DNA from: Candidatus Bathyarchaeia archaeon
Lineage (GTDB): Archaea > Thermoproteota > Bathyarchaeia > 40CM-2-53-6
Reading direction: 5' to 3'
Length of the DNA: 64,000 nucleotides
Assembly: GCA_049513715.1 (NCBI GenBank)
Contig: JBEKVV010000003.1
Coordinates: 320,001-384,000, forward strand
Part shown: one piece after another, positions 1-64,000 of the stretch
How the letters are laid out: each line of letters begins with the position of its first letter
Numbering within the stretch: position 1 is the stretch's first letter
Translations under genes and position numbers: made by a program
The notes under the pieces: model-generated
Database searches by the model: none
The model's input: only the letters and a program-made list of their open reading frames with translations
Told to the model about the DNA's origin: nothing

Positions 1-530
1 CGTCTTGATGCGTCGAGTTTTCTGCGGAAGTTTGGAAGAATCGAAGTCCGATCAAGGCCCATCAGCTCCTCGTAGACGCTTTCCATGGTTGAGAGGAGCT
101 TCTGCGCTTTCTCTGCGTCTCCATGCCTTAACGAGTCCAAGGTCATCCTGCGCAATTCGCCGACAAAATCCAACATCCCCAACAGGTAGGCTGTGCTGCT
201 TGTTCCAACTTCTCTTAGCGATGCGATCTTGCCATTCTTCTTGACTTGGAAAAGCAGTTTAGCTTCCGCGTACTCTTGAAAAGCTACTAGAACCTGTCCG
301 AATTGCGGGAGCTCATTATGCGTGGACAGCAGGTTCTGCAACTCATCAAGATCTCGCTTTGCATCACTGAGAGTCTTGGTTGCCTCCGCAAGTTTTTCGC
401 GGTGAATTGAGATGATGGCCCAGCTGCATAGCCGGGTGGCATTTCGGGTTAGGGTTTGAAGTTTCTCCCGGGCCTTATCGTAAGAGAGTAGTTCAGCCTG
501 AATTCGTTCAATGTCGCTTTTGGCGAGCAT
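1..530 (-). CDS. Translin/TRAX-family protein (3' end runs off the window)
   Basis: Manual translation from ATG at 530: MLAKSDIERIQAELLSYDKAREKL...FQEYAEAKL...AYLLGMLDFVGELRRM... The QEYxEA and YLLGxxDxxGELRR motifs are typical of translins. It is absent from the ORF track because no stop lies in the window. Confidence 0.85.
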   Translation of the reverse strand, partial: MLAKSDIERIQAELLSYDKAREKLQTLTRNATRLCSWAIISIHREKLAEATKTLSDAKRDLDELQNLLSTHNELPQFGQVLVAFQEYAEAKLLFQVKKNGKIASLREVGTSSTAYLLGMLDFVGELRRMTLDSLRHGDAEKAQKLLSTMESVYEELMGLDRTSILPNFRRKLDASR

Positions 531-645
531 AATGTTCGCGCACTGCTAAAGGCTCAGCTGGAATTAAAATGATGGTAGCTTAGAGATCAGCCTACCTTCA
601 TGTGCCGCGGTGCCTTCGGTTGGATTAAAGGTCTAGTACGGTGGG

Positions 646-1251
646 CTACTTGATGACGGCCTCGTGTTCTTCTTTGATACCGCTGTTGGTGATGACTAGT
701 ATGTCGATACCTTCGCCGCTACCGATGTCGCGTGCTGACGCTGCTTTCACAGCTTTCTTGACGAGGCCTCGGGCGTCGTCCACGGTCATGCCGTCCTTGA
801 AGTCCGTTTCCAGCAAGCCCATCGCAATCTCAGCACCGGAGCCCACGGCTGTGAACTTGTCCTCAATCACTGAGCCCAACGGGTCTAGAACAAACAGCTT
901 GGGGCCGGTGTCATCCACTCCGCCCACGATTGTTTGCGTAAGGTATGGGAAGTATCGGCGCTCGAAGAGCATGCTGCCCATCAACTTCGCCGCCGTGCGC
1001 ACGGTTACGCTTTGCTCTCGCTCGAAGGTGTAGAGGTTCAAGTACGCTCCGACCTCGCGAGTCAGAATCTGCATATCGGCGACTATACCTGCGCATGCTG
1101 CACCGATCTTTTCAGCGATCTTGAAGACCTTCTTTCCGGATTTGCTCATGACGAAATAACCGTACGTGACTCGGCGCTCAGCCGCGAGTATAACGCCATC
1201 CTTGCAGACGACGCCAACTGTGGTTGCGCCTGGCATGTAGTATTCACTCAA
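646..1251 (-). CDS. psmB: Archaeal proteasome beta subunit
   Basis: Short propeptide, then GATTVG (N-terminal Thr nucleophile), plus AAERR, AGIVAD, AVGSG and RDIGSG motifs. Confidence 0.95.
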   Translation of the reverse strand: MSEYYMPGATTVGVVCKDGVILAAERRVTYGYFVMSKSGKKVFKIAEKIGAACAGIVADMQILTREVGAYLNLYTFEREQSVTVRTAAKLMGSMLFERRYFPYLTQTIVGGVDDTGPKLFVLDPLGSVIEDKFTAVGSGAEIAMGLLETDFKDGMTVDDARGLVKKAVKAASARDIGSGEGIDILVITNSGIKEEHEAVIK

Positions 1252-1345
1252 TCAAGAAACACCGTTCGGCAAAATCCCAAGCACTCGCATTAATAAGGTA
1301 TCGGTACCCACAAACCCAGTCACACAGATCGCTGATGAAAAACCC

Positions 1346-1612
1346 GTGGTCCACCCACTCAAAAACATCCTGAACCGGTTCAGGTGGGACAACCGCGAAA
1401 ACCCAGACGATTACTTAATCACCTATCGGCACCGGGGCGCCCCAAACGACGAAAAACGGGTGAAGGCATCTTCAATCCAGACCCTCGGAAAATCATGTTT
1501 CACTTTGTCCGGAGAAAACGAGGAGGAAACAACCATTCCATTCCACAGAATCCTAGAAATTCGCAACGTTACCGATGGAAGGTTGCTTTGGAGAAAACGA
1601 AAACCCGTTTAG
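1346..1612 (+). CDS. DUF504 / MJ1316-like RNA-repair-associated domain protein
   Basis: 88 aa with ILNRFRWD, ITYRHRGAP and IPFHRI motifs. Confidence 0.8.
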   Translation: MVHPLKNILNRFRWDNRENPDDYLITYRHRGAPNDEKRVKASSIQTLGKSCFTLSGENEEETTIPFHRILEIRNVTDGRLLWRKRKPV

Positions 1613-1866
1613 CTCAAGGTTGCCCGTCATGCATCGTTAGAGCAAAGACCTGGTCAAACATCAAGAATTCCTTGTCGCGGCTCTGCATCATGAGGCTCAT
1701 GCACTCAAATCTGGTTACATTGAGTTCGGATTCGGTAGAGACCACGGCTAGCTGCTCTCTGAGGCAGGGGGCGGGCCGTTCGGGACGAGTTACTTGTTCT
1801 CCCCACAAAACTACACCACATATTGAAATCGGCAACAAAGCATACGCGCCCGCAAAAATAAGCCAT

Positions 1867-3054
1867 CTAAGATGGCTCTTTGATTTTGAACCATATTATG
1901 AAACCGATGATGATTGCGAGGGCTAGGTTGAGTATGAATGGGGATTGGGGTGATATGTTGTCCCACATCCATCCACCTAGGATTGGGGACGCCGCTGACG
2001 CCGCGCCAGCTACGAGCGCCAGAGTCCCGAGCGTCTGCCCATACTTCTCCCGCCCATAATGCAAGACTATGTGGGCGTTTAGGGCGGGCATCCAGAGACT
2101 GTAAACGAACCCCGCGAACACGGCGGAAATGTACGCGAACTCAGGCCGCCAACCCAGCAAAAGTGGCAGGAAACAGCCAATCGCAGCCCACTCGCTTGCC
2201 GCCAAGAACGGCCTCCCACCCAGCTTATCCAATTTGGAGCCTAACGTGAAACCTGTCAACGCTGGAATTCCAGCGGAGATGGCCAGTGCTATTCCTAACT
2301 GTTCTGGGGTAGATTTCATTTCTTTGAAAATGTACAACGCCCAGAAGGGGAAGCTGATTCTCCACGCGACCGAGTCCAGCGCCACCACCACGAGTAGTGG
2401 GATGAGGCGTTTGTCGGGGCGAAGGATTCCCCACCAAGATTCAACTGCACCCTCGATCCGGTGAACCGGCTCAGGCTTGTAACCCACCAGCACGACCCCG
2501 AGCGCCACTGCGACCAGAACGGCGGAAGTGATGAAGATCATTTGCCTAGGGAACCCCAGGGAGGTGGCCAAGAAACCCCCAAGCAACGGTGCCAACGTGG
2601 CGGCGGATTCGGTTACTCCTAGGTCGAGGCTGAAGATTTTACCCAGCCCTTGCGTTGTGGTCGCGTGGCCGAGCGCGGCGTACGAGGCCGTTCCACGGAT
2701 AGCAAAATCCAAACTCACAAGCACAATCCCAGCACCCAACAACACCCAGTAAGTGGCGAAGGAGTAAGAGAAGAAACCAACAAGCGTCACCAACCCACCG
2801 ATTATAATGAAGGGTTTTCGCCCGATTCGGTCAATCAAGACGCCGATTGGCAAGCGGAGAAAAGTCGCGCCTAAACCTCCGAGGGTTTGGGCTTGGCCTA
2901 CGAACGTTATGCTAACCCCAATCGCCACAATCAGTGGAGCCACAGATGGAGAGCTGAAACCAACAGCGAACCCGAAAAGCCCGTCCACTAGGATCAGGAG
3001 TAAGATTTCACCCCTGAACGAGCCCGATCGATCAACCCGGACCATCGTAACCAT
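1867..3054 (-). CDS. MFS transporter
   Basis: About 12 hydrophobic segments, with motif A in both halves (GVLIDRIGRK, GSKLDKLGGR). The start is uncertain: ATG at 3054 or 3045, and the ORF is open to 3129. Confidence 0.85.
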   Translation of the reverse strand: MVTMVRVDRSGSFRGEILLLILVDGLFGFAVGFSSPSVAPLIVAIGVSITFVGQAQTLGGLGATFLRLPIGVLIDRIGRKPFIIIGGLVTLVGFFSYSFATYWVLLGAGIVLVSLDFAIRGTASYAALGHATTTQGLGKIFSLDLGVTESAATLAPLLGGFLATSLGFPRQMIFITSAVLVAVALGVVLVGYKPEPVHRIEGAVESWWGILRPDKRLIPLLVVVALDSVAWRISFPFWALYIFKEMKSTPEQLGIALAISAGIPALTGFTLGSKLDKLGGRPFLAASEWAAIGCFLPLLLGWRPEFAYISAVFAGFVYSLWMPALNAHIVLHYGREKYGQTLGTLALVAGAASAASPILGGWMWDNISPQSPFILNLALAIIIGFIIWFKIKEPS

Positions 3055-3188
3055 CCGCAAAACCAAACTGAAACCAATGGAGACTATTTCTGGGTCCCTA
3101 CTCATTGCCGCCGGCGATTTCAAACGCAAAAGACCAGAGGCGTAAGAACCTTTAACACCCTGCCGTAATCAGCGCCCTCGAATCACCC

Positions 3189-4589
3189 TTGGAGCATAGA
3201 CAACCTCTTGTGAGAGAACTTGCCGAGTTCGTTGTGAAGGCAAAATTCACAGACCTATCAGACATGGCCAAACAGGCGTTGAAGATTCGTGTCTTAGACG
3301 CGTTAGGTTGCGCGATCGGGGCTCTTGAGGGTGAGCCGATTCAGATGATTCGGGCGCAGTTGGAGGATTTCGGCGGCAAACCCCACTGCACTCTAATCGG
3401 AGGTGGGAAAACCGCACCGGACCTCGCCGCGTTCTACAATGGCGCTCTCGTGCGCTACTTGGATTTTAATGATAGTTACTTGGCGAAAGGGGAGACGTGT
3501 CACCCAAACGATAACGTGGGCGCAGTGCTCGCGGCGGCGGAGTACGCGAAAGCAAAGGGCCGCGACTTCCTCCTTGCCCTAGCCATAGCATATCAGGTTC
3601 AATGCCGCCTTAGCGATGCTGCGCCGGTTCGGAGTAAAGGCTTCGACCACACAACCCAAGGCGCGTACGCGGTTGCAGCAGGCGTCTCAAAAGCTCTCGG
3701 CCTGGATTCTGAGAAGACTGCTAATGCGGTGGCAATCAGCGGCACCGCCCTAAACGCCCTCAGAGTGACCAGAACCGGCGCGCTTTCTCATTGGAAAGGC
3801 CTCGCCTACCCGTTCACGGGTTTCGCTGGAACCCACGCAGCTTTCCTAGCCATGCGCGGCATAACTGGCCCACCAGAGGTGTTTGAAGGAAACAAGGGGT
3901 TCATGGACGCGATAGCCGGCAAATTCCAAATCGACTGGTCCAACGAGAACTTAGAGCACGTGACGAAGACCATAATCAAGAAATACAATGCGGAAGTGCA
4001 CTCGCAATCCTCCATCGAGGGAATTCTGAACCTCCAAAAGGAGTACGGCTTCAAAGCCCACGATATAGACAGAATTGAGATTGAGATTTTCGACGTAGCC
4101 TACAACATCATAGGTGGCGGCGAGGAAGGCTCGAAGGTTCAGGTCAGGACGAAAGAGGAGGCGGACCACAGCTTACCCTACATCGTCGCGGTCGCAATCC
4201 TAGATGGCACCGTAATGCCCCCACAATACAACCAAACCCGAATTGCCAAGGAGGACGTTCAGCAGTTACTACGAAAAATCACCGTCCGTCCCCGGGACGA
4301 TTACAGTAAACGGTTCCCAGACGAAATGCCCACGCATCTGATTGTTCATTTGAAAGACGGCCGAATCGCGGAGAAGGAGAAACGAGATTACGAGGGGTTC
4401 TTCACACGCCCCATGGGTTGGGAAGGGGCCACAGTGAAATTTGACCGGCTAAGCGAACGCTACCTGAATAAGGCGCTCCGAAAGCGAATCATTGACACCG
4501 TCGCCAACTTGGAACAAGTAAATGTAACAGCTTTAACCAAGGTACTCGCAACCATCAGCACCCCGAAAGCAAGGAAAAGGAAGAAGTGA
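3189..4589 (+). CDS. MmgE/PrpD family dehydratase
   Basis: RYLDFND, CHPNDN, GFDHT, SHWKG and EEADHSLPY motifs. Confidence 0.9.
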   Translation: MEHRQPLVRELAEFVVKAKFTDLSDMAKQALKIRVLDALGCAIGALEGEPIQMIRAQLEDFGGKPHCTLIGGGKTAPDLAAFYNGALVRYLDFNDSYLAKGETCHPNDNVGAVLAAAEYAKAKGRDFLLALAIAYQVQCRLSDAAPVRSKGFDHTTQGAYAVAAGVSKALGLDSEKTANAVAISGTALNALRVTRTGALSHWKGLAYPFTGFAGTHAAFLAMRGITGPPEVFEGNKGFMDAIAGKFQIDWSNENLEHVTKTIIKKYNAEVHSQSSIEGILNLQKEYGFKAHDIDRIEIEIFDVAYNIIGGGEEGSKVQVRTKEEADHSLPYIVAVAILDGTVMPPQYNQTRIAKEDVQQLLRKITVRPRDDYSKRFPDEMPTHLIVHLKDGRIAEKEKRDYEGFFTRPMGWEGATVKFDRLSERYLNKALRKRIIDTVANLEQVNVTALTKVLATISTPKARKRKK

Positions 4590-4595
4590 ATTGAG

Positions 4596-5429
4596 TTGAG
4601 CAGCAACCGAGCCTTCCCATTCATCCGCATGAACGAGCGTCAAGGGAAACCGCGGACGCGCGGTATTACGGAAATCCGAGGCCCCTACTACACCGTTATG
4701 GGCAAACGGTACCTGGAAGATGTCCTCGAAACGATGGGCGAGTATGTGGACTCACTGAAGTTCGCCGCGGGCTCATTCAGCCTGATGCGCCGCGACGTGT
4801 TGAAGGAAATTATCGAAACCGCCCACAAGTACAATGTATTGGTTTCCACGGGCGGCTGGATGGAATACGTCCTCACGCAAGGCCCGTCCGCTGTTGAGCA
4901 ATACATCAAAGAGTGTAAGGAAGTTGGTTTCGATATTATCGAGCTGTCCAGCGGCTTCATCACCTACCCCATCGACGACTGGATACAACTCATAGACCAG
5001 GTCAGGAGGGCGGGTTTGAAGGCGAAGCCTGAGGTCGGAATCCAATTCGGCTCCGGAGGAGCCACATCAATTGCCGAACTGGAGGCGGAGGGAACACAAG
5101 ACCCCGCTTGGGCAATCTCGAAAGCCAAACGCTTCCTGGAAGCGGGCGCCTACATGATCATGATCGAGTCGGAAGGAATCACAGAGAACGTGAAGGCCTG
5201 GCGGACCGATGTGCCGCCGAAACTCATCGATGCGCTAGGCTTGGAGAAGATTATGTTTGAGGCCGCCGATCCGGAAGTGTTCGGCTGGTACATCAAGAAC
5301 TACGGGCCCGAAGTCAACATGTTCGTTGACCACAGCCAGATTGTACACCTAGAAACCTTGCGTAGGGGTATCTGGGGAACGAAAGACCTCTGGGGACGCG
5401 TCCTTACCTACAAAGGCATGAAAAAGTAG
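4596..5429 (+). CDS. comA: Phosphosulfolactate synthase (ComA)-family protein
   Basis: KPRTRGITE, VDSLKF, STGG, IELSSGF, MIESEG, MFEA and LETLRRG motifs. It starts 6 bp after the PrpD-family gene. Confidence 0.8.
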   Translation: MSSNRAFPFIRMNERQGKPRTRGITEIRGPYYTVMGKRYLEDVLETMGEYVDSLKFAAGSFSLMRRDVLKEIIETAHKYNVLVSTGGWMEYVLTQGPSAVEQYIKECKEVGFDIIELSSGFITYPIDDWIQLIDQVRRAGLKAKPEVGIQFGSGGATSIAELEAEGTQDPAWAISKAKRFLEAGAYMIMIESEGITENVKAWRTDVPPKLIDALGLEKIMFEAADPEVFGWYIKNYGPEVNMFVDHSQIVHLETLRRGIWGTKDLWGRVLTYKGMKK

Positions 5430-5458
5430 GAGAACTGCCTCATCGAGGCCGGTGTAAA

Positions 5459-5656
5459 TTGGCAGCCTGGCATGGCCTCAAAGAAGGAGACGAAGTGGAA
5501 CTTGAAATCAAAGAGACCGCCCGGAACGGGGATGGAATAGGCCGTGTTCGTGGAGTCGTCGTGTTTGTTAAAGGCGCCCAGGTGGGCCAGAAGCTTAGAG
5601 TGAAAATAACGAAGGTTGCTGCGCGTCACGCTTACGCAGAACCAATCAAACCCTAA
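5459..5656 (+). CDS. Stand-alone TRAM-domain protein (archaeal RNA chaperone type)
   Basis: 65 aa: EGDEVELEI..GDGIGRVRGVVVFVKGAQVGQKLRVKITKV. Confidence 0.9.
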   Translation: MAAWHGLKEGDEVELEIKETARNGDGIGRVRGVVVFVKGAQVGQKLRVKITKVAARHAYAEPIKP

Positions 5657-6078
5657 GACAACGAGACCACCAACGCCAAACCGAAGAAGAATATGGATAT
5701 TATGGAATTGGTGACGTACCAGCGTGGCACCCAACGAGTTCCAAGATGGTAGCCGCCGCCCCACGAAGTCCAATCCTCAGGGTTGGGCCATGTGCCGGCG
5801 AAATGGTACCAAGCAATATCCTCGCCCAGAGGCAGGTAGGCCCACAGGCCGAAACTTTGCAGTAGGCCGCTCAGGTTCGGCTCGAACACCAAAACCATCA
5901 AGGGCAAAGCCGAGAACAGGCTCATCATTATGATGTGGTAGTTCGCGAAATGTTTGAAGAAACGCAAACGAAGGTGCTCGGCGGGTGGAATGTAACCGTG
6001 CTCAATGAAACCGTACAAGTACGCAAAAAGAACCCCCAGCAAAATTACGACGACTACACGAACGAAAGTAGGCAGCAA
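5653..6078 (-). CDS. Hypothetical membrane protein
   Basis: 141 aa with 3-4 hydrophobic segments and an EDIAWY..WP..DW..WGG motif. It is co-oriented downstream of rtcA. Confidence 0.65.
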   Translation of the reverse strand: MLPTFVRVVVVILLGVLFAYLYGFIEHGYIPPAEHLRLRFFKHFANYHIIMMSLFSALPLMVLVFEPNLSGLLQSFGLWAYLPLGEDIAWYHFAGTWPNPEDWTSWGGGYHLGTRWVPRWYVTNSIISIFFFGLALVVSLS

Positions 6079-6147
6079 CGTCTTCCTTCTCCTATTGAGC
6101 CCCAGAGTGCCGAAATTCCTCGATTTAATGTTGCCCTTGAGGGTCGG

Positions 6148-7218
6148 TTAGGTTTTCAAACCGATTCCGTCCACGCTGATCTTCCCCGGTTTGTGTAATT
6201 CACCTTGCACGTCGAAATTCACGCCGGTGATCATCTCGGCGACTTTTATGTTGGTTAGGGTGTGCATGGTTATTTCGGAAACTGAGATTTCGGAGCGGTC
6301 CCCCGCCACCGCCATGTATGGAATCAACATGTCACCAAGGTGGCGATCCACCGGAGCCTGAGATTGAACCTCTGCAAGCAGTTTCACCGCGGCCTCCTCG
6401 CCCACACTCTCCGCGGGTTTACCCCTTTCACCGATACTGTCGGCGCCGATTATGGATCCCGAGGAGGATTTGAGCAGGAGGGTGATTCCGCTTCCCGGTG
6501 CGAAGTGTGGATCCTGCCCCGCGGCGTATGTTTCAACCGCGATCTTAGGCTCAAGCCCCGCCATTTGCAGTTTCCTAGTCGCTGCAGAAGCCTGACGTTG
6601 GGCCACATCACTCGGAAGCCTCACACAATGGCTCACCCCCTCCACGGAAACGACCTCGCCTCGCTCAAGCAGCTTAATCGCAGTCAACATTCGCGAAGGC
6701 TCCACGCGTATGCTAACTCTACCCCCACCTTTCGGGTAGTGGCCCCTGCGGTGCACTGTGAGCGTAGCGGTGTATCCCATTAAGCGAAGCATGGGCAGGA
6801 CTACGAGTCGAATGTAGTCGATGGTGGGGCTCCAACGGACATCAGTTCCACCCGTCAAATCCAATTCAACCTGGCCCGGGACAAAAGCCGCGCAGGGCAT
6901 TAGCGCTTGGAGAATGAGTGGGATGCTCCCCGCAGTCCCAACATCAAAACTGAATCTCCCAGCCACCCGCCCCCGAGGCTTGAACACCAATTCCCGCGAA
7001 CCTAGAACGAGCCCCTCTGTCTCAGCGTTACTCACCGATGCCAGCGCCTTGACCGCGATTACGTGCTGTGCCTGCAAACCTGGATTGGGTCGATTCGCAC
7101 GAATCTTATCAATATGAACATCCTTTCCGGAAAGTGAAGCGAGCGCAACACTCGTCCGCACAATCTGACCACCGCCTTCCAGCATATTGCCCGATATCGC
7201 GATCACGACAGGCTCCAC
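6148..7218 (-). CDS. rtcA: RNA 3'-terminal phosphate cyclase
   Basis: EGGGQIVR, IRANRPNPGL, TAGSIPL, GGTDV, RGHYPKGGG and DRHLGDML (adenylated His) motifs. Confidence 0.95.
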   Translation of the reverse strand: MEPVVIAISGNMLEGGGQIVRTSVALASLSGKDVHIDKIRANRPNPGLQAQHVIAVKALASVSNAETEGLVLGSRELVFKPRGRVAGRFSFDVGTAGSIPLILQALMPCAAFVPGQVELDLTGGTDVRWSPTIDYIRLVVLPMLRLMGYTATLTVHRRGHYPKGGGRVSIRVEPSRMLTAIKLLERGEVVSVEGVSHCVRLPSDVAQRQASAATRKLQMAGLEPKIAVETYAAGQDPHFAPGSGITLLLKSSSGSIIGADSIGERGKPAESVGEEAAVKLLAEVQSQAPVDRHLGDMLIPYMAVAGDRSEISVSEITMHTLTNIKVAEMITGVNFDVQGELHKPGKISVDGIGLKT

Positions 7219-7500
7219 TCCAATTCCGAATGGTTTCGCTTAGGAGCCTAGTAACCTTACGCATCCGCGTCCGTCGCCTAAGGAAGTAATAGGTTGAATC
7301 ATCTCTCGGGAGTGTCCGGGAACTATGTATTGCATATCTTCTTGTCTGCTGAAAAGGAGTGGCGATTGTAGTTGAGATGTCCTTACTGTATGTCAAGTTT
7401 GACCTAAATACGATAATGGGATACAAAACTACCCTACAGCCTCCCACCCCACACCTAACAATAATAAAAAGGAAAAATTCCTAGGAATAGCCGGCAGCCG

Positions 7501-7720
7501 AAGGCCAAGGAACTATTTGGGTTGGTTGCCTCCACGCTGCTCAGGTGTGACGATTGCGTCACCCACCATGTCATTCGTCGCGTTGAGGAAGGAGTAACTG
7601 CCCCATAATTCTTTGACGCCTTCAATGTGGCTTTGGTGGTTGGAGACTCTCTTTCGATTACCATCCCGTACCTGCGGGGCGATGTTGAACGGCTAGGAGG
7701 ACAGAAAGAAGGCCTAGCTA
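7501..7720 (+). pseudogene. Degenerate carboxymuconolactone decarboxylase/AhpD-family gene fragment
   Basis: Manual translation: KAKELFGLVASTLLRCDDCVTHHVIRRVEEGVTAP*FFDAFNVALVVGDSLSITIPYLR. It has the CxxC AhpD core, an in-frame TAA at 7606-7608 and no recognisable N-terminus. Confidence 0.7.
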
Positions 7721-7740
7721 GTTCCCTTCTCGTCCCGGTG

Positions 7741-8310
7741 TTACTTGATTAAGGATTCTAGTGGGACGAAGGTTTGTGTGTCTTTGACTTCGTTGAATTT
7801 TGCGATTCGGTTAACGATCGTGGCTATGTGTTGGGGTGGGGGGTTGATTAAGCTCTTCTCCACCTCAAGTTCCACCAACACATCCGATTTTCCGAACAGT
7901 AGGTGCGTAGCCAAGACCTCTGGAAACTCAAGAATCTTGTTCATTAGGGCTCTCTCTTTGCCTGGCTCGCTTTGAATAAAGACGAACCCCTTAGCCATCG
8001 TCCGGTCGGAAGGAGTATGAGTCCCACGGAATCGAGAATCTATTGGAATTATTGTACTAGTATCTTGTATACCTCCAGCCTTCCTCACCTTGTCAACCAC
8101 TACCTCGACTACTTTCCTTCTGGGATCCAGCTCAATTTCCTCAGACTCTAGGGCGACGAGCAGATCAAACTTGCCAGTGATTAAGTGAATCTCACGGACC
8201 TCCGGCAACGCCTTGAACTGCTCCTGAACATCTCTCTCTTTACCCGGCTCCGTCTTAACGAGCAGATAACTCCTCAAACCAGACACAATCCAATGATTCG
8301 CGTTCGTCAA
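7741..8310 (-). CDS. Lrp/AsnC ligand-binding-domain protein (two tandem domains, no HTH)
   Basis: Two repeats: YLLVKTEPGKE...HLITGKFDLL...TSTII and FVFIQSEPGKE...HLLFGKSDVL...TQTFV. Confidence 0.85.
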   Translation of the reverse strand: MTNANHWIVSGLRSYLLVKTEPGKERDVQEQFKALPEVREIHLITGKFDLLVALESEEIELDPRRKVVEVVVDKVRKAGGIQDTSTIIPIDSRFRGTHTPSDRTMAKGFVFIQSEPGKERALMNKILEFPEVLATHLLFGKSDVLVELEVEKSLINPPPQHIATIVNRIAKFNEVKDTQTFVPLESLIK

Positions 8311-8603
8311 TTGGGTCCTTGGCGATATAAGGGCAGCGAGCGACGTCAGGCTCCGTGGTTTCTGAAAGTGTAGTAAGAACTACTTTTCATGCCTCTGATC
8401 TATTGGCGTCCTGTTATGCGTTGATTGTTTCTGGGCTCCAGAACTTGAAGTCAGCGCACCTCACGTTATCAGGGGCGCCAATGGCTACAGGGAATTCCAG
8501 TTCTGGTAGAATGAAGGCCCGAGCAAAACCAGCCGGGACGTCAATTGTGGTCCTTGAGTAATGCGACACTCGATGGCCTGCGTTCAAAGCGAAAAATCAT
8601 CAA

Positions 8604-10583
8604 TTACGGACTCCGGTCCTTCTGAAGTTCCGGTAGAATCCTTTCGAAGTATTCAAGGGATTCCGGATTAGTGATTGCTTCCCTATTCGCGACAGGTTTG
8701 CCATTGACTATGTTCCTAACCGCGCTCTCAACTTTCTTCATGTTGAACGTGTAAGGAACTCCCGGAGTTTCAAGGATTAAGGCGGGAACATGCCTAGGTG
8801 AAGCATTCTCTCGCAGGGCCCGCTTTATTCTAGATTTCAAATCGTCGGTTAGTCTGTAACCCGCAGCGAGTTTGACGAAAAGAATGACTCGTTGATCTCC
8901 CCTCCGGTCCTGTCCTACCACCAGGCTGTCAGCAACTTCGGGGAATTTCTCAACGATCGTGTAGATTTCGGCTGTTCCAATGCGAACTCCTGAGGGCTTT
9001 AGAACGCTGTCTGACCGCCCGAGGAAGGTGATTCCCCCAGTGTCAGTATGCATTATGATGAAATCGCCGTGTCTCCAGACGTTTTTTCCTGCGCCATGGT
9101 AGTAGTTGAAGTAGGCTTCTTTGTACCGTTGGTATTGGTCGTCGTTCCAGAAGTAAAGTGGCATTGAGGGGCAAGGGGCTTCGCAAACAAGCTCCCCTTC
9201 CTGATCAAGTACGGGGTTAGCGTACTCATCGTAGGCGCTGATCTTCATACCCAGTGTTGGTGCACTGATCTCACCCCCGTAGACGGGTAGCGTTGGGTTT
9301 CCGCAGGCAAAACCACTATTGATATCGGTACCACCTGAGATGGAATTAAAGTGCAGATCCTGCTTAATTTCCCGGTATATCCATTCAAATCCTTCCGCGG
9401 AAAGCGGCGAACCGGTTTGGGAAATCTCGCGTAGTGATACGATATCGTGATTTTTCCCAGGCTTGGCTTCAACGCTTCTGAGGTAGTTGATGTAGCTCGC
9501 GCTGCAACCGAAAATGGAAATTCTCTCGTCCTGAATCAGTTTCCACATGTTGTTCCAATCTGGATAGTTGGGGTTGCCGTCATAGAGCACTATGGTTGCG
9601 CCGACGGCTAGTGAACTGATCAGCCAATTCCACATCATCCAGCTTGGAGAGGATATGTACGTAATCCTGTCTTCTCGTCGCAGATCTGAATGAAGGGCAA
9701 CGTCTCTGAATTGGTTCAGAAGGACGCCAAAGCCTTGCACCATGCACTTTGGTTTCCCGGTTGTTCCAGAGGAAAACATAATGTAAACGGGGTGATCGAA
9801 TGGCAATTGCTCGAACGAAATATGAGACCCTGATTCTGAAGCGAGGACATCATCGTAACGCACAAACCTAGAAGAATTTTGGACCTCGGGTTTCTCTGTC
9901 AGATGTGAAACGACTACTACCTTTTCTAATGAGGGCAGTCGTTTAGCGACTTCTTCGGCATTCTGTGATGTTTTGAACGTTTTGTTTCCGTAGGTGTATC
10001 CATCAGCGGTGAACATGACCTTCGGTTGAATCTGCTCCAAACGATCTAAAACGGCACCCGGGCCAAGCTCAGCGCCGCACGAAGCCCACACAGCCCCGAG
10101 ACTCGTGGCCGCGAGCATGGCTACAACGGTTTCGATGAGATTGGGTAAGTAGGCACACACTCTATCTCCCGGGACAACTCCGATGCGACGGAGCCAACTT
10201 GCGAGGCGGGCCACGTCCTTGTGCAAAGACGAATAAGTCATTCTAGCAGTTCTCTGAGTCTCCCCTCTGAATATCAGTGCTAGTTGATCATCCTGATACT
10301 TGAGTAGGTTCTCAGCGAAGTTCAGTTTCGCACCTAGAAACCACCTTGCCCCCGGAAACTTGCTCAGGTCATCAACCACCTTGTCGTATCCCTGACTGGC
10401 TTTGACGTCTGCAAATTCCCACACTGCAGCCCAAAAATCTGGGATTCGTTCAATCGACCACTGGTACAATTGCCAATAGTCCTGAATCTGAAGACTGTAC
10501 GTCTTGTTTACGAAGTCGACGAAACGAACCATGTTTGCTTGTTTGATACGTTCCTCTGAAGGCGTCCAAAGCAATTTTCCCAC
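8604..10583 (-). CDS. Acetoacetate--CoA ligase
   Basis: LLWTPS start, YIMFSSGTTGKPKC, WMMWNWL, SISGGTDI, WRHGD and GRSDSVLKPSGVRIGTAEIY motifs. Confidence 0.9.
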   Translation of the reverse strand: MGKLLWTPSEERIKQANMVRFVDFVNKTYSLQIQDYWQLYQWSIERIPDFWAAVWEFADVKASQGYDKVVDDLSKFPGARWFLGAKLNFAENLLKYQDDQLALIFRGETQRTARMTYSSLHKDVARLASWLRRIGVVPGDRVCAYLPNLIETVVAMLAATSLGAVWASCGAELGPGAVLDRLEQIQPKVMFTADGYTYGNKTFKTSQNAEEVAKRLPSLEKVVVVSHLTEKPEVQNSSRFVRYDDVLASESGSHISFEQLPFDHPVYIMFSSGTTGKPKCMVQGFGVLLNQFRDVALHSDLRREDRITYISSPSWMMWNWLISSLAVGATIVLYDGNPNYPDWNNMWKLIQDERISIFGCSASYINYLRSVEAKPGKNHDIVSLREISQTGSPLSAEGFEWIYREIKQDLHFNSISGGTDINSGFACGNPTLPVYGGEISAPTLGMKISAYDEYANPVLDQEGELVCEAPCPSMPLYFWNDDQYQRYKEAYFNYYHGAGKNVWRHGDFIIMHTDTGGITFLGRSDSVLKPSGVRIGTAEIYTIVEKFPEVADSLVVGQDRRGDQRVILFVKLAAGYRLTDDLKSRIKRALRENASPRHVPALILETPGVPYTFNMKKVESAVRNIVNGKPVANREAITNPESLEYFERILPELQKDRSP

Positions 10584-10789
10584 TGAACCTGCCTCCTCTG
10601 GAATCTGTGACGTTCCCTCACGTTTTGCTATTGCTTCGTTTCGCTCAACCTACGCTTAAAAAGCAGCAGGCTAGCGCGTCACTTCGAGAGCCGGGAGGGA
10701 CGCAAAAGAGTTTCTACGCGGCGAACCCCAATGTTTCAGGCGGTTCGCTACGACCCGAGTAACGCAGTGAACCTATCCTGAGCGTTTGG

Positions 10790-11641
10790 TCACTTGAGTG
10801 CTTTGCAGCCTATCGCGTCTCCGAAGCGAGTCTTCGGTAGAGAGGCTTTCTTCTTCATTAGTTGTTCGAAGTCTGAGTCTTCGACCACTGCAACGCATCG
10901 ACCTATGCTTGCTTCACCGTCAACGAATCTCCACGGGAAGAACCCGATGGTTGTTCGTTTGTTTAGGAACAGGTCTATGTCCCCGCCGATGCATTCTGCG
11001 TGGATTATGCCGTACGGGAACATTTCAAGGTGCATTAGCTGGTACTTGTCATCACTATAATATTCACTCAGTTTCTTTCCGAACTTCTTCTGGAAGTGCG
11101 CGTCCGCCTCCCTTGCTTGTCTAGGCATCCAATCGCGAATGATCGTATTCATTGGGTGGTCGGCGCTTCCACAATCTACCCCAATCCATTTGATCTTCTT
11201 CCGCTTTGCCCACTCGGCGAATTCCCTGTCTGGGCCAGGGTGTTTCACCATGTAGCGTACCTCGTCTGCGTTGGGTTGGTCCCAGCCGTATCGGTGGTAG
11301 CCGGTGTGGATGATTAGAATGTCACCCTCTCTGGTTTCGACCCTGTCTTCAACCATCTTCGAAGTATAAACGTCATAATCTCCTGCGGCGTCAGAGAGGT
11401 CGACAACGGCTCCGGGTCCGACTAAGAAGTCCATAGTCAAACTCGCCATGTCTTTTCCTGCAGCGTGGAAGTGAATCTCGCCATCCAAGTGGGTTCCAAC
11501 GTGGTTGGAGTGAGTCAGAAGCTGGCCGTTTGCTCCGTTCGGAGCCAAACGTTTGAAATATTTCAATTGAAGCGGCTCATAAGTTGGCCAGGCGGGTGTG
11601 GCTACTCCAAGAGGTATAGTCAGATCTACGACCTTCAACAA
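10790..11641 (-). CDS. Cyclase (kynurenine formamidase-like) family metal hydrolase
   Basis: HVGTHLDG metal motif, plus IIHTG, GVDCGSAD and HAE. Confidence 0.85.
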   Translation of the reverse strand: MLKVVDLTIPLGVATPAWPTYEPLQLKYFKRLAPNGANGQLLTHSNHVGTHLDGEIHFHAAGKDMASLTMDFLVGPGAVVDLSDAAGDYDVYTSKMVEDRVETREGDILIIHTGYHRYGWDQPNADEVRYMVKHPGPDREFAEWAKRKKIKWIGVDCGSADHPMNTIIRDWMPRQAREADAHFQKKFGKKLSEYYSDDKYQLMHLEMFPYGIIHAECIGGDIDLFLNKRTTIGFFPWRFVDGEASIGRCVAVVEDSDFEQLMKKKASLPKTRFGDAIGCKALK

Positions 11642-11815
11642 TCACTCATCCCAACAGGGTTTCGAAGAGCCTCGTTGACAAGCCTTTCGGACACTTCCTA
11701 CCTGCGGCAATAAGATATTGCTGCTGAAAACATTCTTCCTAATTCAACTGAAATTTGCAGGACTGCTAAACGGTAACAACACTCATATTGTGACAATCTA
11801 ACCGATGACGTTTTA

Positions 11816-12553
11816 GTGAACTCTATGACCTACTACGATCCTCCGACACCACTATCCATGACTGAACATAAGCTGCGAGTTCAGGATATGGAGGCGATCC
11901 TTCGGGCCGTTGACGCACCGTATCTTGAACAGACCGCATATCCTTCGAAAGTTGTGGGTATGAAGGACGGTAGCAAAATCGTTGTTCGACAATCCACCAG
12001 AGAAGAAGCACCTGAGGTGCTGAAAGCGATCAGGCTGTACATTGATGTTAACAAAGACTTCTACGACATCGTGGCTTGGCGTACGTATGCTGAGGTTTTG
12101 GCGTGGAAGATGTACCGAATCAAAGACCACTACCTGCTGCTGGCTATACAAGACGGTAATCTAGTTGGGCTTTCAAACGCGCGCATGTGGGACAGAAATC
12201 TAGCGATTAGTCTCCACACCATGTCATTCAAACGCGGAATCGACGTTGGGCCAGCCATGTACTTTGCCAAGATTGAATATGCCCTTGACTACCTGGGCGC
12301 CAAAGAATGGTGGGCCACATTCGAAAGCTACATCGGGCTAAGAATCATGGGAACCGAATGGGCTCCCAAACAGAAACCGTTCCCCGACATGCAACATGAA
12401 CTCGGCGGCTCACGCATCTTCTACACAACCAAAGAAGACTGGGAAAACTTCACGAAAAAGAAGTACGCCCGCTACATCGGTGAGAGACCCCCACCAAAAG
12501 AACTGCTAGCCAAATCGCAGAAATTCAAGATTCCAGAAAAAGCAGACGTCTAA
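11816..12553 (+). CDS. Putative GNAT-fold protein
   Basis: 245-aa ORF divergent from the cyclase gene. The segments YLLLAIQDGNLVG...SLHTMSFKRGIDVG...EWWATFES resemble a GNAT core; function unknown. Confidence 0.55.
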   Translation: MNSMTYYDPPTPLSMTEHKLRVQDMEAILRAVDAPYLEQTAYPSKVVGMKDGSKIVVRQSTREEAPEVLKAIRLYIDVNKDFYDIVAWRTYAEVLAWKMYRIKDHYLLLAIQDGNLVGLSNARMWDRNLAISLHTMSFKRGIDVGPAMYFAKIEYALDYLGAKEWWATFESYIGLRIMGTEWAPKQKPFPDMQHELGGSRIFYTTKEDWENFTKKKYARYIGERPPPKELLAKSQKFKIPEKADV

Positions 12554-12753
12554 CCCAACCCTCGCAGCAGCCCCCTCTATGATAGTAGCGAATGCACGGC
12601 AGAATTACGGCGGAATCGTGTCATGTCTCCCTTGTGAAAGTGGCTAGATCGGTTTGTAAGTGGGTATGCAATTCAAGAATTGGATACCCTGACCGCTTCA
12701 GGTTTCTTTTCAGTCCATCTCTGATAGTGCTCGCGACCAAAGGGTGAAACCAT

Positions 12754-13641
12754 ATGAAACTTAGAGAGTGGGTGGCCTTCTGTTTTCTTGGTACGGTTTG
12801 GGGTTCTTCGTTCCTGTGGATTAAGATTGGTCTAAGCGAAATCAAACCGTTCACTCTCATAGCTTACAGTTTCCTACTTGGGGCAATTGGGTTGCTTGTA
12901 ATCATGCGTTTAACAAAACAGAGTTTTCCGCGCGACCGGAATACCTACCTAGGTTACCTATTCATGGCGGTGTTTAATGCTGCTGTCCCCTTTGCGCTGA
13001 CATCTTGGGGGGAAACAAAAATCAGTTCTGGTTTGGCTGCAATTTTGAATGCTACGGTTCCCCTATTCACGATAGTCATTGCTCATTTCTGGTTGCATGA
13101 TGAGAAAATCAACCTATCCAGAATTGCCGGATTGACAATCGGTATGTTTGGAATCATAATCTTGGTGAGTAGAGACTTCAACTCAGGAGGCGGCATGCAG
13201 GGACAGCTGGCCCTTCTCTTGGCAGCCGCAAGCTATGGTACTGCGATAACATTCTCGCGGAAACACCTTCGCGGGAAATCGCCTGTGGTAGAAGCCATGA
13301 TGATGATTCTGATGGCAGACGTCGTGCTATGGCCGCTTGCGTTTGTGGTGGAGGGACCGTTGACGGTGCCTCTTCAAATAATGACCTGGACGTCGATCAT
13401 GGTTCTGGGAGTTGTCGGCTCATCATTGGCTTACGTACTTTACTTCTACCTAATCGAGACCCGAGGTGCCGTCCGTGCGTCGCTCGTAAATTATGTTTAC
13501 CCCGTAGTAGGCCTGATTCTTGGAGTATCGCTCCTGGGAGAGGTTGCTCACTGGGAGCTAATTGTTGGTTCGCTCCTGATCGTGGTTGGAATCACGATAA
13601 TCAACACTACTGGCCGGACGCTTATTCGCAACAGGCTGTAG
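12754..13641 (+). CDS. EamA/DMT family transporter
   Basis: WGSSF, ISSGLAAILNATVPLF and SLVNYVYPVV motifs; about 10 TM segments. Confidence 0.9.
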   Translation: MKLREWVAFCFLGTVWGSSFLWIKIGLSEIKPFTLIAYSFLLGAIGLLVIMRLTKQSFPRDRNTYLGYLFMAVFNAAVPFALTSWGETKISSGLAAILNATVPLFTIVIAHFWLHDEKINLSRIAGLTIGMFGIIILVSRDFNSGGGMQGQLALLLAAASYGTAITFSRKHLRGKSPVVEAMMMILMADVVLWPLAFVVEGPLTVPLQIMTWTSIMVLGVVGSSLAYVLYFYLIETRGAVRASLVNYVYPVVGLILGVSLLGEVAHWELIVGSLLIVVGITIINTTGRTLIRNRL

Positions 13642-13688
13642 GGTTCTAGCGCTGGTTTTCGCAAAAGGTGAGACGAATTACCGTGGGA

Positions 13689-15011
13689 TTACGCGTATTT
13701 CTTCTCTGCTAGTTTCACAGATTCTTCAAATACGTCTATGATCTTGGTGGCTTCTTCTTCTTTCAAGGTAACGGCCGGTTTCATCTTGAGAACATTGCCG
13801 AACGAGCCGTAGGCAGGGCCAGATCTCCCGAAGATGACACCCAATTCATGTGCCTTTTCCATAACGTAGGCGGTTTCTTGGAACGCAGGTTTCTTTGTTC
13901 GTTTATTTTTCACGAACTCAACTCCAATCATCAGTCCTGGGCCGCGAACATCGCCAATCGTTTTGGTATTCTCAGCTATTTCGTTCAGACGTTTGGACAT
14001 GAATTGACCCATACGTCTCGAGTTTTCCCAGAGTCTCTCTCGTCGCATTATCTCAATCATTGCTAAGCTTGCCGCGCAGGCAACCGGGTGCCCGATTTCC
14101 GTGAATCCGTACTCCCATTGGCGAAGGTGGCTGTATTCTTCAGTCGCCATTGTTCCTGCTAGTGGAAGACCTGCCCCAAAGGATTTCCCGAGAACTAGAA
14201 GGTCAGGCGAGACTTTTTCTATTTCGGAAGCCCAAAACTCACCGCATCGGCAGAAGGCCGTTTGCACTTCATCAACAATCATTGCAACGTTATTCTCGTT
14301 GCAAATCTTCTGAAGAAGTGGCAAGTAGCCTTTTGGTGCGGGGATTTGTCCTCCGTTTGCCTGTACAGGCTCAACAAATACTCCTGCGACCTTGGAATCG
14401 GAGGCATGCTTGATCGTAGTCTCAACAAACCTGCAGCAGAATAGGTCGCATTCTGGGTAAGTAAGGCCGTAGTGGCACCTGTAGCAATAGAAGTTGGGGA
14501 TTCTAGTCTGCTTTGCCAGGTATCTTTCCAACCCCTGTTTGCATTCCTCATACATGGTAGGCTCTGTGTAGCTAAGTGGAATGGTTCCGAAGGTTCTTCC
14601 GTGAAATGCGTCGTAAAAACAAATGAATTCCTGTCCCCCAGTCTTGCGCATAGCTAGGTGCATTGCACCCTCACACGCGCCGCCTCCTGTGACTGCAAAT
14701 AGGATTTTCTTGAGTCTGCCTGGCGCGATGTCGGCGAGTTTCTTCGCCAAGAGGACACGGGGAACAGAGCCCAGAACTGGGGTCACGAATTCTACTTGGT
14801 CAAGCTGCTTTTTGGCCGCCTCAATTATCTCAGGTTGCCCGTAACCAAGGTTGAGCACCCATTCAGCTGAGATAGCATCCAAGTATTGTTTCCCTTCAGC
14901 GTCTTTGACTTTGAGCCCCTTTCCCCACACTATTGAAAACGGCTCGGAGCCCATGCATTTTATCTCGTGCTGCTTGCTGAGCTTCAGCATTTCCTTTTGA
15001 GAAATGGCCAT
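13689..15011 (-). CDS. Class III PLP aminotransferase
   Basis: AFHGRT, VEPVQ, VDEVQTAFCRCG, GKSFGAG (PLP Lys) and DVRGPGLMIGVE motifs. Confidence 0.92.
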   Translation of the reverse strand: MAISQKEMLKLSKQHEIKCMGSEPFSIVWGKGLKVKDAEGKQYLDAISAEWVLNLGYGQPEIIEAAKKQLDQVEFVTPVLGSVPRVLLAKKLADIAPGRLKKILFAVTGGGACEGAMHLAMRKTGGQEFICFYDAFHGRTFGTIPLSYTEPTMYEECKQGLERYLAKQTRIPNFYCYRCHYGLTYPECDLFCCRFVETTIKHASDSKVAGVFVEPVQANGGQIPAPKGYLPLLQKICNENNVAMIVDEVQTAFCRCGEFWASEIEKVSPDLLVLGKSFGAGLPLAGTMATEEYSHLRQWEYGFTEIGHPVACAASLAMIEIMRRERLWENSRRMGQFMSKRLNEIAENTKTIGDVRGPGLMIGVEFVKNKRTKKPAFQETAYVMEKAHELGVIFGRSGPAYGSFGNVLKMKPAVTLKEEEATKIIDVFEESVKLAEKKYA

Positions 15012-15134
15012 TGGGACATCGGGAGAGGCATCCGAGTCCTTAGTACTTAAGAGGTGTCTGATTATTCACCATAAAATATAGCCAACAGCATACGAGACAA
15101 ATACTGACGGCAAAACATAGACACCAAGTGCACA

Positions 15135-17009
15135 CTAGTTCCAAAGGTCGTCAATAACATCGTGTAAGCCAAGGCGTTGTAATGTGCTTCTCCAAGGCTT
15201 TCCCGTTTTCTCATCCCAGCCCATGAGTCTGTAAACTTCCATAACCATTCCTTTTACGTAAGGTTCCATCGCTCTGCCTTTCGCTTTCCCTGCAGGTGGA
15301 GCCTCCACAATTCGAGGAGACACTTCGTAATCGTCCGCGGGTCTCAGTCCCAGCCTTATGTTGAAGGCTCGCTCCAAGTTGACCATTCTTTCGCCAACAG
15401 TCAAACTCTCTTCTGGAGTGAAATCCCAACCTGTGACGGCGGCTACTGCTTCGGATGTGCAGGTCAGGCTTCCAGGAACACCCCATGTTGCGAACCAGCA
15501 TGTGCCGTGACAGTCGTCCCAATATTTCTTGGGCCATGTCTTCGCAACGGCCAAGGGTTGAGCTTCAGGGTCCAACGGGGGTGCAAATTCCTTGTAGCCG
15601 ACATCTGGCTCGGGTGAGTACACGTTTGCTCCGTGGGCTCCCCAAGATGCTCCTCCTCCGACGATTTGCCCTAACATTACGCCCCATGCTGCCCTCCAGT
15701 CATGCAGGTTGATTCCTGTCCCCTTCACGTGAATCGCAAATTTCGGCGCATCACCACCAATCTTGTCAGCAGCCCTTCCCGGGCCAAGGGCGAGAAGCTT
15801 ACCTAACTTTCCTTCCCTGTTTGCAGCCTTCCTCATCATTTTTGCCACAAGTTCGGCGTCACCCCAGACCAATTCTAGACCATCAGTGTCTTCTTTTGTG
15901 AGCAAACCCTTCTCATAGCACTCTATTGTTAGCGCGATCGTACAGCCTACCGTGCTTGATTCGAATCCTAAGCGGTCGCAGAGGTCGCAGAGATAGAACG
16001 CTGCGCTCATGTCATAAACGCCGGATATCGAGGCAGCGCCTTCGAGATTTTCTCCGCCCCCATTCATGGTTGCGACCATGTCCTTGTACTGACCTGATCC
16101 AATTTTGACGTCATAGGCACATGCTATGGGACAAGCGAAACATGGTCGGAGCTTCATCTCCCTCGTGGACATGCCAACTCCCCATTGGGGAGGACTGACC
16201 TCACGGAAGTTCTTCGCAGAGGCGATCGAATGTTCCTTCTCATACACGTAATCACCCTTCCCCGCTCCACCGTTTCTCTCCCCCTGGGCCACCTCACTCT
16301 TGAACAAATTCTCTCTCCAGTTCTTTGTAGCATTCTTCAGCTTCTCTTCATTTGCAATTGGAATCCTTCCTGAACCGAAAACGGCGATGGCTTTCATCTT
16401 CTTCGACCCCATCACCGTGCCCACGCCGGAGTGAGAGAATGAATGGTTTCTGTCATTCGCGATAAGAGCGCCAGTAGCCATATGCTCACCTGCGGGCCCA
16501 ATTGCCGCTACACTCGCCCGAGGCCGTCCTAGCTCTTCACGCACTAGATCCTCTGTCTGGTGCGTGTCCTTGCTCCACAAATTGTGGGCATCTCTAATCT
16601 CGCCTTTCCCGTCGTTTATCCACAAGTACACAGGTTCAGGGGATGATCCCTCTATTATCACGCCGTCAAATCCTGCGAATTTAAGTTGTGGCCCCCAATA
16701 TCCATGGGAGTGCGACCTTCCGCAAGTGAACATTGTGTCAGCGTTTAACGTGGTGATAGTTGTGTTGGTGCAGGCAGGTACAGATGGCACGCCTGTGAGG
16801 GGGCCAGTCATGAAAATGAATGGGTTCTCAGGATCCGTCGGTTTGAATCCTAACCTGAGGTTGTCGTAGAGGAATCTCAAGCCTAGTCCAAAGCATCCGA
16901 CGTATTTCTTCAGCACGTCTTCCGGGAAGACATCGAGGAGATTCTCCGAACGAACCTTCCCCTCGTTTAGGTTGACGCGGAGCAGCTGGCCCAAGTATCC
17001 TCCTTTCAT
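15135..17009 (-). CDS. Aldehyde:ferredoxin oxidoreductase (tungstopterin AOR family), divergent
   Basis: LLRVNL, QLKFAGFDG, AIGPAGE, GTVMGSKKMKA, CFACPIAC and GERMVNLERAFN motifs. Confidence 0.9.
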   Translation of the reverse strand: MKGGYLGQLLRVNLNEGKVRSENLLDVFPEDVLKKYVGCFGLGLRFLYDNLRLGFKPTDPENPFIFMTGPLTGVPSVPACTNTTITTLNADTMFTCGRSHSHGYWGPQLKFAGFDGVIIEGSSPEPVYLWINDGKGEIRDAHNLWSKDTHQTEDLVREELGRPRASVAAIGPAGEHMATGALIANDRNHSFSHSGVGTVMGSKKMKAIAVFGSGRIPIANEEKLKNATKNWRENLFKSEVAQGERNGGAGKGDYVYEKEHSIASAKNFREVSPPQWGVGMSTREMKLRPCFACPIACAYDVKIGSGQYKDMVATMNGGGENLEGAASISGVYDMSAAFYLCDLCDRLGFESSTVGCTIALTIECYEKGLLTKEDTDGLELVWGDAELVAKMMRKAANREGKLGKLLALGPGRAADKIGGDAPKFAIHVKGTGINLHDWRAAWGVMLGQIVGGGASWGAHGANVYSPEPDVGYKEFAPPLDPEAQPLAVAKTWPKKYWDDCHGTCWFATWGVPGSLTCTSEAVAAVTGWDFTPEESLTVGERMVNLERAFNIRLGLRPADDYEVSPRIVEAPPAGKAKGRAMEPYVKGMVMEVYRLMGWDEKTGKPWRSTLQRLGLHDVIDDLWN

Positions 17010-17118
17010 GACAAATCTTCATTCCATTGGTGGTGAGCATGGGATAAGGGTGCGTGGTGAAACACGCTGGTGAGAGCGAGTCTCAAGACGCCACTACTTC
17101 CAAAATGCATTCACCGAA

Positions 17119-17958
17119 TTACGATTTGAGGAATTGTTCCAAGTGCTTCTTGCTATCCTTGAATCCTCTTCTAGGGTCACGGGTGCCCAACTCGAACGAA
17201 ACATATCCCTCGTATCCTATCTGACGCAGCGCTTTCACTACGTCCTCGAAATCGATGACTCCCGTACCTGGTACCAAGTGTTCATCTAACATGCCATTGT
17301 TGTCATCTGCGTGCACGTAGGCGAGGTATTTCTTGGATTCGAGGATTGCGTCAACAGGGTGAGGGCCGCTTTCCTTCCACGTGTTGTGGAACGAAATCAT
17401 CGCGTGACCGGTGTCCAGAAGAAGTCTCACATTGTCGGAACTGACGTCATCCAGCATCTTGATTCCGTCCCTAGAATCTATGACGACCGTCCCCGGACAG
17501 GGCTCAAGCGCAATAACCACTCCGTAATCAGCACAGCTTTTCGATGCTTCCTGCAATCCTTGCTTGACCCATTGCCAAGCCTTTTCTTTCGGGGTGCCTA
17601 TTGTCCACGAATATCCCGCTGTGGTCGTAACTAACCCTGCACCTAGTTGGGAGGCAACTTCTGCGCAGGTCTTGAGATGATTGATTTTCCAGCGTCTAGC
17701 TCTTTCGTTCTCATGCACCAGAGTCGAAGTATGAGGACTACCATCATCTGTGTGCAGACCAACGACCTTGAGGCCCTCTGAATCCAAGAGGCTTCTGAGC
17801 CTCTTCAAGTCGTCCTTCGTGTAGTCCTCAGGGTTGATGTGGGGTCTAACACCGGACAGCTCAATTCCTTTGAAGCCCAATTCAGCCACGATTTGTATTG
17901 TCCTTTCTACCGAGTACATCGGGAAACAATGCATGCAAGCTGCTAGCTCAATTGTCAA
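17119..17958 (-). CDS. Sugar-phosphate isomerase/epimerase (AP endonuclease 2 TIM barrel)
   Basis: IALEP, LDTGH, VHADD, HLVPGTG and GYEGYVSFE motifs. Confidence 0.85.
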   Translation of the reverse strand: MTIELAACMHCFPMYSVERTIQIVAELGFKGIELSGVRPHINPEDYTKDDLKRLRSLLDSEGLKVVGLHTDDGSPHTSTLVHENERARRWKINHLKTCAEVASQLGAGLVTTTAGYSWTIGTPKEKAWQWVKQGLQEASKSCADYGVVIALEPCPGTVVIDSRDGIKMLDDVSSDNVRLLLDTGHAMISFHNTWKESGPHPVDAILESKKYLAYVHADDNNGMLDEHLVPGTGVIDFEDVVKALRQIGYEGYVSFELGTRDPRRGFKDSKKHLEQFLKS

Positions 17959-18099
17959 TGCCTTCGCGTCCTAGCGTCTGGTATCACGTGGAACCTAATT
18001 TGGATTTGTGAATATAATGTCCATATTCTACTAACACTCCTCCTAAATTCTCTTGCACACAAAGGGGCTTGATTCCTTTCACAGTGAGGATCGATCAAA

Positions 18100-18870
18100 T
18101 TGTCGAATATGCGACTTGCGAATAAAGTGGCAGTTGTAACTGGAGCGGCTCAAGGTAACGGGTTGGGTATCGCAAGGGCTCTAAGCAAGGCGGGGGCCAC
18201 CGTTGTTCTCACCGACGTATCCAGCAAAGTCGAAGACGCCGCCAAAGAACTCAACACGGCAGGATACAACGCTCTGGCCATTAGGATGGACGTGACAAAA
18301 GCAGAAGAGGTTAACGCGGCAGTCAAAAAGGTTCTAAGAGATTTCGGGACCGTGGACATTCTTGTAAACAACGCCGGAATATACCCCGACGAGCCTCTCC
18401 TGCGTGACATGCCGGAGGAATTCTGGGACAATATGTTCAACGTTAACGTGAAGGGCATCTTCTATTGCCTCAAAGCCATCCTTCCAACAATGATGGACAA
18501 GAAGAATGGAAAGATTGTCAACATGTCATCGGTTACAGGCCCCATGGTTTCGGTTCCGCACTCCAATGCGTACTCCGCGTCCAAAGCTGCCATCTCAGGT
18601 CTAACCAGAGCCCTAGCGCTAGAAGTAGCTGAGTATGGCATAAACGTGAACGCGATCTGTCCTGGGTTCATCAAAACTCCTGGTTCACAATATCTTGCTG
18701 AAAGGGAACGGAAAATCGCAAATTCAGTTCCACTCAAGAGGTTCGGCACTATCGATGACGTTGGAGACCTAGCGGTTTTCTTAGCCTCAGATGAATCCAG
18801 CTATCTCACTGGCACTGAGATAGTCATAGACGGCGGAAACATCATACAAGAAGTCAAGGCCATTTCATAG
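18100..18870 (+). CDS. Short-chain dehydrogenase/reductase
   Basis: TGAAQGNG, NNAG, YSASK and VNAICPG motifs. Confidence 0.92.
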   Translation: MSNMRLANKVAVVTGAAQGNGLGIARALSKAGATVVLTDVSSKVEDAAKELNTAGYNALAIRMDVTKAEEVNAAVKKVLRDFGTVDILVNNAGIYPDEPLLRDMPEEFWDNMFNVNVKGIFYCLKAILPTMMDKKNGKIVNMSSVTGPMVSVPHSNAYSASKAAISGLTRALALEVAEYGINVNAICPGFIKTPGSQYLAERERKIANSVPLKRFGTIDDVGDLAVFLASDESSYLTGTEIVIDGGNIIQEVKAIS

Positions 18871-18979
18871 ACCGCGGTCGACCGATCAACTGCTCAGAAG
18901 TGGCAAGTGGACTATATCGTTAACTTGGCCCATCTCATGACTTCTATTAGAGCTGTCCCAAACGCGTATTGAGCAGGTA

Positions 18980-20032
18980 GTGACGTTGGACGCCAAAAGC
19001 AAGATCAAGAACTACGCTAGAAGCATAGGCATTGTAGCTGTTGGCGTCACTGGGCCGGAACGATTCGATATTGTACTCCCAATCTACAAGAAGAGGATTG
19101 ACCGAGGTTATTTGTCTGGGTTCGAAGAGAAAAATCTCGAACTACGACTGGACCCTCATCTGAGTATGCGCGAGGTCAAGTCGATCATTTCACTTGCAGT
19201 CCCATACAATGTTGACTACCGCCAAGAGAAGAAACCCAAGTACCACGGTCAAGTGGCCCGCGTGGGCTGGGGAAGAGATTATCATGTTGTTGTCACAGAC
19301 AAGATGACTAAACTCGTCCAATTCATACGGGACATCCATCCGGACGTGAAATACCGTATGATGGTTGACGGCGGTCCTCTCATGGACCGAGCTGTCGCTT
19401 GGCGGGCGGGGCTTGGGTGGATTGGAAAGAACAACACGTTGATTGTTCCGAGGATAGGGTCCTACGTGTTTCTTGGCGAGGTTCTGATTGACAAGTATTT
19501 GGAACCTGACTCTCCTCTAAGGATGAATTGCGGCGAATGCGAACAGTGTATGAAAGCCTGCCCCACGGGGGCTCTCGTGGAGCCGTTCACTCTCAACACG
19601 AAGGTGTGCTTGTCGTACATTACGCAGGCGGCGGAGCAAATCCCCGACTGGGCGGTTTCCAAGATGGAGGGACGAATCTATGGTTGCGACATTTGTCAGG
19701 ATGCCTGTCCGCACAACGTAGCGGCTCCGAAGATTGGTGACAAAGCATTTACTCCGTCGACAATTGAACCTTGTCCAGATTTGATAGATCTAGCGAGCAT
19801 GGACTTTGCTCGCTGGAGAGAGACCGTGGGACAGACCGCGGGGGAATGGATTGGGAGAAGCATCATACAACGTAATGCCATCGTTGGCCTCTCCAACTAC
19901 GCGGACCCCCAGATCCTACCGTTCTTGGAGAAGCTCCAGGATGACCCGAGAACGCTGATAAGGGACGTGGCACGATGGGCGTACGATCGGATTCACAGTA
20001 AGGTCAGTAGGCCTCGAACGAGCGCATGTTAG
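18980..20032 (+). CDS. queG: Epoxyqueuosine reductase (QueG)-family cobalamin/4Fe-4S protein
   Basis: GRDYH, VDGGPLMDR, AGLGWIGKN, CGECEQCMKACP, CLSY and GCDICQDACP motifs, followed by a HEAT-like C-terminus. Confidence 0.8.
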   Translation: MTLDAKSKIKNYARSIGIVAVGVTGPERFDIVLPIYKKRIDRGYLSGFEEKNLELRLDPHLSMREVKSIISLAVPYNVDYRQEKKPKYHGQVARVGWGRDYHVVVTDKMTKLVQFIRDIHPDVKYRMMVDGGPLMDRAVAWRAGLGWIGKNNTLIVPRIGSYVFLGEVLIDKYLEPDSPLRMNCGECEQCMKACPTGALVEPFTLNTKVCLSYITQAAEQIPDWAVSKMEGRIYGCDICQDACPHNVAAPKIGDKAFTPSTIEPCPDLIDLASMDFARWRETVGQTAGEWIGRSIIQRNAIVGLSNYADPQILPFLEKLQDDPRTLIRDVARWAYDRIHSKVSRPRTSAC

Positions 20033-20035
20033 GGC

Positions 20036-20545
20036 TCAGTTCAGTTGAATGACTGTTGAACAACCTCGTTCCCGGCCCTCAAAGAGCGTGACTTCAATTT
20101 CCTTGACGTTTTGGGAAAAGTCACGGTATTCTCGGATCTTGGCCTCAATCTCCTTCCCAATCCACACCACAAGCGCCTCAGCTGTGACTTCTTCGAGTGG
20201 GAGGAGCTTTACGTCGCCTAATGGAAGTAGGTACCGCTTCTGGTCCCCAGATACATATTCGATCGCGATGGAATCTTCCTTGTACACGTTATCACCTCCG
20301 GAGGCCATGAGGGTTTTGTTGTTCAATTCGGAGCAGACGCCCTTGATGATAGTCATGAGTTCTTCGAATGGGAAGACCATTGAGGCCTCCGACTTGCCTT
20401 TCCCTTTCAACGCGACGGCCAGCTCATATGTGTGGCCGTGAAGCCTGTCAAGGCCATGTGGAGCGTGGCTAATTCTGTGGCTAATGCAGAAGCTTCCCCC
20501 GAAGGTTCTTCCGTCAACGAAAACCGATAATTCCACTTCAGTCAA
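20036..20545 (-). CDS. 6-pyruvoyl-tetrahydropterin synthase/QueD-fold protein (lacks the QueD Cys)
   Basis: SHRI...DRLHGHTY, TAE and LFEG motifs of the T-fold PTPS family. Confidence 0.75.
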   Translation of the reverse strand: MTEVELSVFVDGRTFGGSFCISHRISHAPHGLDRLHGHTYELAVALKGKGKSEASMVFPFEELMTIIKGVCSELNNKTLMASGGDNVYKEDSIAIEYVSGDQKRYLLPLGDVKLLPLEEVTAEALVVWIGKEIEAKIREYRDFSQNVKEIEVTLFEGRERGCSTVIQLN

Positions 20546-20562
20546 GTAATAGCGCCTCTATT

Positions 20563-20603
20563 ATATGATATGTTATTTGTATGATATGATATGTTATTTG
20601 TAT
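20563..20603. repeat. 20-bp direct tandem repeat ATATGATATGTTATTTGTAT (period 21)
   Basis: Copies at 20563-20582 and 20584-20603; the second overlaps the ferredoxin stop codon. Confidence 0.85.
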
Positions 20604-21016
20604 TCTATGGCGTTGAACTGACAGTACTGAACGCACTTTGGTTCGCCGAAACATAGGTCACATTTGAATGCCTTCTTTGCCTCTTCGTCGAATTGCACCA
20701 TATTTATCGGGCATGCCTCTATGCACAGTCTACAGCCAGTGCATTTCTCAGGAATTATTACCACTGCATTTGTGCGGCTATCCCTCGTGATTGCCCCAAC
20801 TGGGCACGAGCGCATGCAAGGGGCATCATGGTTAGGCGGCTTGTCACACTGAATGCAGGCCATCGGTGTAAACACAACCTTTCTCAAGTCGCGTGAGATT
20901 CTGATGTGCGCCTTTTTCGGTGAATAGACGCCGTATTTCTCCATGGAACATGCGAGCATGCACATCTCGCAACCTGTGCATTGGTCGAAGTATCCAACTA
21001 ACGCTTGTCTTGCCAT
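20594..21016 (-). CDS. 4Fe-4S polyferredoxin (AOR electron-transfer subunit type)
   Basis: CTGCEMCMLAC, CIQC..CMRSCP, CTGCRLCIEACP and CDLC..CVQYC motifs. Confidence 0.9.
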   Translation of the reverse strand: MARQALVGYFDQCTGCEMCMLACSMEKYGVYSPKKAHIRISRDLRKVVFTPMACIQCDKPPNHDAPCMRSCPVGAITRDSRTNAVVIIPEKCTGCRLCIEACPINMVQFDEEAKKAFKCDLCFGEPKCVQYCQFNAIEYK

Positions 21017-21023
21017 GTCGTTC

Positions 21024-21794
21024 TCACCTGACTAATTCCTCGACATCTGCGTACCATTTTTTCTTCGTACCGACTTTGGCGCGCATTTTCCATTTCATCG
21101 TCTTCGGGACGCGGTCGATGTAGTCAAGGAGTCGTTCGGTCTTTGCTGCCACGTCAGCCCTGTCTTCCTCGGAGAGTACTTTCATCGTGGGGAGAGTGGT
21201 CTTGATTCGCCCCAAGTTGGTGGTGACAGTGTAGTAGAAGCCCCAATCGTCAGAAAGTGTCTGTGCAATGTGCTTCGCATTCACCGTGTCTTGATCGACC
21301 TCTCCCACTTCATGTTCTCGCAAAATCACAACGGTGTCCTTGATGTCTTTTTCATTCAATTGCACGATCTGCATCTTTTCCAAGATGAAGTCGGCTAATG
21401 TTATCGTGGGGTAGTCTTTCTCAAGCCGTCCTGCAAAAGGTATAGTGTGACACATTGGGAGTTTGTCTATGAATACGTCTATTCCTCTACCGTTGCTCTT
21501 GTTGTAGTACTTGTGGCGCCTGTCCCCAAAGTACGCCAAAATGTGTTCATCAGGCGCATAGCCCAACGAGACGAAGAATGGTTCCAGCTGTTCACAATGC
21601 TTGCGGTAAGTCATGACATCAATGTCAGTTAATTCTCGTTTCATTGCGTCATGAAGGTGCAAGTACTTCTCGCAGTGTAGTAGAACTACAAGAGCCCCCA
21701 TAATTCTCATTGTGATGTCTTTGTCGCGGGCCGCGGACACCATTCTGAGCGCTTCATCAGCAAATTCGTTCTTATCTTGACTAGACATTGACAT
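21024..21794 (-). CDS. Uncharacterised nucleotidyltransferase-fold protein
   Basis: RIMGAL...RELTDIDV...IDVF fits the hG[GS/A]-x-DhD...D pattern. Its start overlaps the AOR stop (TAATG). Confidence 0.6.
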   Translation of the reverse strand: MSMSSQDKNEFADEALRMVSAARDKDITMRIMGALVVLLHCEKYLHLHDAMKRELTDIDVMTYRKHCEQLEPFFVSLGYAPDEHILAYFGDRRHKYYNKSNGRGIDVFIDKLPMCHTIPFAGRLEKDYPTITLADFILEKMQIVQLNEKDIKDTVVILREHEVGEVDQDTVNAKHIAQTLSDDWGFYYTVTTNLGRIKTTLPTMKVLSEEDRADVAAKTERLLDYIDRVPKTMKWKMRAKVGTKKKWYADVEELVR

Positions 21795-23605
21795 TACGCC
21801 TCACTTCGATGACTGTTCTCAGTCCCACCTTTCAGCGAATTTGCAGCAGCGTTACCTTCCCCCGATTCCCAACCGATTTCTCTGTAGAAATCTTCTAGCA
21901 TCGGGCCCAATTCGACTACGTGGCCTTTTGATGCTCCTTCAGTCAACGGTGTCTCCAAGAGCCTTCGTGGCAGAGTGTCATCGCTTCGCTTAACGCCTAT
22001 CTGTTCATTGAACTTTCTTTCTATATTGGAAATGCGTTCTGCGATCTCCGAGAGTGTTGAGGGAGTGTAATCTCTGCCGGTCGAGAATCTCAGGAGTTTT
22101 GTCATTCGCTCTAGGTTCACGACGCCGCCATAGAATACGCAGACAATCGCAGAGTCGTAAAGCAACTGATTCTTGCGAGCCTGCTTGACGAGCGCGCCCT
22201 TCCCTTGTGGTGTGAACCGGTCCACTTTCCCAAAGAATAGTTCAGCATTGACAGGGTATCCGCCTGCGTGATGACAGCCTCCACGCTCAGACGTAGCCAT
22301 TGCGAGCCCTTCGCCCTTCGCCCCTCTTGGATCATATCCACCCAGCTCAAGGCCTTTGACGTGCATGGCGAATTGGTCCTCTCCAACAATTTGTGAAAGG
22401 TATCTGACGCCCTCGGCCATTGGGGCTCCGAAGGCTTCGCGGTGCGCGATCATCTTTATGATCTGAGGAATCTTCGCGTTCTCCCCGAACTTCAAGTCGA
22501 AGCCTTCCAGCTCGCCTTTCAGCAGACCCTTCTCTCGACATTCCATTAGGAATCCGATGACACTACCCGTAGTCATTGTGTCCATTCCCATGGCATCGCA
22601 CATGTAATCTGCGAGCGCGATTGAGCGTATGTCGCTGATTCCGCAATTGGATCCGAGCGCGTAGATGGTTTCGTACTCGGGCCCCTCATCCACCAAGATC
22701 TTCCCGCCGTAGATGACAGAGCTCACCTTTCCGCACGCGACTGGGCATGCGAAGCACGCAGAATCTCTTGATACGAGTTTCTCTCTTAGATGCTCTCCAC
22801 TGATGTCTGGAGCGCCTGAAAATATTCCTGACTGAAAGTTGCGTGTAGGGAGAATCCCAAATTGGTTGAGTGTTTCAACCAGTGACGGAGTCCCGTAGAG
22901 TCGGTAGTTAATCATCTCGGCATCGTGCTTCAAGTCTTCGAGGATCGCTCGGATGGTTTCATCAAATTGCCTTATGTCAGACATCTCTAAGCTGCCCGTT
23001 CCTCTGACAGCTATCGCTTTGAGCTTCTTTGAGCCAAATGCACATCCTCCACCGCAACGGCCCGCAGCCCGCCTTCCCAGCAATACGCTTGCATACTTCA
23101 CCAAGTTCTCCCCTGCAGGTCCAATGCAGGCAATTTCAAAATCACCAATATCTCGATGAATTGCTTCCTGCGTCTCAATGGTCTCCATCCCCCAGTAGGG
23201 CTGTGCATCAGCTACTGTGGCGGCGCCGTCATCGATGACCAGCATCTTCGGTGATTTTGCTCGGCCTTCCAATATCACAGCGTCGAACCCGGCGTATTTC
23301 AGTTCGGCGCCAAAGTGTCCTCCCGCTAAGCTGAACCCGTAGATTCCGGTGAGCGGGGATTTGAAGGTCACACCGACTCTCGAGGAACCAGGGGCCATTG
23401 TCCCTGTCAGAGGACCTGTGGTGAGGACGACTTTAGCAGATTCCGACAAAGGGTCCACTGCGGGTGAAATCTCTTCGATAAGGAGTCTTGCTCCGAGCCC
23501 CCTCCCACCCAAGTACTCAGCACAGGCAGATTCACTAATGATCTGCTGTTGAACCTTCTCACTAGTGAGGTTGACTCTGAGAAGGCGCCCCTTGATGGAA
23601 TTCAG
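21794..23605 (-). CDS. Aldehyde:ferredoxin oxidoreductase (canonical AOR motifs)
   Basis: YLGGRG, KSPLTG, LKYAGFD, CFACPVAC, GPEYET, YDPRG, RGGCH and DSAIVC motifs. The conserved GRLLRVNL N-terminus extends the ORF to a CTG at 23605 (track start 23512). Confidence 0.9.
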   Translation of the reverse strand: MNSIKGRLLRVNLTSEKVQQQIISESACAEYLGGRGLGARLLIEEISPAVDPLSESAKVVLTTGPLTGTMAPGSSRVGVTFKSPLTGIYGFSLAGGHFGAELKYAGFDAVILEGRAKSPKMLVIDDGAATVADAQPYWGMETIETQEAIHRDIGDFEIACIGPAGENLVKYASVLLGRRAAGRCGGGCAFGSKKLKAIAVRGTGSLEMSDIRQFDETIRAILEDLKHDAEMINYRLYGTPSLVETLNQFGILPTRNFQSGIFSGAPDISGEHLREKLVSRDSACFACPVACGKVSSVIYGGKILVDEGPEYETIYALGSNCGISDIRSIALADYMCDAMGMDTMTTGSVIGFLMECREKGLLKGELEGFDLKFGENAKIPQIIKMIAHREAFGAPMAEGVRYLSQIVGEDQFAMHVKGLELGGYDPRGAKGEGLAMATSERGGCHHAGGYPVNAELFFGKVDRFTPQGKGALVKQARKNQLLYDSAIVCVFYGGVVNLERMTKLLRFSTGRDYTPSTLSEIAERISNIERKFNEQIGVKRSDDTLPRRLLETPLTEGASKGHVVELGPMLEDFYREIGWESGEGNAAANSLKGGTENSHRSEA

Positions 23606-23655
23606 GGTGATTCACAGCCAAGCAAAGCATCGTTTTCAGTCAATTCTTCGCGTTG

Positions 23656-23680
23656 CAGTATAGTGTCTTTGTATATACTG
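23656..23680. promoter_or_regulatory. Palindrome CAGTATA-N11-TATACTG in a divergent promoter (candidate operator)
   Basis: Perfect 7-bp inverted arms between the divergent AOR and DUF1989 genes. Confidence 0.35.
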
Positions 23681-23715
23681 TAAATTAGAATGCTAACACT
23701 ATCCACGATGCAGTT

Positions 23716-24309
23716 TTGATTGCTAGACACCGGATTCGCCTAGAAGGAGTATTTGTGGAACGGTTCATAGCGAAACACGGAAAGGGCATTCTCGTGAATT
23801 GCAGGAAAGGCGATCACATATTCATCAAGACGGTTGGGGGAGGCCAAGTCTCAGACCTGACCTTCCTAGGTTTTGATCAGGCGATGACCAGAAACTTCAA
23901 CGGCTGGCGGCGCTACAGTGCCCCCAAACTCGTAACGAGTCTAGAGGAAGGAGACGTGCTCGTTGATGGAAACGTGAATCCAGTTCTGCGAATCGTCAAG
24001 AAGAAATCTTCAGTGGGGATGGATGTCATATTCCCTGGATGCTGGAGCGAAATCTATGACGACCACCGCCCTGGATGCAGGGATATTCTCTCGAAACTCT
24101 TTGGTGTTGAGCGAAAGCAACTTCCCGCGATGGCCACATTCTTCATGGAAGTCAGAGAGTTAGAGATTCTTCCTTGCCGGGCAGCGCCCGGAGATTACGG
24201 AGAACTCGAAGCTCTTCGCGACGTCGTAATCGGCGTGACTTCATGCCCAGACGACGAAAAATGCAACACCAAACCCGGCGAAATTGAAGTCACTGTTGAC
24301 CGCGCCTGA
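23716..24309 (+). CDS. Urea carboxylase-associated (DUF1989) family protein, copy A
   Basis: GGQVSDL, FPGC, GCRDIL and GDYGELEALRDVVIGVTSCP motifs. Confidence 0.75.
   Translation: MIARHRIRLEGVFVERFIAKHGKGILVNCRKGDHIFIKTVGGGQVSDLTFLGFDQAMTRNFNGWRRYSAPKLVTSLEEGDVLVDGNVNPVLRIVKKKSSVGMDVIFPGCWSEIYDDHRPGCRDILSKLFGVERKQLPAMATFFMEVRELEILPCRAAPGDYGELEALRDVVIGVTSCPDDEKCNTKPGEIEVTVDRA
23850..24029 (+). repeat. Left arm of a perfect 180-bp inverted repeat
   Basis: Read base by base, it is identical to the reverse complement of 28633-28812; the flanks diverge. Confidence 0.92.
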
Positions 24310-24323
24310 TTAGGTGAAGATCC

Positions 24324-25697
24324 GTGGTGGACCTGATCGTAACGAACGCCTTCGTTATGACCATGGACAATGAGCGAAGATGCTACAAGAACGCAGCTGT
24401 TGTTATCGAGGGCGGTATAATTGTAGCAGTAGGTGAGACCCAGAGGCTGATGAAGGAGTATGTGGCCAAAGATGTGATCGATGCGTCGAACATGGCTGTC
24501 CTTCCAGGATTCGTTAATTTGCATGGTCACCTCTCAGAGAAATTCATACCTGGATTGAGCGACGACTTAGACCTCTACTCGTGGCTCAGCAAGCTCGTCT
24601 ATCCAGTTCTGTTGAATAGTAAACCCGAGGAGTGTTACTGGATGGCCCTGCTTGGTTGCATTGAGATGATCAAGTCAGGCATTACGTGTTTCGTGGACAC
24701 TTTCGGCCAGCTTACGGAAAAGAGGGTGCTGAATAGGGTTGCGGAGGCCGCATCGAACTGCGGATTAAGGGCGTATCTTTCGAGGGAGGTCGAGGAGATA
24801 ACGGATAAGTCGGCTCAGGCGGCAATTGATGATACGCTGTTGACTGCGGAAGAACTTCGCTCGAAGAATGTCGACCGTGTTCAAGTCAGAATGGCTCCCG
24901 GTATCGCCATCACCACCTCGCGGGACCTCTTGGAGAAAATGAGGGACATCGCCCATGATGCAAAGTTAGGTATGAATATGCATTTTGCCGAGACGCGAGG
25001 CGAAATCTTGGAGTCGAAGAAGAGATTCGGAAACACTCCCATTCGGTACGCATATGAAATAGGATTGCTCGGGCCGGAGATGATTGCGGCCCACTGCGTC
25101 TGGGTAGATGCAGAAGAAATCAAGTTACTGAGGAAAACGGGAACGAACGTTGCCTACAATCCCTTGTCCAACATGAAGCTTGCCGACGGTGTCGCACCTA
25201 TCTGCAGAATGATTGATGAAGGCGTGAACGTGGGTTTGGGTACCGATGGTGCCGCCAGCAACGATAACCTTGACATGTTCACCTGCATGAAAGCTGGCTC
25301 ATACTTACAGAAGGTCCACAACTTCAACGCCTCATTGCTTCCGTCCCATATGATGATTGGGATGGTTACGCTAAACGGCGCGAAAGCTCTGGGTCTTGAG
25401 GGCCAGCTGGGTTCAATCGAGCCAGGGATGAAAGCTGACCTGATTTTGGTTGATTTGACCACTCCTAACATTGCTCCCGTCCATGATGTGGCGAGACAAT
25501 TGGTATGTTCAGGGAGCATCGAGAACGTAGACACAGTCATCGTGGACGGCAAGCTCTTGATGAAGCATCACCAAATTCTGTGCGTTGATGAGGCGGAAGC
25601 TGTTGCTCGAGCGTATGAACTCTCGCGGGAGTTAATCTCTAGAGCCAAGGTCAAGGAACGGCTCAACGGAGAACTGCCTGGAGTGCTCGATCAATAG
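24324..25697 (+). CDS. Amidohydrolase, deaminase type (MTA/SAH deaminase-chlorohydrolase family)
   Basis: NLHGHLSE, HFAE, AAHCV, NPLSNMKL and GTDGAASN motifs. Confidence 0.9.
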   Translation: MVDLIVTNAFVMTMDNERRCYKNAAVVIEGGIIVAVGETQRLMKEYVAKDVIDASNMAVLPGFVNLHGHLSEKFIPGLSDDLDLYSWLSKLVYPVLLNSKPEECYWMALLGCIEMIKSGITCFVDTFGQLTEKRVLNRVAEAASNCGLRAYLSREVEEITDKSAQAAIDDTLLTAEELRSKNVDRVQVRMAPGIAITTSRDLLEKMRDIAHDAKLGMNMHFAETRGEILESKKRFGNTPIRYAYEIGLLGPEMIAAHCVWVDAEEIKLLRKTGTNVAYNPLSNMKLADGVAPICRMIDEGVNVGLGTDGAASNDNLDMFTCMKAGSYLQKVHNFNASLLPSHMMIGMVTLNGAKALGLEGQLGSIEPGMKADLILVDLTTPNIAPVHDVARQLVCSGSIENVDTVIVDGKLLMKHHQILCVDEAEAVARAYELSRELISRAKVKERLNGELPGVLDQ

Positions 25698-25699
25698 AC

Positions 25700-27079
25700 A
25701 TGAGGGAAAAGTGCGCTCATTTGTCTAGTCTTATGATCGAAGGCGGAACCATTGTCACTATGGACCGGGACCGCCGGGTCATAGAAGATGGCGCGGTGGT
25801 CATACGGGATGGATATATTGTCGAATGTGGCCGACGCGATTCAGTTCTCATGAAATACAAAACGGATAGTGTCCTAGATGCGCGAGGCAAGGCCATCATT
25901 CCGGGGTTCATAAACGCGCACACCCACAACTCTGAGAAACTCTTGGCAGGCCTGTACGATGACCTGGACCTCTATTCGTGGCTTCAAAAAGTCATCAACC
26001 CTATGATGATCAACCAGACCAGAGAAGACTGCTATTTTGCCTCATTGCTCGCGCAACTGGAAATGATAAAGTCCGGGATAACCTGCTTCTCAGACCACTT
26101 TGACACCACGATTGAGAGCATATTCGGTACTTTGCTGAGCGCCGTTGAAAAATCCGGGATGCGCGCCATCCTTTCGCGAGAAATATTCACGAGGGACATA
26201 ATGCCTGATGAGCTAAAGGTATCCGTAGACGATGACATTGACGAGAAGATGATTGCAGACACGATGCGATGCGTCAAGGAGAGAAAACTCGCAAATGGCA
26301 GAGCGACGATGAGATTGGGGCTAGGTGGCGTATCTTACGCTTCTCAGTCTTTGATTTCCAGAATCCGAGCTCTGGCGACAGATTCGAAAACCGGCATACA
26401 TGTGCATGTAGCAGAAAGCACTGACGAGCTGAGGTTCTTCAAGCGTCGGGAGAAGACTACTCCCGTCAAATATGCTTACAAAGTTGGACTGTTGGGTCCG
26501 GACGTGCTAGCGGCCCATTGCGTGTGGGTGGACGATGAGGACGTACGGTTACTCAAAGAGACAAAGACGAAGGTCGCTTACAACCCTGTCTCCAACATGA
26601 AATTGGCAGATGGCGTGGCACCGATTCCGAAAATGTTGGAAGAGGGTGTCACGGTGGGGCTGGGGACAGATGGCGCAGCGAGCAACGACAATTTGGACAT
26701 GTTCGCTTGTATGAGAATGGGCTCTTACTTGCAGAAAGTAGCCGCGCTAGATCCCACCCGCCTTCCCTCTAAGAAGATGCTGGAGATGGCCACGATTGAC
26801 GGAGCAAAGGCGCTTCAGATGGAACACATCGTTGGATCAGTAGAAGCGGGAAAAAAGGCTGACCTCACGCTGATAGACCTTAGGGCCCCCAACATGGTAC
26901 CGGTCCACGACGTCGTTAAGCAGATTGTGTGCTCAGGGTCACCTTCCAACGTTGACACGGTAATAATAGATGGAGAGATTGTTTTGCAGGACAGACGGTT
27001 CACGCGACTGGACGAGACCGCGATAGTTGCAGAGGCTCAGCGAAGAGCAACAGAGCTAGTCGATCGTATGAAACAGTAG
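25700..27079 (+). CDS. Amidohydrolase, deaminase type
   Basis: NAHTHNSE, HVHVAE, AAHCV and GTDGAASN motifs. Confidence 0.9.
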   Translation: MREKCAHLSSLMIEGGTIVTMDRDRRVIEDGAVVIRDGYIVECGRRDSVLMKYKTDSVLDARGKAIIPGFINAHTHNSEKLLAGLYDDLDLYSWLQKVINPMMINQTREDCYFASLLAQLEMIKSGITCFSDHFDTTIESIFGTLLSAVEKSGMRAILSREIFTRDIMPDELKVSVDDDIDEKMIADTMRCVKERKLANGRATMRLGLGGVSYASQSLISRIRALATDSKTGIHVHVAESTDELRFFKRREKTTPVKYAYKVGLLGPDVLAAHCVWVDDEDVRLLKETKTKVAYNPVSNMKLADGVAPIPKMLEEGVTVGLGTDGAASNDNLDMFACMRMGSYLQKVAALDPTRLPSKKMLEMATIDGAKALQMEHIVGSVEAGKKADLTLIDLRAPNMVPVHDVVKQIVCSGSPSNVDTVIIDGEIVLQDRRFTRLDETAIVAEAQRRATELVDRMKQ

Positions 27080-27145
27080 TACAAGACAGATATTCGATTC
27101 AAGAAGAGTGGGAAAAAGAAAGGGGCGGGAGAGGTACAGGTGGTT

Positions 27146-28210
27146 TTAAGCTGGCGGAATTTCTTTGAACGCCATCTCGACAGGAATTCCTTTTCTCTTC
27201 CTGTATAGCGAAGCGATGAAGTAGAGTGCTAGACCTATGATGGCTGCGGCGACGTATATCATGACCGAGTCTTGCCACGGGCCGAGTCCCAGGCTCGGGT
27301 AGCTAAGGTAGAGGTAGGCGTTGAATCCGCACACAATCACTGCAACAATGCCGGCCAATGAAGGCAAAGGTCCCACCTTGAGATCTCTTATTGGAGATGC
27401 TTGGTAGACGTCTTTCTTCCTCCAGGGGAAGAAAATTGCTGTGATTGCTGTCAAGGCGACGTTTCCAACCCAGATGTACATGCTGCTCGCGGCGAGTACT
27501 GGGAATACATATGATGGCTGGAATGTAAGGCCTGCAAGAGTTAACCAGTAGAGCACACAACTGAACACTGTGGCGTAGACGGGTGTGTGGTATTTCTGGC
27601 TCACTCTACCCAAAACTGATGGGGCGAGTCTATCGAAGGACCAAGAGAAGATGTACCTTGAGGAGAGCATCATCGCAGGTATCATAACGACCACCGGCCA
27701 GAACATGAAGGTCACAGCAACGATGAACTGAATCACAGGATTTCCGTAGAGGATGGCCATCAGGAAGTTCGTGTATGGCGGTATAGGTAGTGGGTATTGG
27801 ACTGGTCCCATTGGCGGTGGGTTGCTGTAGATGAAGAATATGGAGGCCAGGAAATTGTATCCGACGACGTTGAAAAGCACGAAGAGTCCCAATGCTATCA
27901 ACAGACCGTTGAAGATTGTGGGACCGATCATGATTCCCAGCTGTCTCTTTGCACTGTCTGCTTTCTTGACTTCACCTGCCATGAAAGATGAGAAGAATCC
28001 CCAACATGTTGAGGATGTCCCTATTGCAATCATGCCCGTTGTCATTGCAGGATCGTAGGCCTTGGGTAGGGATAGATTCGCTTGATTCATGAACCATTGG
28101 TATGAATTCGATGAACTCGTGTACTGATTCATGAGCGTGTTGAAGTGCGTAATGAAAGCCTCTCGACTGGAAAATGCGAGCCCTGCAACACCAATCACCA
28201 GTCCGAAGAC
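27146..28210 (-). pseudogene. 5'-truncated APC-family permease
   Basis: Close paralogue of 30452-32086 but it begins at the GLAFSS segment, so about 190 N-terminal residues (including FVRKASG and PRSGGDY) are missing. It also has small in-frame indels. Confidence 0.75.
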
Positions 28211-28352
28211 GCGACGCAGCGGAACAATCTAAGATGATCCCACGGTAGGCACTACAAGTCATGAACAAGTAACGAACATACATACTGCCTCAAAGGCCAG
28301 AATTTTGAGATATCGCAAGAATTTTGCAGAACTTTGCAATCTGCCGTGAAAC

Positions 28353-28955
28353 TCAACCAGAACCGACTTTAACCTCGATTTCGCTCGGATTGGTGTTGCA
28401 TTTTTCGTCGTCAGGGCATGAAGTCACGCCAACAACAACATCGCGTAAAGCTTCGAGCTCCCCATAGTCTCCAGCTGCGGCCTTGGAAGGAAGTAATTCT
28501 AAGTCATTGATTTCTGCGAAAAATGACGCCATTGCAGGGAGATGCGCTCGTTCAATGTTGAAAAGTCTAGATAAAATGTCTCTGCAGCCCAATCGGCCAT
28601 CGCTGTAAATCTCTCTCCAGCATCCGGGGAACATGACATCCATCCCCACTGAAGATTTCTTCTTGACGATTCGCAGAACTGGATTCACGTTTCCATCAAC
28701 GAGCACGTCTCCTTCCTCTAGACTCGTTACGAGTTTGGGGGCACTGTAGCGCCGCCAGCCGTTGAAGTTTCTGGTCATCGCCTGATCAAAACCTAGGAAG
28801 GTCAGGTCTGAGGCCTGCCCGCCGTTTACGGTTTTGACCATTATATGGTCTCGTTTCCTGCACTCGACGAGCACGCCTTCTCCATGCTTTATGAGGTGTC
28901 GCTGCAAGTCTACTATTCTCGTCTGAAGCGAAGGTGTACCAGAGTTGATAGACAT
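28353..28955 (-). CDS. DUF1989 family protein, copy B
   Basis: Paralogue of 23716-24309 sharing an identical central block. Confidence 0.75.
   Translation of the reverse strand: MSINSGTPSLQTRIVDLQRHLIKHGEGVLVECRKRDHIMVKTVNGGQASDLTFLGFDQAMTRNFNGWRRYSAPKLVTSLEEGDVLVDGNVNPVLRIVKKKSSVGMDVMFPGCWREIYSDGRLGCRDILSRLFNIERAHLPAMASFFAEINDLELLPSKAAAGDYGELEALRDVVVGVTSCPDDEKCNTNPSEIEVKVGSG
28633..28812 (-). repeat. Right arm of a perfect 180-bp inverted repeat
   Basis: Reverse complement of 23850-24029. Confidence 0.92.
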
Positions 28956-29063
28956 TTGCTTTCAATTTGATGGATGAAAAGCATGGTTATGGGCTTTATA
29001 TTTCACCAAAGAAGAGCGTCACATTGTACGATAACCGCGAAAGCGAATTGAGCATGATTCTGC

Positions 29064-30422
29064 ATGGTGGATCTACTAGTCAAGAATGGTTTCGTAATGA
29101 CTGTTGATGAAAGACACAGTCAATACAGAGACGGATGTGTAGTCGTGGATGACGGTCTGATCATCGATGTTGGGGAGTCGGACCGAGTTTGTCGGGAGTA
29201 TGAAGCTGAACGTGTGATTGACGCGCGTGATATGGCGGTTCTACCCGGATTCGTGAACGCTCATGTCCACACCTCTGAAAAGCTAGTCCCAGGTCTCGCC
29301 GATGACTTAGACCTGTACGAATGGGGTCAGAAGGTGATTAATCCCATGATGTTGAATCAATCCAACGAGGATTGTTACTGGGCCTCACTCCTCGGCCAAG
29401 TCGAGATGATAAAATCCGGAATCACTTGTTACGCTGACTTGTTTTCTAGCCCGAACAAGGATTTGCTCCAAGTGCTCGTTAGCACGGTTGAGAAATCTGG
29501 AATGCGTGCAGTTATTGCGAGGGAGAACTACAACAAAGAAGCCCTTCCAGACGAATGGCGATTGTCAGTTCCCGACGAAATGACGGAAAACATGATTGAG
29601 GAGACCACTAGATATGTCAAGACTCAGAAGGGGCAGCCGAGCAGGATTTCTGTGAGATTCGGTCTAGGAGGCGTATGTTACGCTTTTCCTTCTTTGATCT
29701 CTAGAGTTCGGGCGCGAGCCACGGAATTAGGGATTGGAATACACGTTCACATTTCCGAAAGCATAGATGAAATTCGATTTCTGAAACGCCAAAAAAACAA
29801 AACCCCCGTGAGATACGCGTATGAGCAAGGCTTACTGGGACCTGACGTTCTGGGAGCACATTGCATTTGGTTAGATCATGAGGAAATAGATATCCTGCGA
29901 AGGACAGGGACAAAGGTGGCCTACAACCCCGTTTCAAACATGAAGTTGGCTGACGGTGTCGCTCCTGTGAACAGAATGATTGAGAAGGGCGTCACAGTGG
30001 GTTTGGGAACCGATGGTGCTGCGAGCAACGACAACTTCGATATGTTTGCTTGCATGAAGATGGGATCTTACCTCCAGAAGGTCCATCATCTGAATCCAGC
30101 ATTGCTTAGTTCACAGAGGATACTGGAGATGGCGACGATAGACGGCGCGAGGGCGTTGCAGATGGAAGATAGGATAGGGTCGATCGAGCGTGGGAAGAAA
30201 GCAGACCTAATGCTGGTGAGCCTGAACGCCCCCAACATTGTCCCAGTCCACGATCTGGCCAAGCAACTAGTCTGTTCGGGAAGCCCGGAGAATGTGGACA
30301 CTGTAATAATCGATGGGGACATAGTCTTGGAGGGGAGACGATTTACGAAGCTAGATGAAGCCAGAACGATCAAAGAATCCAAGGTCAGGGCGGAGAAAGT
30401 TGTTAAACGCATGTACTCGTAG
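29064..30422 (+). CDS. Amidohydrolase, deaminase type
   Basis: NAHVHTSE, HVHISE, GAHCI and GTDGAASN motifs; closest to 25700-27079. Confidence 0.9.
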   Translation: MVDLLVKNGFVMTVDERHSQYRDGCVVVDDGLIIDVGESDRVCREYEAERVIDARDMAVLPGFVNAHVHTSEKLVPGLADDLDLYEWGQKVINPMMLNQSNEDCYWASLLGQVEMIKSGITCYADLFSSPNKDLLQVLVSTVEKSGMRAVIARENYNKEALPDEWRLSVPDEMTENMIEETTRYVKTQKGQPSRISVRFGLGGVCYAFPSLISRVRARATELGIGIHVHISESIDEIRFLKRQKNKTPVRYAYEQGLLGPDVLGAHCIWLDHEEIDILRRTGTKVAYNPVSNMKLADGVAPVNRMIEKGVTVGLGTDGAASNDNFDMFACMKMGSYLQKVHHLNPALLSSQRILEMATIDGARALQMEDRIGSIERGKKADLMLVSLNAPNIVPVHDLAKQLVCSGSPENVDTVIIDGDIVLEGRRFTKLDEARTIKESKVRAEKVVKRMYS

Positions 30423-30451
30423 CCGAGTAAAGAAAAAAGGGTGTGACGGGT

Positions 30452-32086
30452 TCATGCTGGCGGGATCTCTTTGAACGCCAAGTCCATCGGGATGCCTTTC
30501 CGTTTTCTGTATTCCACAGCGATGTAGTATAGTCCCAGCCCTATGATTGCTGCGCTAACAAAGATGTAGAGCGCGTTCTGCCACGGACCCAAACCGAGTG
30601 CTGGGATAGTCAGGTACAGATATGATGCAAATATTGACGTCCCCACGGCTAAGACGCCTGCAATCGACAGAAACGGTATTGGTCCCACCTTGAGGTTCTT
30701 TATCGGAGATGCTTCGTAAACCTGCTTCTTGTGATACGGGAAGAAGATTGCTGTAATCGATGTTAGACCCACATTTCCGACGAAAATATACATGCTACTA
30801 GCTGCCAACACCGGAAACACTAGATCCGGTCGAAGGGCTATGCAGAGAAGGGCCAACCAGTAGAGAAGACATGTGACGATCGTAGCATTGAACGGCGTAT
30901 GATACTTCGGGTTGACCTTGGCGAGAATGCTTGGGGCAAGTCTATCGAAAGACCAAGAGAATATGTACCTTGAGGAAAGTGTCATCGCAGGGATTAGTAT
31001 GACAAAAGGCCATACTGCGAATGTGGTTGCGATGATGAATTGTATCACGGGGTTTCCGTAGAGTATGGCCATCAAGAAGTTGGGGTAGGGTGGGATTGGA
31101 AGCGGATACTTGTCCGGTGCGACGGTTTGAATCCAGAATGCGGCGGCTAGGAAGTTATATCCTATTACCTTGAAGAGAACGTACAAGCCCCCCATCAACA
31201 AGACGCCGTTGAGTATCGTTGGGCCGACCATGATGCCCAATTGTCTCTTGGCGTTGTCAGCCTTTTTTATCTCGCCCGCCATGAAGGAGGAGAAGAATCC
31301 CCAACCAACGCATGATATTCCGATGGCAATCATCCCAAAAGTCGCTGTGGGATTGTAGCCTGCAGATAACGATAGCCCAGTCGCTTTCGCTTCGTCTATG
31401 AACCACTGATACGAATTTGATGACCCGGTGTATTGGCTCATCATAGAATTGAAGCGAGCGATGAAGACGGCGTTACTTGAAAACGCGAGTCCTCCAACGG
31501 CTATTGCAAGGCCTATCAAGCCGATTATGAAGAAGACGTCGTTCAGCCTGAACATGAACTTTACACCGAGCGTCGTGATAATCCCCAGAACCACGATGAG
31601 TATCGTGCCGAGGACGAGCCCTCCCATCGGGCTCGCCGCCCACGTCGCCGCGCTCACTAGATTTGGACTGTTGAAGGAGAACCCTAAGACCGCTAAGGGC
31701 GCGTACACACAAATCGTTCCAAACCAGTAGAGAATCAGGCCGAACACTATCGCCTCGAAGAAGAGAAAGTTTGTGCTCGCCATGAACCCTATTGCTGGAT
31801 GCAGAGATCTGCTGAGGAATACGTAGTCGCCGCCAGATCTCGGATATACCGAAGAGAACAGTGCGTACACTGAGACGTAAAATATGGACAGAATCGTTCC
31901 TATTGCTACCGCAGTGATTAGGTCGCCGCCCGGAAGGGCATACAACGCCCAATAGACACTGTACGCTATGTTCAACCCTAGCGGGCCAGATATGGTAGTG
32001 TTTGCAATTGCGGCATCGAAGAAGTTTAGATCTCTTATTAGTCCACTCGCTTTCCTGACAAAGACTTTTTCAGTCGTAGCTTCAAT
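30452..32086 (-). CDS. APC-family amino acid/amine permease
   Basis: PRSGGDYVFLSR, AGEIK, SRYIFSWSFDR and FKEIPP motifs. The family-typical N-terminus FVRKASGLIRD lies upstream of the track start (31975), with a probable ATT start at 32086. Confidence 0.85.
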   Translation of the reverse strand: MEATTEKVFVRKASGLIRDLNFFDAAIANTTISGPLGLNIAYSVYWALYALPGGDLITAVAIGTILSIFYVSVYALFSSVYPRSGGDYVFLSRSLHPAIGFMASTNFLFFEAIVFGLILYWFGTICVYAPLAVLGFSFNSPNLVSAATWAASPMGGLVLGTILIVVLGIITTLGVKFMFRLNDVFFIIGLIGLAIAVGGLAFSSNAVFIARFNSMMSQYTGSSNSYQWFIDEAKATGLSLSAGYNPTATFGMIAIGISCVGWGFFSSFMAGEIKKADNAKRQLGIMVGPTILNGVLLMGGLYVLFKVIGYNFLAAAFWIQTVAPDKYPLPIPPYPNFLMAILYGNPVIQFIIATTFAVWPFVILIPAMTLSSRYIFSWSFDRLAPSILAKVNPKYHTPFNATIVTCLLYWLALLCIALRPDLVFPVLAASSMYIFVGNVGLTSITAIFFPYHKKQVYEASPIKNLKVGPIPFLSIAGVLAVGTSIFASYLYLTIPALGLGPWQNALYIFVSAAIIGLGLYYIAVEYRKRKGIPMDLAFKEIPPA

Positions 32087-32247
32087 TCTCCGCGAAATTG
32101 ATGCCGCCTCACTGCTAATAAGACTTTGGACAGTTCACTTGCATAACTATACATATAGTATACATATACTATTGAGTATAACTACGGGACTTATTCTCAT
32201 TATCTAAGGGATAAGTATGAAATCGAACGCCCCATCCACTATATCTC

Positions 32248-33486
32248 GTGACTCCTATGCCGCAAGCAAATGACCTGCAAGAACTGATTGAGAAGGATGC
32301 GCGATATGTCGCTCAGATACTTCCCGGTAACAAGCGACCCATGGTCATGGAGGAAGGCCACGGAATCTACGTGAAAGACAGCTTGGGGAAAGATTACCTC
32401 GATTGTACCGCTGGAATCTCCGTAAATAACCTGGGCCACAGTCACCCCAAAATACTAGAAGCCATTCGCACGCAATCCCAAAAGATTCTACACACATACC
32501 CATTTGGAAATTTCATCTGCAGACCACAAGTCGAATTAGCAGAATTACTCGCCAAGATTACACCGGGACGATTATCAAGGAGCTTCTTCGTAAACAGTGG
32601 AACTGAAGCCGTCGAAGGCTCCCTGAAACTGTCAAGAAAATACACTATGAAGAAGGTACTGATTTCATGTGAAAAGGCGTTTCACGGAAGAACATTCGGT
32701 TCAGCGAGCGTGACTTGGAAGGAGATTTACCGAAAGCCCTTCGAACCCTTGCTCCCTGGCACGCAGTTTGTTCACTTTGGAGACGCTGACGCACTAGAAC
32801 ATGCGATGACGGACGACACTGCGGCTTTCATTGTCGAACCCGTGCAAGGAGAGGCCGGGTTCATCGTTCCTCCCGACGACTACCTACCCAGAGTCAGAGA
32901 AATCTGCTCCGACCATGGTGCCCTACTTATCTTAGATGAGATTCAGACAGCCTTCGGGAGAACTGGGAAGATGTTCGCCTGCCAACATTGGGGAGTAACA
33001 CCAGACATCATGGCAGTAGCAAAGGCGATAACATGTGGAGGCGTTCCGATGGGTGCCTTCATCTCAACCCCAGAAATAATGGATGCGTTCAGATGGCCGC
33101 CCCTCTCTCACACGACAACTTACGGTGGCCACGCCCTCGCATGTGCAGTTGCAAAGGCAGCCATAGAGGTGACGATCGCTGAAAAGCTGCCTGAACAGGC
33201 TGCCGAGAAAGGTGCCTACTTCAAGAAAAGACTGGTAGAGCTACAGAACGAGTTTCCAAACCTCATAAAGGAAATACGAGGGCTAGGCCTCATGTTGGGC
33301 ATCGCCTTCAGAGATACAGGTGTTGCAGACTCCTTCGTAGATGGATGCTTTGAGAAGGGCGTCATCGTCATTTGGACCATAAACTCAGCAAATGCAATAC
33401 GAATATCGCCACCACTAATCATAACGCGAGAACAGATCGACGAAGCAGTGTCAAGGTTCAGGCTGGTGCTGAAAGGCATTCGTTAG
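32248..33486 (+). CDS. Class III aminotransferase (putrescine/acetylornithine type)
   Basis: NSGTEAVEG, AFHGRTFG, VEPVQGEAG, DEIQTAFGRTG, AKAI and HTTTYGG motifs. Confidence 0.92.
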   Translation: MTPMPQANDLQELIEKDARYVAQILPGNKRPMVMEEGHGIYVKDSLGKDYLDCTAGISVNNLGHSHPKILEAIRTQSQKILHTYPFGNFICRPQVELAELLAKITPGRLSRSFFVNSGTEAVEGSLKLSRKYTMKKVLISCEKAFHGRTFGSASVTWKEIYRKPFEPLLPGTQFVHFGDADALEHAMTDDTAAFIVEPVQGEAGFIVPPDDYLPRVREICSDHGALLILDEIQTAFGRTGKMFACQHWGVTPDIMAVAKAITCGGVPMGAFISTPEIMDAFRWPPLSHTTTYGGHALACAVAKAAIEVTIAEKLPEQAAEKGAYFKKRLVELQNEFPNLIKEIRGLGLMLGIAFRDTGVADSFVDGCFEKGVIVIWTINSANAIRISPPLIITREQIDEAVSRFRLVLKGIR

Positions 33487-33506
33487 CTAAGCAAGAAAAG
33501 GAAAAC

Positions 33507-34460
33507 TTAGCCTGAAGTAAACACGTAGTCCTTGAAGCCTTTCTCGTGAAGATCCACTATTATTCCCCTCAGCACACCCTCCGAGTATTCACTCCCCGCA
33601 TTCAGACACAAGGTTCTACCAATTTTCGCACTCCCTTTGGATTCGTGAATGTGCCCGTGGAGCCCTAGTAGGGGTTGATACTTCTCAATAGCCTTTCTCA
33701 CCGCCGTTGAGCCCACATGATCCATCTTGAGCCCCCCTCGCTCCACGACAGGCCGTAAGGTGGCATCTAGTTTCGGCGCAACATCCAATTCAGTATCCAC
33801 CGGAGGGCAGTGCAAAGCGAAAATAGCATTCTTTGTGTTTTTCACACGAGAGGCCATGTCCTCTATTCGTTTCTCTAGGTCACTCTCCTCTATGTCTCTG
33901 GGACACTTCCAAGGGGTCATGTTGGCGTACCCAGTTGCAATCATCTCATGATGCGGATCAATCTCCGTGACCTTTCCCTCTGGATTGACCGCGAACTCTG
34001 ACTTCTCAAGAATAGCATCAATTTCGTGGCGATCGTCATTGCCTGGAACTATGTAGACCTTTATCCCTGTTCCCTTCAACTTCTCCCCAATAATCCCCAG
34101 CCATCGACCCAAAGTTTCGTTCATTAGTCTCGAAAATAGTGCGTCAACCTTGGCAGGGTCCGCGTTCAGTTCTTCCATTTCTTTCTGGGTCGTTCTGTAT
34201 GGATAGTATCCTGAATCTCTTATCATCTTCTCGAGCTTTAGTGCCTCTTCCTCGTTCTTCAGAATATTGTCTAGTCCCTGAAAATTCGCCGTGCGAGTTC
34301 CATCGGGCATCTTGACGAGTGGCACTATCATCTTGCCAGTTATGTCTCCACCAAATACAATCACGTCTGCCTTGTAGAACTTGCCCGCACTAACGAACTT
34401 CAAGAAGCAAAGTTCTGAGCCATGAATATCAGTCGTGAAATAGAGTCTAGTATTGACCAA
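33507..34460 (-). CDS. Calcineurin-like metallophosphoesterase
   Basis: DIHGS, GGDITGK, PGNDD, HCPP and HGHIHE motifs. Confidence 0.9.
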   Translation of the reverse strand: MVNTRLYFTTDIHGSELCFLKFVSAGKFYKADVIVFGGDITGKMIVPLVKMPDGTRTANFQGLDNILKNEEEALKLEKMIRDSGYYPYRTTQKEMEELNADPAKVDALFSRLMNETLGRWLGIIGEKLKGTGIKVYIVPGNDDRHEIDAILEKSEFAVNPEGKVTEIDPHHEMIATGYANMTPWKCPRDIEESDLEKRIEDMASRVKNTKNAIFALHCPPVDTELDVAPKLDATLRPVVERGGLKMDHVGSTAVRKAIEKYQPLLGLHGHIHESKGSAKIGRTLCLNAGSEYSEGVLRGIIVDLHEKGFKDYVFTSG

Positions 34461-34694
34461 TTGCAGACTCCCCCACGCGCGCAGACGTTGAGCGCATATT
34501 AGCCTTTCGAACCTTCAATCCTTACAATCTATAAGTTAGGGACTCCTTGACTCATTGTTTCCCAAGGAAAAAACTGCAGAGAAATAACGCGTAGAGGAAA
34601 TCCGGAGAAACATTCGATTCGAGATTCTCAGATTTCATTTTGACAAGAATCACTTATATATCGTATTCCTGTGAAGTCGTCGCGTGGAATTCTA

Positions 34695-35537
34695 ATGCCG
34701 AAATACACGCCCCAAGACATGATTAGCGACAAGGGATACTTGGGTATGCTTTGGGACGTCGGGCTAAGAGTAAAACCTGACGAAAACCTTGGAAAGTACG
34801 CGATCGTATGGCGAGATGAGTTCGGCGAGAAGGGAAAACTTGCCGTAGACTACCTCAAGGATGCTAGGATGGTCCAAGACTTCAGGGGAAATACGACGTG
34901 GACGGGACTCTATGATGGAATCAGAGTCACAGTGGCAGCGACCAATTGGGGTTCGGCCGCTGCTGCAGTTGCAGTAGAAGAACTTGCTAATGCAGGAGTT
35001 GAAACGTTCATAAGATTCGGAACATGCGGATCCCTTCATAATTGGCTAAATCTCAATGACTTGGTCATAAGTGAGGGATTCGTCAGGGCAGACGGTGCGT
35101 CAGCCGAATACATACCTCTCGAATACCCGGCAATCTGCAACCTGGAAGTTACAAGGGCATTGGTTGACTCTGCCGAGAAACTCGGAGAGAAATATCACTT
35201 GGGGATCCTAAGAACTCACGATTCATACTACGTTGAAACCAACGCCGCGCTGAGCGACCCAACTGGAGGCGCTGGGCCAAGAGCAATGTCCCACGTCGAC
35301 AAGAGAATTGCGAGGACGTCGATATACGCCAAGGCGGGAGTACTTGCTGTGGACAACGAAGGAGCAGCGACTGTTGTGCCTGCGAGGCTTCGAGGACTCA
35401 AGAGTGGCTCCTTCCATTGCGTCACTGGCAACATGGCTACCAATGAAGAAGTTATCCCGCGAGACTGTGAACAGCGAATCAAATCATTATTCAAAGTCGG
35501 ATTTGAAGCAATCAAGAAACTCGAAAATAGGAAATGA
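34695..35537 (+). CDS. Nucleoside phosphorylase (uridine phosphorylase-like, NP-I)
   Basis: EELANAG, IRFGTCGSL, RADGAS..Y, THDSYY and VDNE motifs. The ORF is open from 34671. Confidence 0.85.
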   Translation: MPKYTPQDMISDKGYLGMLWDVGLRVKPDENLGKYAIVWRDEFGEKGKLAVDYLKDARMVQDFRGNTTWTGLYDGIRVTVAATNWGSAAAAVAVEELANAGVETFIRFGTCGSLHNWLNLNDLVISEGFVRADGASAEYIPLEYPAICNLEVTRALVDSAEKLGEKYHLGILRTHDSYYVETNAALSDPTGGAGPRAMSHVDKRIARTSIYAKAGVLAVDNEGAATVVPARLRGLKSGSFHCVTGNMATNEEVIPRDCEQRIKSLFKVGFEAIKKLENRK

Positions 35538-35601
35538 GCGGCGGAACTAGCCGCCTCTCCCACCTTTCGCCACCAACGCAGAACCCGGAGGCGCGAACCT
35601 A

Positions 35602-36615
35602 TTGAAGGCTGCAGTTTTCTATGGACCAAGGAACATTAGACTTGAAGAACGTGCGAAACCTAAACTCGCAGACGATTCGATTTCGATAAGAGTGAAATGG
35701 AGCAGCCTTTGCGGAACGGACAACCACATATACCGTGGAAACTTCGACGTGAAGACCCCGCTAATTCTCGGACATGATTTCTCAGGAACTGTGGACGAGG
35801 TTGGGAGCAAGGTCACTAGACTATCTGTCGGAGACAAGGTTGTTGCTGAGCCGATTAGGTATTGCGGAACTTGCCCCACTTGCTTGAAGGGTAGGTACAC
35901 CATTTGCGAGAACAGAGCAATCATGGGGATACAGATCGACGGCTCCCTAGCTAAGTATGTAGTCGCTCCTGAGAAAAACGTCTTCGCGATACCAAACGGT
36001 GTTTCATTCCAAGAAGCAGCAACCATGGAGCCCGCCGCTGTGGCCCTCCATTCAATGGACTATGCAAAACCTGTGGCCGGCGAAACTGTGGTAATACTAG
36101 GGCAGGGACCAATTGGGCTTCTGCACACGCAGGTGGCCAGAATTTCGGGATTGACTGTAACAGCGGTAGACATCCTAGACCATCGCTTGGAGCTCGCGAA
36201 GAAGCTTGGGGCGGATTATGCGATAAACCCTTCCAAAGAAGACCTAGTGGGGAAAGTCAGATCCTTCACTAATAGAGGAGCCGACATCATTATCGATACA
36301 AGCGGATCGGTCAAGACGACTGAAATCACACCGTTCCTAGCCAGTCCTGCAGGCAGAATCATTGTCGTGGGCTCGTCCAAGGAGTTGATGACCCACGGTC
36401 CACCAGCAGAGATGATTTTGACTAAAGAACTGTCCATATACGGGGTCGCAGGAGCGCCTCTAAAGTATCCAAGGGCACTCGCGTTAGTTGGGAATAAGAA
36501 GCTTGACGTTAAGACGCTGATTACTCATAGAATCAAGCTTTCGATGATAAATGAGGCTTTCAGACTGTTCGACGATCCCAGAATGATTAAGACTTTAGTT
36601 GAGTCCTCTGGCTGA
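35602..36615 (+). CDS. Zn-dependent (MDR) alcohol/polyol dehydrogenase
   Basis: CGTD, GHD (usually GHE), CGTCPTC..C and GQGPIG motifs. Confidence 0.88.
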   Translation: MKAAVFYGPRNIRLEERAKPKLADDSISIRVKWSSLCGTDNHIYRGNFDVKTPLILGHDFSGTVDEVGSKVTRLSVGDKVVAEPIRYCGTCPTCLKGRYTICENRAIMGIQIDGSLAKYVVAPEKNVFAIPNGVSFQEAATMEPAAVALHSMDYAKPVAGETVVILGQGPIGLLHTQVARISGLTVTAVDILDHRLELAKKLGADYAINPSKEDLVGKVRSFTNRGADIIIDTSGSVKTTEITPFLASPAGRIIVVGSSKELMTHGPPAEMILTKELSIYGVAGAPLKYPRALALVGNKKLDVKTLITHRIKLSMINEAFRLFDDPRMIKTLVESSG

Positions 36616-36675
36616 GCTGTCGGTCAGGCTGGGTGGTCGGACTAGGCCCTCGTATTCTGCGAAAGGCTTCCTGCA

Positions 36676-37617
36676 TCAGAAAGGCGTGCCGCTGCCGACA
36701 TAGCACTTGATTTGATTTTGCTCGAAAATTCTGGCCACATGCATCATTTTGTCGTCCAAGGGAGCGGTGACGCTCCTGTACTTGTATTCCCAACCAAGCT
36801 GCTCGTACTTGGTTGTCCCTAACCTGTGAAAAGGAAGTAGGTTCACCTCCTTTTTCCTAATCTTCTTCATGAAAGTAGCCGTAGCTTTCATGTTCTCATC
36901 AGAGTCATTGAAACCAGGCACTACTGGAATACGGACGACAATTCTCGAATCGTTCCTTTGTGCGATTATGCCCTCTATGTTCTTGAGAATTAGCTCGTTG
37001 GTAACGCCTGTTCCTTCTCTATGCTTTTCTGGATCCATGTGTTTGATGTCAACGAAAACCCAATCAGCATAATTCAACGCTCTCTCCAAAATCTTTGGAG
37101 AAACATGCGCGCATGTCTCTATGGCTGTGTGAACGTAGGAATTGTAGAGCCTCTCAAGCATGGCAGTAGTGAATTCAGGTTGGGCTAGAGGTTCGCCGCC
37201 ACCGAACGTGACGCCGCCTCCTTGTCCCCAATAGGCCCTGTCTCTGGTCACGATCTCCATGGCTTCCTCTACGGTGACATCGCGGCCGACGACCCGTAGT
37301 GCTCCGTTGTAACAGCTGTTCACGCAGCTGAATTGGTGGCATTTTTCGCATTTTGACCAATCGAGGGTGATGGAATCTGCATTATTCGCCTTGCTGATAG
37401 CCCCGACGGGGCATGCTCCCACGCAGCTGTAGGTTTCTGCCTTGCATTTCCTTTGACTGTACATCAACTGAGGTTTGAACGATTGCCCTTCAGGGTTACA
37501 GCACCAGCTGCACTTGAGCGGGCACCCCTTCATGAAAAAGAGTGTTCTGCATCCGGGTCCGTCATGAACAGAGAAGCCCTGAACATCAAAAACAAGACCC
37601 CTCAGACTATGTGCCAT
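36676..37617 (-). CDS. hpdA: Glycyl-radical activating enzyme, HpdA-like radical SAM
   Basis: HDGPG, GCPLKCSWCCNPE, a ferredoxin-like insert, GVTFGGGEP and LLPFH motifs. Confidence 0.9.
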   Translation of the reverse strand: MAHSLRGLVFDVQGFSVHDGPGCRTLFFMKGCPLKCSWCCNPEGQSFKPQLMYSQRKCKAETYSCVGACPVGAISKANNADSITLDWSKCEKCHQFSCVNSCYNGALRVVGRDVTVEEAMEIVTRDRAYWGQGGGVTFGGGEPLAQPEFTTAMLERLYNSYVHTAIETCAHVSPKILERALNYADWVFVDIKHMDPEKHREGTGVTNELILKNIEGIIAQRNDSRIVVRIPVVPGFNDSDENMKATATFMKKIRKKEVNLLPFHRLGTTKYEQLGWEYKYRSVTAPLDDKMMHVARIFEQNQIKCYVGSGTPF

Positions 37618-37654
37618 GTTCGCTACGGACCCAGACCGTTCTTTGTAATCGACT

Positions 37655-37945
37655 TCACTCCCGGTCGTGTCGGGTTTTGGGCTCAGACTTCCACTCGAAT
37701 ATTTCGCATGTTCGTGTTCTGAGTTCGGGGAATGTCACGGTTATTCCTTTGCAGAGGCCCAGGGCATCAGTTTTGCTCGTGTAATTTGCGCAGAACTTAC
37801 ATTTCTTGGTTGGGACGCATTCAGTGCATGCATTTTCGTCTGTCAGAACGGAGCGCTTGTTGAGGTGACAGATTCCCTTGAAGACGTCTACTGGGGTGAA
37901 ATAGTCGCAGTCGCCACATTTCGAAACTTGGAGTTGTGTCAGCAT
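37655..37945 (-). CDS. hpdC: 4-hydroxyphenylacetate decarboxylase small Fe-S subunit-like
   Basis: CGDC..F..VD..KGIC...C....KCKFC..Y....GLC....TCE, the duplicated Fe-S pattern of HpdC. It lies between the GRE and its activase. Confidence 0.85.
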   Translation of the reverse strand: MLTQLQVSKCGDCDYFTPVDVFKGICHLNKRSVLTDENACTECVPTKKCKFCANYTSKTDALGLCKGITVTFPELRTRTCEIFEWKSEPKTRHDRE

Positions 37946-40687
37946 TTACATCAGCTCTTCGTATTCGGTTCGTGCGATGATCTCGTCCTGAATGGGTTTA
38001 GGAAGCTCTACCCAGTAATGGGTGAACCCGGCTACTCTGACGAGGAGGTCTCTGTAGTTTTCAGGATGAGCCTGGGCCTCCCTGAGCATCCTGGTGTCGA
38101 CCACATTGAACTGAATATGAAAGCCTCCCTTCCTCATGTATCCTCTAATCAGTTCGAGGAGTTTTCTTGCTCCTTCCCTTCCTCGAATTGCTGATGGATG
38201 TACCTTGAGATTCATCTGTGTGCACTGAGATTCAGAATGGTCGAAGCATGTGGCAGAGTTGAACAGGGCGTAGGGTCCATTGAGATCTGTACCGGGATAA
38301 GCGGATAAGGAAGCGTCAGCGTATGTGGTGCCGTGCAATCGTCCGTCAGGTGTGGCAATCGCTGCGGCTCCCATCGGACCATGAGTTGACACGGAAAGTT
38401 GAAGCGCATACAGTGGTTTGCCGTACAGGGATTTGTACTCGTGCGGGACCGAGCAGTAGAATTGCTCGAACGTCTTCAGGATTTCATCTGCGAAGGCATC
38501 ATCGTTTCCATATTTTGGTGCATTCAAACACCGGTAATGGGTCTCATTCCATTCTTGTGAAATTCTCTCTTGTTCCAGAAGTGAGTACGAGCCTACTTCT
38601 TCCGCGGTCTTGTACCCGAAATTACTGCGCAGTGCTTCTTTCAAATGATCGAGTGTCATCGATTTGTCTGTGTAAACGTTCTTTTTCAGCGAAGCCAGCG
38701 AGTTAACCAAGTTCATTCCGCCACAGATGTTGACGCTGAAGGTTCTGTTGTACCTGGACCCCAGCATCCCGATATGCATGCCTTTGTCGAGGCAATCGGG
38801 TTTCAATATTGAGTTGACTAATGGTGGGGTTAGTTTTCTCCAGATATCATGCTGGACATTGTTGCAGCGTATGAGGACGTCCATGATTCTTCTGAAATAG
38901 GCCTTGTATGCATCCCAGACTTCCTCGTAAGTCTCCAACTTGTAGCCGTGTGGCGGCAACACACGTCTACCTGTCCTCTGGTCAACTCCATCAAAGAGCA
39001 CTAGCTCAAGGATCTTTGGAAGGTTTAGGAAGTGGACTCCCACATCGGTTGCCGGTGCTGCCCCGCCTCTGGGAATAGTGTACTTCTTCCCGTTCAGTTC
39101 TAAGTCGACCCAAGTGCAGGCAGATGTCTGCAGGCAACCGCCTATAGCGACAGCCCTCGCTTCCTCCAGAGTCATTCCTTCTGGTCCGAAGTTCTTAAGG
39201 AGGAATTCTGTGGCAATTCGGTTGTTGACCCACGCAGGATAACCTGTCCCCGTCTTATTGCACTCAATGGCTTTCATGAGGAACTCTTCAGGCAATACCT
39301 CATCGTAGAGCAAGGTGAAGGTAGGTTGCGGGGTTTCGCAGGTGATACCAGATTCTATCATTAGCATTTCAAGTTCGTTTGCGGCGCTTTGACCGTCTTT
39401 TGTTAAGCCTCCCAAACTGACGTTGTTGAAGGTGCTTCCTGACTGTATTCCCTCAATGACGGATTTGGGTCCGAACAGGTCGATTTCGGTGAATTTCATT
39501 CTCATGCATTCTAGAAGCTCCATGGTTCGGTCTTGATCAATTCTCCCCGCGTCGACATCTTCCTTCCACCAAGGGTAGAGGACCTGCCCCAGCCTGCCCG
39601 GCGCTAAGCCAGAAAAATTGTCTTCGTTCAATACAGCGATGTGGAAAGTCCAGCACAACTGCAATGCCTCACGGAACGTCCGGGGCGGCTTTGATGATAC
39701 CCATTTCAGGATATCACGAATCTCTTCGTACTCTCTTCTCTGCTCCGGGTCCTTCTCTGTCCTCGCTAGTCTCTGCGCCTCGTCTGCAAAGTTGAGGATC
39801 CATTTCTTGATACCTTCGAGGATGATTGTTGCGGCTTTGTAGAAGTATAGGCGGTCCATTCCGTTTATTCCGTCATTCCCCGGATCGCCGCCGACTTCTG
39901 CCATCTTCTTCCTGCAAATCTCGATGATGCCGTCGATTCCGAATTGCAGGGGGTAGTAGTAGCTGATCACTTCCCTTCCTTGTGGTAATGTGTATCCTGA
40001 ATCGTACATGCAGACTAAGCTGCGCATTATCGCTTCTTTTTCGTCGTACCCCTGAACCAGCTGCTCATACTGATGCGAAACATCTTCGACGGACTTGTCA
40101 TCCCACATCGTGCTGATTTCTTTGAGGATTGGGAATTCCTCTTTTCTTAAACCGAATTTTCCTGCAATCGGAATTACGTTTCCAGTTGCGATGGTTACGT
40201 TGCCCCCGCCCTTCGCCACCTTTACTACTTCTTCAGCCGCCAGACCTCTCTTCTTAGCTTCCTCGTACCTCTTCTCAGTCTCGATAAGATAGGTTTGCGA
40301 CAGCCATGGCATGGGGAAGGACCCTCTCAAGTAAACAGTCCTCTCCATCACGAGCAGCTCTCCCTGGAAGATGCTTGGCGTTAGGTGGGAGTATGCGTAA
40401 CTGAGAGCCTTTGCCCTCCTGACTAGTGGAATCTCACCTTCAAGTTCATTCCATCTCCTCGTATACCAGTAAGGGAACTCAACGCTCGCTGAAGACTTTG
40501 TCTGGAGATAGCGGTCTCTGATGTTTCTGGCACGAAGGGTCGGTTGCTTCTTGGTTTCGCGCGACCCGATTTGCTCGGAAGCCTGTTTTCCGTATTGAAA
40601 GGATAGTTTGAGGCCTCTGCTCACTTTACTCTCCGCAAGTCTTTCATGCGTTTCCTTTTGCTTTGTTTCCTCTAACATTCCAATCAC
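37946..40687 (-). CDS. hpdB: Glycyl radical enzyme, 4-hydroxyphenylacetate decarboxylase large-subunit-like (variant active site)
   Basis: EFPYWYTR, PQGREV, SG..PGR, TFNN, GGCLQ (Cys loop), GVHF and RVAGF (Gly loop) motifs; 913 aa. Confidence 0.85.
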   Translation of the reverse strand: MIGMLEETKQKETHERLAESKVSRGLKLSFQYGKQASEQIGSRETKKQPTLRARNIRDRYLQTKSSASVEFPYWYTRRWNELEGEIPLVRRAKALSYAYSHLTPSIFQGELLVMERTVYLRGSFPMPWLSQTYLIETEKRYEEAKKRGLAAEEVVKVAKGGGNVTIATGNVIPIAGKFGLRKEEFPILKEISTMWDDKSVEDVSHQYEQLVQGYDEKEAIMRSLVCMYDSGYTLPQGREVISYYYPLQFGIDGIIEICRKKMAEVGGDPGNDGINGMDRLYFYKAATIILEGIKKWILNFADEAQRLARTEKDPEQRREYEEIRDILKWVSSKPPRTFREALQLCWTFHIAVLNEDNFSGLAPGRLGQVLYPWWKEDVDAGRIDQDRTMELLECMRMKFTEIDLFGPKSVIEGIQSGSTFNNVSLGGLTKDGQSAANELEMLMIESGITCETPQPTFTLLYDEVLPEEFLMKAIECNKTGTGYPAWVNNRIATEFLLKNFGPEGMTLEEARAVAIGGCLQTSACTWVDLELNGKKYTIPRGGAAPATDVGVHFLNLPKILELVLFDGVDQRTGRRVLPPHGYKLETYEEVWDAYKAYFRRIMDVLIRCNNVQHDIWRKLTPPLVNSILKPDCLDKGMHIGMLGSRYNRTFSVNICGGMNLVNSLASLKKNVYTDKSMTLDHLKEALRSNFGYKTAEEVGSYSLLEQERISQEWNETHYRCLNAPKYGNDDAFADEILKTFEQFYCSVPHEYKSLYGKPLYALQLSVSTHGPMGAAAIATPDGRLHGTTYADASLSAYPGTDLNGPYALFNSATCFDHSESQCTQMNLKVHPSAIRGREGARKLLELIRGYMRKGGFHIQFNVVDTRMLREAQAHPENYRDLLVRVAGFTHYWVELPKPIQDEIIARTEYEELM

Positions 40688-40695
40688 GTTCTAAT

Positions 40696-42993
40696 TCAGC
40701 AATATTCGGTCTTTCCTTCATTTAGGGCGGCCAGCACTTTGGCCGGTGATATTGGCAAGGACCTGAATCTGATGCCTATTGCGTCTTTTATCGCATTAGC
40801 TATGACTGGTGCCACCGGGTGCAATGATGCCTCGCTTATGCTCTTTCCTCCCACTCCAGATGGCTCGTTGGTTTCAACCAGTATTACTTGGGCTTCTGGC
40901 ATGTCTGAGACTGTAGGAATCTTGTAGTCCGTTAGGTTTGAATTGAGAACCCGTCCTCGTTCATCGAACTTCACTTCTTCCATCAAGGTCTGGCCGATTC
41001 CCTGCCCAATCGCGCCATACACCTGTCCTTTCGCTCCAGCCGGGTAGATTGCCTTCCCCAGATCTTGGGCCGCGACGTATCGGGTTACGAACACTTGGCC
41101 GGTGAGCATGTCTACATCTACTTCTGCGAAATGTGCTCCGAATGGTGGTGGATTGTCGGGCGGTTCAGCTGCCAGCGAGACGACCAAGCTCTTGTTTAGA
41201 TGGAATCTGGCAAACAGTCCAAGCTCTGAAAGAGGAAGGTGAACAGTGGGATCTTGTGTCGAGACCAGATGTTTGCCTTGAATCTTCAACGACTCGGGGT
41301 TCTTGTTCAGCATCTCTCCAGCTGCCTTAAGGACCTGTTCTCTCAGTTGTTCGCAGGCTGACTTTATGATACTACCAACAACATACGTCCCTCGACTGGC
41401 ATGGATCGCGCCTTCGAAAAGGGTTGTATCTGTATTGCCAGTCTCAAGGTCGATCATGTCGGCGTCGGTTCCGAGTGTTTCTTGCGCAATATTGCGATAT
41501 ACAGTGTGTTGGCCGCATCCCATGTCTATCGCGGCAGTTAGCACGATGAACTTTCCATCCTCATTGAACTTCACGGTCACGCCAGAATGCTCAATTATCT
41601 TTTCCACCGTTGACTTGGTTCCAGTTCCCGATCCTCTTATGGTCTGAAAAGCGACGCCCCTACCTCTTCTCCTGTTTGGATCAAGTGGCTGCTGAATCGG
41701 TTTACCCCATCCGAATGCTTCGCCTGCTCTTCTCGCCGATTCTTCCAGCCCACAAGAGTTAATCGTGTAGCCACTTCGGGGGTTCACGTCGCCAAGTTTG
41801 AATGAATTCTTGAGCCTGAATTCGATTTGGTCAAAACCCATTTTGTCTGCGATATCGGTCATCTGGCTTTCTATAGCGAAGGCACATTGTGCGCCACCGT
41901 ATCCTCTCATCGCTCCCGGAGAGTACGTGTTGGTGTAAGTTGCATAGGCTTCGAAAAGGCGGTGGGGAGCATTGTAAGCCGCATCAAAGTACATACCTCC
42001 AACGATTGCAACGCTTGGCCCATGCGTCGCGTAGGCTCCTGTGTTGGCAACACATTTGCAGTAACGAGCAGTGATCGTTCCATCCTTCTTGACTCCTGTC
42101 TTAATCGTCAGGCGCATGTCATGCCGCGAGGTCGTGACGAAGACCTCAGATCTGTTAAGCCCAAGCCTCACAGGCTTCCGAGCCTTCCCCGCGAGAAGGG
42201 CGCAAATCGGTTCAACATCGCTCATCTGCAGTTTTGATCCGAAAGAACCTCCCAGGTATGTGTTGTGGACCCTTATCGTAGAGACCGGGAGAGCTAGAGC
42301 TTCAGACAGGCGTTCCCTCAGAAGGAATATACTCTGGGTTGATGACCAAATGTTCAGCTTCCCTTTCTCATCCCAGTGAGCGATCGCACAATGGGCCTCA
42401 AGCGGAACTTGGTTCTGCCTCTGCGTTCTGTATTCGTCCTCAAAAATCTCATCAGCGAGTCGAAAACCTTCGTCGATGTTACCATAGCGTATGCTCATGG
42501 GGTTGCCGCCCTTGGCATCCCATGCCTCGGCGACATTCGACTTCAACTCAGTCCTTACTTTTGGTGCGCCTGGTTTGAGTGCTTCAACTGGGTCTGTAAC
42601 ATACGGTAAGTTCTGATAATCGACATGGATTCTCTCTGTTGCCTCCTCAGCCAATTCCTGAGAAGTCGCTGCTACCGCCGCAATTGGTTCGCCGACGTAG
42701 CATACCTCCTTCCTCATAATCGATTTATCTTTGGGCAGAAGGCCGGCTTCGGGGTACGGGGCGTTGAAAATCGGGTTGTACCTCGTATCGGGCACGTCGG
42801 CAAATGTAACGATGGCCTTGACGCCTTCCAACTTCAAGGCCTCTGACGTGTCAATTGATTTTAGTATGGCATGGGGTTTGGTGCTTCTCAGAATCGCACC
42901 GTATAGCATCCCTGGAAGCTGCATGTCCGAGGTAAACTTCAGCTTTCCAGTTACCTTCTGAACAGCCTCAACTCTCGACAAAGGAACACCAAT
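40696..42993 (-). CDS. Xanthine dehydrogenase/aldehyde oxidase family molybdopterin subunit
   Basis: KVTG, LRSTKPHA, STQ, GGSFGSK, AMRGYG, ASRGT and GKSISE motifs. It lacks the CODH AYxCSFR motif. Start is TTG 42981 or ATT 42993. Confidence 0.92.
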   Translation of the reverse strand: MGVPLSRVEAVQKVTGKLKFTSDMQLPGMLYGAILRSTKPHAILKSIDTSEALKLEGVKAIVTFADVPDTRYNPIFNAPYPEAGLLPKDKSIMRKEVCYVGEPIAAVAATSQELAEEATERIHVDYQNLPYVTDPVEALKPGAPKVRTELKSNVAEAWDAKGGNPMSIRYGNIDEGFRLADEIFEDEYRTQRQNQVPLEAHCAIAHWDEKGKLNIWSSTQSIFLLRERLSEALALPVSTIRVHNTYLGGSFGSKLQMSDVEPICALLAGKARKPVRLGLNRSEVFVTTSRHDMRLTIKTGVKKDGTITARYCKCVANTGAYATHGPSVAIVGGMYFDAAYNAPHRLFEAYATYTNTYSPGAMRGYGGAQCAFAIESQMTDIADKMGFDQIEFRLKNSFKLGDVNPRSGYTINSCGLEESARRAGEAFGWGKPIQQPLDPNRRRGRGVAFQTIRGSGTGTKSTVEKIIEHSGVTVKFNEDGKFIVLTAAIDMGCGQHTVYRNIAQETLGTDADMIDLETGNTDTTLFEGAIHASRGTYVVGSIIKSACEQLREQVLKAAGEMLNKNPESLKIQGKHLVSTQDPTVHLPLSELGLFARFHLNKSLVVSLAAEPPDNPPPFGAHFAEVDVDMLTGQVFVTRYVAAQDLGKAIYPAGAKGQVYGAIGQGIGQTLMEEVKFDERGRVLNSNLTDYKIPTVSDMPEAQVILVETNEPSGVGGKSISEASLHPVAPVIANAIKDAIGIRFRSLPISPAKVLAALNEGKTEYC

Positions 42994-43100
42994 CTAATGA
43001 GCTAATTTCCGGCCCTAGGATATTGGTTTTCTACTAGTTATCTATGTTCTATTTTCTATTTCGTTAAGTATAATGGTCCGAGTAGATAGAAGGACCGTCT

Positions 43101-43979
43101 ATGAGGGCAACAGTACCATTAGTTGACTATTACACTCCAAAGACAGTCGCGGAGACCGTGAGACTTCTCACGAAGCTGGAAAAAGCCAGCATTTTGGCTG
43201 GTGGGACGGATTATGTTCCTGCAACTAGGATGAAGGGATTCAGGCCGAAGAATCTAGTCTCATTGAAAAACCTCGGAAAGCACCTGCGCTATATTTCCTT
43301 CAAGAATGGGGTCATTAAGATTGGGGCCCTCACACGAATGAGGGATATAGAGAAATCGGAAGTAATACGGAAGCATGCGCCCCACCTTTACGAGGCAGCA
43401 GCGCAGGTGGGAGCCATCCCGATTAGGAACAGGGCTACGCTCGGAGGGAACCTATGTAACGCCAGTCCGGCCGCTGATACTGCTCCTCCATTGCTGACGC
43501 TGGACTCTGTCGTTGAGATTGTTGGACCTCGCAAGAAAAGAACCGTTTCCATCGACGACTTCTTTGTGGGCGTTGGAAAAACTGTATTGAAGAAGGGCGA
43601 GATTGTGAGCGGGATCTCGTTTCGACCGTGGAAGGGGGGCTTCGCATTCATGAAGATTGGGCGACGGCAGGGTGAGGATATTGCAGTAGCATCGGCAGCT
43701 GTTTCAATCAAGATGAAGGGCGAGAAGATTTCGGATGTGAAGATAGCTCTGGGAAGTGTTGCTCCAACACCCATTAGAGCACGTAAAGCAGAAGCCGACT
43801 TGTTTGGGAAAGAGCCAACCAAGGAAGCATTGGAATCTGCAGCCAGGAAAGCTGCGGAGGAATCTAGCCCCATAGATGATGTTAGAGCCAGCGCTGACTA
43901 TCGTAGGAAAATGGTAAAAGTACTGGTAACATCGACTCTCTCACAGGCAGTTAAGAAAGCAAAGGGTGATTCATCATGA
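43101..43979 (+). CDS. Xdh/CoxM-type FAD-binding subunit
   Basis: AGGTD, IRNRATLGGNLCNASPAAD and DDVRASADYR motifs. Confidence 0.92.
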   Translation: MRATVPLVDYYTPKTVAETVRLLTKLEKASILAGGTDYVPATRMKGFRPKNLVSLKNLGKHLRYISFKNGVIKIGALTRMRDIEKSEVIRKHAPHLYEAAAQVGAIPIRNRATLGGNLCNASPAADTAPPLLTLDSVVEIVGPRKKRTVSIDDFFVGVGKTVLKKGEIVSGISFRPWKGGFAFMKIGRRQGEDIAVASAAVSIKMKGEKISDVKIALGSVAPTPIRARKAEADLFGKEPTKEALESAARKAAEESSPIDDVRASADYRRKMVKVLVTSTLSQAVKKAKGDSS

Positions 43980-44458
43980 ACATAGATCTCAAAATTAACG
44001 GTGAAACCGTTAGGCTGGACATACCGCCAAACGAAATTCTGCTGGACACACTGAGAACCAGAATTGGTTTGACCGGCACCAAAGATGTGTGCAGGACGGG
44101 AGATTGCGGGGCCTGCACTGTGCTGGTTGATGGTGAAGCCGTACACTCATGCTTGGTATTGACAGTCGAAGTCCATGGATCCAGAATTCTTACGGTGGAG
44201 GGACTTGCCGAGAACGACAAGCTCCACCCATTGCAGCAGGCGTTTATTGAAGAAGACGCCACACACTGCGGGTACTGCACACCAGGAATTTTGATGGCTG
44301 GCGTGGCGTTGCTTAATGAAAACAGCAACCCCAACCGTAGCGACGTTGAGGAGGCATTGAAAGGAAACCTATGCCGGTGCGGGACCTACTATGACGCAGT
44401 AAACGCCATTCTGAAGGCTAGCCAGAAGATTGGAAAGAGCAAATCGAAGACTCACTGA
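43976..44458 (+). CDS. Xdh/CoxS-type 2Fe-2S subunit
   Basis: CRTGDCGACTV, CGYCTPG and NLCRCG motifs. Confidence 0.93.
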   Translation: MNIDLKINGETVRLDIPPNEILLDTLRTRIGLTGTKDVCRTGDCGACTVLVDGEAVHSCLVLTVEVHGSRILTVEGLAENDKLHPLQQAFIEEDATHCGYCTPGILMAGVALLNENSNPNRSDVEEALKGNLCRCGTYYDAVNAILKASQKIGKSKSKTH

Positions 44459-44515
44459 AGATCACCTAACTGCATTACATTCCTTCTTGTAATCCAATTT
44501 ACAGAGTCCCAGCAA

Positions 44516-45976
44516 ATGGCAGATTTGATTCTGAAGAATGGAAAACTCGTCCTACCTTCCGGCGTAATGGAGGGGGGTGTTTCAATCGCGGATGGAGTCA
44601 TAGAGAAAATCGCGAAGGATGCAAATCTCCCAAAGGGTGACAAGGAAATCGATCTGCAGGGCAAATTGGTTCTCCCTGGAGCAGTTGATATCCACACGCA
44701 TCCTGGGGGGAAACATCCACTCGGTGACGACTTCAAAACAGAGACTCCAGGCGCGTTGATGGGAGGCGTCACTACAATGGGCGGAATAGTCCGGGTTCCC
44801 AGAATGGGGCAACCGTTCAAAGAGGACACGGACCCCGCGGAGGTTGTGTCATGGTTTGACGTTTTTGAGTTGGGTAAGAGAACTGCTCAGACGAATTCTT
44901 GCGTCGACTTCTTCTTCATCTTCACTTTGAACTCGATGCAACACGCTGAGGAAATCCCCAAGTACGTTCGAGAGCTGGGTGTTGCAGCTTTCAAGTATCA
45001 TGGAAACCTGAAGAACTTAGCAGACCACCCTATGGGACAAAAGTGGGCAAGGAGAATGGCGTTGCCTGCACCTTACGATGACAGTCTCGCCTTCCGCGCC
45101 ATGGAACAGGTGGGAAAGACAAAGAAGGCGATTCTACTACTGCACTGTGAGAACTCAGAGATATCGAAGCTATTCAGAGAACGCGTGAGGTCGCAGGGAA
45201 GGGCGGATCCTGAAGCATGGACTGAAACTCTACCGGGCTTCTTGGAAGCTGAACACGTCAGGAGATACTCGTACCTTGCCAAAGCGACTGGCGCCCCAAT
45301 TCATGTGGTGCACATAACTTCGCGCGAAGGCCTTGAGGAAACGTTTGAGGCGAAGAGCCAAGGAGTCAAACTAACGGTCGAGACTTGCCCGCAATACTTG
45401 ATGGTAGACCCCGCGAAAGCGGGATACTTGGGCAAACTCAACCCTCCTCTCCGAAAACAGGAAGACCGAGAAGCACTCTGGAAAGGTGTGAAGGATGGGT
45501 GGGTCGATTCGATTGGGACGGACCATGTGGTGAGCAACAAATACGAAAAACTGGTTTGGGGAGACGGCGCACCTCCCGGAGGAGACCCTGCCTCAAACAT
45601 ATGGTTCACCGGTTCTGGAAGCGTAGGCACACAAACGATGCCCATAACGATGTTCTGGGAGGGTTACGGTAAAAGAGGGATGTCCCTCAGCAGATTGGTT
45701 GAACTAATCTCCACAAACCCCGCAAAAATTGTGAGAATATACCCGAAGAAGGGCGTCATTGAGACTGGCTCGGATGCCGACCTGATGATAATCGACCAGC
45801 AGAAAGAAGGTAAGATTACGGCCGAGTGGATCAAATCCTATGGAGATTTCACCCTCTTCGAAGGAATGACAGGGAAAGGATGGCCATACATGACTATCCT
45901 CAGGGGGCAAATCGCAATGCAGGAAGGAGACCTGCAGGTAAACCCAGGGTACGGCCAATTCGTGAGATGCGTATGA
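44516..45976 (+). CDS. Cyclic amidohydrolase (hydantoinase/allantoinase/dihydroorotase family)
   Basis: DIHTH, FK (carbamylated Lys), LHCE, VHIT, ETCPQY, NPPLR and GTDH motifs. Confidence 0.88.
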   Translation: MADLILKNGKLVLPSGVMEGGVSIADGVIEKIAKDANLPKGDKEIDLQGKLVLPGAVDIHTHPGGKHPLGDDFKTETPGALMGGVTTMGGIVRVPRMGQPFKEDTDPAEVVSWFDVFELGKRTAQTNSCVDFFFIFTLNSMQHAEEIPKYVRELGVAAFKYHGNLKNLADHPMGQKWARRMALPAPYDDSLAFRAMEQVGKTKKAILLLHCENSEISKLFRERVRSQGRADPEAWTETLPGFLEAEHVRRYSYLAKATGAPIHVVHITSREGLEETFEAKSQGVKLTVETCPQYLMVDPAKAGYLGKLNPPLRKQEDREALWKGVKDGWVDSIGTDHVVSNKYEKLVWGDGAPPGGDPASNIWFTGSGSVGTQTMPITMFWEGYGKRGMSLSRLVELISTNPAKIVRIYPKKGVIETGSDADLMIIDQQKEGKITAEWIKSYGDFTLFEGMTGKGWPYMTILRGQIAMQEGDLQVNPGYGQFVRCV

Positions 45977-47379
45977 CTACGATAATCAAGAACGCCGTAA
46001 TCTACACTAACGACCCGTCTGTAGGAACAATCTGGGACGGAGCCGTCGTCGTTGACGGCCCCAAAATAGTTGCCGTTGGAAAAACGGAAGAAATCCTGCG
46101 AAAACATCCCACCAAGGATAATGTGATAGACGCAAAATGGAAACTCGTCATCCCAGGACTAATCGACGCACACATGCACCTTGATTCAGCTTACCTGCGG
46201 GGCCTCATTCCGCCAAAATGGATGGGATGGCTAACAACGTACTTTGGTTGGTACTTCGACATAATGACTGAGGAGGACTTCTACTATTCCAGCCTGTTCA
46301 GCATTGGAAAGAGACTCCTGACGGGCACAACCACCATTGTTGACTCAGGCCCTCTTCCTGGCTTCGAAAAAGCAGCCATACGGGCAGTCGAAGCCAGCGG
46401 TGCAAGAGCCAACTTGAACAGAATAACGATGGATGTCTACGATGAGGTCCTAGGAAAAGATGGCTTTTCCGGAAAACACAGAGAGGATACGGAGACGGCA
46501 CTCAAGAATGGTCGCGAGTTCGTCCAGAAATACAAAGACCGCTTGGGCCGGGTCAAGACCGGGCTTTGCATGATGCAGGTCCCAACTTCAAGCGAGGAGT
46601 TAGGAAGAGGGGCACGAAAGATAGTAGATGAGTTTGGAGGTACATTACATACCCACGCGGGTGTGCATGGCGAGCTCCTTGAGAAGACCAAGAAACTTTA
46701 TGGAATGACAGACATAGAGTACCTTGACAAAACGAATCTACTATGTGACAAATTGACGGCCGCGCATATGGGTTGGGTGACAGATGACGAGATAGCCCTT
46801 GTGGCCAAGAAGATGGTGAACGTTGCTCACTGCCCAACCTCCACAACGATCAATGGAAAGGGCATCTTGTCTAAGGGCAATATTGTGAAAATGGATCGAT
46901 CGGGCGTCAACTTGGCACTGGGTACCGATGAATTAGATATCACAGATATCGTGAGGGTCATGTTTGCCGTATTGATTCACAGAGACGTATGGATGGACTC
47001 TACTCTCTTCCCCCTTGATAAGGTGCTAAACATGGCTACGGCTAATGGTGCCAAAGCAGTTGGAATGAGAGACAAACTCGGGAGTATCTCGCCAGGGAAG
47101 CTAGCAGACATGGTCCTCCTCGATCTCAAGAACCCCGATTTGCTGCCAGTCTATGACTATTCTTTGCTACCGAACCTGATAACTTCAGCATCAGGCTCTA
47201 GTGTTGACACAGTTCTTGTGAATGGGGAAGTTGTCGTAGAGAACAGGCGGATAAAGACTTTCGACATGGATAAGGTCTCGACGGAAGTGCAGCGGCGAGC
47301 AAAGAGATACGTAGAATCCGCCGTCGAAAGAGGAATGCATGCAAAAGGAGCCCAGCTCTCACCTCCCTACCCGTTGTAA
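45973..47379 (+). CDS. Amidohydrolase, divergent deaminase-like (no HxxE glutamate)
   Basis: DAHMH, HTHAGV, AAHMG, HCP and LGTD motifs. The ATG at 45973 overlaps the upstream TGA (ATGA); the track start at 45826 is too far upstream. Confidence 0.85.
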   Translation: MTTIIKNAVIYTNDPSVGTIWDGAVVVDGPKIVAVGKTEEILRKHPTKDNVIDAKWKLVIPGLIDAHMHLDSAYLRGLIPPKWMGWLTTYFGWYFDIMTEEDFYYSSLFSIGKRLLTGTTTIVDSGPLPGFEKAAIRAVEASGARANLNRITMDVYDEVLGKDGFSGKHREDTETALKNGREFVQKYKDRLGRVKTGLCMMQVPTSSEELGRGARKIVDEFGGTLHTHAGVHGELLEKTKKLYGMTDIEYLDKTNLLCDKLTAAHMGWVTDDEIALVAKKMVNVAHCPTSTTINGKGILSKGNIVKMDRSGVNLALGTDELDITDIVRVMFAVLIHRDVWMDSTLFPLDKVLNMATANGAKAVGMRDKLGSISPGKLADMVLLDLKNPDLLPVYDYSLLPNLITSASGSSVDTVLVNGEVVVENRRIKTFDMDKVSTEVQRRAKRYVESAVERGMHAKGAQLSPPYPL

Positions 47380-47437
47380 TCACCAAAAACCGAAACTCAA
47401 CGTAGCCCGGCAAGAGACACTATTCGAGTGAAAGCTC

Positions 47438-48664
47438 GTGAAGACCGAGGAACCTGAGAAGAGTGTGCTGAGCAAGATCAAAAGCGAAGACGTGATCAGC
47501 CTTACCCAACAGCTTATCAGAATACCCAGCCACAGAAATTGTGAAGGACAGGAAAAACAAATCGCGGAGTTCATCGCGGACGCGTTAGAGACGATTGGCG
47601 CCGAAGTCTCGCTGCAAAGGGTCGTCAATGACCGATTCAATGTCATTGGAAAGATTTCGGGCGAGGCTGACGGTCACAGCTTAACTTTGACCGGCCATTT
47701 GGACACCGTGCCAGCGGGTAATATGGAAATAGAGCCCTTTGCCGGCACCATACGTGACGGCAAAATCTACGGGAGAGGGGCTTCAGACATGAAAGGCGCA
47801 TTGGCAGCGATGATTTGTGCTCTGCGAGCAGTGAAGGAATCTCATGTGCACCTAAAAGGCGACCTAGTCTTCGTTGGCGCAATCGGAGAAGAAACAACAA
47901 GCGAAGGTACCACGTATCTCGTAAGAAATGGCCCGAAGACCGATTTTGCGATCAATGGCGAGCCAACCAATATGGACCTGGCGGTCGCGCACAAAGGCTC
48001 AGTACTCATTCAAATAACTGCAAGCGGGAAGGCCGCCCATTGTGACACACCCTGGCTCGGAATAAACGCCGTAGAAAAGATGAGCAAGATTGTTCAAACG
48101 ATAGCAGACCGAGTACCAAACGAACTAAAACAGAAGACTCACAAGTACACCGGACCGCCGACAATCAACATAGCCTACATCAGTGGAGGCGAATGGCCCT
48201 ACACAGTCGTACCGGACGAATGCAAAATAGTAATCATAACAGGACTCCTGCCAGAGGAAAAAAGAGAATCAATACCGTTACTGTATGAGAGAATTATTAA
48301 GGAATTGCAGACCCACGACCGCGAGCTTTGCGCAAAGGTCGACATCATACCTATTGAAACAATACCGGAGGGGTATAACCTGTCTTTTGAGATACCGGAA
48401 TCTTCACCGATTGTCAAGTCGTTAAAGCATTGCGCGATGCGAGTACTTGGCACGGGGCCCAAATTGGTCGGCGTTCCTTACTGGTGCGACGCGTCGATTC
48501 TCTCCTATGCTGGCGTTCAGACAATCATTTTTGGTCCAGGTAATATCGGCGTCGCTCATTCATCGGTGGAATACGTTCCAGTGAAGGACCTGATTAACTC
48601 ATCAAGAGTGTACGCTTTGTCAGCGCTCGATATATGTCAGCGCGATAGAAGCCCGATGAAGTGA
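47438..48664 (+). CDS. M20 family metallohydrolase (ArgE/DapE-like)
   Basis: GHLDTV, GRGASDMKG, GEE, GEPT, FGPG and AH motifs. Confidence 0.9.
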   Translation: MKTEEPEKSVLSKIKSEDVISLTQQLIRIPSHRNCEGQEKQIAEFIADALETIGAEVSLQRVVNDRFNVIGKISGEADGHSLTLTGHLDTVPAGNMEIEPFAGTIRDGKIYGRGASDMKGALAAMICALRAVKESHVHLKGDLVFVGAIGEETTSEGTTYLVRNGPKTDFAINGEPTNMDLAVAHKGSVLIQITASGKAAHCDTPWLGINAVEKMSKIVQTIADRVPNELKQKTHKYTGPPTINIAYISGGEWPYTVVPDECKIVIITGLLPEEKRESIPLLYERIIKELQTHDRELCAKVDIIPIETIPEGYNLSFEIPESSPIVKSLKHCAMRVLGTGPKLVGVPYWCDASILSYAGVQTIIFGPGNIGVAHSSVEYVPVKDLINSSRVYALSALDICQRDRSPMK

Positions 48665-48699
48665 GCTCTGCCCAAACCAGAGGCGTTTACACGTTCAGC

Positions 48700-50118
48700 T
48701 TAGGGAGCTCTAGAGCGCCAAGGTCTGTTCTTGAGGTTTGAAATACCCGAAATCTCCACGAGCTCATCCGCAGCGGCTCTGCCTTCGCCCAGAATTTCAT
48801 CTTCATCAACCGTAATCAACCTCCTTCCCCTCATTAGGATTTGTCCGTCGACGATCGTCGTGTCTATGTTTTCGCTCGTGGCGCTGTAGACCAACGCTGA
48901 AACGGGGTTGTGGGCGGGTGCAGCGAAAGTTTTTGATAGGTCGATTAGAAACAAATCGGCCTTCTTTCCTGGTTCAATCGAGCCGACTTCATGCTCAAGT
49001 CGAAGAGCCCTGGCCCCGCCAATTGTCGCCATTTCAAGAACATCTTCTGCAGTAATGATTGTGGGGTTGCCAGGGTGAGCAACCTTGTGCAAAAGCGCCG
49101 TAACCTTAACTAACTGCAGCATGTCCTGGTTATTGTTGCTCGCTGCGCCGTCCACGCCCAAGCCGACGGTTATGCCTGATTTTAGCATTTTTGGGATAGG
49201 AGCTACTCCTGACGACAGGTACATGTTACTGGTGGCATTGTGGGACACCTTGGAGTCCGATTTCTTCATGATTCCAATGTCGTCATCGTCGAGATAGACG
49301 CAGTGAACCGCCAAGAAGTCAGGTCCGAGAAGTCCGATCCTGTCAAACAACTCCAGTTCCCTGCAATGAAAGCGGGACCTGCAGTTCTCAACCTCAAACG
49401 GTGTTTCTGCAACATGCATCGTTATCCCTATTTTCAATTCGTCTGCCAGTCTTCTGCAGCCTTTCAGTGCCTGCTCGGTGACACCCCAAATTGCAACTGG
49501 AGCGATCCAAACTCCCAGTCTCCCGTTGTGATTCGCTGCGAACTTGCGATGCATGCGTCGAATCTCGTTGAACGATTCATCTGAGTTGTGGATGATTTCG
49601 GAGGGCAAACCTACCTCAAGCCCAGTGTCGATGACTCCATGACCGACGATCCCTCGAATGCCTGATTCTTGAAACGCTAGAAGTACTGCCTCCGATAGTT
49701 CGGGAACGGGATGTGCGTACATGTAGTCCAACGTTGTGGTCGTGCCGGATTTGATGGCCTCAACGACTCCGAGAAGGGCGCTGGCGTGAACATGTTTATA
49801 GGTTAGTTTGCGGGAGCTCGGAACAATTATCGTCCTTATCCAGTCCGCTAAGACTCGATCATCGCCTAACCCTTTGAGCATGACTTGAAATAGATGGGTG
49901 TGGGTGTTGACAAACCCCGGGAACACGGTTTTCCCGTTTGCCTCTATCACTTCGTCGGCCCTTGGGTGGCTTTCAATAACCTCCCTAGTTGGGCCGACAG
50001 CGCGAATGCGATTGCCCTCAACGTAGACCGCGCCGTTCCTGATGATGTTTCGCTTCGGACTTACAGTAACGACTGAATCTGCATTTCTAATGAGTATGCT
50101 GGATGCCTTTAACGGTAC
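48700..50118 (-). CDS. Amidohydrolase, deaminase type (HxHxxQ, 8-oxoguanine/pterin deaminase-like)
   Basis: NTHTHLFQ, HVAE, AVHCV and GVDGAASN motifs. The conserved N-terminal domain extends to about 50118 without a canonical start (track start 49950). Confidence 0.85.
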   Translation of the reverse strand, partial: VPLKASSILIRNADSVVTVSPKRNIIRNGAVYVEGNRIRAVGPTREVIESHPRADEVIEANGKTVFPGFVNTHTHLFQVMLKGLGDDRVLADWIRTIIVPSSRKLTYKHVHASALLGVVEAIKSGTTTTLDYMYAHPVPELSEAVLLAFQESGIRGIVGHGVIDTGLEVGLPSEIIHNSDESFNEIRRMHRKFAANHNGRLGVWIAPVAIWGVTEQALKGCRRLADELKIGITMHVAETPFEVENCRSRFHCRELELFDRIGLLGPDFLAVHCVYLDDDDIGIMKKSDSKVSHNATSNMYLSSGVAPIPKMLKSGITVGLGVDGAASNNNQDMLQLVKVTALLHKVAHPGNPTIITAEDVLEMATIGGARALRLEHEVGSIEPGKKADLFLIDLSKTFAAPAHNPVSALVYSATSENIDTTIVDGQILMRGRRLITVDEDEILGEGRAAADELVEISGISNLKNRPWRSRAP

Positions 50119-50150
50119 TCAACTCTTCAAAGGATTCTTCTAGTTCCAAG

Positions 50151-51080
50151 TTATTTCTTGAATGGTTTGCCCAAGAACTCTGGAGCTGCTGCATGTCTTC
50201 CCGCTATTGCAAGAACGGCGATTACAAAGATGTAGGGCAGAGCGTTGAAGAATTGTGGAGGTAGCGGAACCTTGAGTGCTTGGAGAAGATAGTCAAGGGC
50301 CTGCATTCCACCAAAGAAAAAGCATCCAAGAGCAGTACGAAGTGGACGCCATTTGCCAAAATAGACTAGGCCGATGGCAATGAATCCAGTACCGGAAATA
50401 ATTGGCGTCGCTGTATAGATCTTCACGAGCGCAATAGCGATGTACCCTCCTGACAAGGACGCAAGAATGCTGCCGACAATCACGCTCACGTACCTAACCA
50501 AGTTGACATTGGATCCCATAGCGTAGGCCGCGTGCGGATTTTCACCTGCCGCCACAATCCGCAAGCCAAGGGGAGTTTTGAACAAACAAAATACTACCAC
50601 GATTAGGATGATAGCCGCATAGGTGAGGGCAGTCTGCGAGAACAAAGCTTCTCCAATGACAGGGATGTCGGCCAAGATCGGAATTCTGATATCCGGCATT
50701 CCCGAAACTTGAGGTTGCACGGAAGCGACTCCGAAGACCACCCGGTACAAAAAGAAAGTTATACCCAAACCCGCGAAGTAAACCCCCAGTCCAGCTAAGA
50801 TCTGATCCTGCATTAGCGTTATCGTGAGCGGAGCTACGACGAGCCCCACAAGGGCGCCAGCTACGATTCCTCCTATGAGACCGAAGGCCAAACTGCCATT
50901 GAAGTAAACGATTGTAAACGACACAAAAGAGCCCAGAACCATGATGCCCTCTAAGCCCAGATTGATTATTCCTGCCCTTTCCACGATGACCTCACCAAGG
51001 GAACTCAGAAGAAGCGGTGTCGCGAACACGAGCGTTCCTGAAATCAAATAGGTTACGGCTTCAAACGCCACCAGAATCAC
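50151..51080 (-). CDS. Nucleoside-type ABC transporter permease
   Basis: ERAGIINLGLEG, GLRIVAAGENP and GFIAIG..FGKW motifs. Confidence 0.9.
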   Translation of the reverse strand: MILVAFEAVTYLISGTLVFATPLLLSSLGEVIVERAGIINLGLEGIMVLGSFVSFTIVYFNGSLAFGLIGGIVAGALVGLVVAPLTITLMQDQILAGLGVYFAGLGITFFLYRVVFGVASVQPQVSGMPDIRIPILADIPVIGEALFSQTALTYAAIILIVVVFCLFKTPLGLRIVAAGENPHAAYAMGSNVNLVRYVSVIVGSILASLSGGYIAIALVKIYTATPIISGTGFIAIGLVYFGKWRPLRTALGCFFFGGMQALDYLLQALKVPLPPQFFNALPYIFVIAVLAIAGRHAAAPEFLGKPFKK

Positions 51081-52144
51081 CTGACTACAACACGGTAATT
51101 CACGAAGAATTCGAAAATCAGTAGAGTCAGTATCATTAACGCTTCTAGGAATGTGATAACGCCAATGGAAATTCCCGCCTGTTCCATGAATTGGGCGCCA
51201 TTCAGCAGCCCGGCGAACCCAAGCGCCGCTGGAATGCAGTAGAGTGGATTCAACTTCGCCAGCAGGGCCACGACTATTGCTAAGAATCCGTACCCAGCCA
51301 ATGACGAGCCCGAAAAGCCAAGCAAAAGGAAATGCTGTACACCACTAACTTCCATCATGCCTGCCAAGCCGCTCATGCCACCTGTTAGAAGTGAGGTCAG
51401 GACAACTGTCTTCGCAATGCTAATACCGCTATAGCGGGCTGCACGTATATTGTACCCTACAACTCTGATATTGTAACCGATACGTGTGTGCCAAAGCAAA
51501 AAGTAGAACACGAAGGCAAGAAGAAACGGTAAGACGACTCCAACATGGAGACGCGTGCCTGGTATCATGTTGGGAAGCTGTGCATTCAAGCCAAGGATCC
51601 GAGTCTCCGGGTATAGAGCGGCTGGGTCCTTCCAATTGTAGTAAAGCAGATACTCAAGAAAATACCCAGCGACGAAATTCGCGAGTATGGTAACAATAAT
51701 CTCGTTTACGTTTAGGTAAGCCTTCAGCATTCCAGCTACAAGAGCAAATAACCCGCCAAAAATCACACCGAACAGTATCATTAATGGAATCAGTATTACC
51801 GCTGGCAGATTTGGAAGAGATAGCGCTACCCATGTCGCCCCGATCCCCCCAAAGATGAACTGCCCGTCTGCTCCGATGTTGTAGAAGCTCGCCCGAAAGG
51901 CGACAGAAAGTCCAACTGCGATGGCCAGCAAAGTGGAGCACTTGAGTAAGGTCTCAGATAATGAAGTCACATTGCCAACGGCGCCGTAAATCAGAAGGCC
52001 ATACGCTTCTCGTACGTTGACGTGCAAGTACACCATTATGATCGTCGTTATTGCAAGCGAACTGGCCAGCGCCAGAATGGGTGTTAGCCCTCGAAGATAT
52101 GGGCTCACGTCCCCTTTAGGCTGGATTTCGAAGCGTCTCTGCAA
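51077..52144 (-). CDS. Nucleoside-type ABC transporter permease
   Basis: FYNIGADGQ, NEIIVT, AARYSGI and GYGF.AIVVALL motifs. Confidence 0.9.
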   Translation of the reverse strand: MQRRFEIQPKGDVSPYLRGLTPILALASSLAITTIIMVYLHVNVREAYGLLIYGAVGNVTSLSETLLKCSTLLAIAVGLSVAFRASFYNIGADGQFIFGGIGATWVALSLPNLPAVILIPLMILFGVIFGGLFALVAGMLKAYLNVNEIIVTILANFVAGYFLEYLLYYNWKDPAALYPETRILGLNAQLPNMIPGTRLHVGVVLPFLLAFVFYFLLWHTRIGYNIRVVGYNIRAARYSGISIAKTVVLTSLLTGGMSGLAGMMEVSGVQHFLLLGFSGSSLAGYGFLAIVVALLAKLNPLYCIPAALGFAGLLNGAQFMEQAGISIGVITFLEALMILTLLIFEFFVNYRVVVR

Positions 52145-52146
52145 GT

Positions 52147-53670
52147 TTAGTGCCCAGTCTTGGAGCCTAACGTCATCATATACCCCAGAGTCTCGACAGG
52201 AGTGTTGGATGGCACTATGTCAACAATTCTTCCCTTATAGATGACTCCGATTCGAGTACCAAGCTCTCGAATCTCATCTAAATCCTCGCTTACCAATAGA
52301 ATTGCAGAGCCCGTTTCGGAAACTGCTCTTAGTCTTGAACGTATGCGGGCCGTTGCGGCCGCATCGAGACCGTGCGTGGGATTAACCGCGATCAGAAAGT
52401 TAGTGTCTTTCTTCAATTCGCGCCCAACAACCATTTTCTGGATATTTCCGCCAGAGAGAGTTTTGACTTCGCTGCGGACACTGCTGGCCTTGATGTTGAA
52501 TTGGTCCACAAGATCCTTTGCGAAGCCGAGTATACGGCCAACTTGCAATTGGCCCATGCGAGTGGTAAATTTCCCAATTTCCAGATAGCCCATAACTGCG
52601 TTTTCATATAGACGCATATCAACAACGGCACCGGTCGCCATGTCTTCAGGAATAAAGGCTAACCCTTCTTTGAGCCGTGTCGTGACAGAGGCGTTGGTGA
52701 TATCGAGGCCGTTCAACATGATCTTTCCTTTAGTCGCTTTGCGTAGACCTGAGAGCGCCTCAACCATTTCCTTCTGGCCGTTTCCTGACACACCGGCGAT
52801 CCCTAGAATCTCGCCGTCCTTGATTTCGAACGATATATCTTCGAAGGCAGGCAAACCGTTGTCGCGAAAGGCGCATAAACGTGATACTTGTAGGACATCC
52901 TTACGCAGAATATCGGATTTCGACACTGTCTGTGTCTGCCGTTCGTTGAGAGGCGAATAATCGGCGAACATATGAGCAATGAGTCTCTCCTTCGACTCTT
53001 TCGCCGTTCCCTCCCATACCTTCTTGCCCCGACTAAGCACAGTCACGGTGTCGCTTATTCGTTTCGCCTCGTCAATCTTGTGGCTGATGAAGACGACGCT
53101 CACGCTTTCGTTTTTCAGACTTAACAATGTTTGGAAGAATGGTTCGATTTGTTGCGGTGTCAGTACTGATGTTGGCTCATCTAAAATTAAGATAGATGCG
53201 TGCCGAAAGAGGGCTTTCAGTATCTCAACGTGCTGTTGCTCGGCGGCCGACAATTGCCAAATGTATGCTTCTGGATCAATTGAAAAACCGAATTTTTTCG
53301 CAAAATCCACGATTTCTTCTTTTATGTTGTGATGAGCATAGTCCTCCTTTATCCCGAGGCTAAGCAGGAAGTTCTCGTAGACTCTCAAATTGCGAATTAG
53401 AGAGAAGTGTTGGTGGACCATGCTAATACCCTGCGCGGCCGCGTCACGAGGAGAACGGAAGCGGACGCTTGTATCGTGTATCAGGATTTGTCCATCATCG
53501 GGTGCGAAGTAACCGCTCAAGATATTCATGAGGGTTGTCTTGCCAGCACCATTTTCGCCTAATAGAGCGTGGATTTCACCCTCGCGTAGGGAGAAATCCA
53601 CGTCGGCAAGAGCCTGGACTTGAGGGAAGCTCTTTGTTATGTGCTGCATCTCTAACTTGAGATGCGGCAC
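52147..53670 (-). CDS. ABC transporter ATP-binding protein (double NBD, CUT2 type)
   Basis: GENGAGKT, LDEPT and LSGGNIQK motifs. Confidence 0.93.
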   Translation of the reverse strand: MPHLKLEMQHITKSFPQVQALADVDFSLREGEIHALLGENGAGKTTLMNILSGYFAPDDGQILIHDTSVRFRSPRDAAAQGISMVHQHFSLIRNLRVYENFLLSLGIKEDYAHHNIKEEIVDFAKKFGFSIDPEAYIWQLSAAEQQHVEILKALFRHASILILDEPTSVLTPQQIEPFFQTLLSLKNESVSVVFISHKIDEAKRISDTVTVLSRGKKVWEGTAKESKERLIAHMFADYSPLNERQTQTVSKSDILRKDVLQVSRLCAFRDNGLPAFEDISFEIKDGEILGIAGVSGNGQKEMVEALSGLRKATKGKIMLNGLDITNASVTTRLKEGLAFIPEDMATGAVVDMRLYENAVMGYLEIGKFTTRMGQLQVGRILGFAKDLVDQFNIKASSVRSEVKTLSGGNIQKMVVGRELKKDTNFLIAVNPTHGLDAAATARIRSRLRAVSETGSAILLVSEDLDEIRELGTRIGVIYKGRIVDIVPSNTPVETLGYMMTLGSKTGH

Positions 53671-53715
53671 GGTCAGTGTGCCTCAGGCCTGGAAAGTAGG
53701 GAGGGTAGGCTCCGT

Positions 53716-54762
53716 TCAGGACCCGCTTACTTCGGCCGCGGTGACTATGTGGATCTTGCCAGACTTAAGATCCGCGAGCGCTTGGTCGTATTGTGCTTGC
53801 ACGTCTGCCGGTAGCTGGATGTGAAGCAAAGGAACGCAACCACCATTGTTCAAATCTATCGGATAGACTTTCATTGAGAATTTTCCGTTGGTCAGAACGT
53901 CGTGAACCATTGCTTCAAATGCGACCGTAAAGTTCCAGACTGTTGACATGTATAACTTCCCGGGGTACAATGCGCTTTGGTCCCACTCTGCCCCAGTGGT
54001 CCAAACGCCTGCATCCTTGGCTGCGGAGATAACGCCTACGCCAAGTCCGTCTCCGCCGTTGACTATTACATCATACCCTTGGCTGATGAGCGCCTGTGTT
54101 GCCTCTTTCGCTTTCGTGACATCGTTGAAATCGCCTGTCGCGACGCCCGTGAAAGTCAAGCTCTTGTTAACCGCTTCTACGCCCAATTTGGTATTCTGGA
54201 ACCAAGCCTTGTAGGATGGAATGTCCAATGCGTACACAAACCCAATCTTACCGGTCTTCGTCAAATGAGCTGCCACAAGGCCCACTAAGTACCCATCCTT
54301 GTAGAAGCCGGGCTCAGTGTACGCCACGTTATCAGTTGAATTCCCGAATCCAGCTGATACCGTGAAGAAGACGTTCGGAAAGTCCTTTGCAACTCGAATC
54401 GTTTGGTCTTGGAATTCCACTCCGTGCGCGACGATGAAGTTGTAGCCCTGTTGAGCATACTGTCGCTCCAGTCTCTCAACGTCTGAGACCGCCACGTTCT
54501 CATTCACAACATACTGTACGTTCAAGGACGATGAATTCAAGGCGCTTGCTACGCTTTTGACTGCAACGTAGCCACCTTGGTTGAATGAGACATCATTCGC
54601 AGGGCCAGGCAAGAGGAGGGCCATCTTAAACTGCTTGGCTGCCACCGTCGTAGTCGTAGACGCCGTCGGAACCGTGGACTGATAGTAGAAGTATCCTGCT
54701 GCAATCACAATTAGAACGATCACGACAGCTGCAACGTAACGATAATTCTTTCGAGCTGACAT
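53716..54762 (-). CDS. BMP-family (PnrA/TmpC-like) nucleoside-binding protein
   Basis: N-terminal TM anchor and Thr-rich linker; NDVSFNQ, GYLVG, TKTGKIG and DQ motifs. Confidence 0.88.
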   Translation of the reverse strand: MSARKNYRYVAAVVIVLIVIAAGYFYYQSTVPTASTTTTVAAKQFKMALLLPGPANDVSFNQGGYVAVKSVASALNSSSLNVQYVVNENVAVSDVERLERQYAQQGYNFIVAHGVEFQDQTIRVAKDFPNVFFTVSAGFGNSTDNVAYTEPGFYKDGYLVGLVAAHLTKTGKIGFVYALDIPSYKAWFQNTKLGVEAVNKSLTFTGVATGDFNDVTKAKEATQALISQGYDVIVNGGDGLGVGVISAAKDAGVWTTGAEWDQSALYPGKLYMSTVWNFTVAFEAMVHDVLTNGKFSMKVYPIDLNNGGCVPLLHIQLPADVQAQYDQALADLKSGKIHIVTAAEVSGS

Positions 54763-55037
54763 AACATCAAAACTTCACTGAGTCCGTATTTAACACTTGC
54801 ACATATACTTTGCGAGCGACTGACCGAAAATAAGAGCGGCGCGATGATGTCAATACCGAATTTACTCGAAATTTACTCTACATAATGGCTCCGATAGGTC
54901 CAGCAGCTGATTCAGAAAACTCGATTGTACTCTCACCAACGATGATTCCTATTAATCATCTCAACTTTTTCAAGGATTCGAGAACCAGAGAATGTTTTAG
55001 GGACATCAACGAGTGGTAACTGCATAGGTAGACCGTT

Positions 55038-55862
55038 GTGAAAGTTGATGTAGCCGCAGTCTCACCGCTGAAAAAACCGACCGACGAGGAAAACATACCG
55101 AGAGCAATTCAATATCTCGACGAAGCCGTGCGGCAAGGAGCGAAAATCATTTGTTTTCCAGAAAATTATCTATACTCAGATATTTCCAGAGTTCCAAAAA
55201 GCGACATCGAATCATATCCTGGTGTTTTGCAGCTACTTAACAAGGCACGAGAGAGCGGAGTATACGTCATTCCCGGCACGATGGCGGAGAGAACTAATTA
55301 CGGGAACAAGTTCTACAATACTGCTCTCCTTCTGGGGCCAAATGGAGCAGTCATCGGAAAATACAGGAAGACCCATCTCGCTGTGGAAGAGAGCGAAAAG
55401 CAGAGAATACCCGGTGGAAAGGAGGAAGTTCTCAAAGTGTTCAAAACTGAATATGGGAATATGGGCATCCATATTTGCTACGAGATTTGTTTTCCAGAAG
55501 TCGCGCGCATAACGGCTCTAGCGGGGGCAGAAATGATGTTCTGGCCAAGCGGGGGCAAATACTACGAAATTCGCGAGACTTGGCGACATTTAATTTGGGC
55601 GAGGGCAATCGAGAACCTCGCGTACGTTGTGAGCTGCTCAAACATATTTGGGATGGAACGTGGCATTACAATCATTGCCGGGCCCGAGGAAGTCCTAGCC
55701 GAACGGGACAACGAAGGCGTCGTCACAGCAACCCTAGACATCGACCGAATCCACTGGTTGAGGAAGACACCGGAATCATTCGACATACCCAAACCCTTCA
55801 AATGCGTACCCGGCACACTCATGGACCGGGAGCCAGATCTGTATCACGCTCTGATTCAGTAG
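55038..55862 (+). CDS. Carbon-nitrogen hydrolase (nitrilase superfamily)
   Basis: Glu-Lys-Cys triad: FPE, YRKTH, ICYE. Confidence 0.9.
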   Translation: MKVDVAAVSPLKKPTDEENIPRAIQYLDEAVRQGAKIICFPENYLYSDISRVPKSDIESYPGVLQLLNKARESGVYVIPGTMAERTNYGNKFYNTALLLGPNGAVIGKYRKTHLAVEESEKQRIPGGKEEVLKVFKTEYGNMGIHICYEICFPEVARITALAGAEMMFWPSGGKYYEIRETWRHLIWARAIENLAYVVSCSNIFGMERGITIIAGPEEVLAERDNEGVVTATLDIDRIHWLRKTPESFDIPKPFKCVPGTLMDREPDLYHALIQ

Positions 55863-55891
55863 CCATCTGAGTTCTCTTCGGCGAACTGGTT

Positions 55892-57199
55892 TCAGGAACT
55901 TGAAGCCTTGAATTTGTCCAAGCTCACATATTCTACTCTCTTGAAGAGCTTCCTCTTGTCTGGTGGAAAGGTTGCGTCTATTCCCAATTTGGTGACGAAT
56001 CCTCCTATGCTTGCGGGGTCCAAGGCGTGGTTGAAAGCGCGGGGCACGATCACCAGATCTTCATCGCCACCACTGCGCGTTGCCATCGCCCACAGAACTT
56101 CTCTTTCGTCATGTATGTTCACGTCCTCGTCTACGATAATTGCGTATTTTACGACAGGATGAGCTGATAGAGCAGCGAGAAGAGCATTCTTGGCCATCAT
56201 CACGTATTCCTTTCTAACGGACAAGAAGGCGATGAAACCGCAGCCAAAAGGCGGTAAATGAACATCGACTATTCCAGGGACAGCTCTCTTCAGAGAATCG
56301 TATAATGAGGCCTCACGCCCGACATTGTTCAAAGCCAAGTGCTCCGCAGATGCGCCTATTACGGTTCTGAAAACAGCGTCGGACCTCATGGTGATCTTCT
56401 TCACCTGGAATGTGGGCATGGGTTCTGAGGGGCTATAGTAGCCAGTAAATTCGGCGAAAGGCCCCTCCGGTTCCGTGTTTCCCCTGTCCATCACACCCTC
56501 GATCACTATTTGCGACAGCGCGGGAACTTCGCAGTTCACAGTGTCGCAATTCACTAGGTCCACACTACTGCCCTGTAAGGAACCAGCCATTTCGAGCTTG
56601 TCGAACGTCGAGCCCCTCACTGACGCTGCGAATTCCACAGAAGGCGGAGCTCCTATTATTAGGGCCGCATCAAATCTCTCCTTATCCTTCGTTACGTCCC
56701 ACAATCTACGCCCAGGATCAACCCTTACCGCAACCTTGCTTGCTGATTTCACCTCAACTCTCGCCCACTGAAAGACCCGCACTCCGGACTCTTGGGTGGT
56801 CAGTATGCTTGTTATGTATCTCCCTGCATCATGCTGGGTATTCTCTGGTATCGGCAAGGCGTCAAGTGAAGCTGCCTCCTTCTCCTGAACTCTACCCACA
56901 TCAACGAGTGTTGGTTTTATGCGGCTGTTCATGGCTGACGAGAAATGGTTGTGCAGCTCGTCCTGTCTTATTCCAAAAGCGAGTGAGGTTCTCTCGAGTT
57001 CGCTGAAAAGGTTGGTGACTACCGGGATGTTGCTCCCTTTGACGCATTCGAAGAGAAGTGCTCCTTGTCTCTTTTTTTCAAAGTCAAAGGCGAGGCTTGC
57101 CAGTTGATACTTGTGGTCCACTTGGTGTGAGACGCGTGTAAGCATGTTTGCGGTAGACAGCCTTACCAAGAATTCATTCAGATCTTTGGTTGGTTTCAA
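55892..57199 (-). CDS. UbiD-family prFMN decarboxylase
   Basis: DAGRYIT, EGPFAEFTGYY, VDEDV, WAMATR and KLGIDAT motifs. Confidence 0.9.
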   Translation of the reverse strand: MKPTKDLNEFLVRLSTANMLTRVSHQVDHKYQLASLAFDFEKKRQGALLFECVKGSNIPVVTNLFSELERTSLAFGIRQDELHNHFSSAMNSRIKPTLVDVGRVQEKEAASLDALPIPENTQHDAGRYITSILTTQESGVRVFQWARVEVKSASKVAVRVDPGRRLWDVTKDKERFDAALIIGAPPSVEFAASVRGSTFDKLEMAGSLQGSSVDLVNCDTVNCEVPALSQIVIEGVMDRGNTEPEGPFAEFTGYYSPSEPMPTFQVKKITMRSDAVFRTVIGASAEHLALNNVGREASLYDSLKRAVPGIVDVHLPPFGCGFIAFLSVRKEYVMMAKNALLAALSAHPVVKYAIIVDEDVNIHDEREVLWAMATRSGGDEDLVIVPRAFNHALDPASIGGFVTKLGIDATFPPDKRKLFKRVEYVSLDKFKASSS

Positions 57200-57377
57200 C
57201 TGGCCTTAATCCGTCCTGTTTGTTGTTCATGAATGAGGGAGGCTGGATAATAGTTTTGAGATAAGAAAAGGCAAGCGGCAAATGGGCGGAAAGAATAACT
57301 TTTACTCCACAGAAGAACGATTGTGACTCTTCTGATTCGTATAGAGAAATCAAAATCGAGCAATTGAGGTTATTTGA

Positions 57378-58199
57378 ATGAAAATTGGAGTCGTTCAACC
57401 ACGAAGGGACTCAAACGACTATAAGCTCAACATAGAAACTGCGCTGGGGTACATCGACCGTGCTTCAAACGATATCGACCTTCTGTTCTTTCCAGAGGGA
57501 TTCCCTGGACCGTGGTGGCTGGCGCCGGACGAGAAAGCGAAAGAACTTGTATCCGTGAATATCGAAAGGTCCGAGGCTTACTTATCAATAAAGCAGGCTT
57601 TGAAAGGCAAACGTACGCTTGTTGGCTTCGGCGTCACCGATAAGTCTGCGGATCGCTTGTACAATGCCTATGCGATAACTGGATCTGAAGGCCTCTTGGG
57701 CATCTATAGGAAGATGCTTCCAGCGGCCTTCGAATTGCTTGCACCTTCCCCCATATCACAAGCGAACGAAGTCAAGGTCTGGGACATAGAGGGAACAAAA
57801 GTGGGCGTATCGATTTGTTGGGAAGCCCTCTTCCCTGAGATTCCACGGGAACTGGCAAAGAGAGGCGCTGAACTAATCATCTTTCCAACAGGCGGCATGC
57901 TCTACGATCTGAAGACATCGTGGAGGAATGTCTGGTTAGCAAGGGCGGTGGAGAATGTGTCCTACGTTGCTGGCAATGTCAGCATATACGGTAAGGAAGA
58001 AGGCATGTCCCTGATAACTAGTCCTGAGGGTGTTGTCATCGAGAGCAGTACGGAAGGCGTCATCACCGCAGAGTTAGACGTGGAGAGAATAAGGTGGCTA
58101 AGAAGCCAAGATGAAGAACTCACGATGCCGAAGAAGTACAAGACCGTTCCAGGATTACTTAGATGGGCCCAACGAATACCAGAAGTCAAGTCAGCATAG
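57378..58199 (+). CDS. Carbon-nitrogen hydrolase (nitrilase superfamily)
   Basis: FPE, YRK and ICWE triad; paralogue of 55038-55862. Confidence 0.9.
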   Translation: MKIGVVQPRRDSNDYKLNIETALGYIDRASNDIDLLFFPEGFPGPWWLAPDEKAKELVSVNIERSEAYLSIKQALKGKRTLVGFGVTDKSADRLYNAYAITGSEGLLGIYRKMLPAAFELLAPSPISQANEVKVWDIEGTKVGVSICWEALFPEIPRELAKRGAELIIFPTGGMLYDLKTSWRNVWLARAVENVSYVAGNVSIYGKEEGMSLITSPEGVVIESSTEGVITAELDVERIRWLRSQDEELTMPKKYKTVPGLLRWAQRIPEVKSA

Positions 58200-58251
58200 C
58201 CGAATGTTCCTGAAGTGGTACAACCGCCACCACGCGTTCGCACGTGCGAAG

Positions 58252-59076
58252 CTACCGAACCGACAAGAGCTTGCGTTCAGCTATTTTTCTTCCTCTTCTT
58301 TTGGGTCTAATCGCGTTCTCAAGAATCAGTTTCTTGCCACGCCTATACACGTAGACGTATTGCCCTCGCTCGAACCCCATCGACTCCATGAATTCGTCAG
58401 GGATACGAAGATAGGAGCCCCCTGATATATCCTCGACAAGTACTTTCGCTGGTGGCGGGGCTGCATTCAACATATCTTCCAAAGATCTAACGCTGAGCCT
58501 TTTTCTCTCGATCAATCCAGCAACTTCGCGCTGTCTCGTGACATCTGAAATACGCGATAGAAGTTCACCGTGACTGGGGCTCAAGAATCCCCCCTTCGAA
58601 ATCTCGAGACGTAAACTATCATCCAAACGCTCTAGGATAGCCAATCTCTCGCAAATGTAACTGTCACATTTGCCCACCTTTCGGGCGATTGCGTTGATCG
58701 TCCAGCCCTTGCCAAGTAACATCTTGTAGCCTTCGGCTTCTTCTATTGGGTTGACACGCATGTTTCTGAGGAGATTTTCAGAGACACGTGCAATAAACGA
58801 TTCGTCATTGCTCAAGTTGCTGACTATCGCTTGGACATGCCGAAGGCCTAGGCGCTTGCATGCTTCGAGCCGATGATTCCCGAACACAACTTCGTATCTT
58901 TGTCCCGCTCTGCGCACCATAATAGGTTGAAGCAGACCAATGTTCTCTATTGACCGCGCCAGCTCGGTGACAATGTCACCGTCGACAGGCCTCAAGATCC
59001 ATCTGGGCGGGTTCAGTCTTTCGATTTCCAAATTGACAGGCGCGTTGTTCTGTAAACGAGTGTCCTGCACGAGCAT
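58252..59076 (-). CDS. ParB/Spo0J-domain protein with HTH and C-terminal AbrB-like domain
   Basis: GLLQPIMVR, VFGNHRLEA, ENLLR, an HTH (TINAIARKVGK) and a C-terminal GSYLRIPDEFMESMGFERGQ. Confidence 0.8.
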   Translation of the reverse strand: MLVQDTRLQNNAPVNLEIERLNPPRWILRPVDGDIVTELARSIENIGLLQPIMVRRAGQRYEVVFGNHRLEACKRLGLRHVQAIVSNLSNDESFIARVSENLLRNMRVNPIEEAEGYKMLLGKGWTINAIARKVGKCDSYICERLAILERLDDSLRLEISKGGFLSPSHGELLSRISDVTRQREVAGLIERKRLSVRSLEDMLNAAPPPAKVLVEDISGGSYLRIPDEFMESMGFERGQYVYVYRRGKKLILENAIRPKRRGRKIAERKLLSVR

Positions 59077-59140
59077 GAGCGAAGGCTTCTATATCGACTT
59101 GTAACTTACAGTACCTATCAACGGAATCGGTAATAATCCA

Positions 59141-59968
59141 TTGTCTGAAGGTAGGCATACTACAATGTCCCAAGACGATATCTCAAGACTAATGGACTTC
59201 GGCCTCACGTCGCTTCAATCGAGGGCATACCTTGCCCTTCTCCGGCTCGGCACAGCGCGAGCTAGCCAAGTAAGCTCCACGATTGGAATCGTCCGTCCTG
59301 AAGCATATCGCGTGCTTCGAGAGCTATCATTGAGAGGGCTCGTCGAACGCAACTCGGGCTTGCCTTCCACCTATACAGCAAGACCTCCAAAAGAGGGAGT
59401 TTCCTCCTTGCTTCATGCGTATACTCAGAAAGTGTCTCATTTGGAGCAGAAGAGATTGAATCTGATCCAATGTCTTTCGTCCTACGCTTCTCACGTCGAA
59501 GCAGAACCTCGCCAGCGATTCAGCGTCGTTATCGGGGCGGCGAACGTCATTAGCAAAGTGGAGGAGATGATAGTGACCGCGAAAAGTGACTGCGTCGGAA
59601 TCATGAGCAAACACGGTCTCAGAAGATTGAACAGAGAGTGGGCATCAGCAGCAAAGCGGGATGTGCGTGTCAGATTGATCGCAGAGATTGATGCTTCAAA
59701 CATCGCAAACGCCGATATTCTATCGCGTCATATCGAGTTACGACGAAGTCGAGACGTTTTGATCTGTTTCAAAATAGTTGACAAGAAAGAAATGGTTCTC
59801 GGACCACCCGTCACAGATGAAGAAGCAAGTAGACGCAACTGGAGGGAAGACGATCTCTGGACGAACAATCTCAGATTCATCGGAGGAATGCACGCACTAT
59901 TTGAGAGACTCTGGAAAACTTCTCCACGATACGTCCCGTCTACTTCTCGAGCTAAGACTAGACAATGA
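59141..59968 (+). CDS. TrmB-family transcriptional regulator
   Basis: FGLTSLQSRAYLALL..HTH..LSLRGLV, followed by a sugar-binding-like domain (RDVRVRLI, IVDKKEM). Confidence 0.85.
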   Translation: MSEGRHTTMSQDDISRLMDFGLTSLQSRAYLALLRLGTARASQVSSTIGIVRPEAYRVLRELSLRGLVERNSGLPSTYTARPPKEGVSSLLHAYTQKVSHLEQKRLNLIQCLSSYASHVEAEPRQRFSVVIGAANVISKVEEMIVTAKSDCVGIMSKHGLRRLNREWASAAKRDVRVRLIAEIDASNIANADILSRHIELRRSRDVLICFKIVDKKEMVLGPPVTDEEASRRNWREDDLWTNNLRFIGGMHALFERLWKTSPRYVPSTSRAKTRQ

Positions 59969-60039
59969 AAGACCGTAATTTGGGCGGCCTCCCCTAAGGT
60001 GAAAAGCCATAGAGAGATTTCTAGTAATGTCTGGTTTTG

Positions 60040-61377
60040 CTAGGCACCAAATCCTAATTTCGAAGCGATTCTTTCGCTTCGGCGCATAGCTTCCTTGTAC
60101 AAGGATTCCTCGTCGACAGTGAGTATGCGGCCGCCCTCTGCGATTATTCTGCCATGTACAACTGTCATGCGTACGTTTCCTCCGTGGGCGGATAGGGCAA
60201 ATTGCTTAATGGGGTCGATGGCCGGCGCGAGGTTTGTGCTCTTCAAGTCTACGAGAATGAAATCAGCCCACTTTCCTTGTTCCAGTGTGCCACAGTATTT
60301 CTCCAGACCCAGCGCTTTGGCACCGTTTGTCGTTGCCATCTCAAGCAGCTGCCATGATGGAAGCACTGTCGGATCTTTGAGGTACGCTTTCTGTAGCAAG
60401 CCACCGAACCTCATTGCAGAGATCAAGTCCTGATTGTCGCTACTCGCCGAGCCATCGGTTCCTAAGGCGACGACAATTCCTCTCTTCATCAATTCAGGAA
60501 TAGGCGCAACACCGTTACCCAACTTGGCATTGCTGGTGGGGTTGTAGACCACGCAGGCATGCCCTTTCGCTAGCAGTTCTATGTCGGAATCAGTCAACCA
60601 AACGCAATGCGCCGCGACCAGTCTAGGGGTTAGAAACTGCAACTTGTCCAGGAACTCGACCGTGGTGACTCCATATTTCCCCCTCATCCTCGCGACCTCA
60701 TGAGAGGTTTCTTGAATGTGGGTGTGAATTCCAGTACCCATCTTCTCGGCCTCCTCCCAAAGTCTCATGAGGTAGTCCCTGCTGTTCACGAAGATGAGTG
60801 TAGGAGCCATGCGAAAGAGAATCCTGCCCTCAAATCCTCCGTACACTCTGTTCGCATCCCTGGTGTCGTTGAGGACTAGCTCGGCGAAGTCCTGCCCCAG
60901 GTCATCTCTGGCTCCCCGGGCCAGCACGGCGGTAAGGCCAGAATCTTTCACTGCGTCGGCAACCCTGCTTAGAATTTTGTCTTTGCCGTGATGAACAAAC
61001 ATATCATTGAACAACGTAACACCGCCCTTCGCCATTTCAGCGCATGCGAGCAACGAGGAAACGTAAACGTCCTCCGAATCAAGCATCAAACCAGCCGGCC
61101 ACACTAGTTTCTCTAACCATTCCATGAGGGGGAGGTCGTCGACGAAGCCAGCGAGAAGACGCTCGGACAAATGCGTATGGGCATTGACTAGCCCTGGGCA
61201 AACCAGGCAATCAGAGGCATCAATCTCAACATTCGCCCTGTGCTCAGAGAGAATCTGCTTTTTCGGGCCAACAGCAACAATTCGCCCATCCGTTATTGCC
61301 ATCGCGTAGTCGCGAAAAATCTCCCCGGATTGCTCCATGGTAGCGAAGAAGCCGTTTGCGACAATCATGTCCGCCAT
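60040..61377 (-). CDS. Amidohydrolase, deaminase type
   Basis: NAHTHLSE, HTHIQE, AAHCV and GTDGSASS motifs. The ATG at 61377 follows a GGGGTG RBS-like motif. Confidence 0.9.
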   Translation of the reverse strand: MADMIVANGFFATMEQSGEIFRDYAMAITDGRIVAVGPKKQILSEHRANVEIDASDCLVCPGLVNAHTHLSERLLAGFVDDLPLMEWLEKLVWPAGLMLDSEDVYVSSLLACAEMAKGGVTLFNDMFVHHGKDKILSRVADAVKDSGLTAVLARGARDDLGQDFAELVLNDTRDANRVYGGFEGRILFRMAPTLIFVNSRDYLMRLWEEAEKMGTGIHTHIQETSHEVARMRGKYGVTTVEFLDKLQFLTPRLVAAHCVWLTDSDIELLAKGHACVVYNPTSNAKLGNGVAPIPELMKRGIVVALGTDGSASSDNQDLISAMRFGGLLQKAYLKDPTVLPSWQLLEMATTNGAKALGLEKYCGTLEQGKWADFILVDLKSTNLAPAIDPIKQFALSAHGGNVRMTVVHGRIIAEGGRILTVDEESLYKEAMRRSERIASKLGFGA

Positions 61378-61690
61378 TAGCACACCCCGAACCGCGATTT
61401 GTAAGCCCGACACGTACATCGATTGTAAAGCTTAAAATACAATCCGACTGAGACCCTCTTCAATCAAATTTGGCATCACGTAGTTCAATACTTGGTGACC
61501 CCGATTGCGGCAACAGGGGGCCCTCCAAGAGCCTTCAGCATTGTGATTGATGATATGCTACAAAATCCGCGAGAGTTTGGAGAATATTTCGGTTCCGTTT
61601 GGATTTACTCGAGGCATTGACAAGAATCGGTATTAAGCTGTAACTCGTTAGCACTTTCGCACCTGAACATCTCGTTCAGGGGGATGTAAA

Positions 61691-62947
61691 ATGCCAGACA
61701 TTAAGGAAACTATCGAAACGGCCAACGCGAAAGTTGTCGATATTATCATAAATTCCAAACCTGCGCTTGTAGATGTGAGGCATGCGGTAGACGTTATTCC
61801 AGGCATGAGCAAAACGCTAATTCTGCATTCTGGTCCGCCCGTTCGCTGGGACGAAATGTGTGGGCCTCAGAAGGGTGGAGTCGTCGCGGCCGCAATCTAT
61901 GAAGGCTTGGCGAACAATTGGAAAGAGACTGAAGACCGGGTCCGGTCTGGGGAGATCAAGCTCGGCTCGTGCCATGAGCACGGTTCTGTAGGTTCTATGA
62001 CGGGCATTACCTCGGCTTCGATGTGGGTTCACTGTGTTAAGAACGATGATACAATGGGCTATTGTGCGATTTACGAGGGAAGAGGAAACACAAGCGCCTT
62101 CGGAGGCTACAACAACGAAGTCATCGACCGACTCAGATGGATGGATCGAGTGTTAGGGCCCGCTCTCCATGATGCGATGACAAATGCCGGGGAAATTCTG
62201 TTAACACCCATAATTTCAAAGGCGCTGATAATGGGAGACGAATGCCACAACCGAAACTGGGCCGCCACTCTCCTCTTTGTTGACGCAATAAATCCCTATC
62301 TTGCATCTACAGACCTTTCGAAACTTGAGATCTCGAAGATTCTGGACTTCATCACTAAACCCCATTACAACTATTTCTTGACGCTGTCCATGCCTGCCTG
62401 CAAGTCCGTTCTGGACAAGGCCACGAATGTGCCACATAGCACCATCGTAACAACGATGGCCCGAAATGGATTCGAATTTGGAATCAGGGTGAGTGGATTG
62501 GGCAGTCAATGGTTTACGGCCCCAGCGCCAGTAATTGCTGGCTCCTACTTCCCAGGGTTCAGTGCGAAAGATGCGAACCCCGACATGGGGGACAGTGCGA
62601 TAACAGAAACCGGCGGGCTCGGGGCTTTCGCCCTCGCAGCTGCTCCAGCCCTAACCCAACTCGTCGGGCAGACGGCTGCCGACGCAATTGACTATACGAT
62701 GCAGATGGGAGAGATCACGGCCACTCAAAACCCGAACTACCAAATCCCATACTTGGGATTTCAAGGGACACCAACAGGAATCGACATCCGAAAAGTGATT
62801 CGCACAGGAATCGCGCCCGTAATAGATACTGGCATTGCGCATAAGGAGCCTGGGATTGGGCAGATTGGCGCCGGAATAACGCGAGCCCCGATGGAGGCTT
62901 TTCGCAAGGCCTTCGAGGCATTCGCGAAATTAGAGGGCTTGGCCTGA
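61691..62947 (+). CDS. DUF1116 (YlbE/YahG-like) protein
   Basis: LHSGPP, MCGPQKG, MGDECHNRN, MARNG, DMGDSAITET.G.G and DTGIAH motifs. Confidence 0.85.
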   Translation: MPDIKETIETANAKVVDIIINSKPALVDVRHAVDVIPGMSKTLILHSGPPVRWDEMCGPQKGGVVAAAIYEGLANNWKETEDRVRSGEIKLGSCHEHGSVGSMTGITSASMWVHCVKNDDTMGYCAIYEGRGNTSAFGGYNNEVIDRLRWMDRVLGPALHDAMTNAGEILLTPIISKALIMGDECHNRNWAATLLFVDAINPYLASTDLSKLEISKILDFITKPHYNYFLTLSMPACKSVLDKATNVPHSTIVTTMARNGFEFGIRVSGLGSQWFTAPAPVIAGSYFPGFSAKDANPDMGDSAITETGGLGAFALAAAPALTQLVGQTAADAIDYTMQMGEITATQNPNYQIPYLGFQGTPTGIDIRKVIRTGIAPVIDTGIAHKEPGIGQIGAGITRAPMEAFRKAFEAFAKLEGLA

Positions 62948-63007
62948 CGAATCCAGCTAGCAAATCCTTTATCATCGAAAAACACTGACAGCCTCGAGTT
63001 CTCAGGC

Positions 63008-63394
63008 ATGAACGACGACAAAGCGCAGAAACTGATCGATAGAATGCGAAGCGAACGCGGCTACTTGCTTCCTGAATGGGCGCTCATGGCTAAACAAGAC
63101 CCAGATTACATGGAAGCTTATGACGAGCTCTACAAGCACACAATGACGAAGGAGAAGCATTTGCCAATTAAGGTCAAGGAATTGGTTGCGATTGTGGGAC
63201 TCTCTGCGCGCGGGGAAGAGGAAGGAATCGAGGCGCACATTAACCGTGCAATTAGACACGGTGCAACCGTAGGTGAAATTGTAGAGGCCCTTCAAGTGGG
63301 TGTTGTGACGACGGGCACACCCACCATGTTTTACGGGCTTAAGGTCTTGCGAAGGATCCTAGAGGCAAAAGAGGAATTGAAGGACCGGGTTTAA
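63008..63394 (+). CDS. Carboxymuconolactone decarboxylase family protein (no CxxC)
   Basis: LPIKVKELVAI...H..RAIRHGAT..EI.EAL pattern. Confidence 0.85.
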   Translation: MNDDKAQKLIDRMRSERGYLLPEWALMAKQDPDYMEAYDELYKHTMTKEKHLPIKVKELVAIVGLSARGEEEGIEAHINRAIRHGATVGEIVEALQVGVVTTGTPTMFYGLKVLRRILEAKEELKDRV

Positions 63395-64000
63395 GGAAAC
63401 GGCCCGACCCGGGCTCTGCGTTGACAACACCTTCTCGGGCGACAATTCGTCCCCTAGAGATTGTGACCAACGGTCTACCGTAGACTCTGTAGCCGTCGTA
63501 GATGATGGCCGCACCTTTGTCTTTGGAGTAGAAATCGTCGACACTGAGTTTGCTTTCGCGGCCGTATTCAACTATGACAAGATCCGCGTCCGAGCCTACT
63601 TGGATTGTTCCCTTCCCTGGAAATAGACCGTAAAGCTTTGCGGGGTTCAGGGCCATCAGTGAGACCAGTTTCTGGAGCGATAGTCTCCCGTTCTTCACAT
63701 GTGTTAGCATGACAGGTAACATGGCTTGGATGCCTGTCACCCCCGCTTGTGCCAGGAAGACATCCTTGCGGCCCCTCTCCTTGTGCTCTTTATCGAACGG
63801 GGCATGGTCGGACCCGATGATTTGAATCTCTCCTTCAGCTACAGCCCGCCACAAAGCCTTCTGGTCGGCTTTCTCGCGTATGGGAGGGCTCACTTTGCCA
63901 TATGGGCCTAGCCTGGCGGCTTCTTCGATAGTGAACGTTAGGTAGTGAGGACATGTCTCCGCCGTTGCGAAGTAATTGATTCCCCTCAGCATCTTGATCA
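63339..64000 (-). CDS. Dihydroorotase/allantoinase-family amidohydrolase, C-terminal part
   Basis: ETCPHYL, KVSPPIR, GSDHAP, NPAK and GSDAD motifs; the 5' end lies beyond the window. Confidence 0.85.
   Translation of the reverse strand, partial: IKMLRGINYFATAETCPHYLTFTIEEAARLGPYGKVSPPIREKADQKALWRAVAEGEIQIIGSDHAPFDKEHKERGRKDVFLAQAGVTGIQAMLPVMLTHVKNGRLSLQKLVSLMALNPAKLYGLFPGKGTIQVGSDADLVIVEYGRESKLSVDDFYSKDKGAAIIYDGYRVYGRPLVTISRGRIVAREGVVNAEPGSGRFLKPGPSIPLLPLGSFARP

Follow-up and report, generated by a model that had tools for sequence, protein, structure and literature searches.

The window analysed here is a stretch of 64,000 nucleotides from the genome of a Candidatus Bathyarchaeia archaeon, and the gene under study lies on its minus strand, between positions 37946 and 40687. 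This stop-free frame encodes a protein of 913 amino acids when read from the GTG at 40687, or of 910 when read from the ATG at 40678, three codons later, which is the start used by the public gene call (P0002). The protein matches the Pfam families PFL-like (PF02901, 459 bits) and Gly_radical (PF01228, 94 bits). A PFL-like barrel, a C-terminal glycyl radical domain with the glycine of the RVxG motif, a catalytic cysteine and a radical-SAM activase are all found, and place it in the superfamily of glycyl radical enzymes (GREs). The adjoining ORF on the same strand (37655–37945), the start of which abuts the stop of the large-subunit gene, encodes a small Fe-S (gamma) subunit of 96 amino acids (NF033716, 63.3 bits against a cut-off of 50; Pfam 4HPAD_g_N), whose eight cysteines are invariant among eight aligned small subunits. 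It is followed by the gene of a radical-SAM activating enzyme of 313 amino acids (36676–37617, minus strand), which scores 344 bits on TIGR02494 (cut-off 174) and, on the model of the activase of 4-hydroxyphenylacetate decarboxylase (HPAD), falls narrowly below the cut-off (NF033717, 408.6 against 420 bits). The build and order of these three genes are those of the HPAD system of C. scatologenes (HpdBC/CsdBC plus activase; structures 2Y8N and 2YAJ; models NF033715, NF033716 and NF033717), with which the eight-cysteine small subunit is also shared.

The large subunit scores 1365.2 bits on the HPAD equivalog model NF033715, above its cut-off of 1150, and 742.9 bits on the model of indoleacetate decarboxylase (IAD, NF033718), below its cut-off of 1100. 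C. scatologenes HPAD (2Y8N_A) is matched with 974 bits in a phmmer search; the arylacetate decarboxylase AAD (7E7L) is far more distant (276 bits). The original prediction had proposed superposing a structure model on HPAD. The model obtained (pLDDT 88) superposes on 2Y8N with a TM-score of 0.97, and keeps the whole fold together with both HPAD-specific extensions.

The motifs PQGR (residues 235–238), GGCLQ (516–520), GVHF (550–553), YNRTFSVNICG (646–656) and RVAG (884–887) were located in the large subunit and aligned with 2Y8N_A by phmmer. Cys518 (codon TGC, 39134–39136, minus strand, like all codons given below) corresponds to Cys503 of the C. scatologenes enzyme, the cysteine that carries the thiyl radical, and Gly887 (38027–38029) to Gly873, the glycyl radical site; likewise Arg238 corresponds to Arg223 and His552 (codon CAC) to His536. 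Both catalytic glutamates are replaced. Gln520 (CAG, 39128–39130; both CAG and CAA occur among its relatives) stands in the place of Glu505, hereafter Glu1, and Asn653 (AAC, 38729–38731) in that of Glu637, hereafter Glu2. The two substitutions, the retention of Arg238, His552 and Gly887, and the position offsets relative to C. scatologenes HPAD (+15, +15, +16 and +14) are thus as originally predicted, and the radical machinery, small subunit and activase that had been called intact are so by their residues and model scores.

The residues published for the HPAD active site are Arg223, Ser344, Gly345, Phe405, Cys503, Glu505, Gly532, His536 and Glu637 (PMC4979209), to which Leu400 is added as a ring-facing residue (PMC6181972). 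Besides the two radical sites, five of these are kept here (Arg238, Ser359, Gly360, Phe420 and His552 for Arg223, Ser344, Gly345, Phe405 and His536) and, apart from the glutamates, two are changed: Leu400 is replaced by Gln415 (39443–39445) and Gly532 by Asp548 (39044–39046), a new acid four residues before His552. As the residues that hold the carboxylate and the ring are all kept, 4-hydroxyphenylacetate or a near analogue could still be the substrate. The protein would then be a p-cresol-forming decarboxylase in which Asp548 together with Glu412, or water, have taken over the roles of Glu505 and Glu637. That reading agrees with the score above the NF033715 cut-off and with the retained active-site and radical residues, and the mutagenesis of the HPAD glutamates is described as unpublished in the accessible text of a 2026 review (PMC13450708). 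The available part of a JACS 2022 paper (PMC9248008), by contrast, cites unpublished work according to which C. scatologenes HPAD "absolutely requires" the glutamate that deprotonates the phenol, a residue named Glu505 in that sentence and Glu637 elsewhere in the paper. The replacement of Leu400, moreover, would set an amide against the face of the ring, which also speaks against p-cresol formation; together with the joint changes and the gene neighbours described below, these points make it, in our view, very unlikely.

A conserved clade with the same pair of substitutions had been suggested as something to look for, and one exists. Among 121 close homologues, 7 carry the Gln/Asn (Q/N) pair, 114 carry both glutamates (E/E) and none shows a mixed form, so that the two positions co-vary perfectly. 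In the set used for phylogeny, Gln is found at Glu1 and Asn at Glu2 in all 15 Q/N sequences, and Glu at both places in all 115 canonical ones. A FastTree phylogeny of 135 sequences groups the 15 Q/N proteins with a support of 98 and places the 115 E/E enzymes across the branch (support 97). In a quick IQ-TREE tree of 33 sequences under LG+C20, the corresponding values are 99 and 93, and the two groups join with a support of 100 against IAD-like outgroups. The Q/N proteins are monophyletic and form the sister clade to canonical HPAD, in which they are not nested. Two other members were scored on NF033715 and gave 1443 and 1235 bits. Since the Q/N pair is fixed throughout the clade and co-varies perfectly, it is not due to chance. 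Judged from sequence and model, the gene encodes the catalytic subunit within a full three-part glycyl radical system of the HPAD type, which belongs to this separate and conserved sister clade. The HPAD label that NCBIfam would assign to it is probably a mislabel.

The glutamates are not the only residues that distinguish the clade. Twenty-five positions are fixed, in the sense that the residue occurs in 90% or more of the Q/N sequences and in no more than 5% of the E/E ones. Beyond the four active-site replacements, about 20 positions that HPAD keeps invariant are altered. Among the fixed positions are K408, I411, E412, I414, Q415 and S418 of the L2 loop, V513 and Q520 near the Cys loop, as well as D548, S651 and N653; most have been assigned to the pocket because they lie close, along the sequence, to active-site residues known from publications. 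Both glutamates, Leu400, Ser347, Asn403 and further residues are kept in 115 of the 115 canonical enzymes of the tree set and are all changed in the Q/N clade, and this joint change again argues against a p-cresol-forming enzyme. Tryptophan has given way to Val at position 513 and to Phe at position 743. One of the observations named beforehand as speaking against a true loss was an acidic residue at the glutamate positions. None is present at either of them; two acids have been gained nearby, Asp548, invariant in the clade at a position where 113 of the 115 E/E enzymes have Ser, and Glu412, likewise invariant, in the L2 pocket loop. The help of an acid or base may thus have moved rather than vanished, and the same two residues are what the p-cresol reading would draw upon.

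The possibility had also been raised that the Q/N pair is an oddity of a single genome under relaxed selection. Apart from being clade-wide, it is found in genes under strong purifying selection, with dN/dS values of 0.029–0.058 for pairs of Q/N genes; the ratio refers to pairs in which dS is unsaturated, saturation being reached at synonymous sites when the window gene is compared with other Q/N lineages. That two residues held to be essential are lost might suggest a decaying or catalytically dead copy. With an open frame, three intact genes, these dN/dS values and substitutions that stay fixed between lineages with saturated synonymous sites, we regard this as having a negligible chance of being correct.

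Upstream of the GRE gene, on the same strand and ending 8 nt before its start, lies the gene of the molybdopterin (Mo)-binding subunit of an enzyme of the xanthine dehydrogenase (XDH) family (40696–42981, minus; Pfam MoCoBD_1, MoCoBD_2 and Ald_Xan_dh_C). It is found upstream of the GRE in 7 Q/N loci, with 73–74% identity. The FAD-binding subunit (43101–43979, plus; 54–58% identity in 7 Q/N loci) is divergently transcribed and is followed by the [2Fe-2S] subunit (43976–44458, plus; 68–74% in 7 Q/N loci). The Mo subunit scores under every NCBIfam equivalog cut-off, and a canonical xanthine dehydrogenase was rejected: NF043082 gives 591 bits against 780, the motif reads GGSFGSKL, and the nearest solved structure is the alpha subunit of 4-hydroxybenzoyl-CoA reductase (331 bits, versus 190 for bovine XOR). 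The GGGFGGKE motif of xanthine dehydrogenase contains bovine Glu802, which we take to be its purine-binding glutamate. Two amidohydrolase genes come next on the plus strand. The first (44516–45976) encodes a cyclic amidohydrolase resembling hydantoinase and dihydropyrimidinase (DHPase), which does not reach the cut-off of TIGR02033 (261 against 393 bits) and has L- and D-hydantoinases as nearest solved structures; it is found in 8 Q/N loci including that of lineage L020 (67–73% identity). The second (45826–47379, with its true start probably near 45970) encodes an amidohydrolase of the TRZ/ATZ (deaminase/chlorohydrolase) type, found in 6 Q/N loci including L020 (64–74%).

The comparison of neighbourhoods rests on 11 related Q/N loci, ten full and one partial (L016), of which 8 come from a single population as close variants (the P0004 cluster), so that few independent lineages are spanned. 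The DHPase-like and TRZ/ATZ genes accompany the GRE in all 4 Q/N lineages with context and are conserved to much the same degree (64–74% identity, versus 62–77% for the GRE). The 51 E/E loci compared, 18 of which reach 5 kb or more upstream and 24 of which reach 5 kb or more downstream, yielded no gene for the Mo enzyme or for either amidohydrolase, a further point against an ordinary HPAD. For L020, the 9.9 kb available upstream and the 4.7 kb available downstream contain no XDH genes, and in another locus (L015), which has a transposase gene about 8 kb upstream, the XDH neighbour has been lost. As context for the enzyme, a uridine-phosphorylase-like gene and an aminotransferase gene had been put forward. 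This part of the original prediction is not borne out by the related loci: at a threshold of 40% identity neither gene is matched there (a class-III aminotransferase in L015 reaches 27%), and the conserved neighbours are the Mo enzyme and the two amidohydrolases. Operon structure was deduced from gene spacing only; a scan for sigma-70 promoters and terminators, a bacterial-type model unsuited to an archaeon, gave no more sites than shuffled sequence.

Elsewhere the window encodes seven more TRZ/ATZ-type amidohydrolases (one cut by the window end), two CN hydrolases, UbiD, AllG, an M20 peptidase and a PnrA-type ABC transporter, and on this predicted gene content it is an N-heterocycle catabolic island. 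Several of the enzyme families found around the GRE gene recur in the cluster by which gut anaerobes reductively degrade urate and 2,8-dioxopurine (XdhD, YgfK, SsnA, HyuA, YgeY and YgeX), namely the XDH homologue, TRZ/ATZ-like SsnA, hydantoinase-like HyuA and, as M20 peptidase, YgeY; that pathway, in the accessible text of its descriptions, has no glycyl radical enzyme (10.1101/2025.05.19.654654, 10.1101/2025.04.24.650524). The proteins encoded here match the NCBIfam equivalogs below every cut-off, and the Mo subunit is closer to 4-hydroxybenzoyl-CoA reductase than to XDH. The neighbourhood supports an N-heterocyclic substrate and singles out none, gene proximity alone being no proof of a shared pathway. 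The N-heterocycle genes might instead be bystanders within a catabolic island, the enzyme acting on a carbocyclic arylacetate with other substituents (4-aminophenylacetate, dihydroxyphenylacetate or 2-oxindole-3-acetate). The characterised GRE decarboxylases, only four in number, all use amino-acid-derived arylacetates, and AAD tolerates 4-aminophenylacetate, as far as the accessible text of a review goes (PMC13450708); the changes of Trp to Val513 and Phe743 would give space for a larger ring, and the XDH genes are missing from L020. Against bystanders stand the constant presence and similar conservation of the two amidohydrolase genes, as well as the co-directional Mo subunit gene 8 nt from the GRE start, and we consider a carbocyclic substrate unlikely.

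Loss of one of the two glutamates is known from other GRE decarboxylases. IAD of O. scatoligenes and O. uli (NF033718), which likewise decarboxylates an arylacetate and falls in the same structural subclass, has Leu616 at Glu2 (PMC6181972), and phenylacetate decarboxylase (PAD, PhdB) also lacks Glu637; PAD and AAD have active sites unlike that of HPAD (PMC13232127, PMC13450708). The glutamate of the Cys loop is retained in IAD, where Glu502 is essential by mutagenesis according to the available part of PMC13450708, whereas here it is gone. The small subunit present here is lacking in IAD, and PAD and AAD have neither small subunit nor the HPAD/IAD extensions in the accessible text of PMC13232127. 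Across a wider set of 127 GREs (the query and 126 diverse representatives), the residue two positions after the catalytic cysteine is Glu in 60, Asp in 14, Ser in 11 and Gln in 8; Gln at this place is not rare in the superfamily. Compared with HPAD, the present enzyme differs in Glu505 to Gln, Glu637 to Asn, Leu400 to Gln, Gly/Ser532 to Asp and 21 further clade-fixed changes, in its position in a sister clade, in its gene neighbours and in its archaeal host. In the literature covered, which lay mostly outside subscription journals, we found no description of a glutamate-less HPAD-like enzyme, of a GRE acting on heteroaryl acetates or of one tied to XDH-family genes.

With both catalytic glutamates gone, the thiyl radical might also perform a reaction other than decarboxylation on a carboxylate-bearing N-heterocycle, such as C–N or C–C cleavage of the ring, isomerisation or an addition like that of the X-succinate synthases. 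The residue at Cys+2 is highly variable among uncharacterised GREs, and the structures of IAD and, by the authors' own comparison, of HPAD closely resemble those of BSS and MASS (accessible part of PMC13232127). The urate pathway, moreover, needs YgfK for its dearomatising step (10.1101/2025.05.19.654654, as far as available), and no YgfK-like gene was seen in a general scan of the window ORFs, one not directed at YgfK. Such a reaction is nevertheless quite unlikely, as the closest relatives outside the clade are by a wide margin decarboxylases (62–68% identity to E/E HPADs), the carboxylate-binding Arg238 and Ser359 and the HPAD fold with both extensions are retained, and a second-substrate site of the fumarate type is not evident.

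Alignment, clade, trees, structure model and selection support the prediction that the enzyme would differ from HPAD in substrate or in mechanism. We favour, with a little more than even confidence, a GRE that decarboxylates a polar, lactam-type N-heteroaryl acetate in an anaerobic archaeal pathway of N-heterocycle breakdown. The activated enzyme would bind an acid of the aryl-acetate type in the HPAD pose and place its carboxylate at the thiyl radical. At its distal end the substrate would be a polar lactam-type heterocycle, for example an oxo-pyridine, oxo-pyrimidine or oxo-imidazole acetate, read by the side chains of Asn653, His552, Asp548 and Gln415 without deprotonation by Glu637, and radical decarboxylation would yield the methyl-heterocycle. 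The Mo enzyme encoded directly upstream would probably install or remove the oxo group, and the two amidohydrolases would probably open the ring afterwards. In the absence of Glu1, the proton that regenerates the Cys-SH in a Kolbe-type cycle would have to come from Asp548, His552 or an N–H of the substrate; alternatively, the enzyme may start by abstracting a hydrogen atom. The substrates named in the original prediction (imidazole-4-acetate, a pyridyl acetate or uracil-5-acetate) are guesses. The fuller scheme, in which GRE decarboxylation is built into archaeal N-heterocycle breakdown, the Mo enzyme adding the oxo group, the lactam mimicking a phenol, Asn, His, Asp and Gln reading the lactam and the amidohydrolases opening the ring, is put forward tentatively, as a scheme that is more doubtful than the decarboxylase assignment.

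With this protein as query, a sample of 400 other genomes from the phylum did not yield the GRE, and neither did 40 relatives, among them 22 species of its own genus, many of these genomes being incomplete; it is therefore a patchy accessory trait. Composition gives no signal of recent transfer, the profile being flat with a GC content of 0.49–0.54. In the 400 phylum genomes the DHPase-like protein is matched once, more weakly (40% identity), so that no GRE-less version of the pathway came to light. A scan of genome contigs with the single protein returned four distant IAD-like loci only (43–45% identity, Actinomycetaceae), with Glu and Trp at the two positions.

For GRE decarboxylases, a Kolbe-type mechanism and one of hydrogen-atom transfer are still being debated, and these two glutamates are what the debate hinges on. 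A clade that occurs in nature without either of them, and is maintained by selection, offers a case on which to test the question. If the proposed function is correct, no earlier GRE decarboxylase would be known to act on a heterocyclic acid or to do without the Cys-loop glutamate, and the enzyme would be part of a working GRE pathway in Bathyarchaeia-type archaea. Canonical HPAD is an oxygen-sensitive radical enzyme that forms p-cresol in bacteria, and annotation of these proteins as HPAD by pipelines would wrongly credit the archaea with p-cresol production. The clade hints instead at a new class of substrates and at an unrecognised radical step in the anaerobic catabolism of N-heterocycles by uncultured archaea of sediment and peat.

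The large subunit of the 4-hydroxyphenylacetate decarboxylase (HPAD)-like glycyl radical enzyme (GRE) is encoded on the minus strand, between positions 37946 and 40687 (913 open codons). In public gene calls the start is placed three codons further in, at the ATG at 40678, for a protein of 910 aa (P0002). The five motifs named in the original prediction are all found at the residues claimed, and codons 518 (TGC), 520 (CAG), 552 (CAC) and 653 (AAC) have the coordinates assigned to them. Residues 53–910 align with the C. scatologenes HPAD large subunit (2Y8N_A, 974 bits). In this alignment Cys518 corresponds to Cys503, Arg238 to Arg223, His552 to His536 and Gly887 to Gly873, with the offsets anticipated, and Gln520 and Asn653 occupy the positions of the catalytic Glu505 (Glu1) and Glu637 (Glu2), as had been proposed. 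An AlphaFold2 model (pLDDT 88, pTM 0.90) superposes on HPAD structures 2Y8N and 2YAJ with a target-normalised TM score of 0.97 (rmsd 2.4 Å, 881 columns). The system was also expected to be complete, and it is: the small subunit gene lies directly downstream of that of the large subunit, followed by the activase gene. The small subunit (96 aa; Pfam 4HPAD_g_N) scores 63 bits on NF033716 (cut-off 50), and its eight cluster-binding cysteines are invariant across eight aligned small subunits from loci with either residue pair. The radical-SAM activase scores 344 bits on TIGR02494 (cut-off 174) and 408.6 on the HPAD-specific activase model, narrowly under its cut-off of 420.

We surveyed both positions in the query and the best 120 of 1003 proteins found. 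The Gln/Asn (Q/N) pair is present in 7 of these 121 proteins (the query, the representative of its own cluster, P0003, P0004, P0005, P0006 and P0027) and the Glu/Glu (E/E) pair in the other 114, with no mixed Glu/Gln-Asn form among them. A metagenome scan yielded 74 loci, and 69 GRE ORFs from loci L003–L080 were aligned with the window; eight short loci with no match spanning half of the query were left out. This alignment comprises 11 Q/N rows (the window and 10 loci), 1 Q/truncated, 51 E/E, 2 E/truncated, 1 truncated at both positions and 4 Glu/Trp rows, the latter from Actinomycetaceae. With 135 rows, FastTree unites all 15 Q/N rows (support 98) and puts the 115 E/E rows on one side of a branch with support 97. 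An IQ-TREE quick tree (LG+C20 mixture, 33 rows) supports Q/N at 99, E/E at 93 and both together, against IAD-like (indoleacetate decarboxylase-like) outgroups, at 100. These trees thus place the Q/N enzymes beside canonical HPAD as its sister lineage, split into two sub-branches; where the root falls is uncertain because the outgroups are long branches. The conserved clade that the original prediction called for hence exists, with a fixed residue pair. Relaxed selection does not fit the data: purifying selection is strong, with dN/dS at 0.029, 0.056 and 0.058 in the three pairs with unsaturated synonymous sites. In comparisons of the window with the other lineages these sites are saturated. 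Within the clade, the Gln520 codon is CAG or CAA. A protein 47% identical to the query (P0123, a 50%-cluster representative) represents a separate uncharacterised HPAD/IAD-like family that keeps Glu1 and has Asn at Glu2; it scores 901 bits for HPAD and 839 bits for IAD, under both equivalog cut-offs.

The query scores 1365 on the NCBIfam HPAD model (cut-off 1150) and would be named HPAD. We did not adopt this assignment because Glu505 and Glu637, two defining catalytic residues, are absent and the protein falls outside the canonical clade. The HPAD active site comprises Arg223, Ser344, Gly345, Phe405, Cys503, Glu505, Gly532, His536 and Glu637 (PMC4979209), and Leu400 faces the substrate ring, with Glu1 and Glu2 also described (PMC6181972). 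Aligned with 2Y8N_A, the query keeps the Arg, Ser, Gly, Phe, Cys and His residues; beyond both glutamates, Leu400 is replaced by Gln415 and Gly532 by Asp548, the latter position being Ser in 113 of 115 E/E rows. At 25 positions, a residue fixed in at least 90% of Q/N rows is common to at most 5% of E/E rows. Six of them (K408, I411, E412, I414, Q415 and S418) lie in the L2 loop around Leu400, V513 (for Trp) lies beside the Cys loop and S651 beside Glu2; the remaining positions are placed in the pocket tentatively, by their nearness in sequence to published active-site residues. With those residues kept and others changed, the carboxylate end of the site looks conserved, and the distal end appears to be altered, now carrying a set of amide, acid and imidazole groups. 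Loss of the acidic residue was predicted at both Glu positions and is seen at both; a site devoid of any acid/base is less easily maintained, as the Q/N clade has gained two invariant acids, Glu412 and Asp548.

The gene context also sets the clade apart. A xanthine dehydrogenase (XDH)-family molybdopterin-binding subunit is encoded on the same strand, its stop lying 8 nt before the GRE start. Divergent from a 119-nt spacer are genes for FAD and 2Fe-2S subunits, a hydantoinase/dihydropyrimidinase (DHPase)-like amidohydrolase and a TRZ/ATZ-type amidohydrolase. The Mo-enzyme subunits and both amidohydrolases score under every NCBIfam equivalog cut-off. Xanthine dehydrogenase proper was ruled out for the Mo subunit, since its nearest solved relative is 4-hydroxybenzoyl-CoA reductase alpha (331 bits, vs 190 bits for bovine xanthine oxidase) and its GGGFGGKE motif reads GGSFGSKL. 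BLAST searches with the window proteins as queries located the Mo subunit upstream of the GRE in 7 Q/N loci (73–74% identity), the DHPase-like protein in 8 (67–73%) and the TRZ/ATZ protein in 6 (64–74%), counts that overstate independence, as a single population accounts for eight of the Q/N loci, which differ little from one another. None of the three was found in the 51 E/E loci, of which 18 reach 5 kb or more on the upstream side and 24 on the downstream side. Four independent Q/N lineages have context: the window, the P0004 group, L010 and L020. The order in L020 is amidohydrolase, CMD, DHPase, amidohydrolase, PnrA-type ABC transporter, GRE, small subunit and activase, with no XDH genes within 9.9 kb upstream and 4.7 kb downstream of the GRE; the GRE is therefore linked to the Mo enzyme in three of four lineages and to both amidohydrolases in all four. 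L015, a P0004-group variant, has lost the XDH neighbour and carries a transposase gene about 8 kb upstream of the GRE. Also recurrent in Q/N loci are a TrmB regulator that follows the activase, an isochorismatase pair, CN hydrolases, aldehyde:ferredoxin oxidoreductase (AFOR), DUF1989 and UbiD. The uridine-phosphorylase-like and aminotransferase genes, from which substrate candidates had been drawn, find no counterpart at 40% identity or above in related loci; L015 has a class-III aminotransferase at 27%.

Nitrogen-ring catabolic families are densely represented in the window: seven further TRZ/ATZ-type ORFs, of which one runs off the window end, and two each of CN hydrolases and class-III aminotransferases, together with UbiD, AllG, an M20 peptidase and a PnrA-type ABC transporter. 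The eight TRZ/ATZ or SsnA-like ORFs in 64 kb (24324–30422, 45826–49950, 60040–61419 and 63339–63992), none at an NCBIfam equivalog cut-off, appear to be an unusually dense set of paralogues for N-heterocycle deamination or ring opening; two adjoin DUF1989 genes (23716–24309 and 28353–28955). At full length, the ORFs 44516–45976 and 45826–47379 overlap by 151 nt, and the latter probably starts around 45970, as family matches begin near residue 50. UbiD-family decarboxylase genes lie close to the Q/N GRE in three lineages (window 55892–57199, L009 8141–9430 and L020 13988–15568, the last adjoining a flavodoxin-like gene), and may remove a ring carboxylate in a second decarboxylation that needs no radical. 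AFOR genes also lie close to Q/N clusters (window 15135–17009 and 21794–23512, L010 17148–18926, L015 7475–9322 and L014 3–1067), one in the window being followed by a 4Fe-4S ferredoxin-like gene (20594–21016). A homologue of QueG-type epoxyqueuosine reductase (18980–20545; TIGR00276, 324 bits, cut-off 200) adjoins a PTPS/QueD-like gene in this host archaeon, and a PTPS-like gene recurs close to the GRE in L010 (15712–16221). GC content is flat throughout the window. Other genes of the contig, among them those for a proteasome subunit, ComA, TrmB regulators and AFORs, fit an archaeal host. Searches with this query did not find the GRE in 400 other sampled genomes of the phylum, nor in 40 relatives, many with incomplete genomes, among which are 22 species of the same genus. 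The source genome encodes a distant second GRE (contig C5, 147605–149362; 791 aa, 36% identity to the query), with an activase gene directly upstream.

The HPAD-type radical system is intact, carboxylate-binding residues are kept, distal residues are altered and the neighbours come from N-heterocycle enzyme families. We infer a substrate that carries an acetate group on a polar, lactam-type N-heterocycle and takes up the HPAD pose; imidazole, pyridone, pyrimidine and oxindole acetates are equally candidates. The thiyl radical would start decarboxylation of the bound heterocycle acetate, releasing the methyl-heterocycle; the Mo enzyme would install or remove a ring oxo group and the amidohydrolases would open the ring. 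The Kolbe-type scheme for HPAD assigns deprotonation of the phenol to Glu637 and reprotonation of the Cys thiolate to Glu505 (PMC13450708, PMC9248008). Asp548, His552 or a substrate N-H might take over these roles in the Q/N enzyme, or hydrogen-atom transfer might come first.

The query would work most like a GRE arylacetate decarboxylase. Four such enzymes are counted in a 2026 review (HPAD, IAD, and the phenylacetate and arylacetate decarboxylases; PMC13450708), and Glu1 is stated for IAD and HPAD among them (PMC13450708, PMC6181972). Gln at Cys+2 occurs in 8 of 127 rows (the query and 126 representatives) and is not rare among uncharacterised GRE families, so the surprise lies in the decarboxylase lineage specifically. 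In gut anaerobes, the reductive urate pathway combines an XDH homologue, the TRZ/ATZ-like SsnA and the hydantoinase-like HyuA in similar sequence but, as outlined in the reports (10.1101/2025.05.19.654654, 10.1101/2025.04.24.650524), without any GRE. Our search of mainly open-access literature returned no account of the Q/N clade or of any link between a GRE and XDH-family genes. The Q/N GRE is a real, conserved variant of a known enzyme kind, probably mis-annotated, and its gene context is informative.
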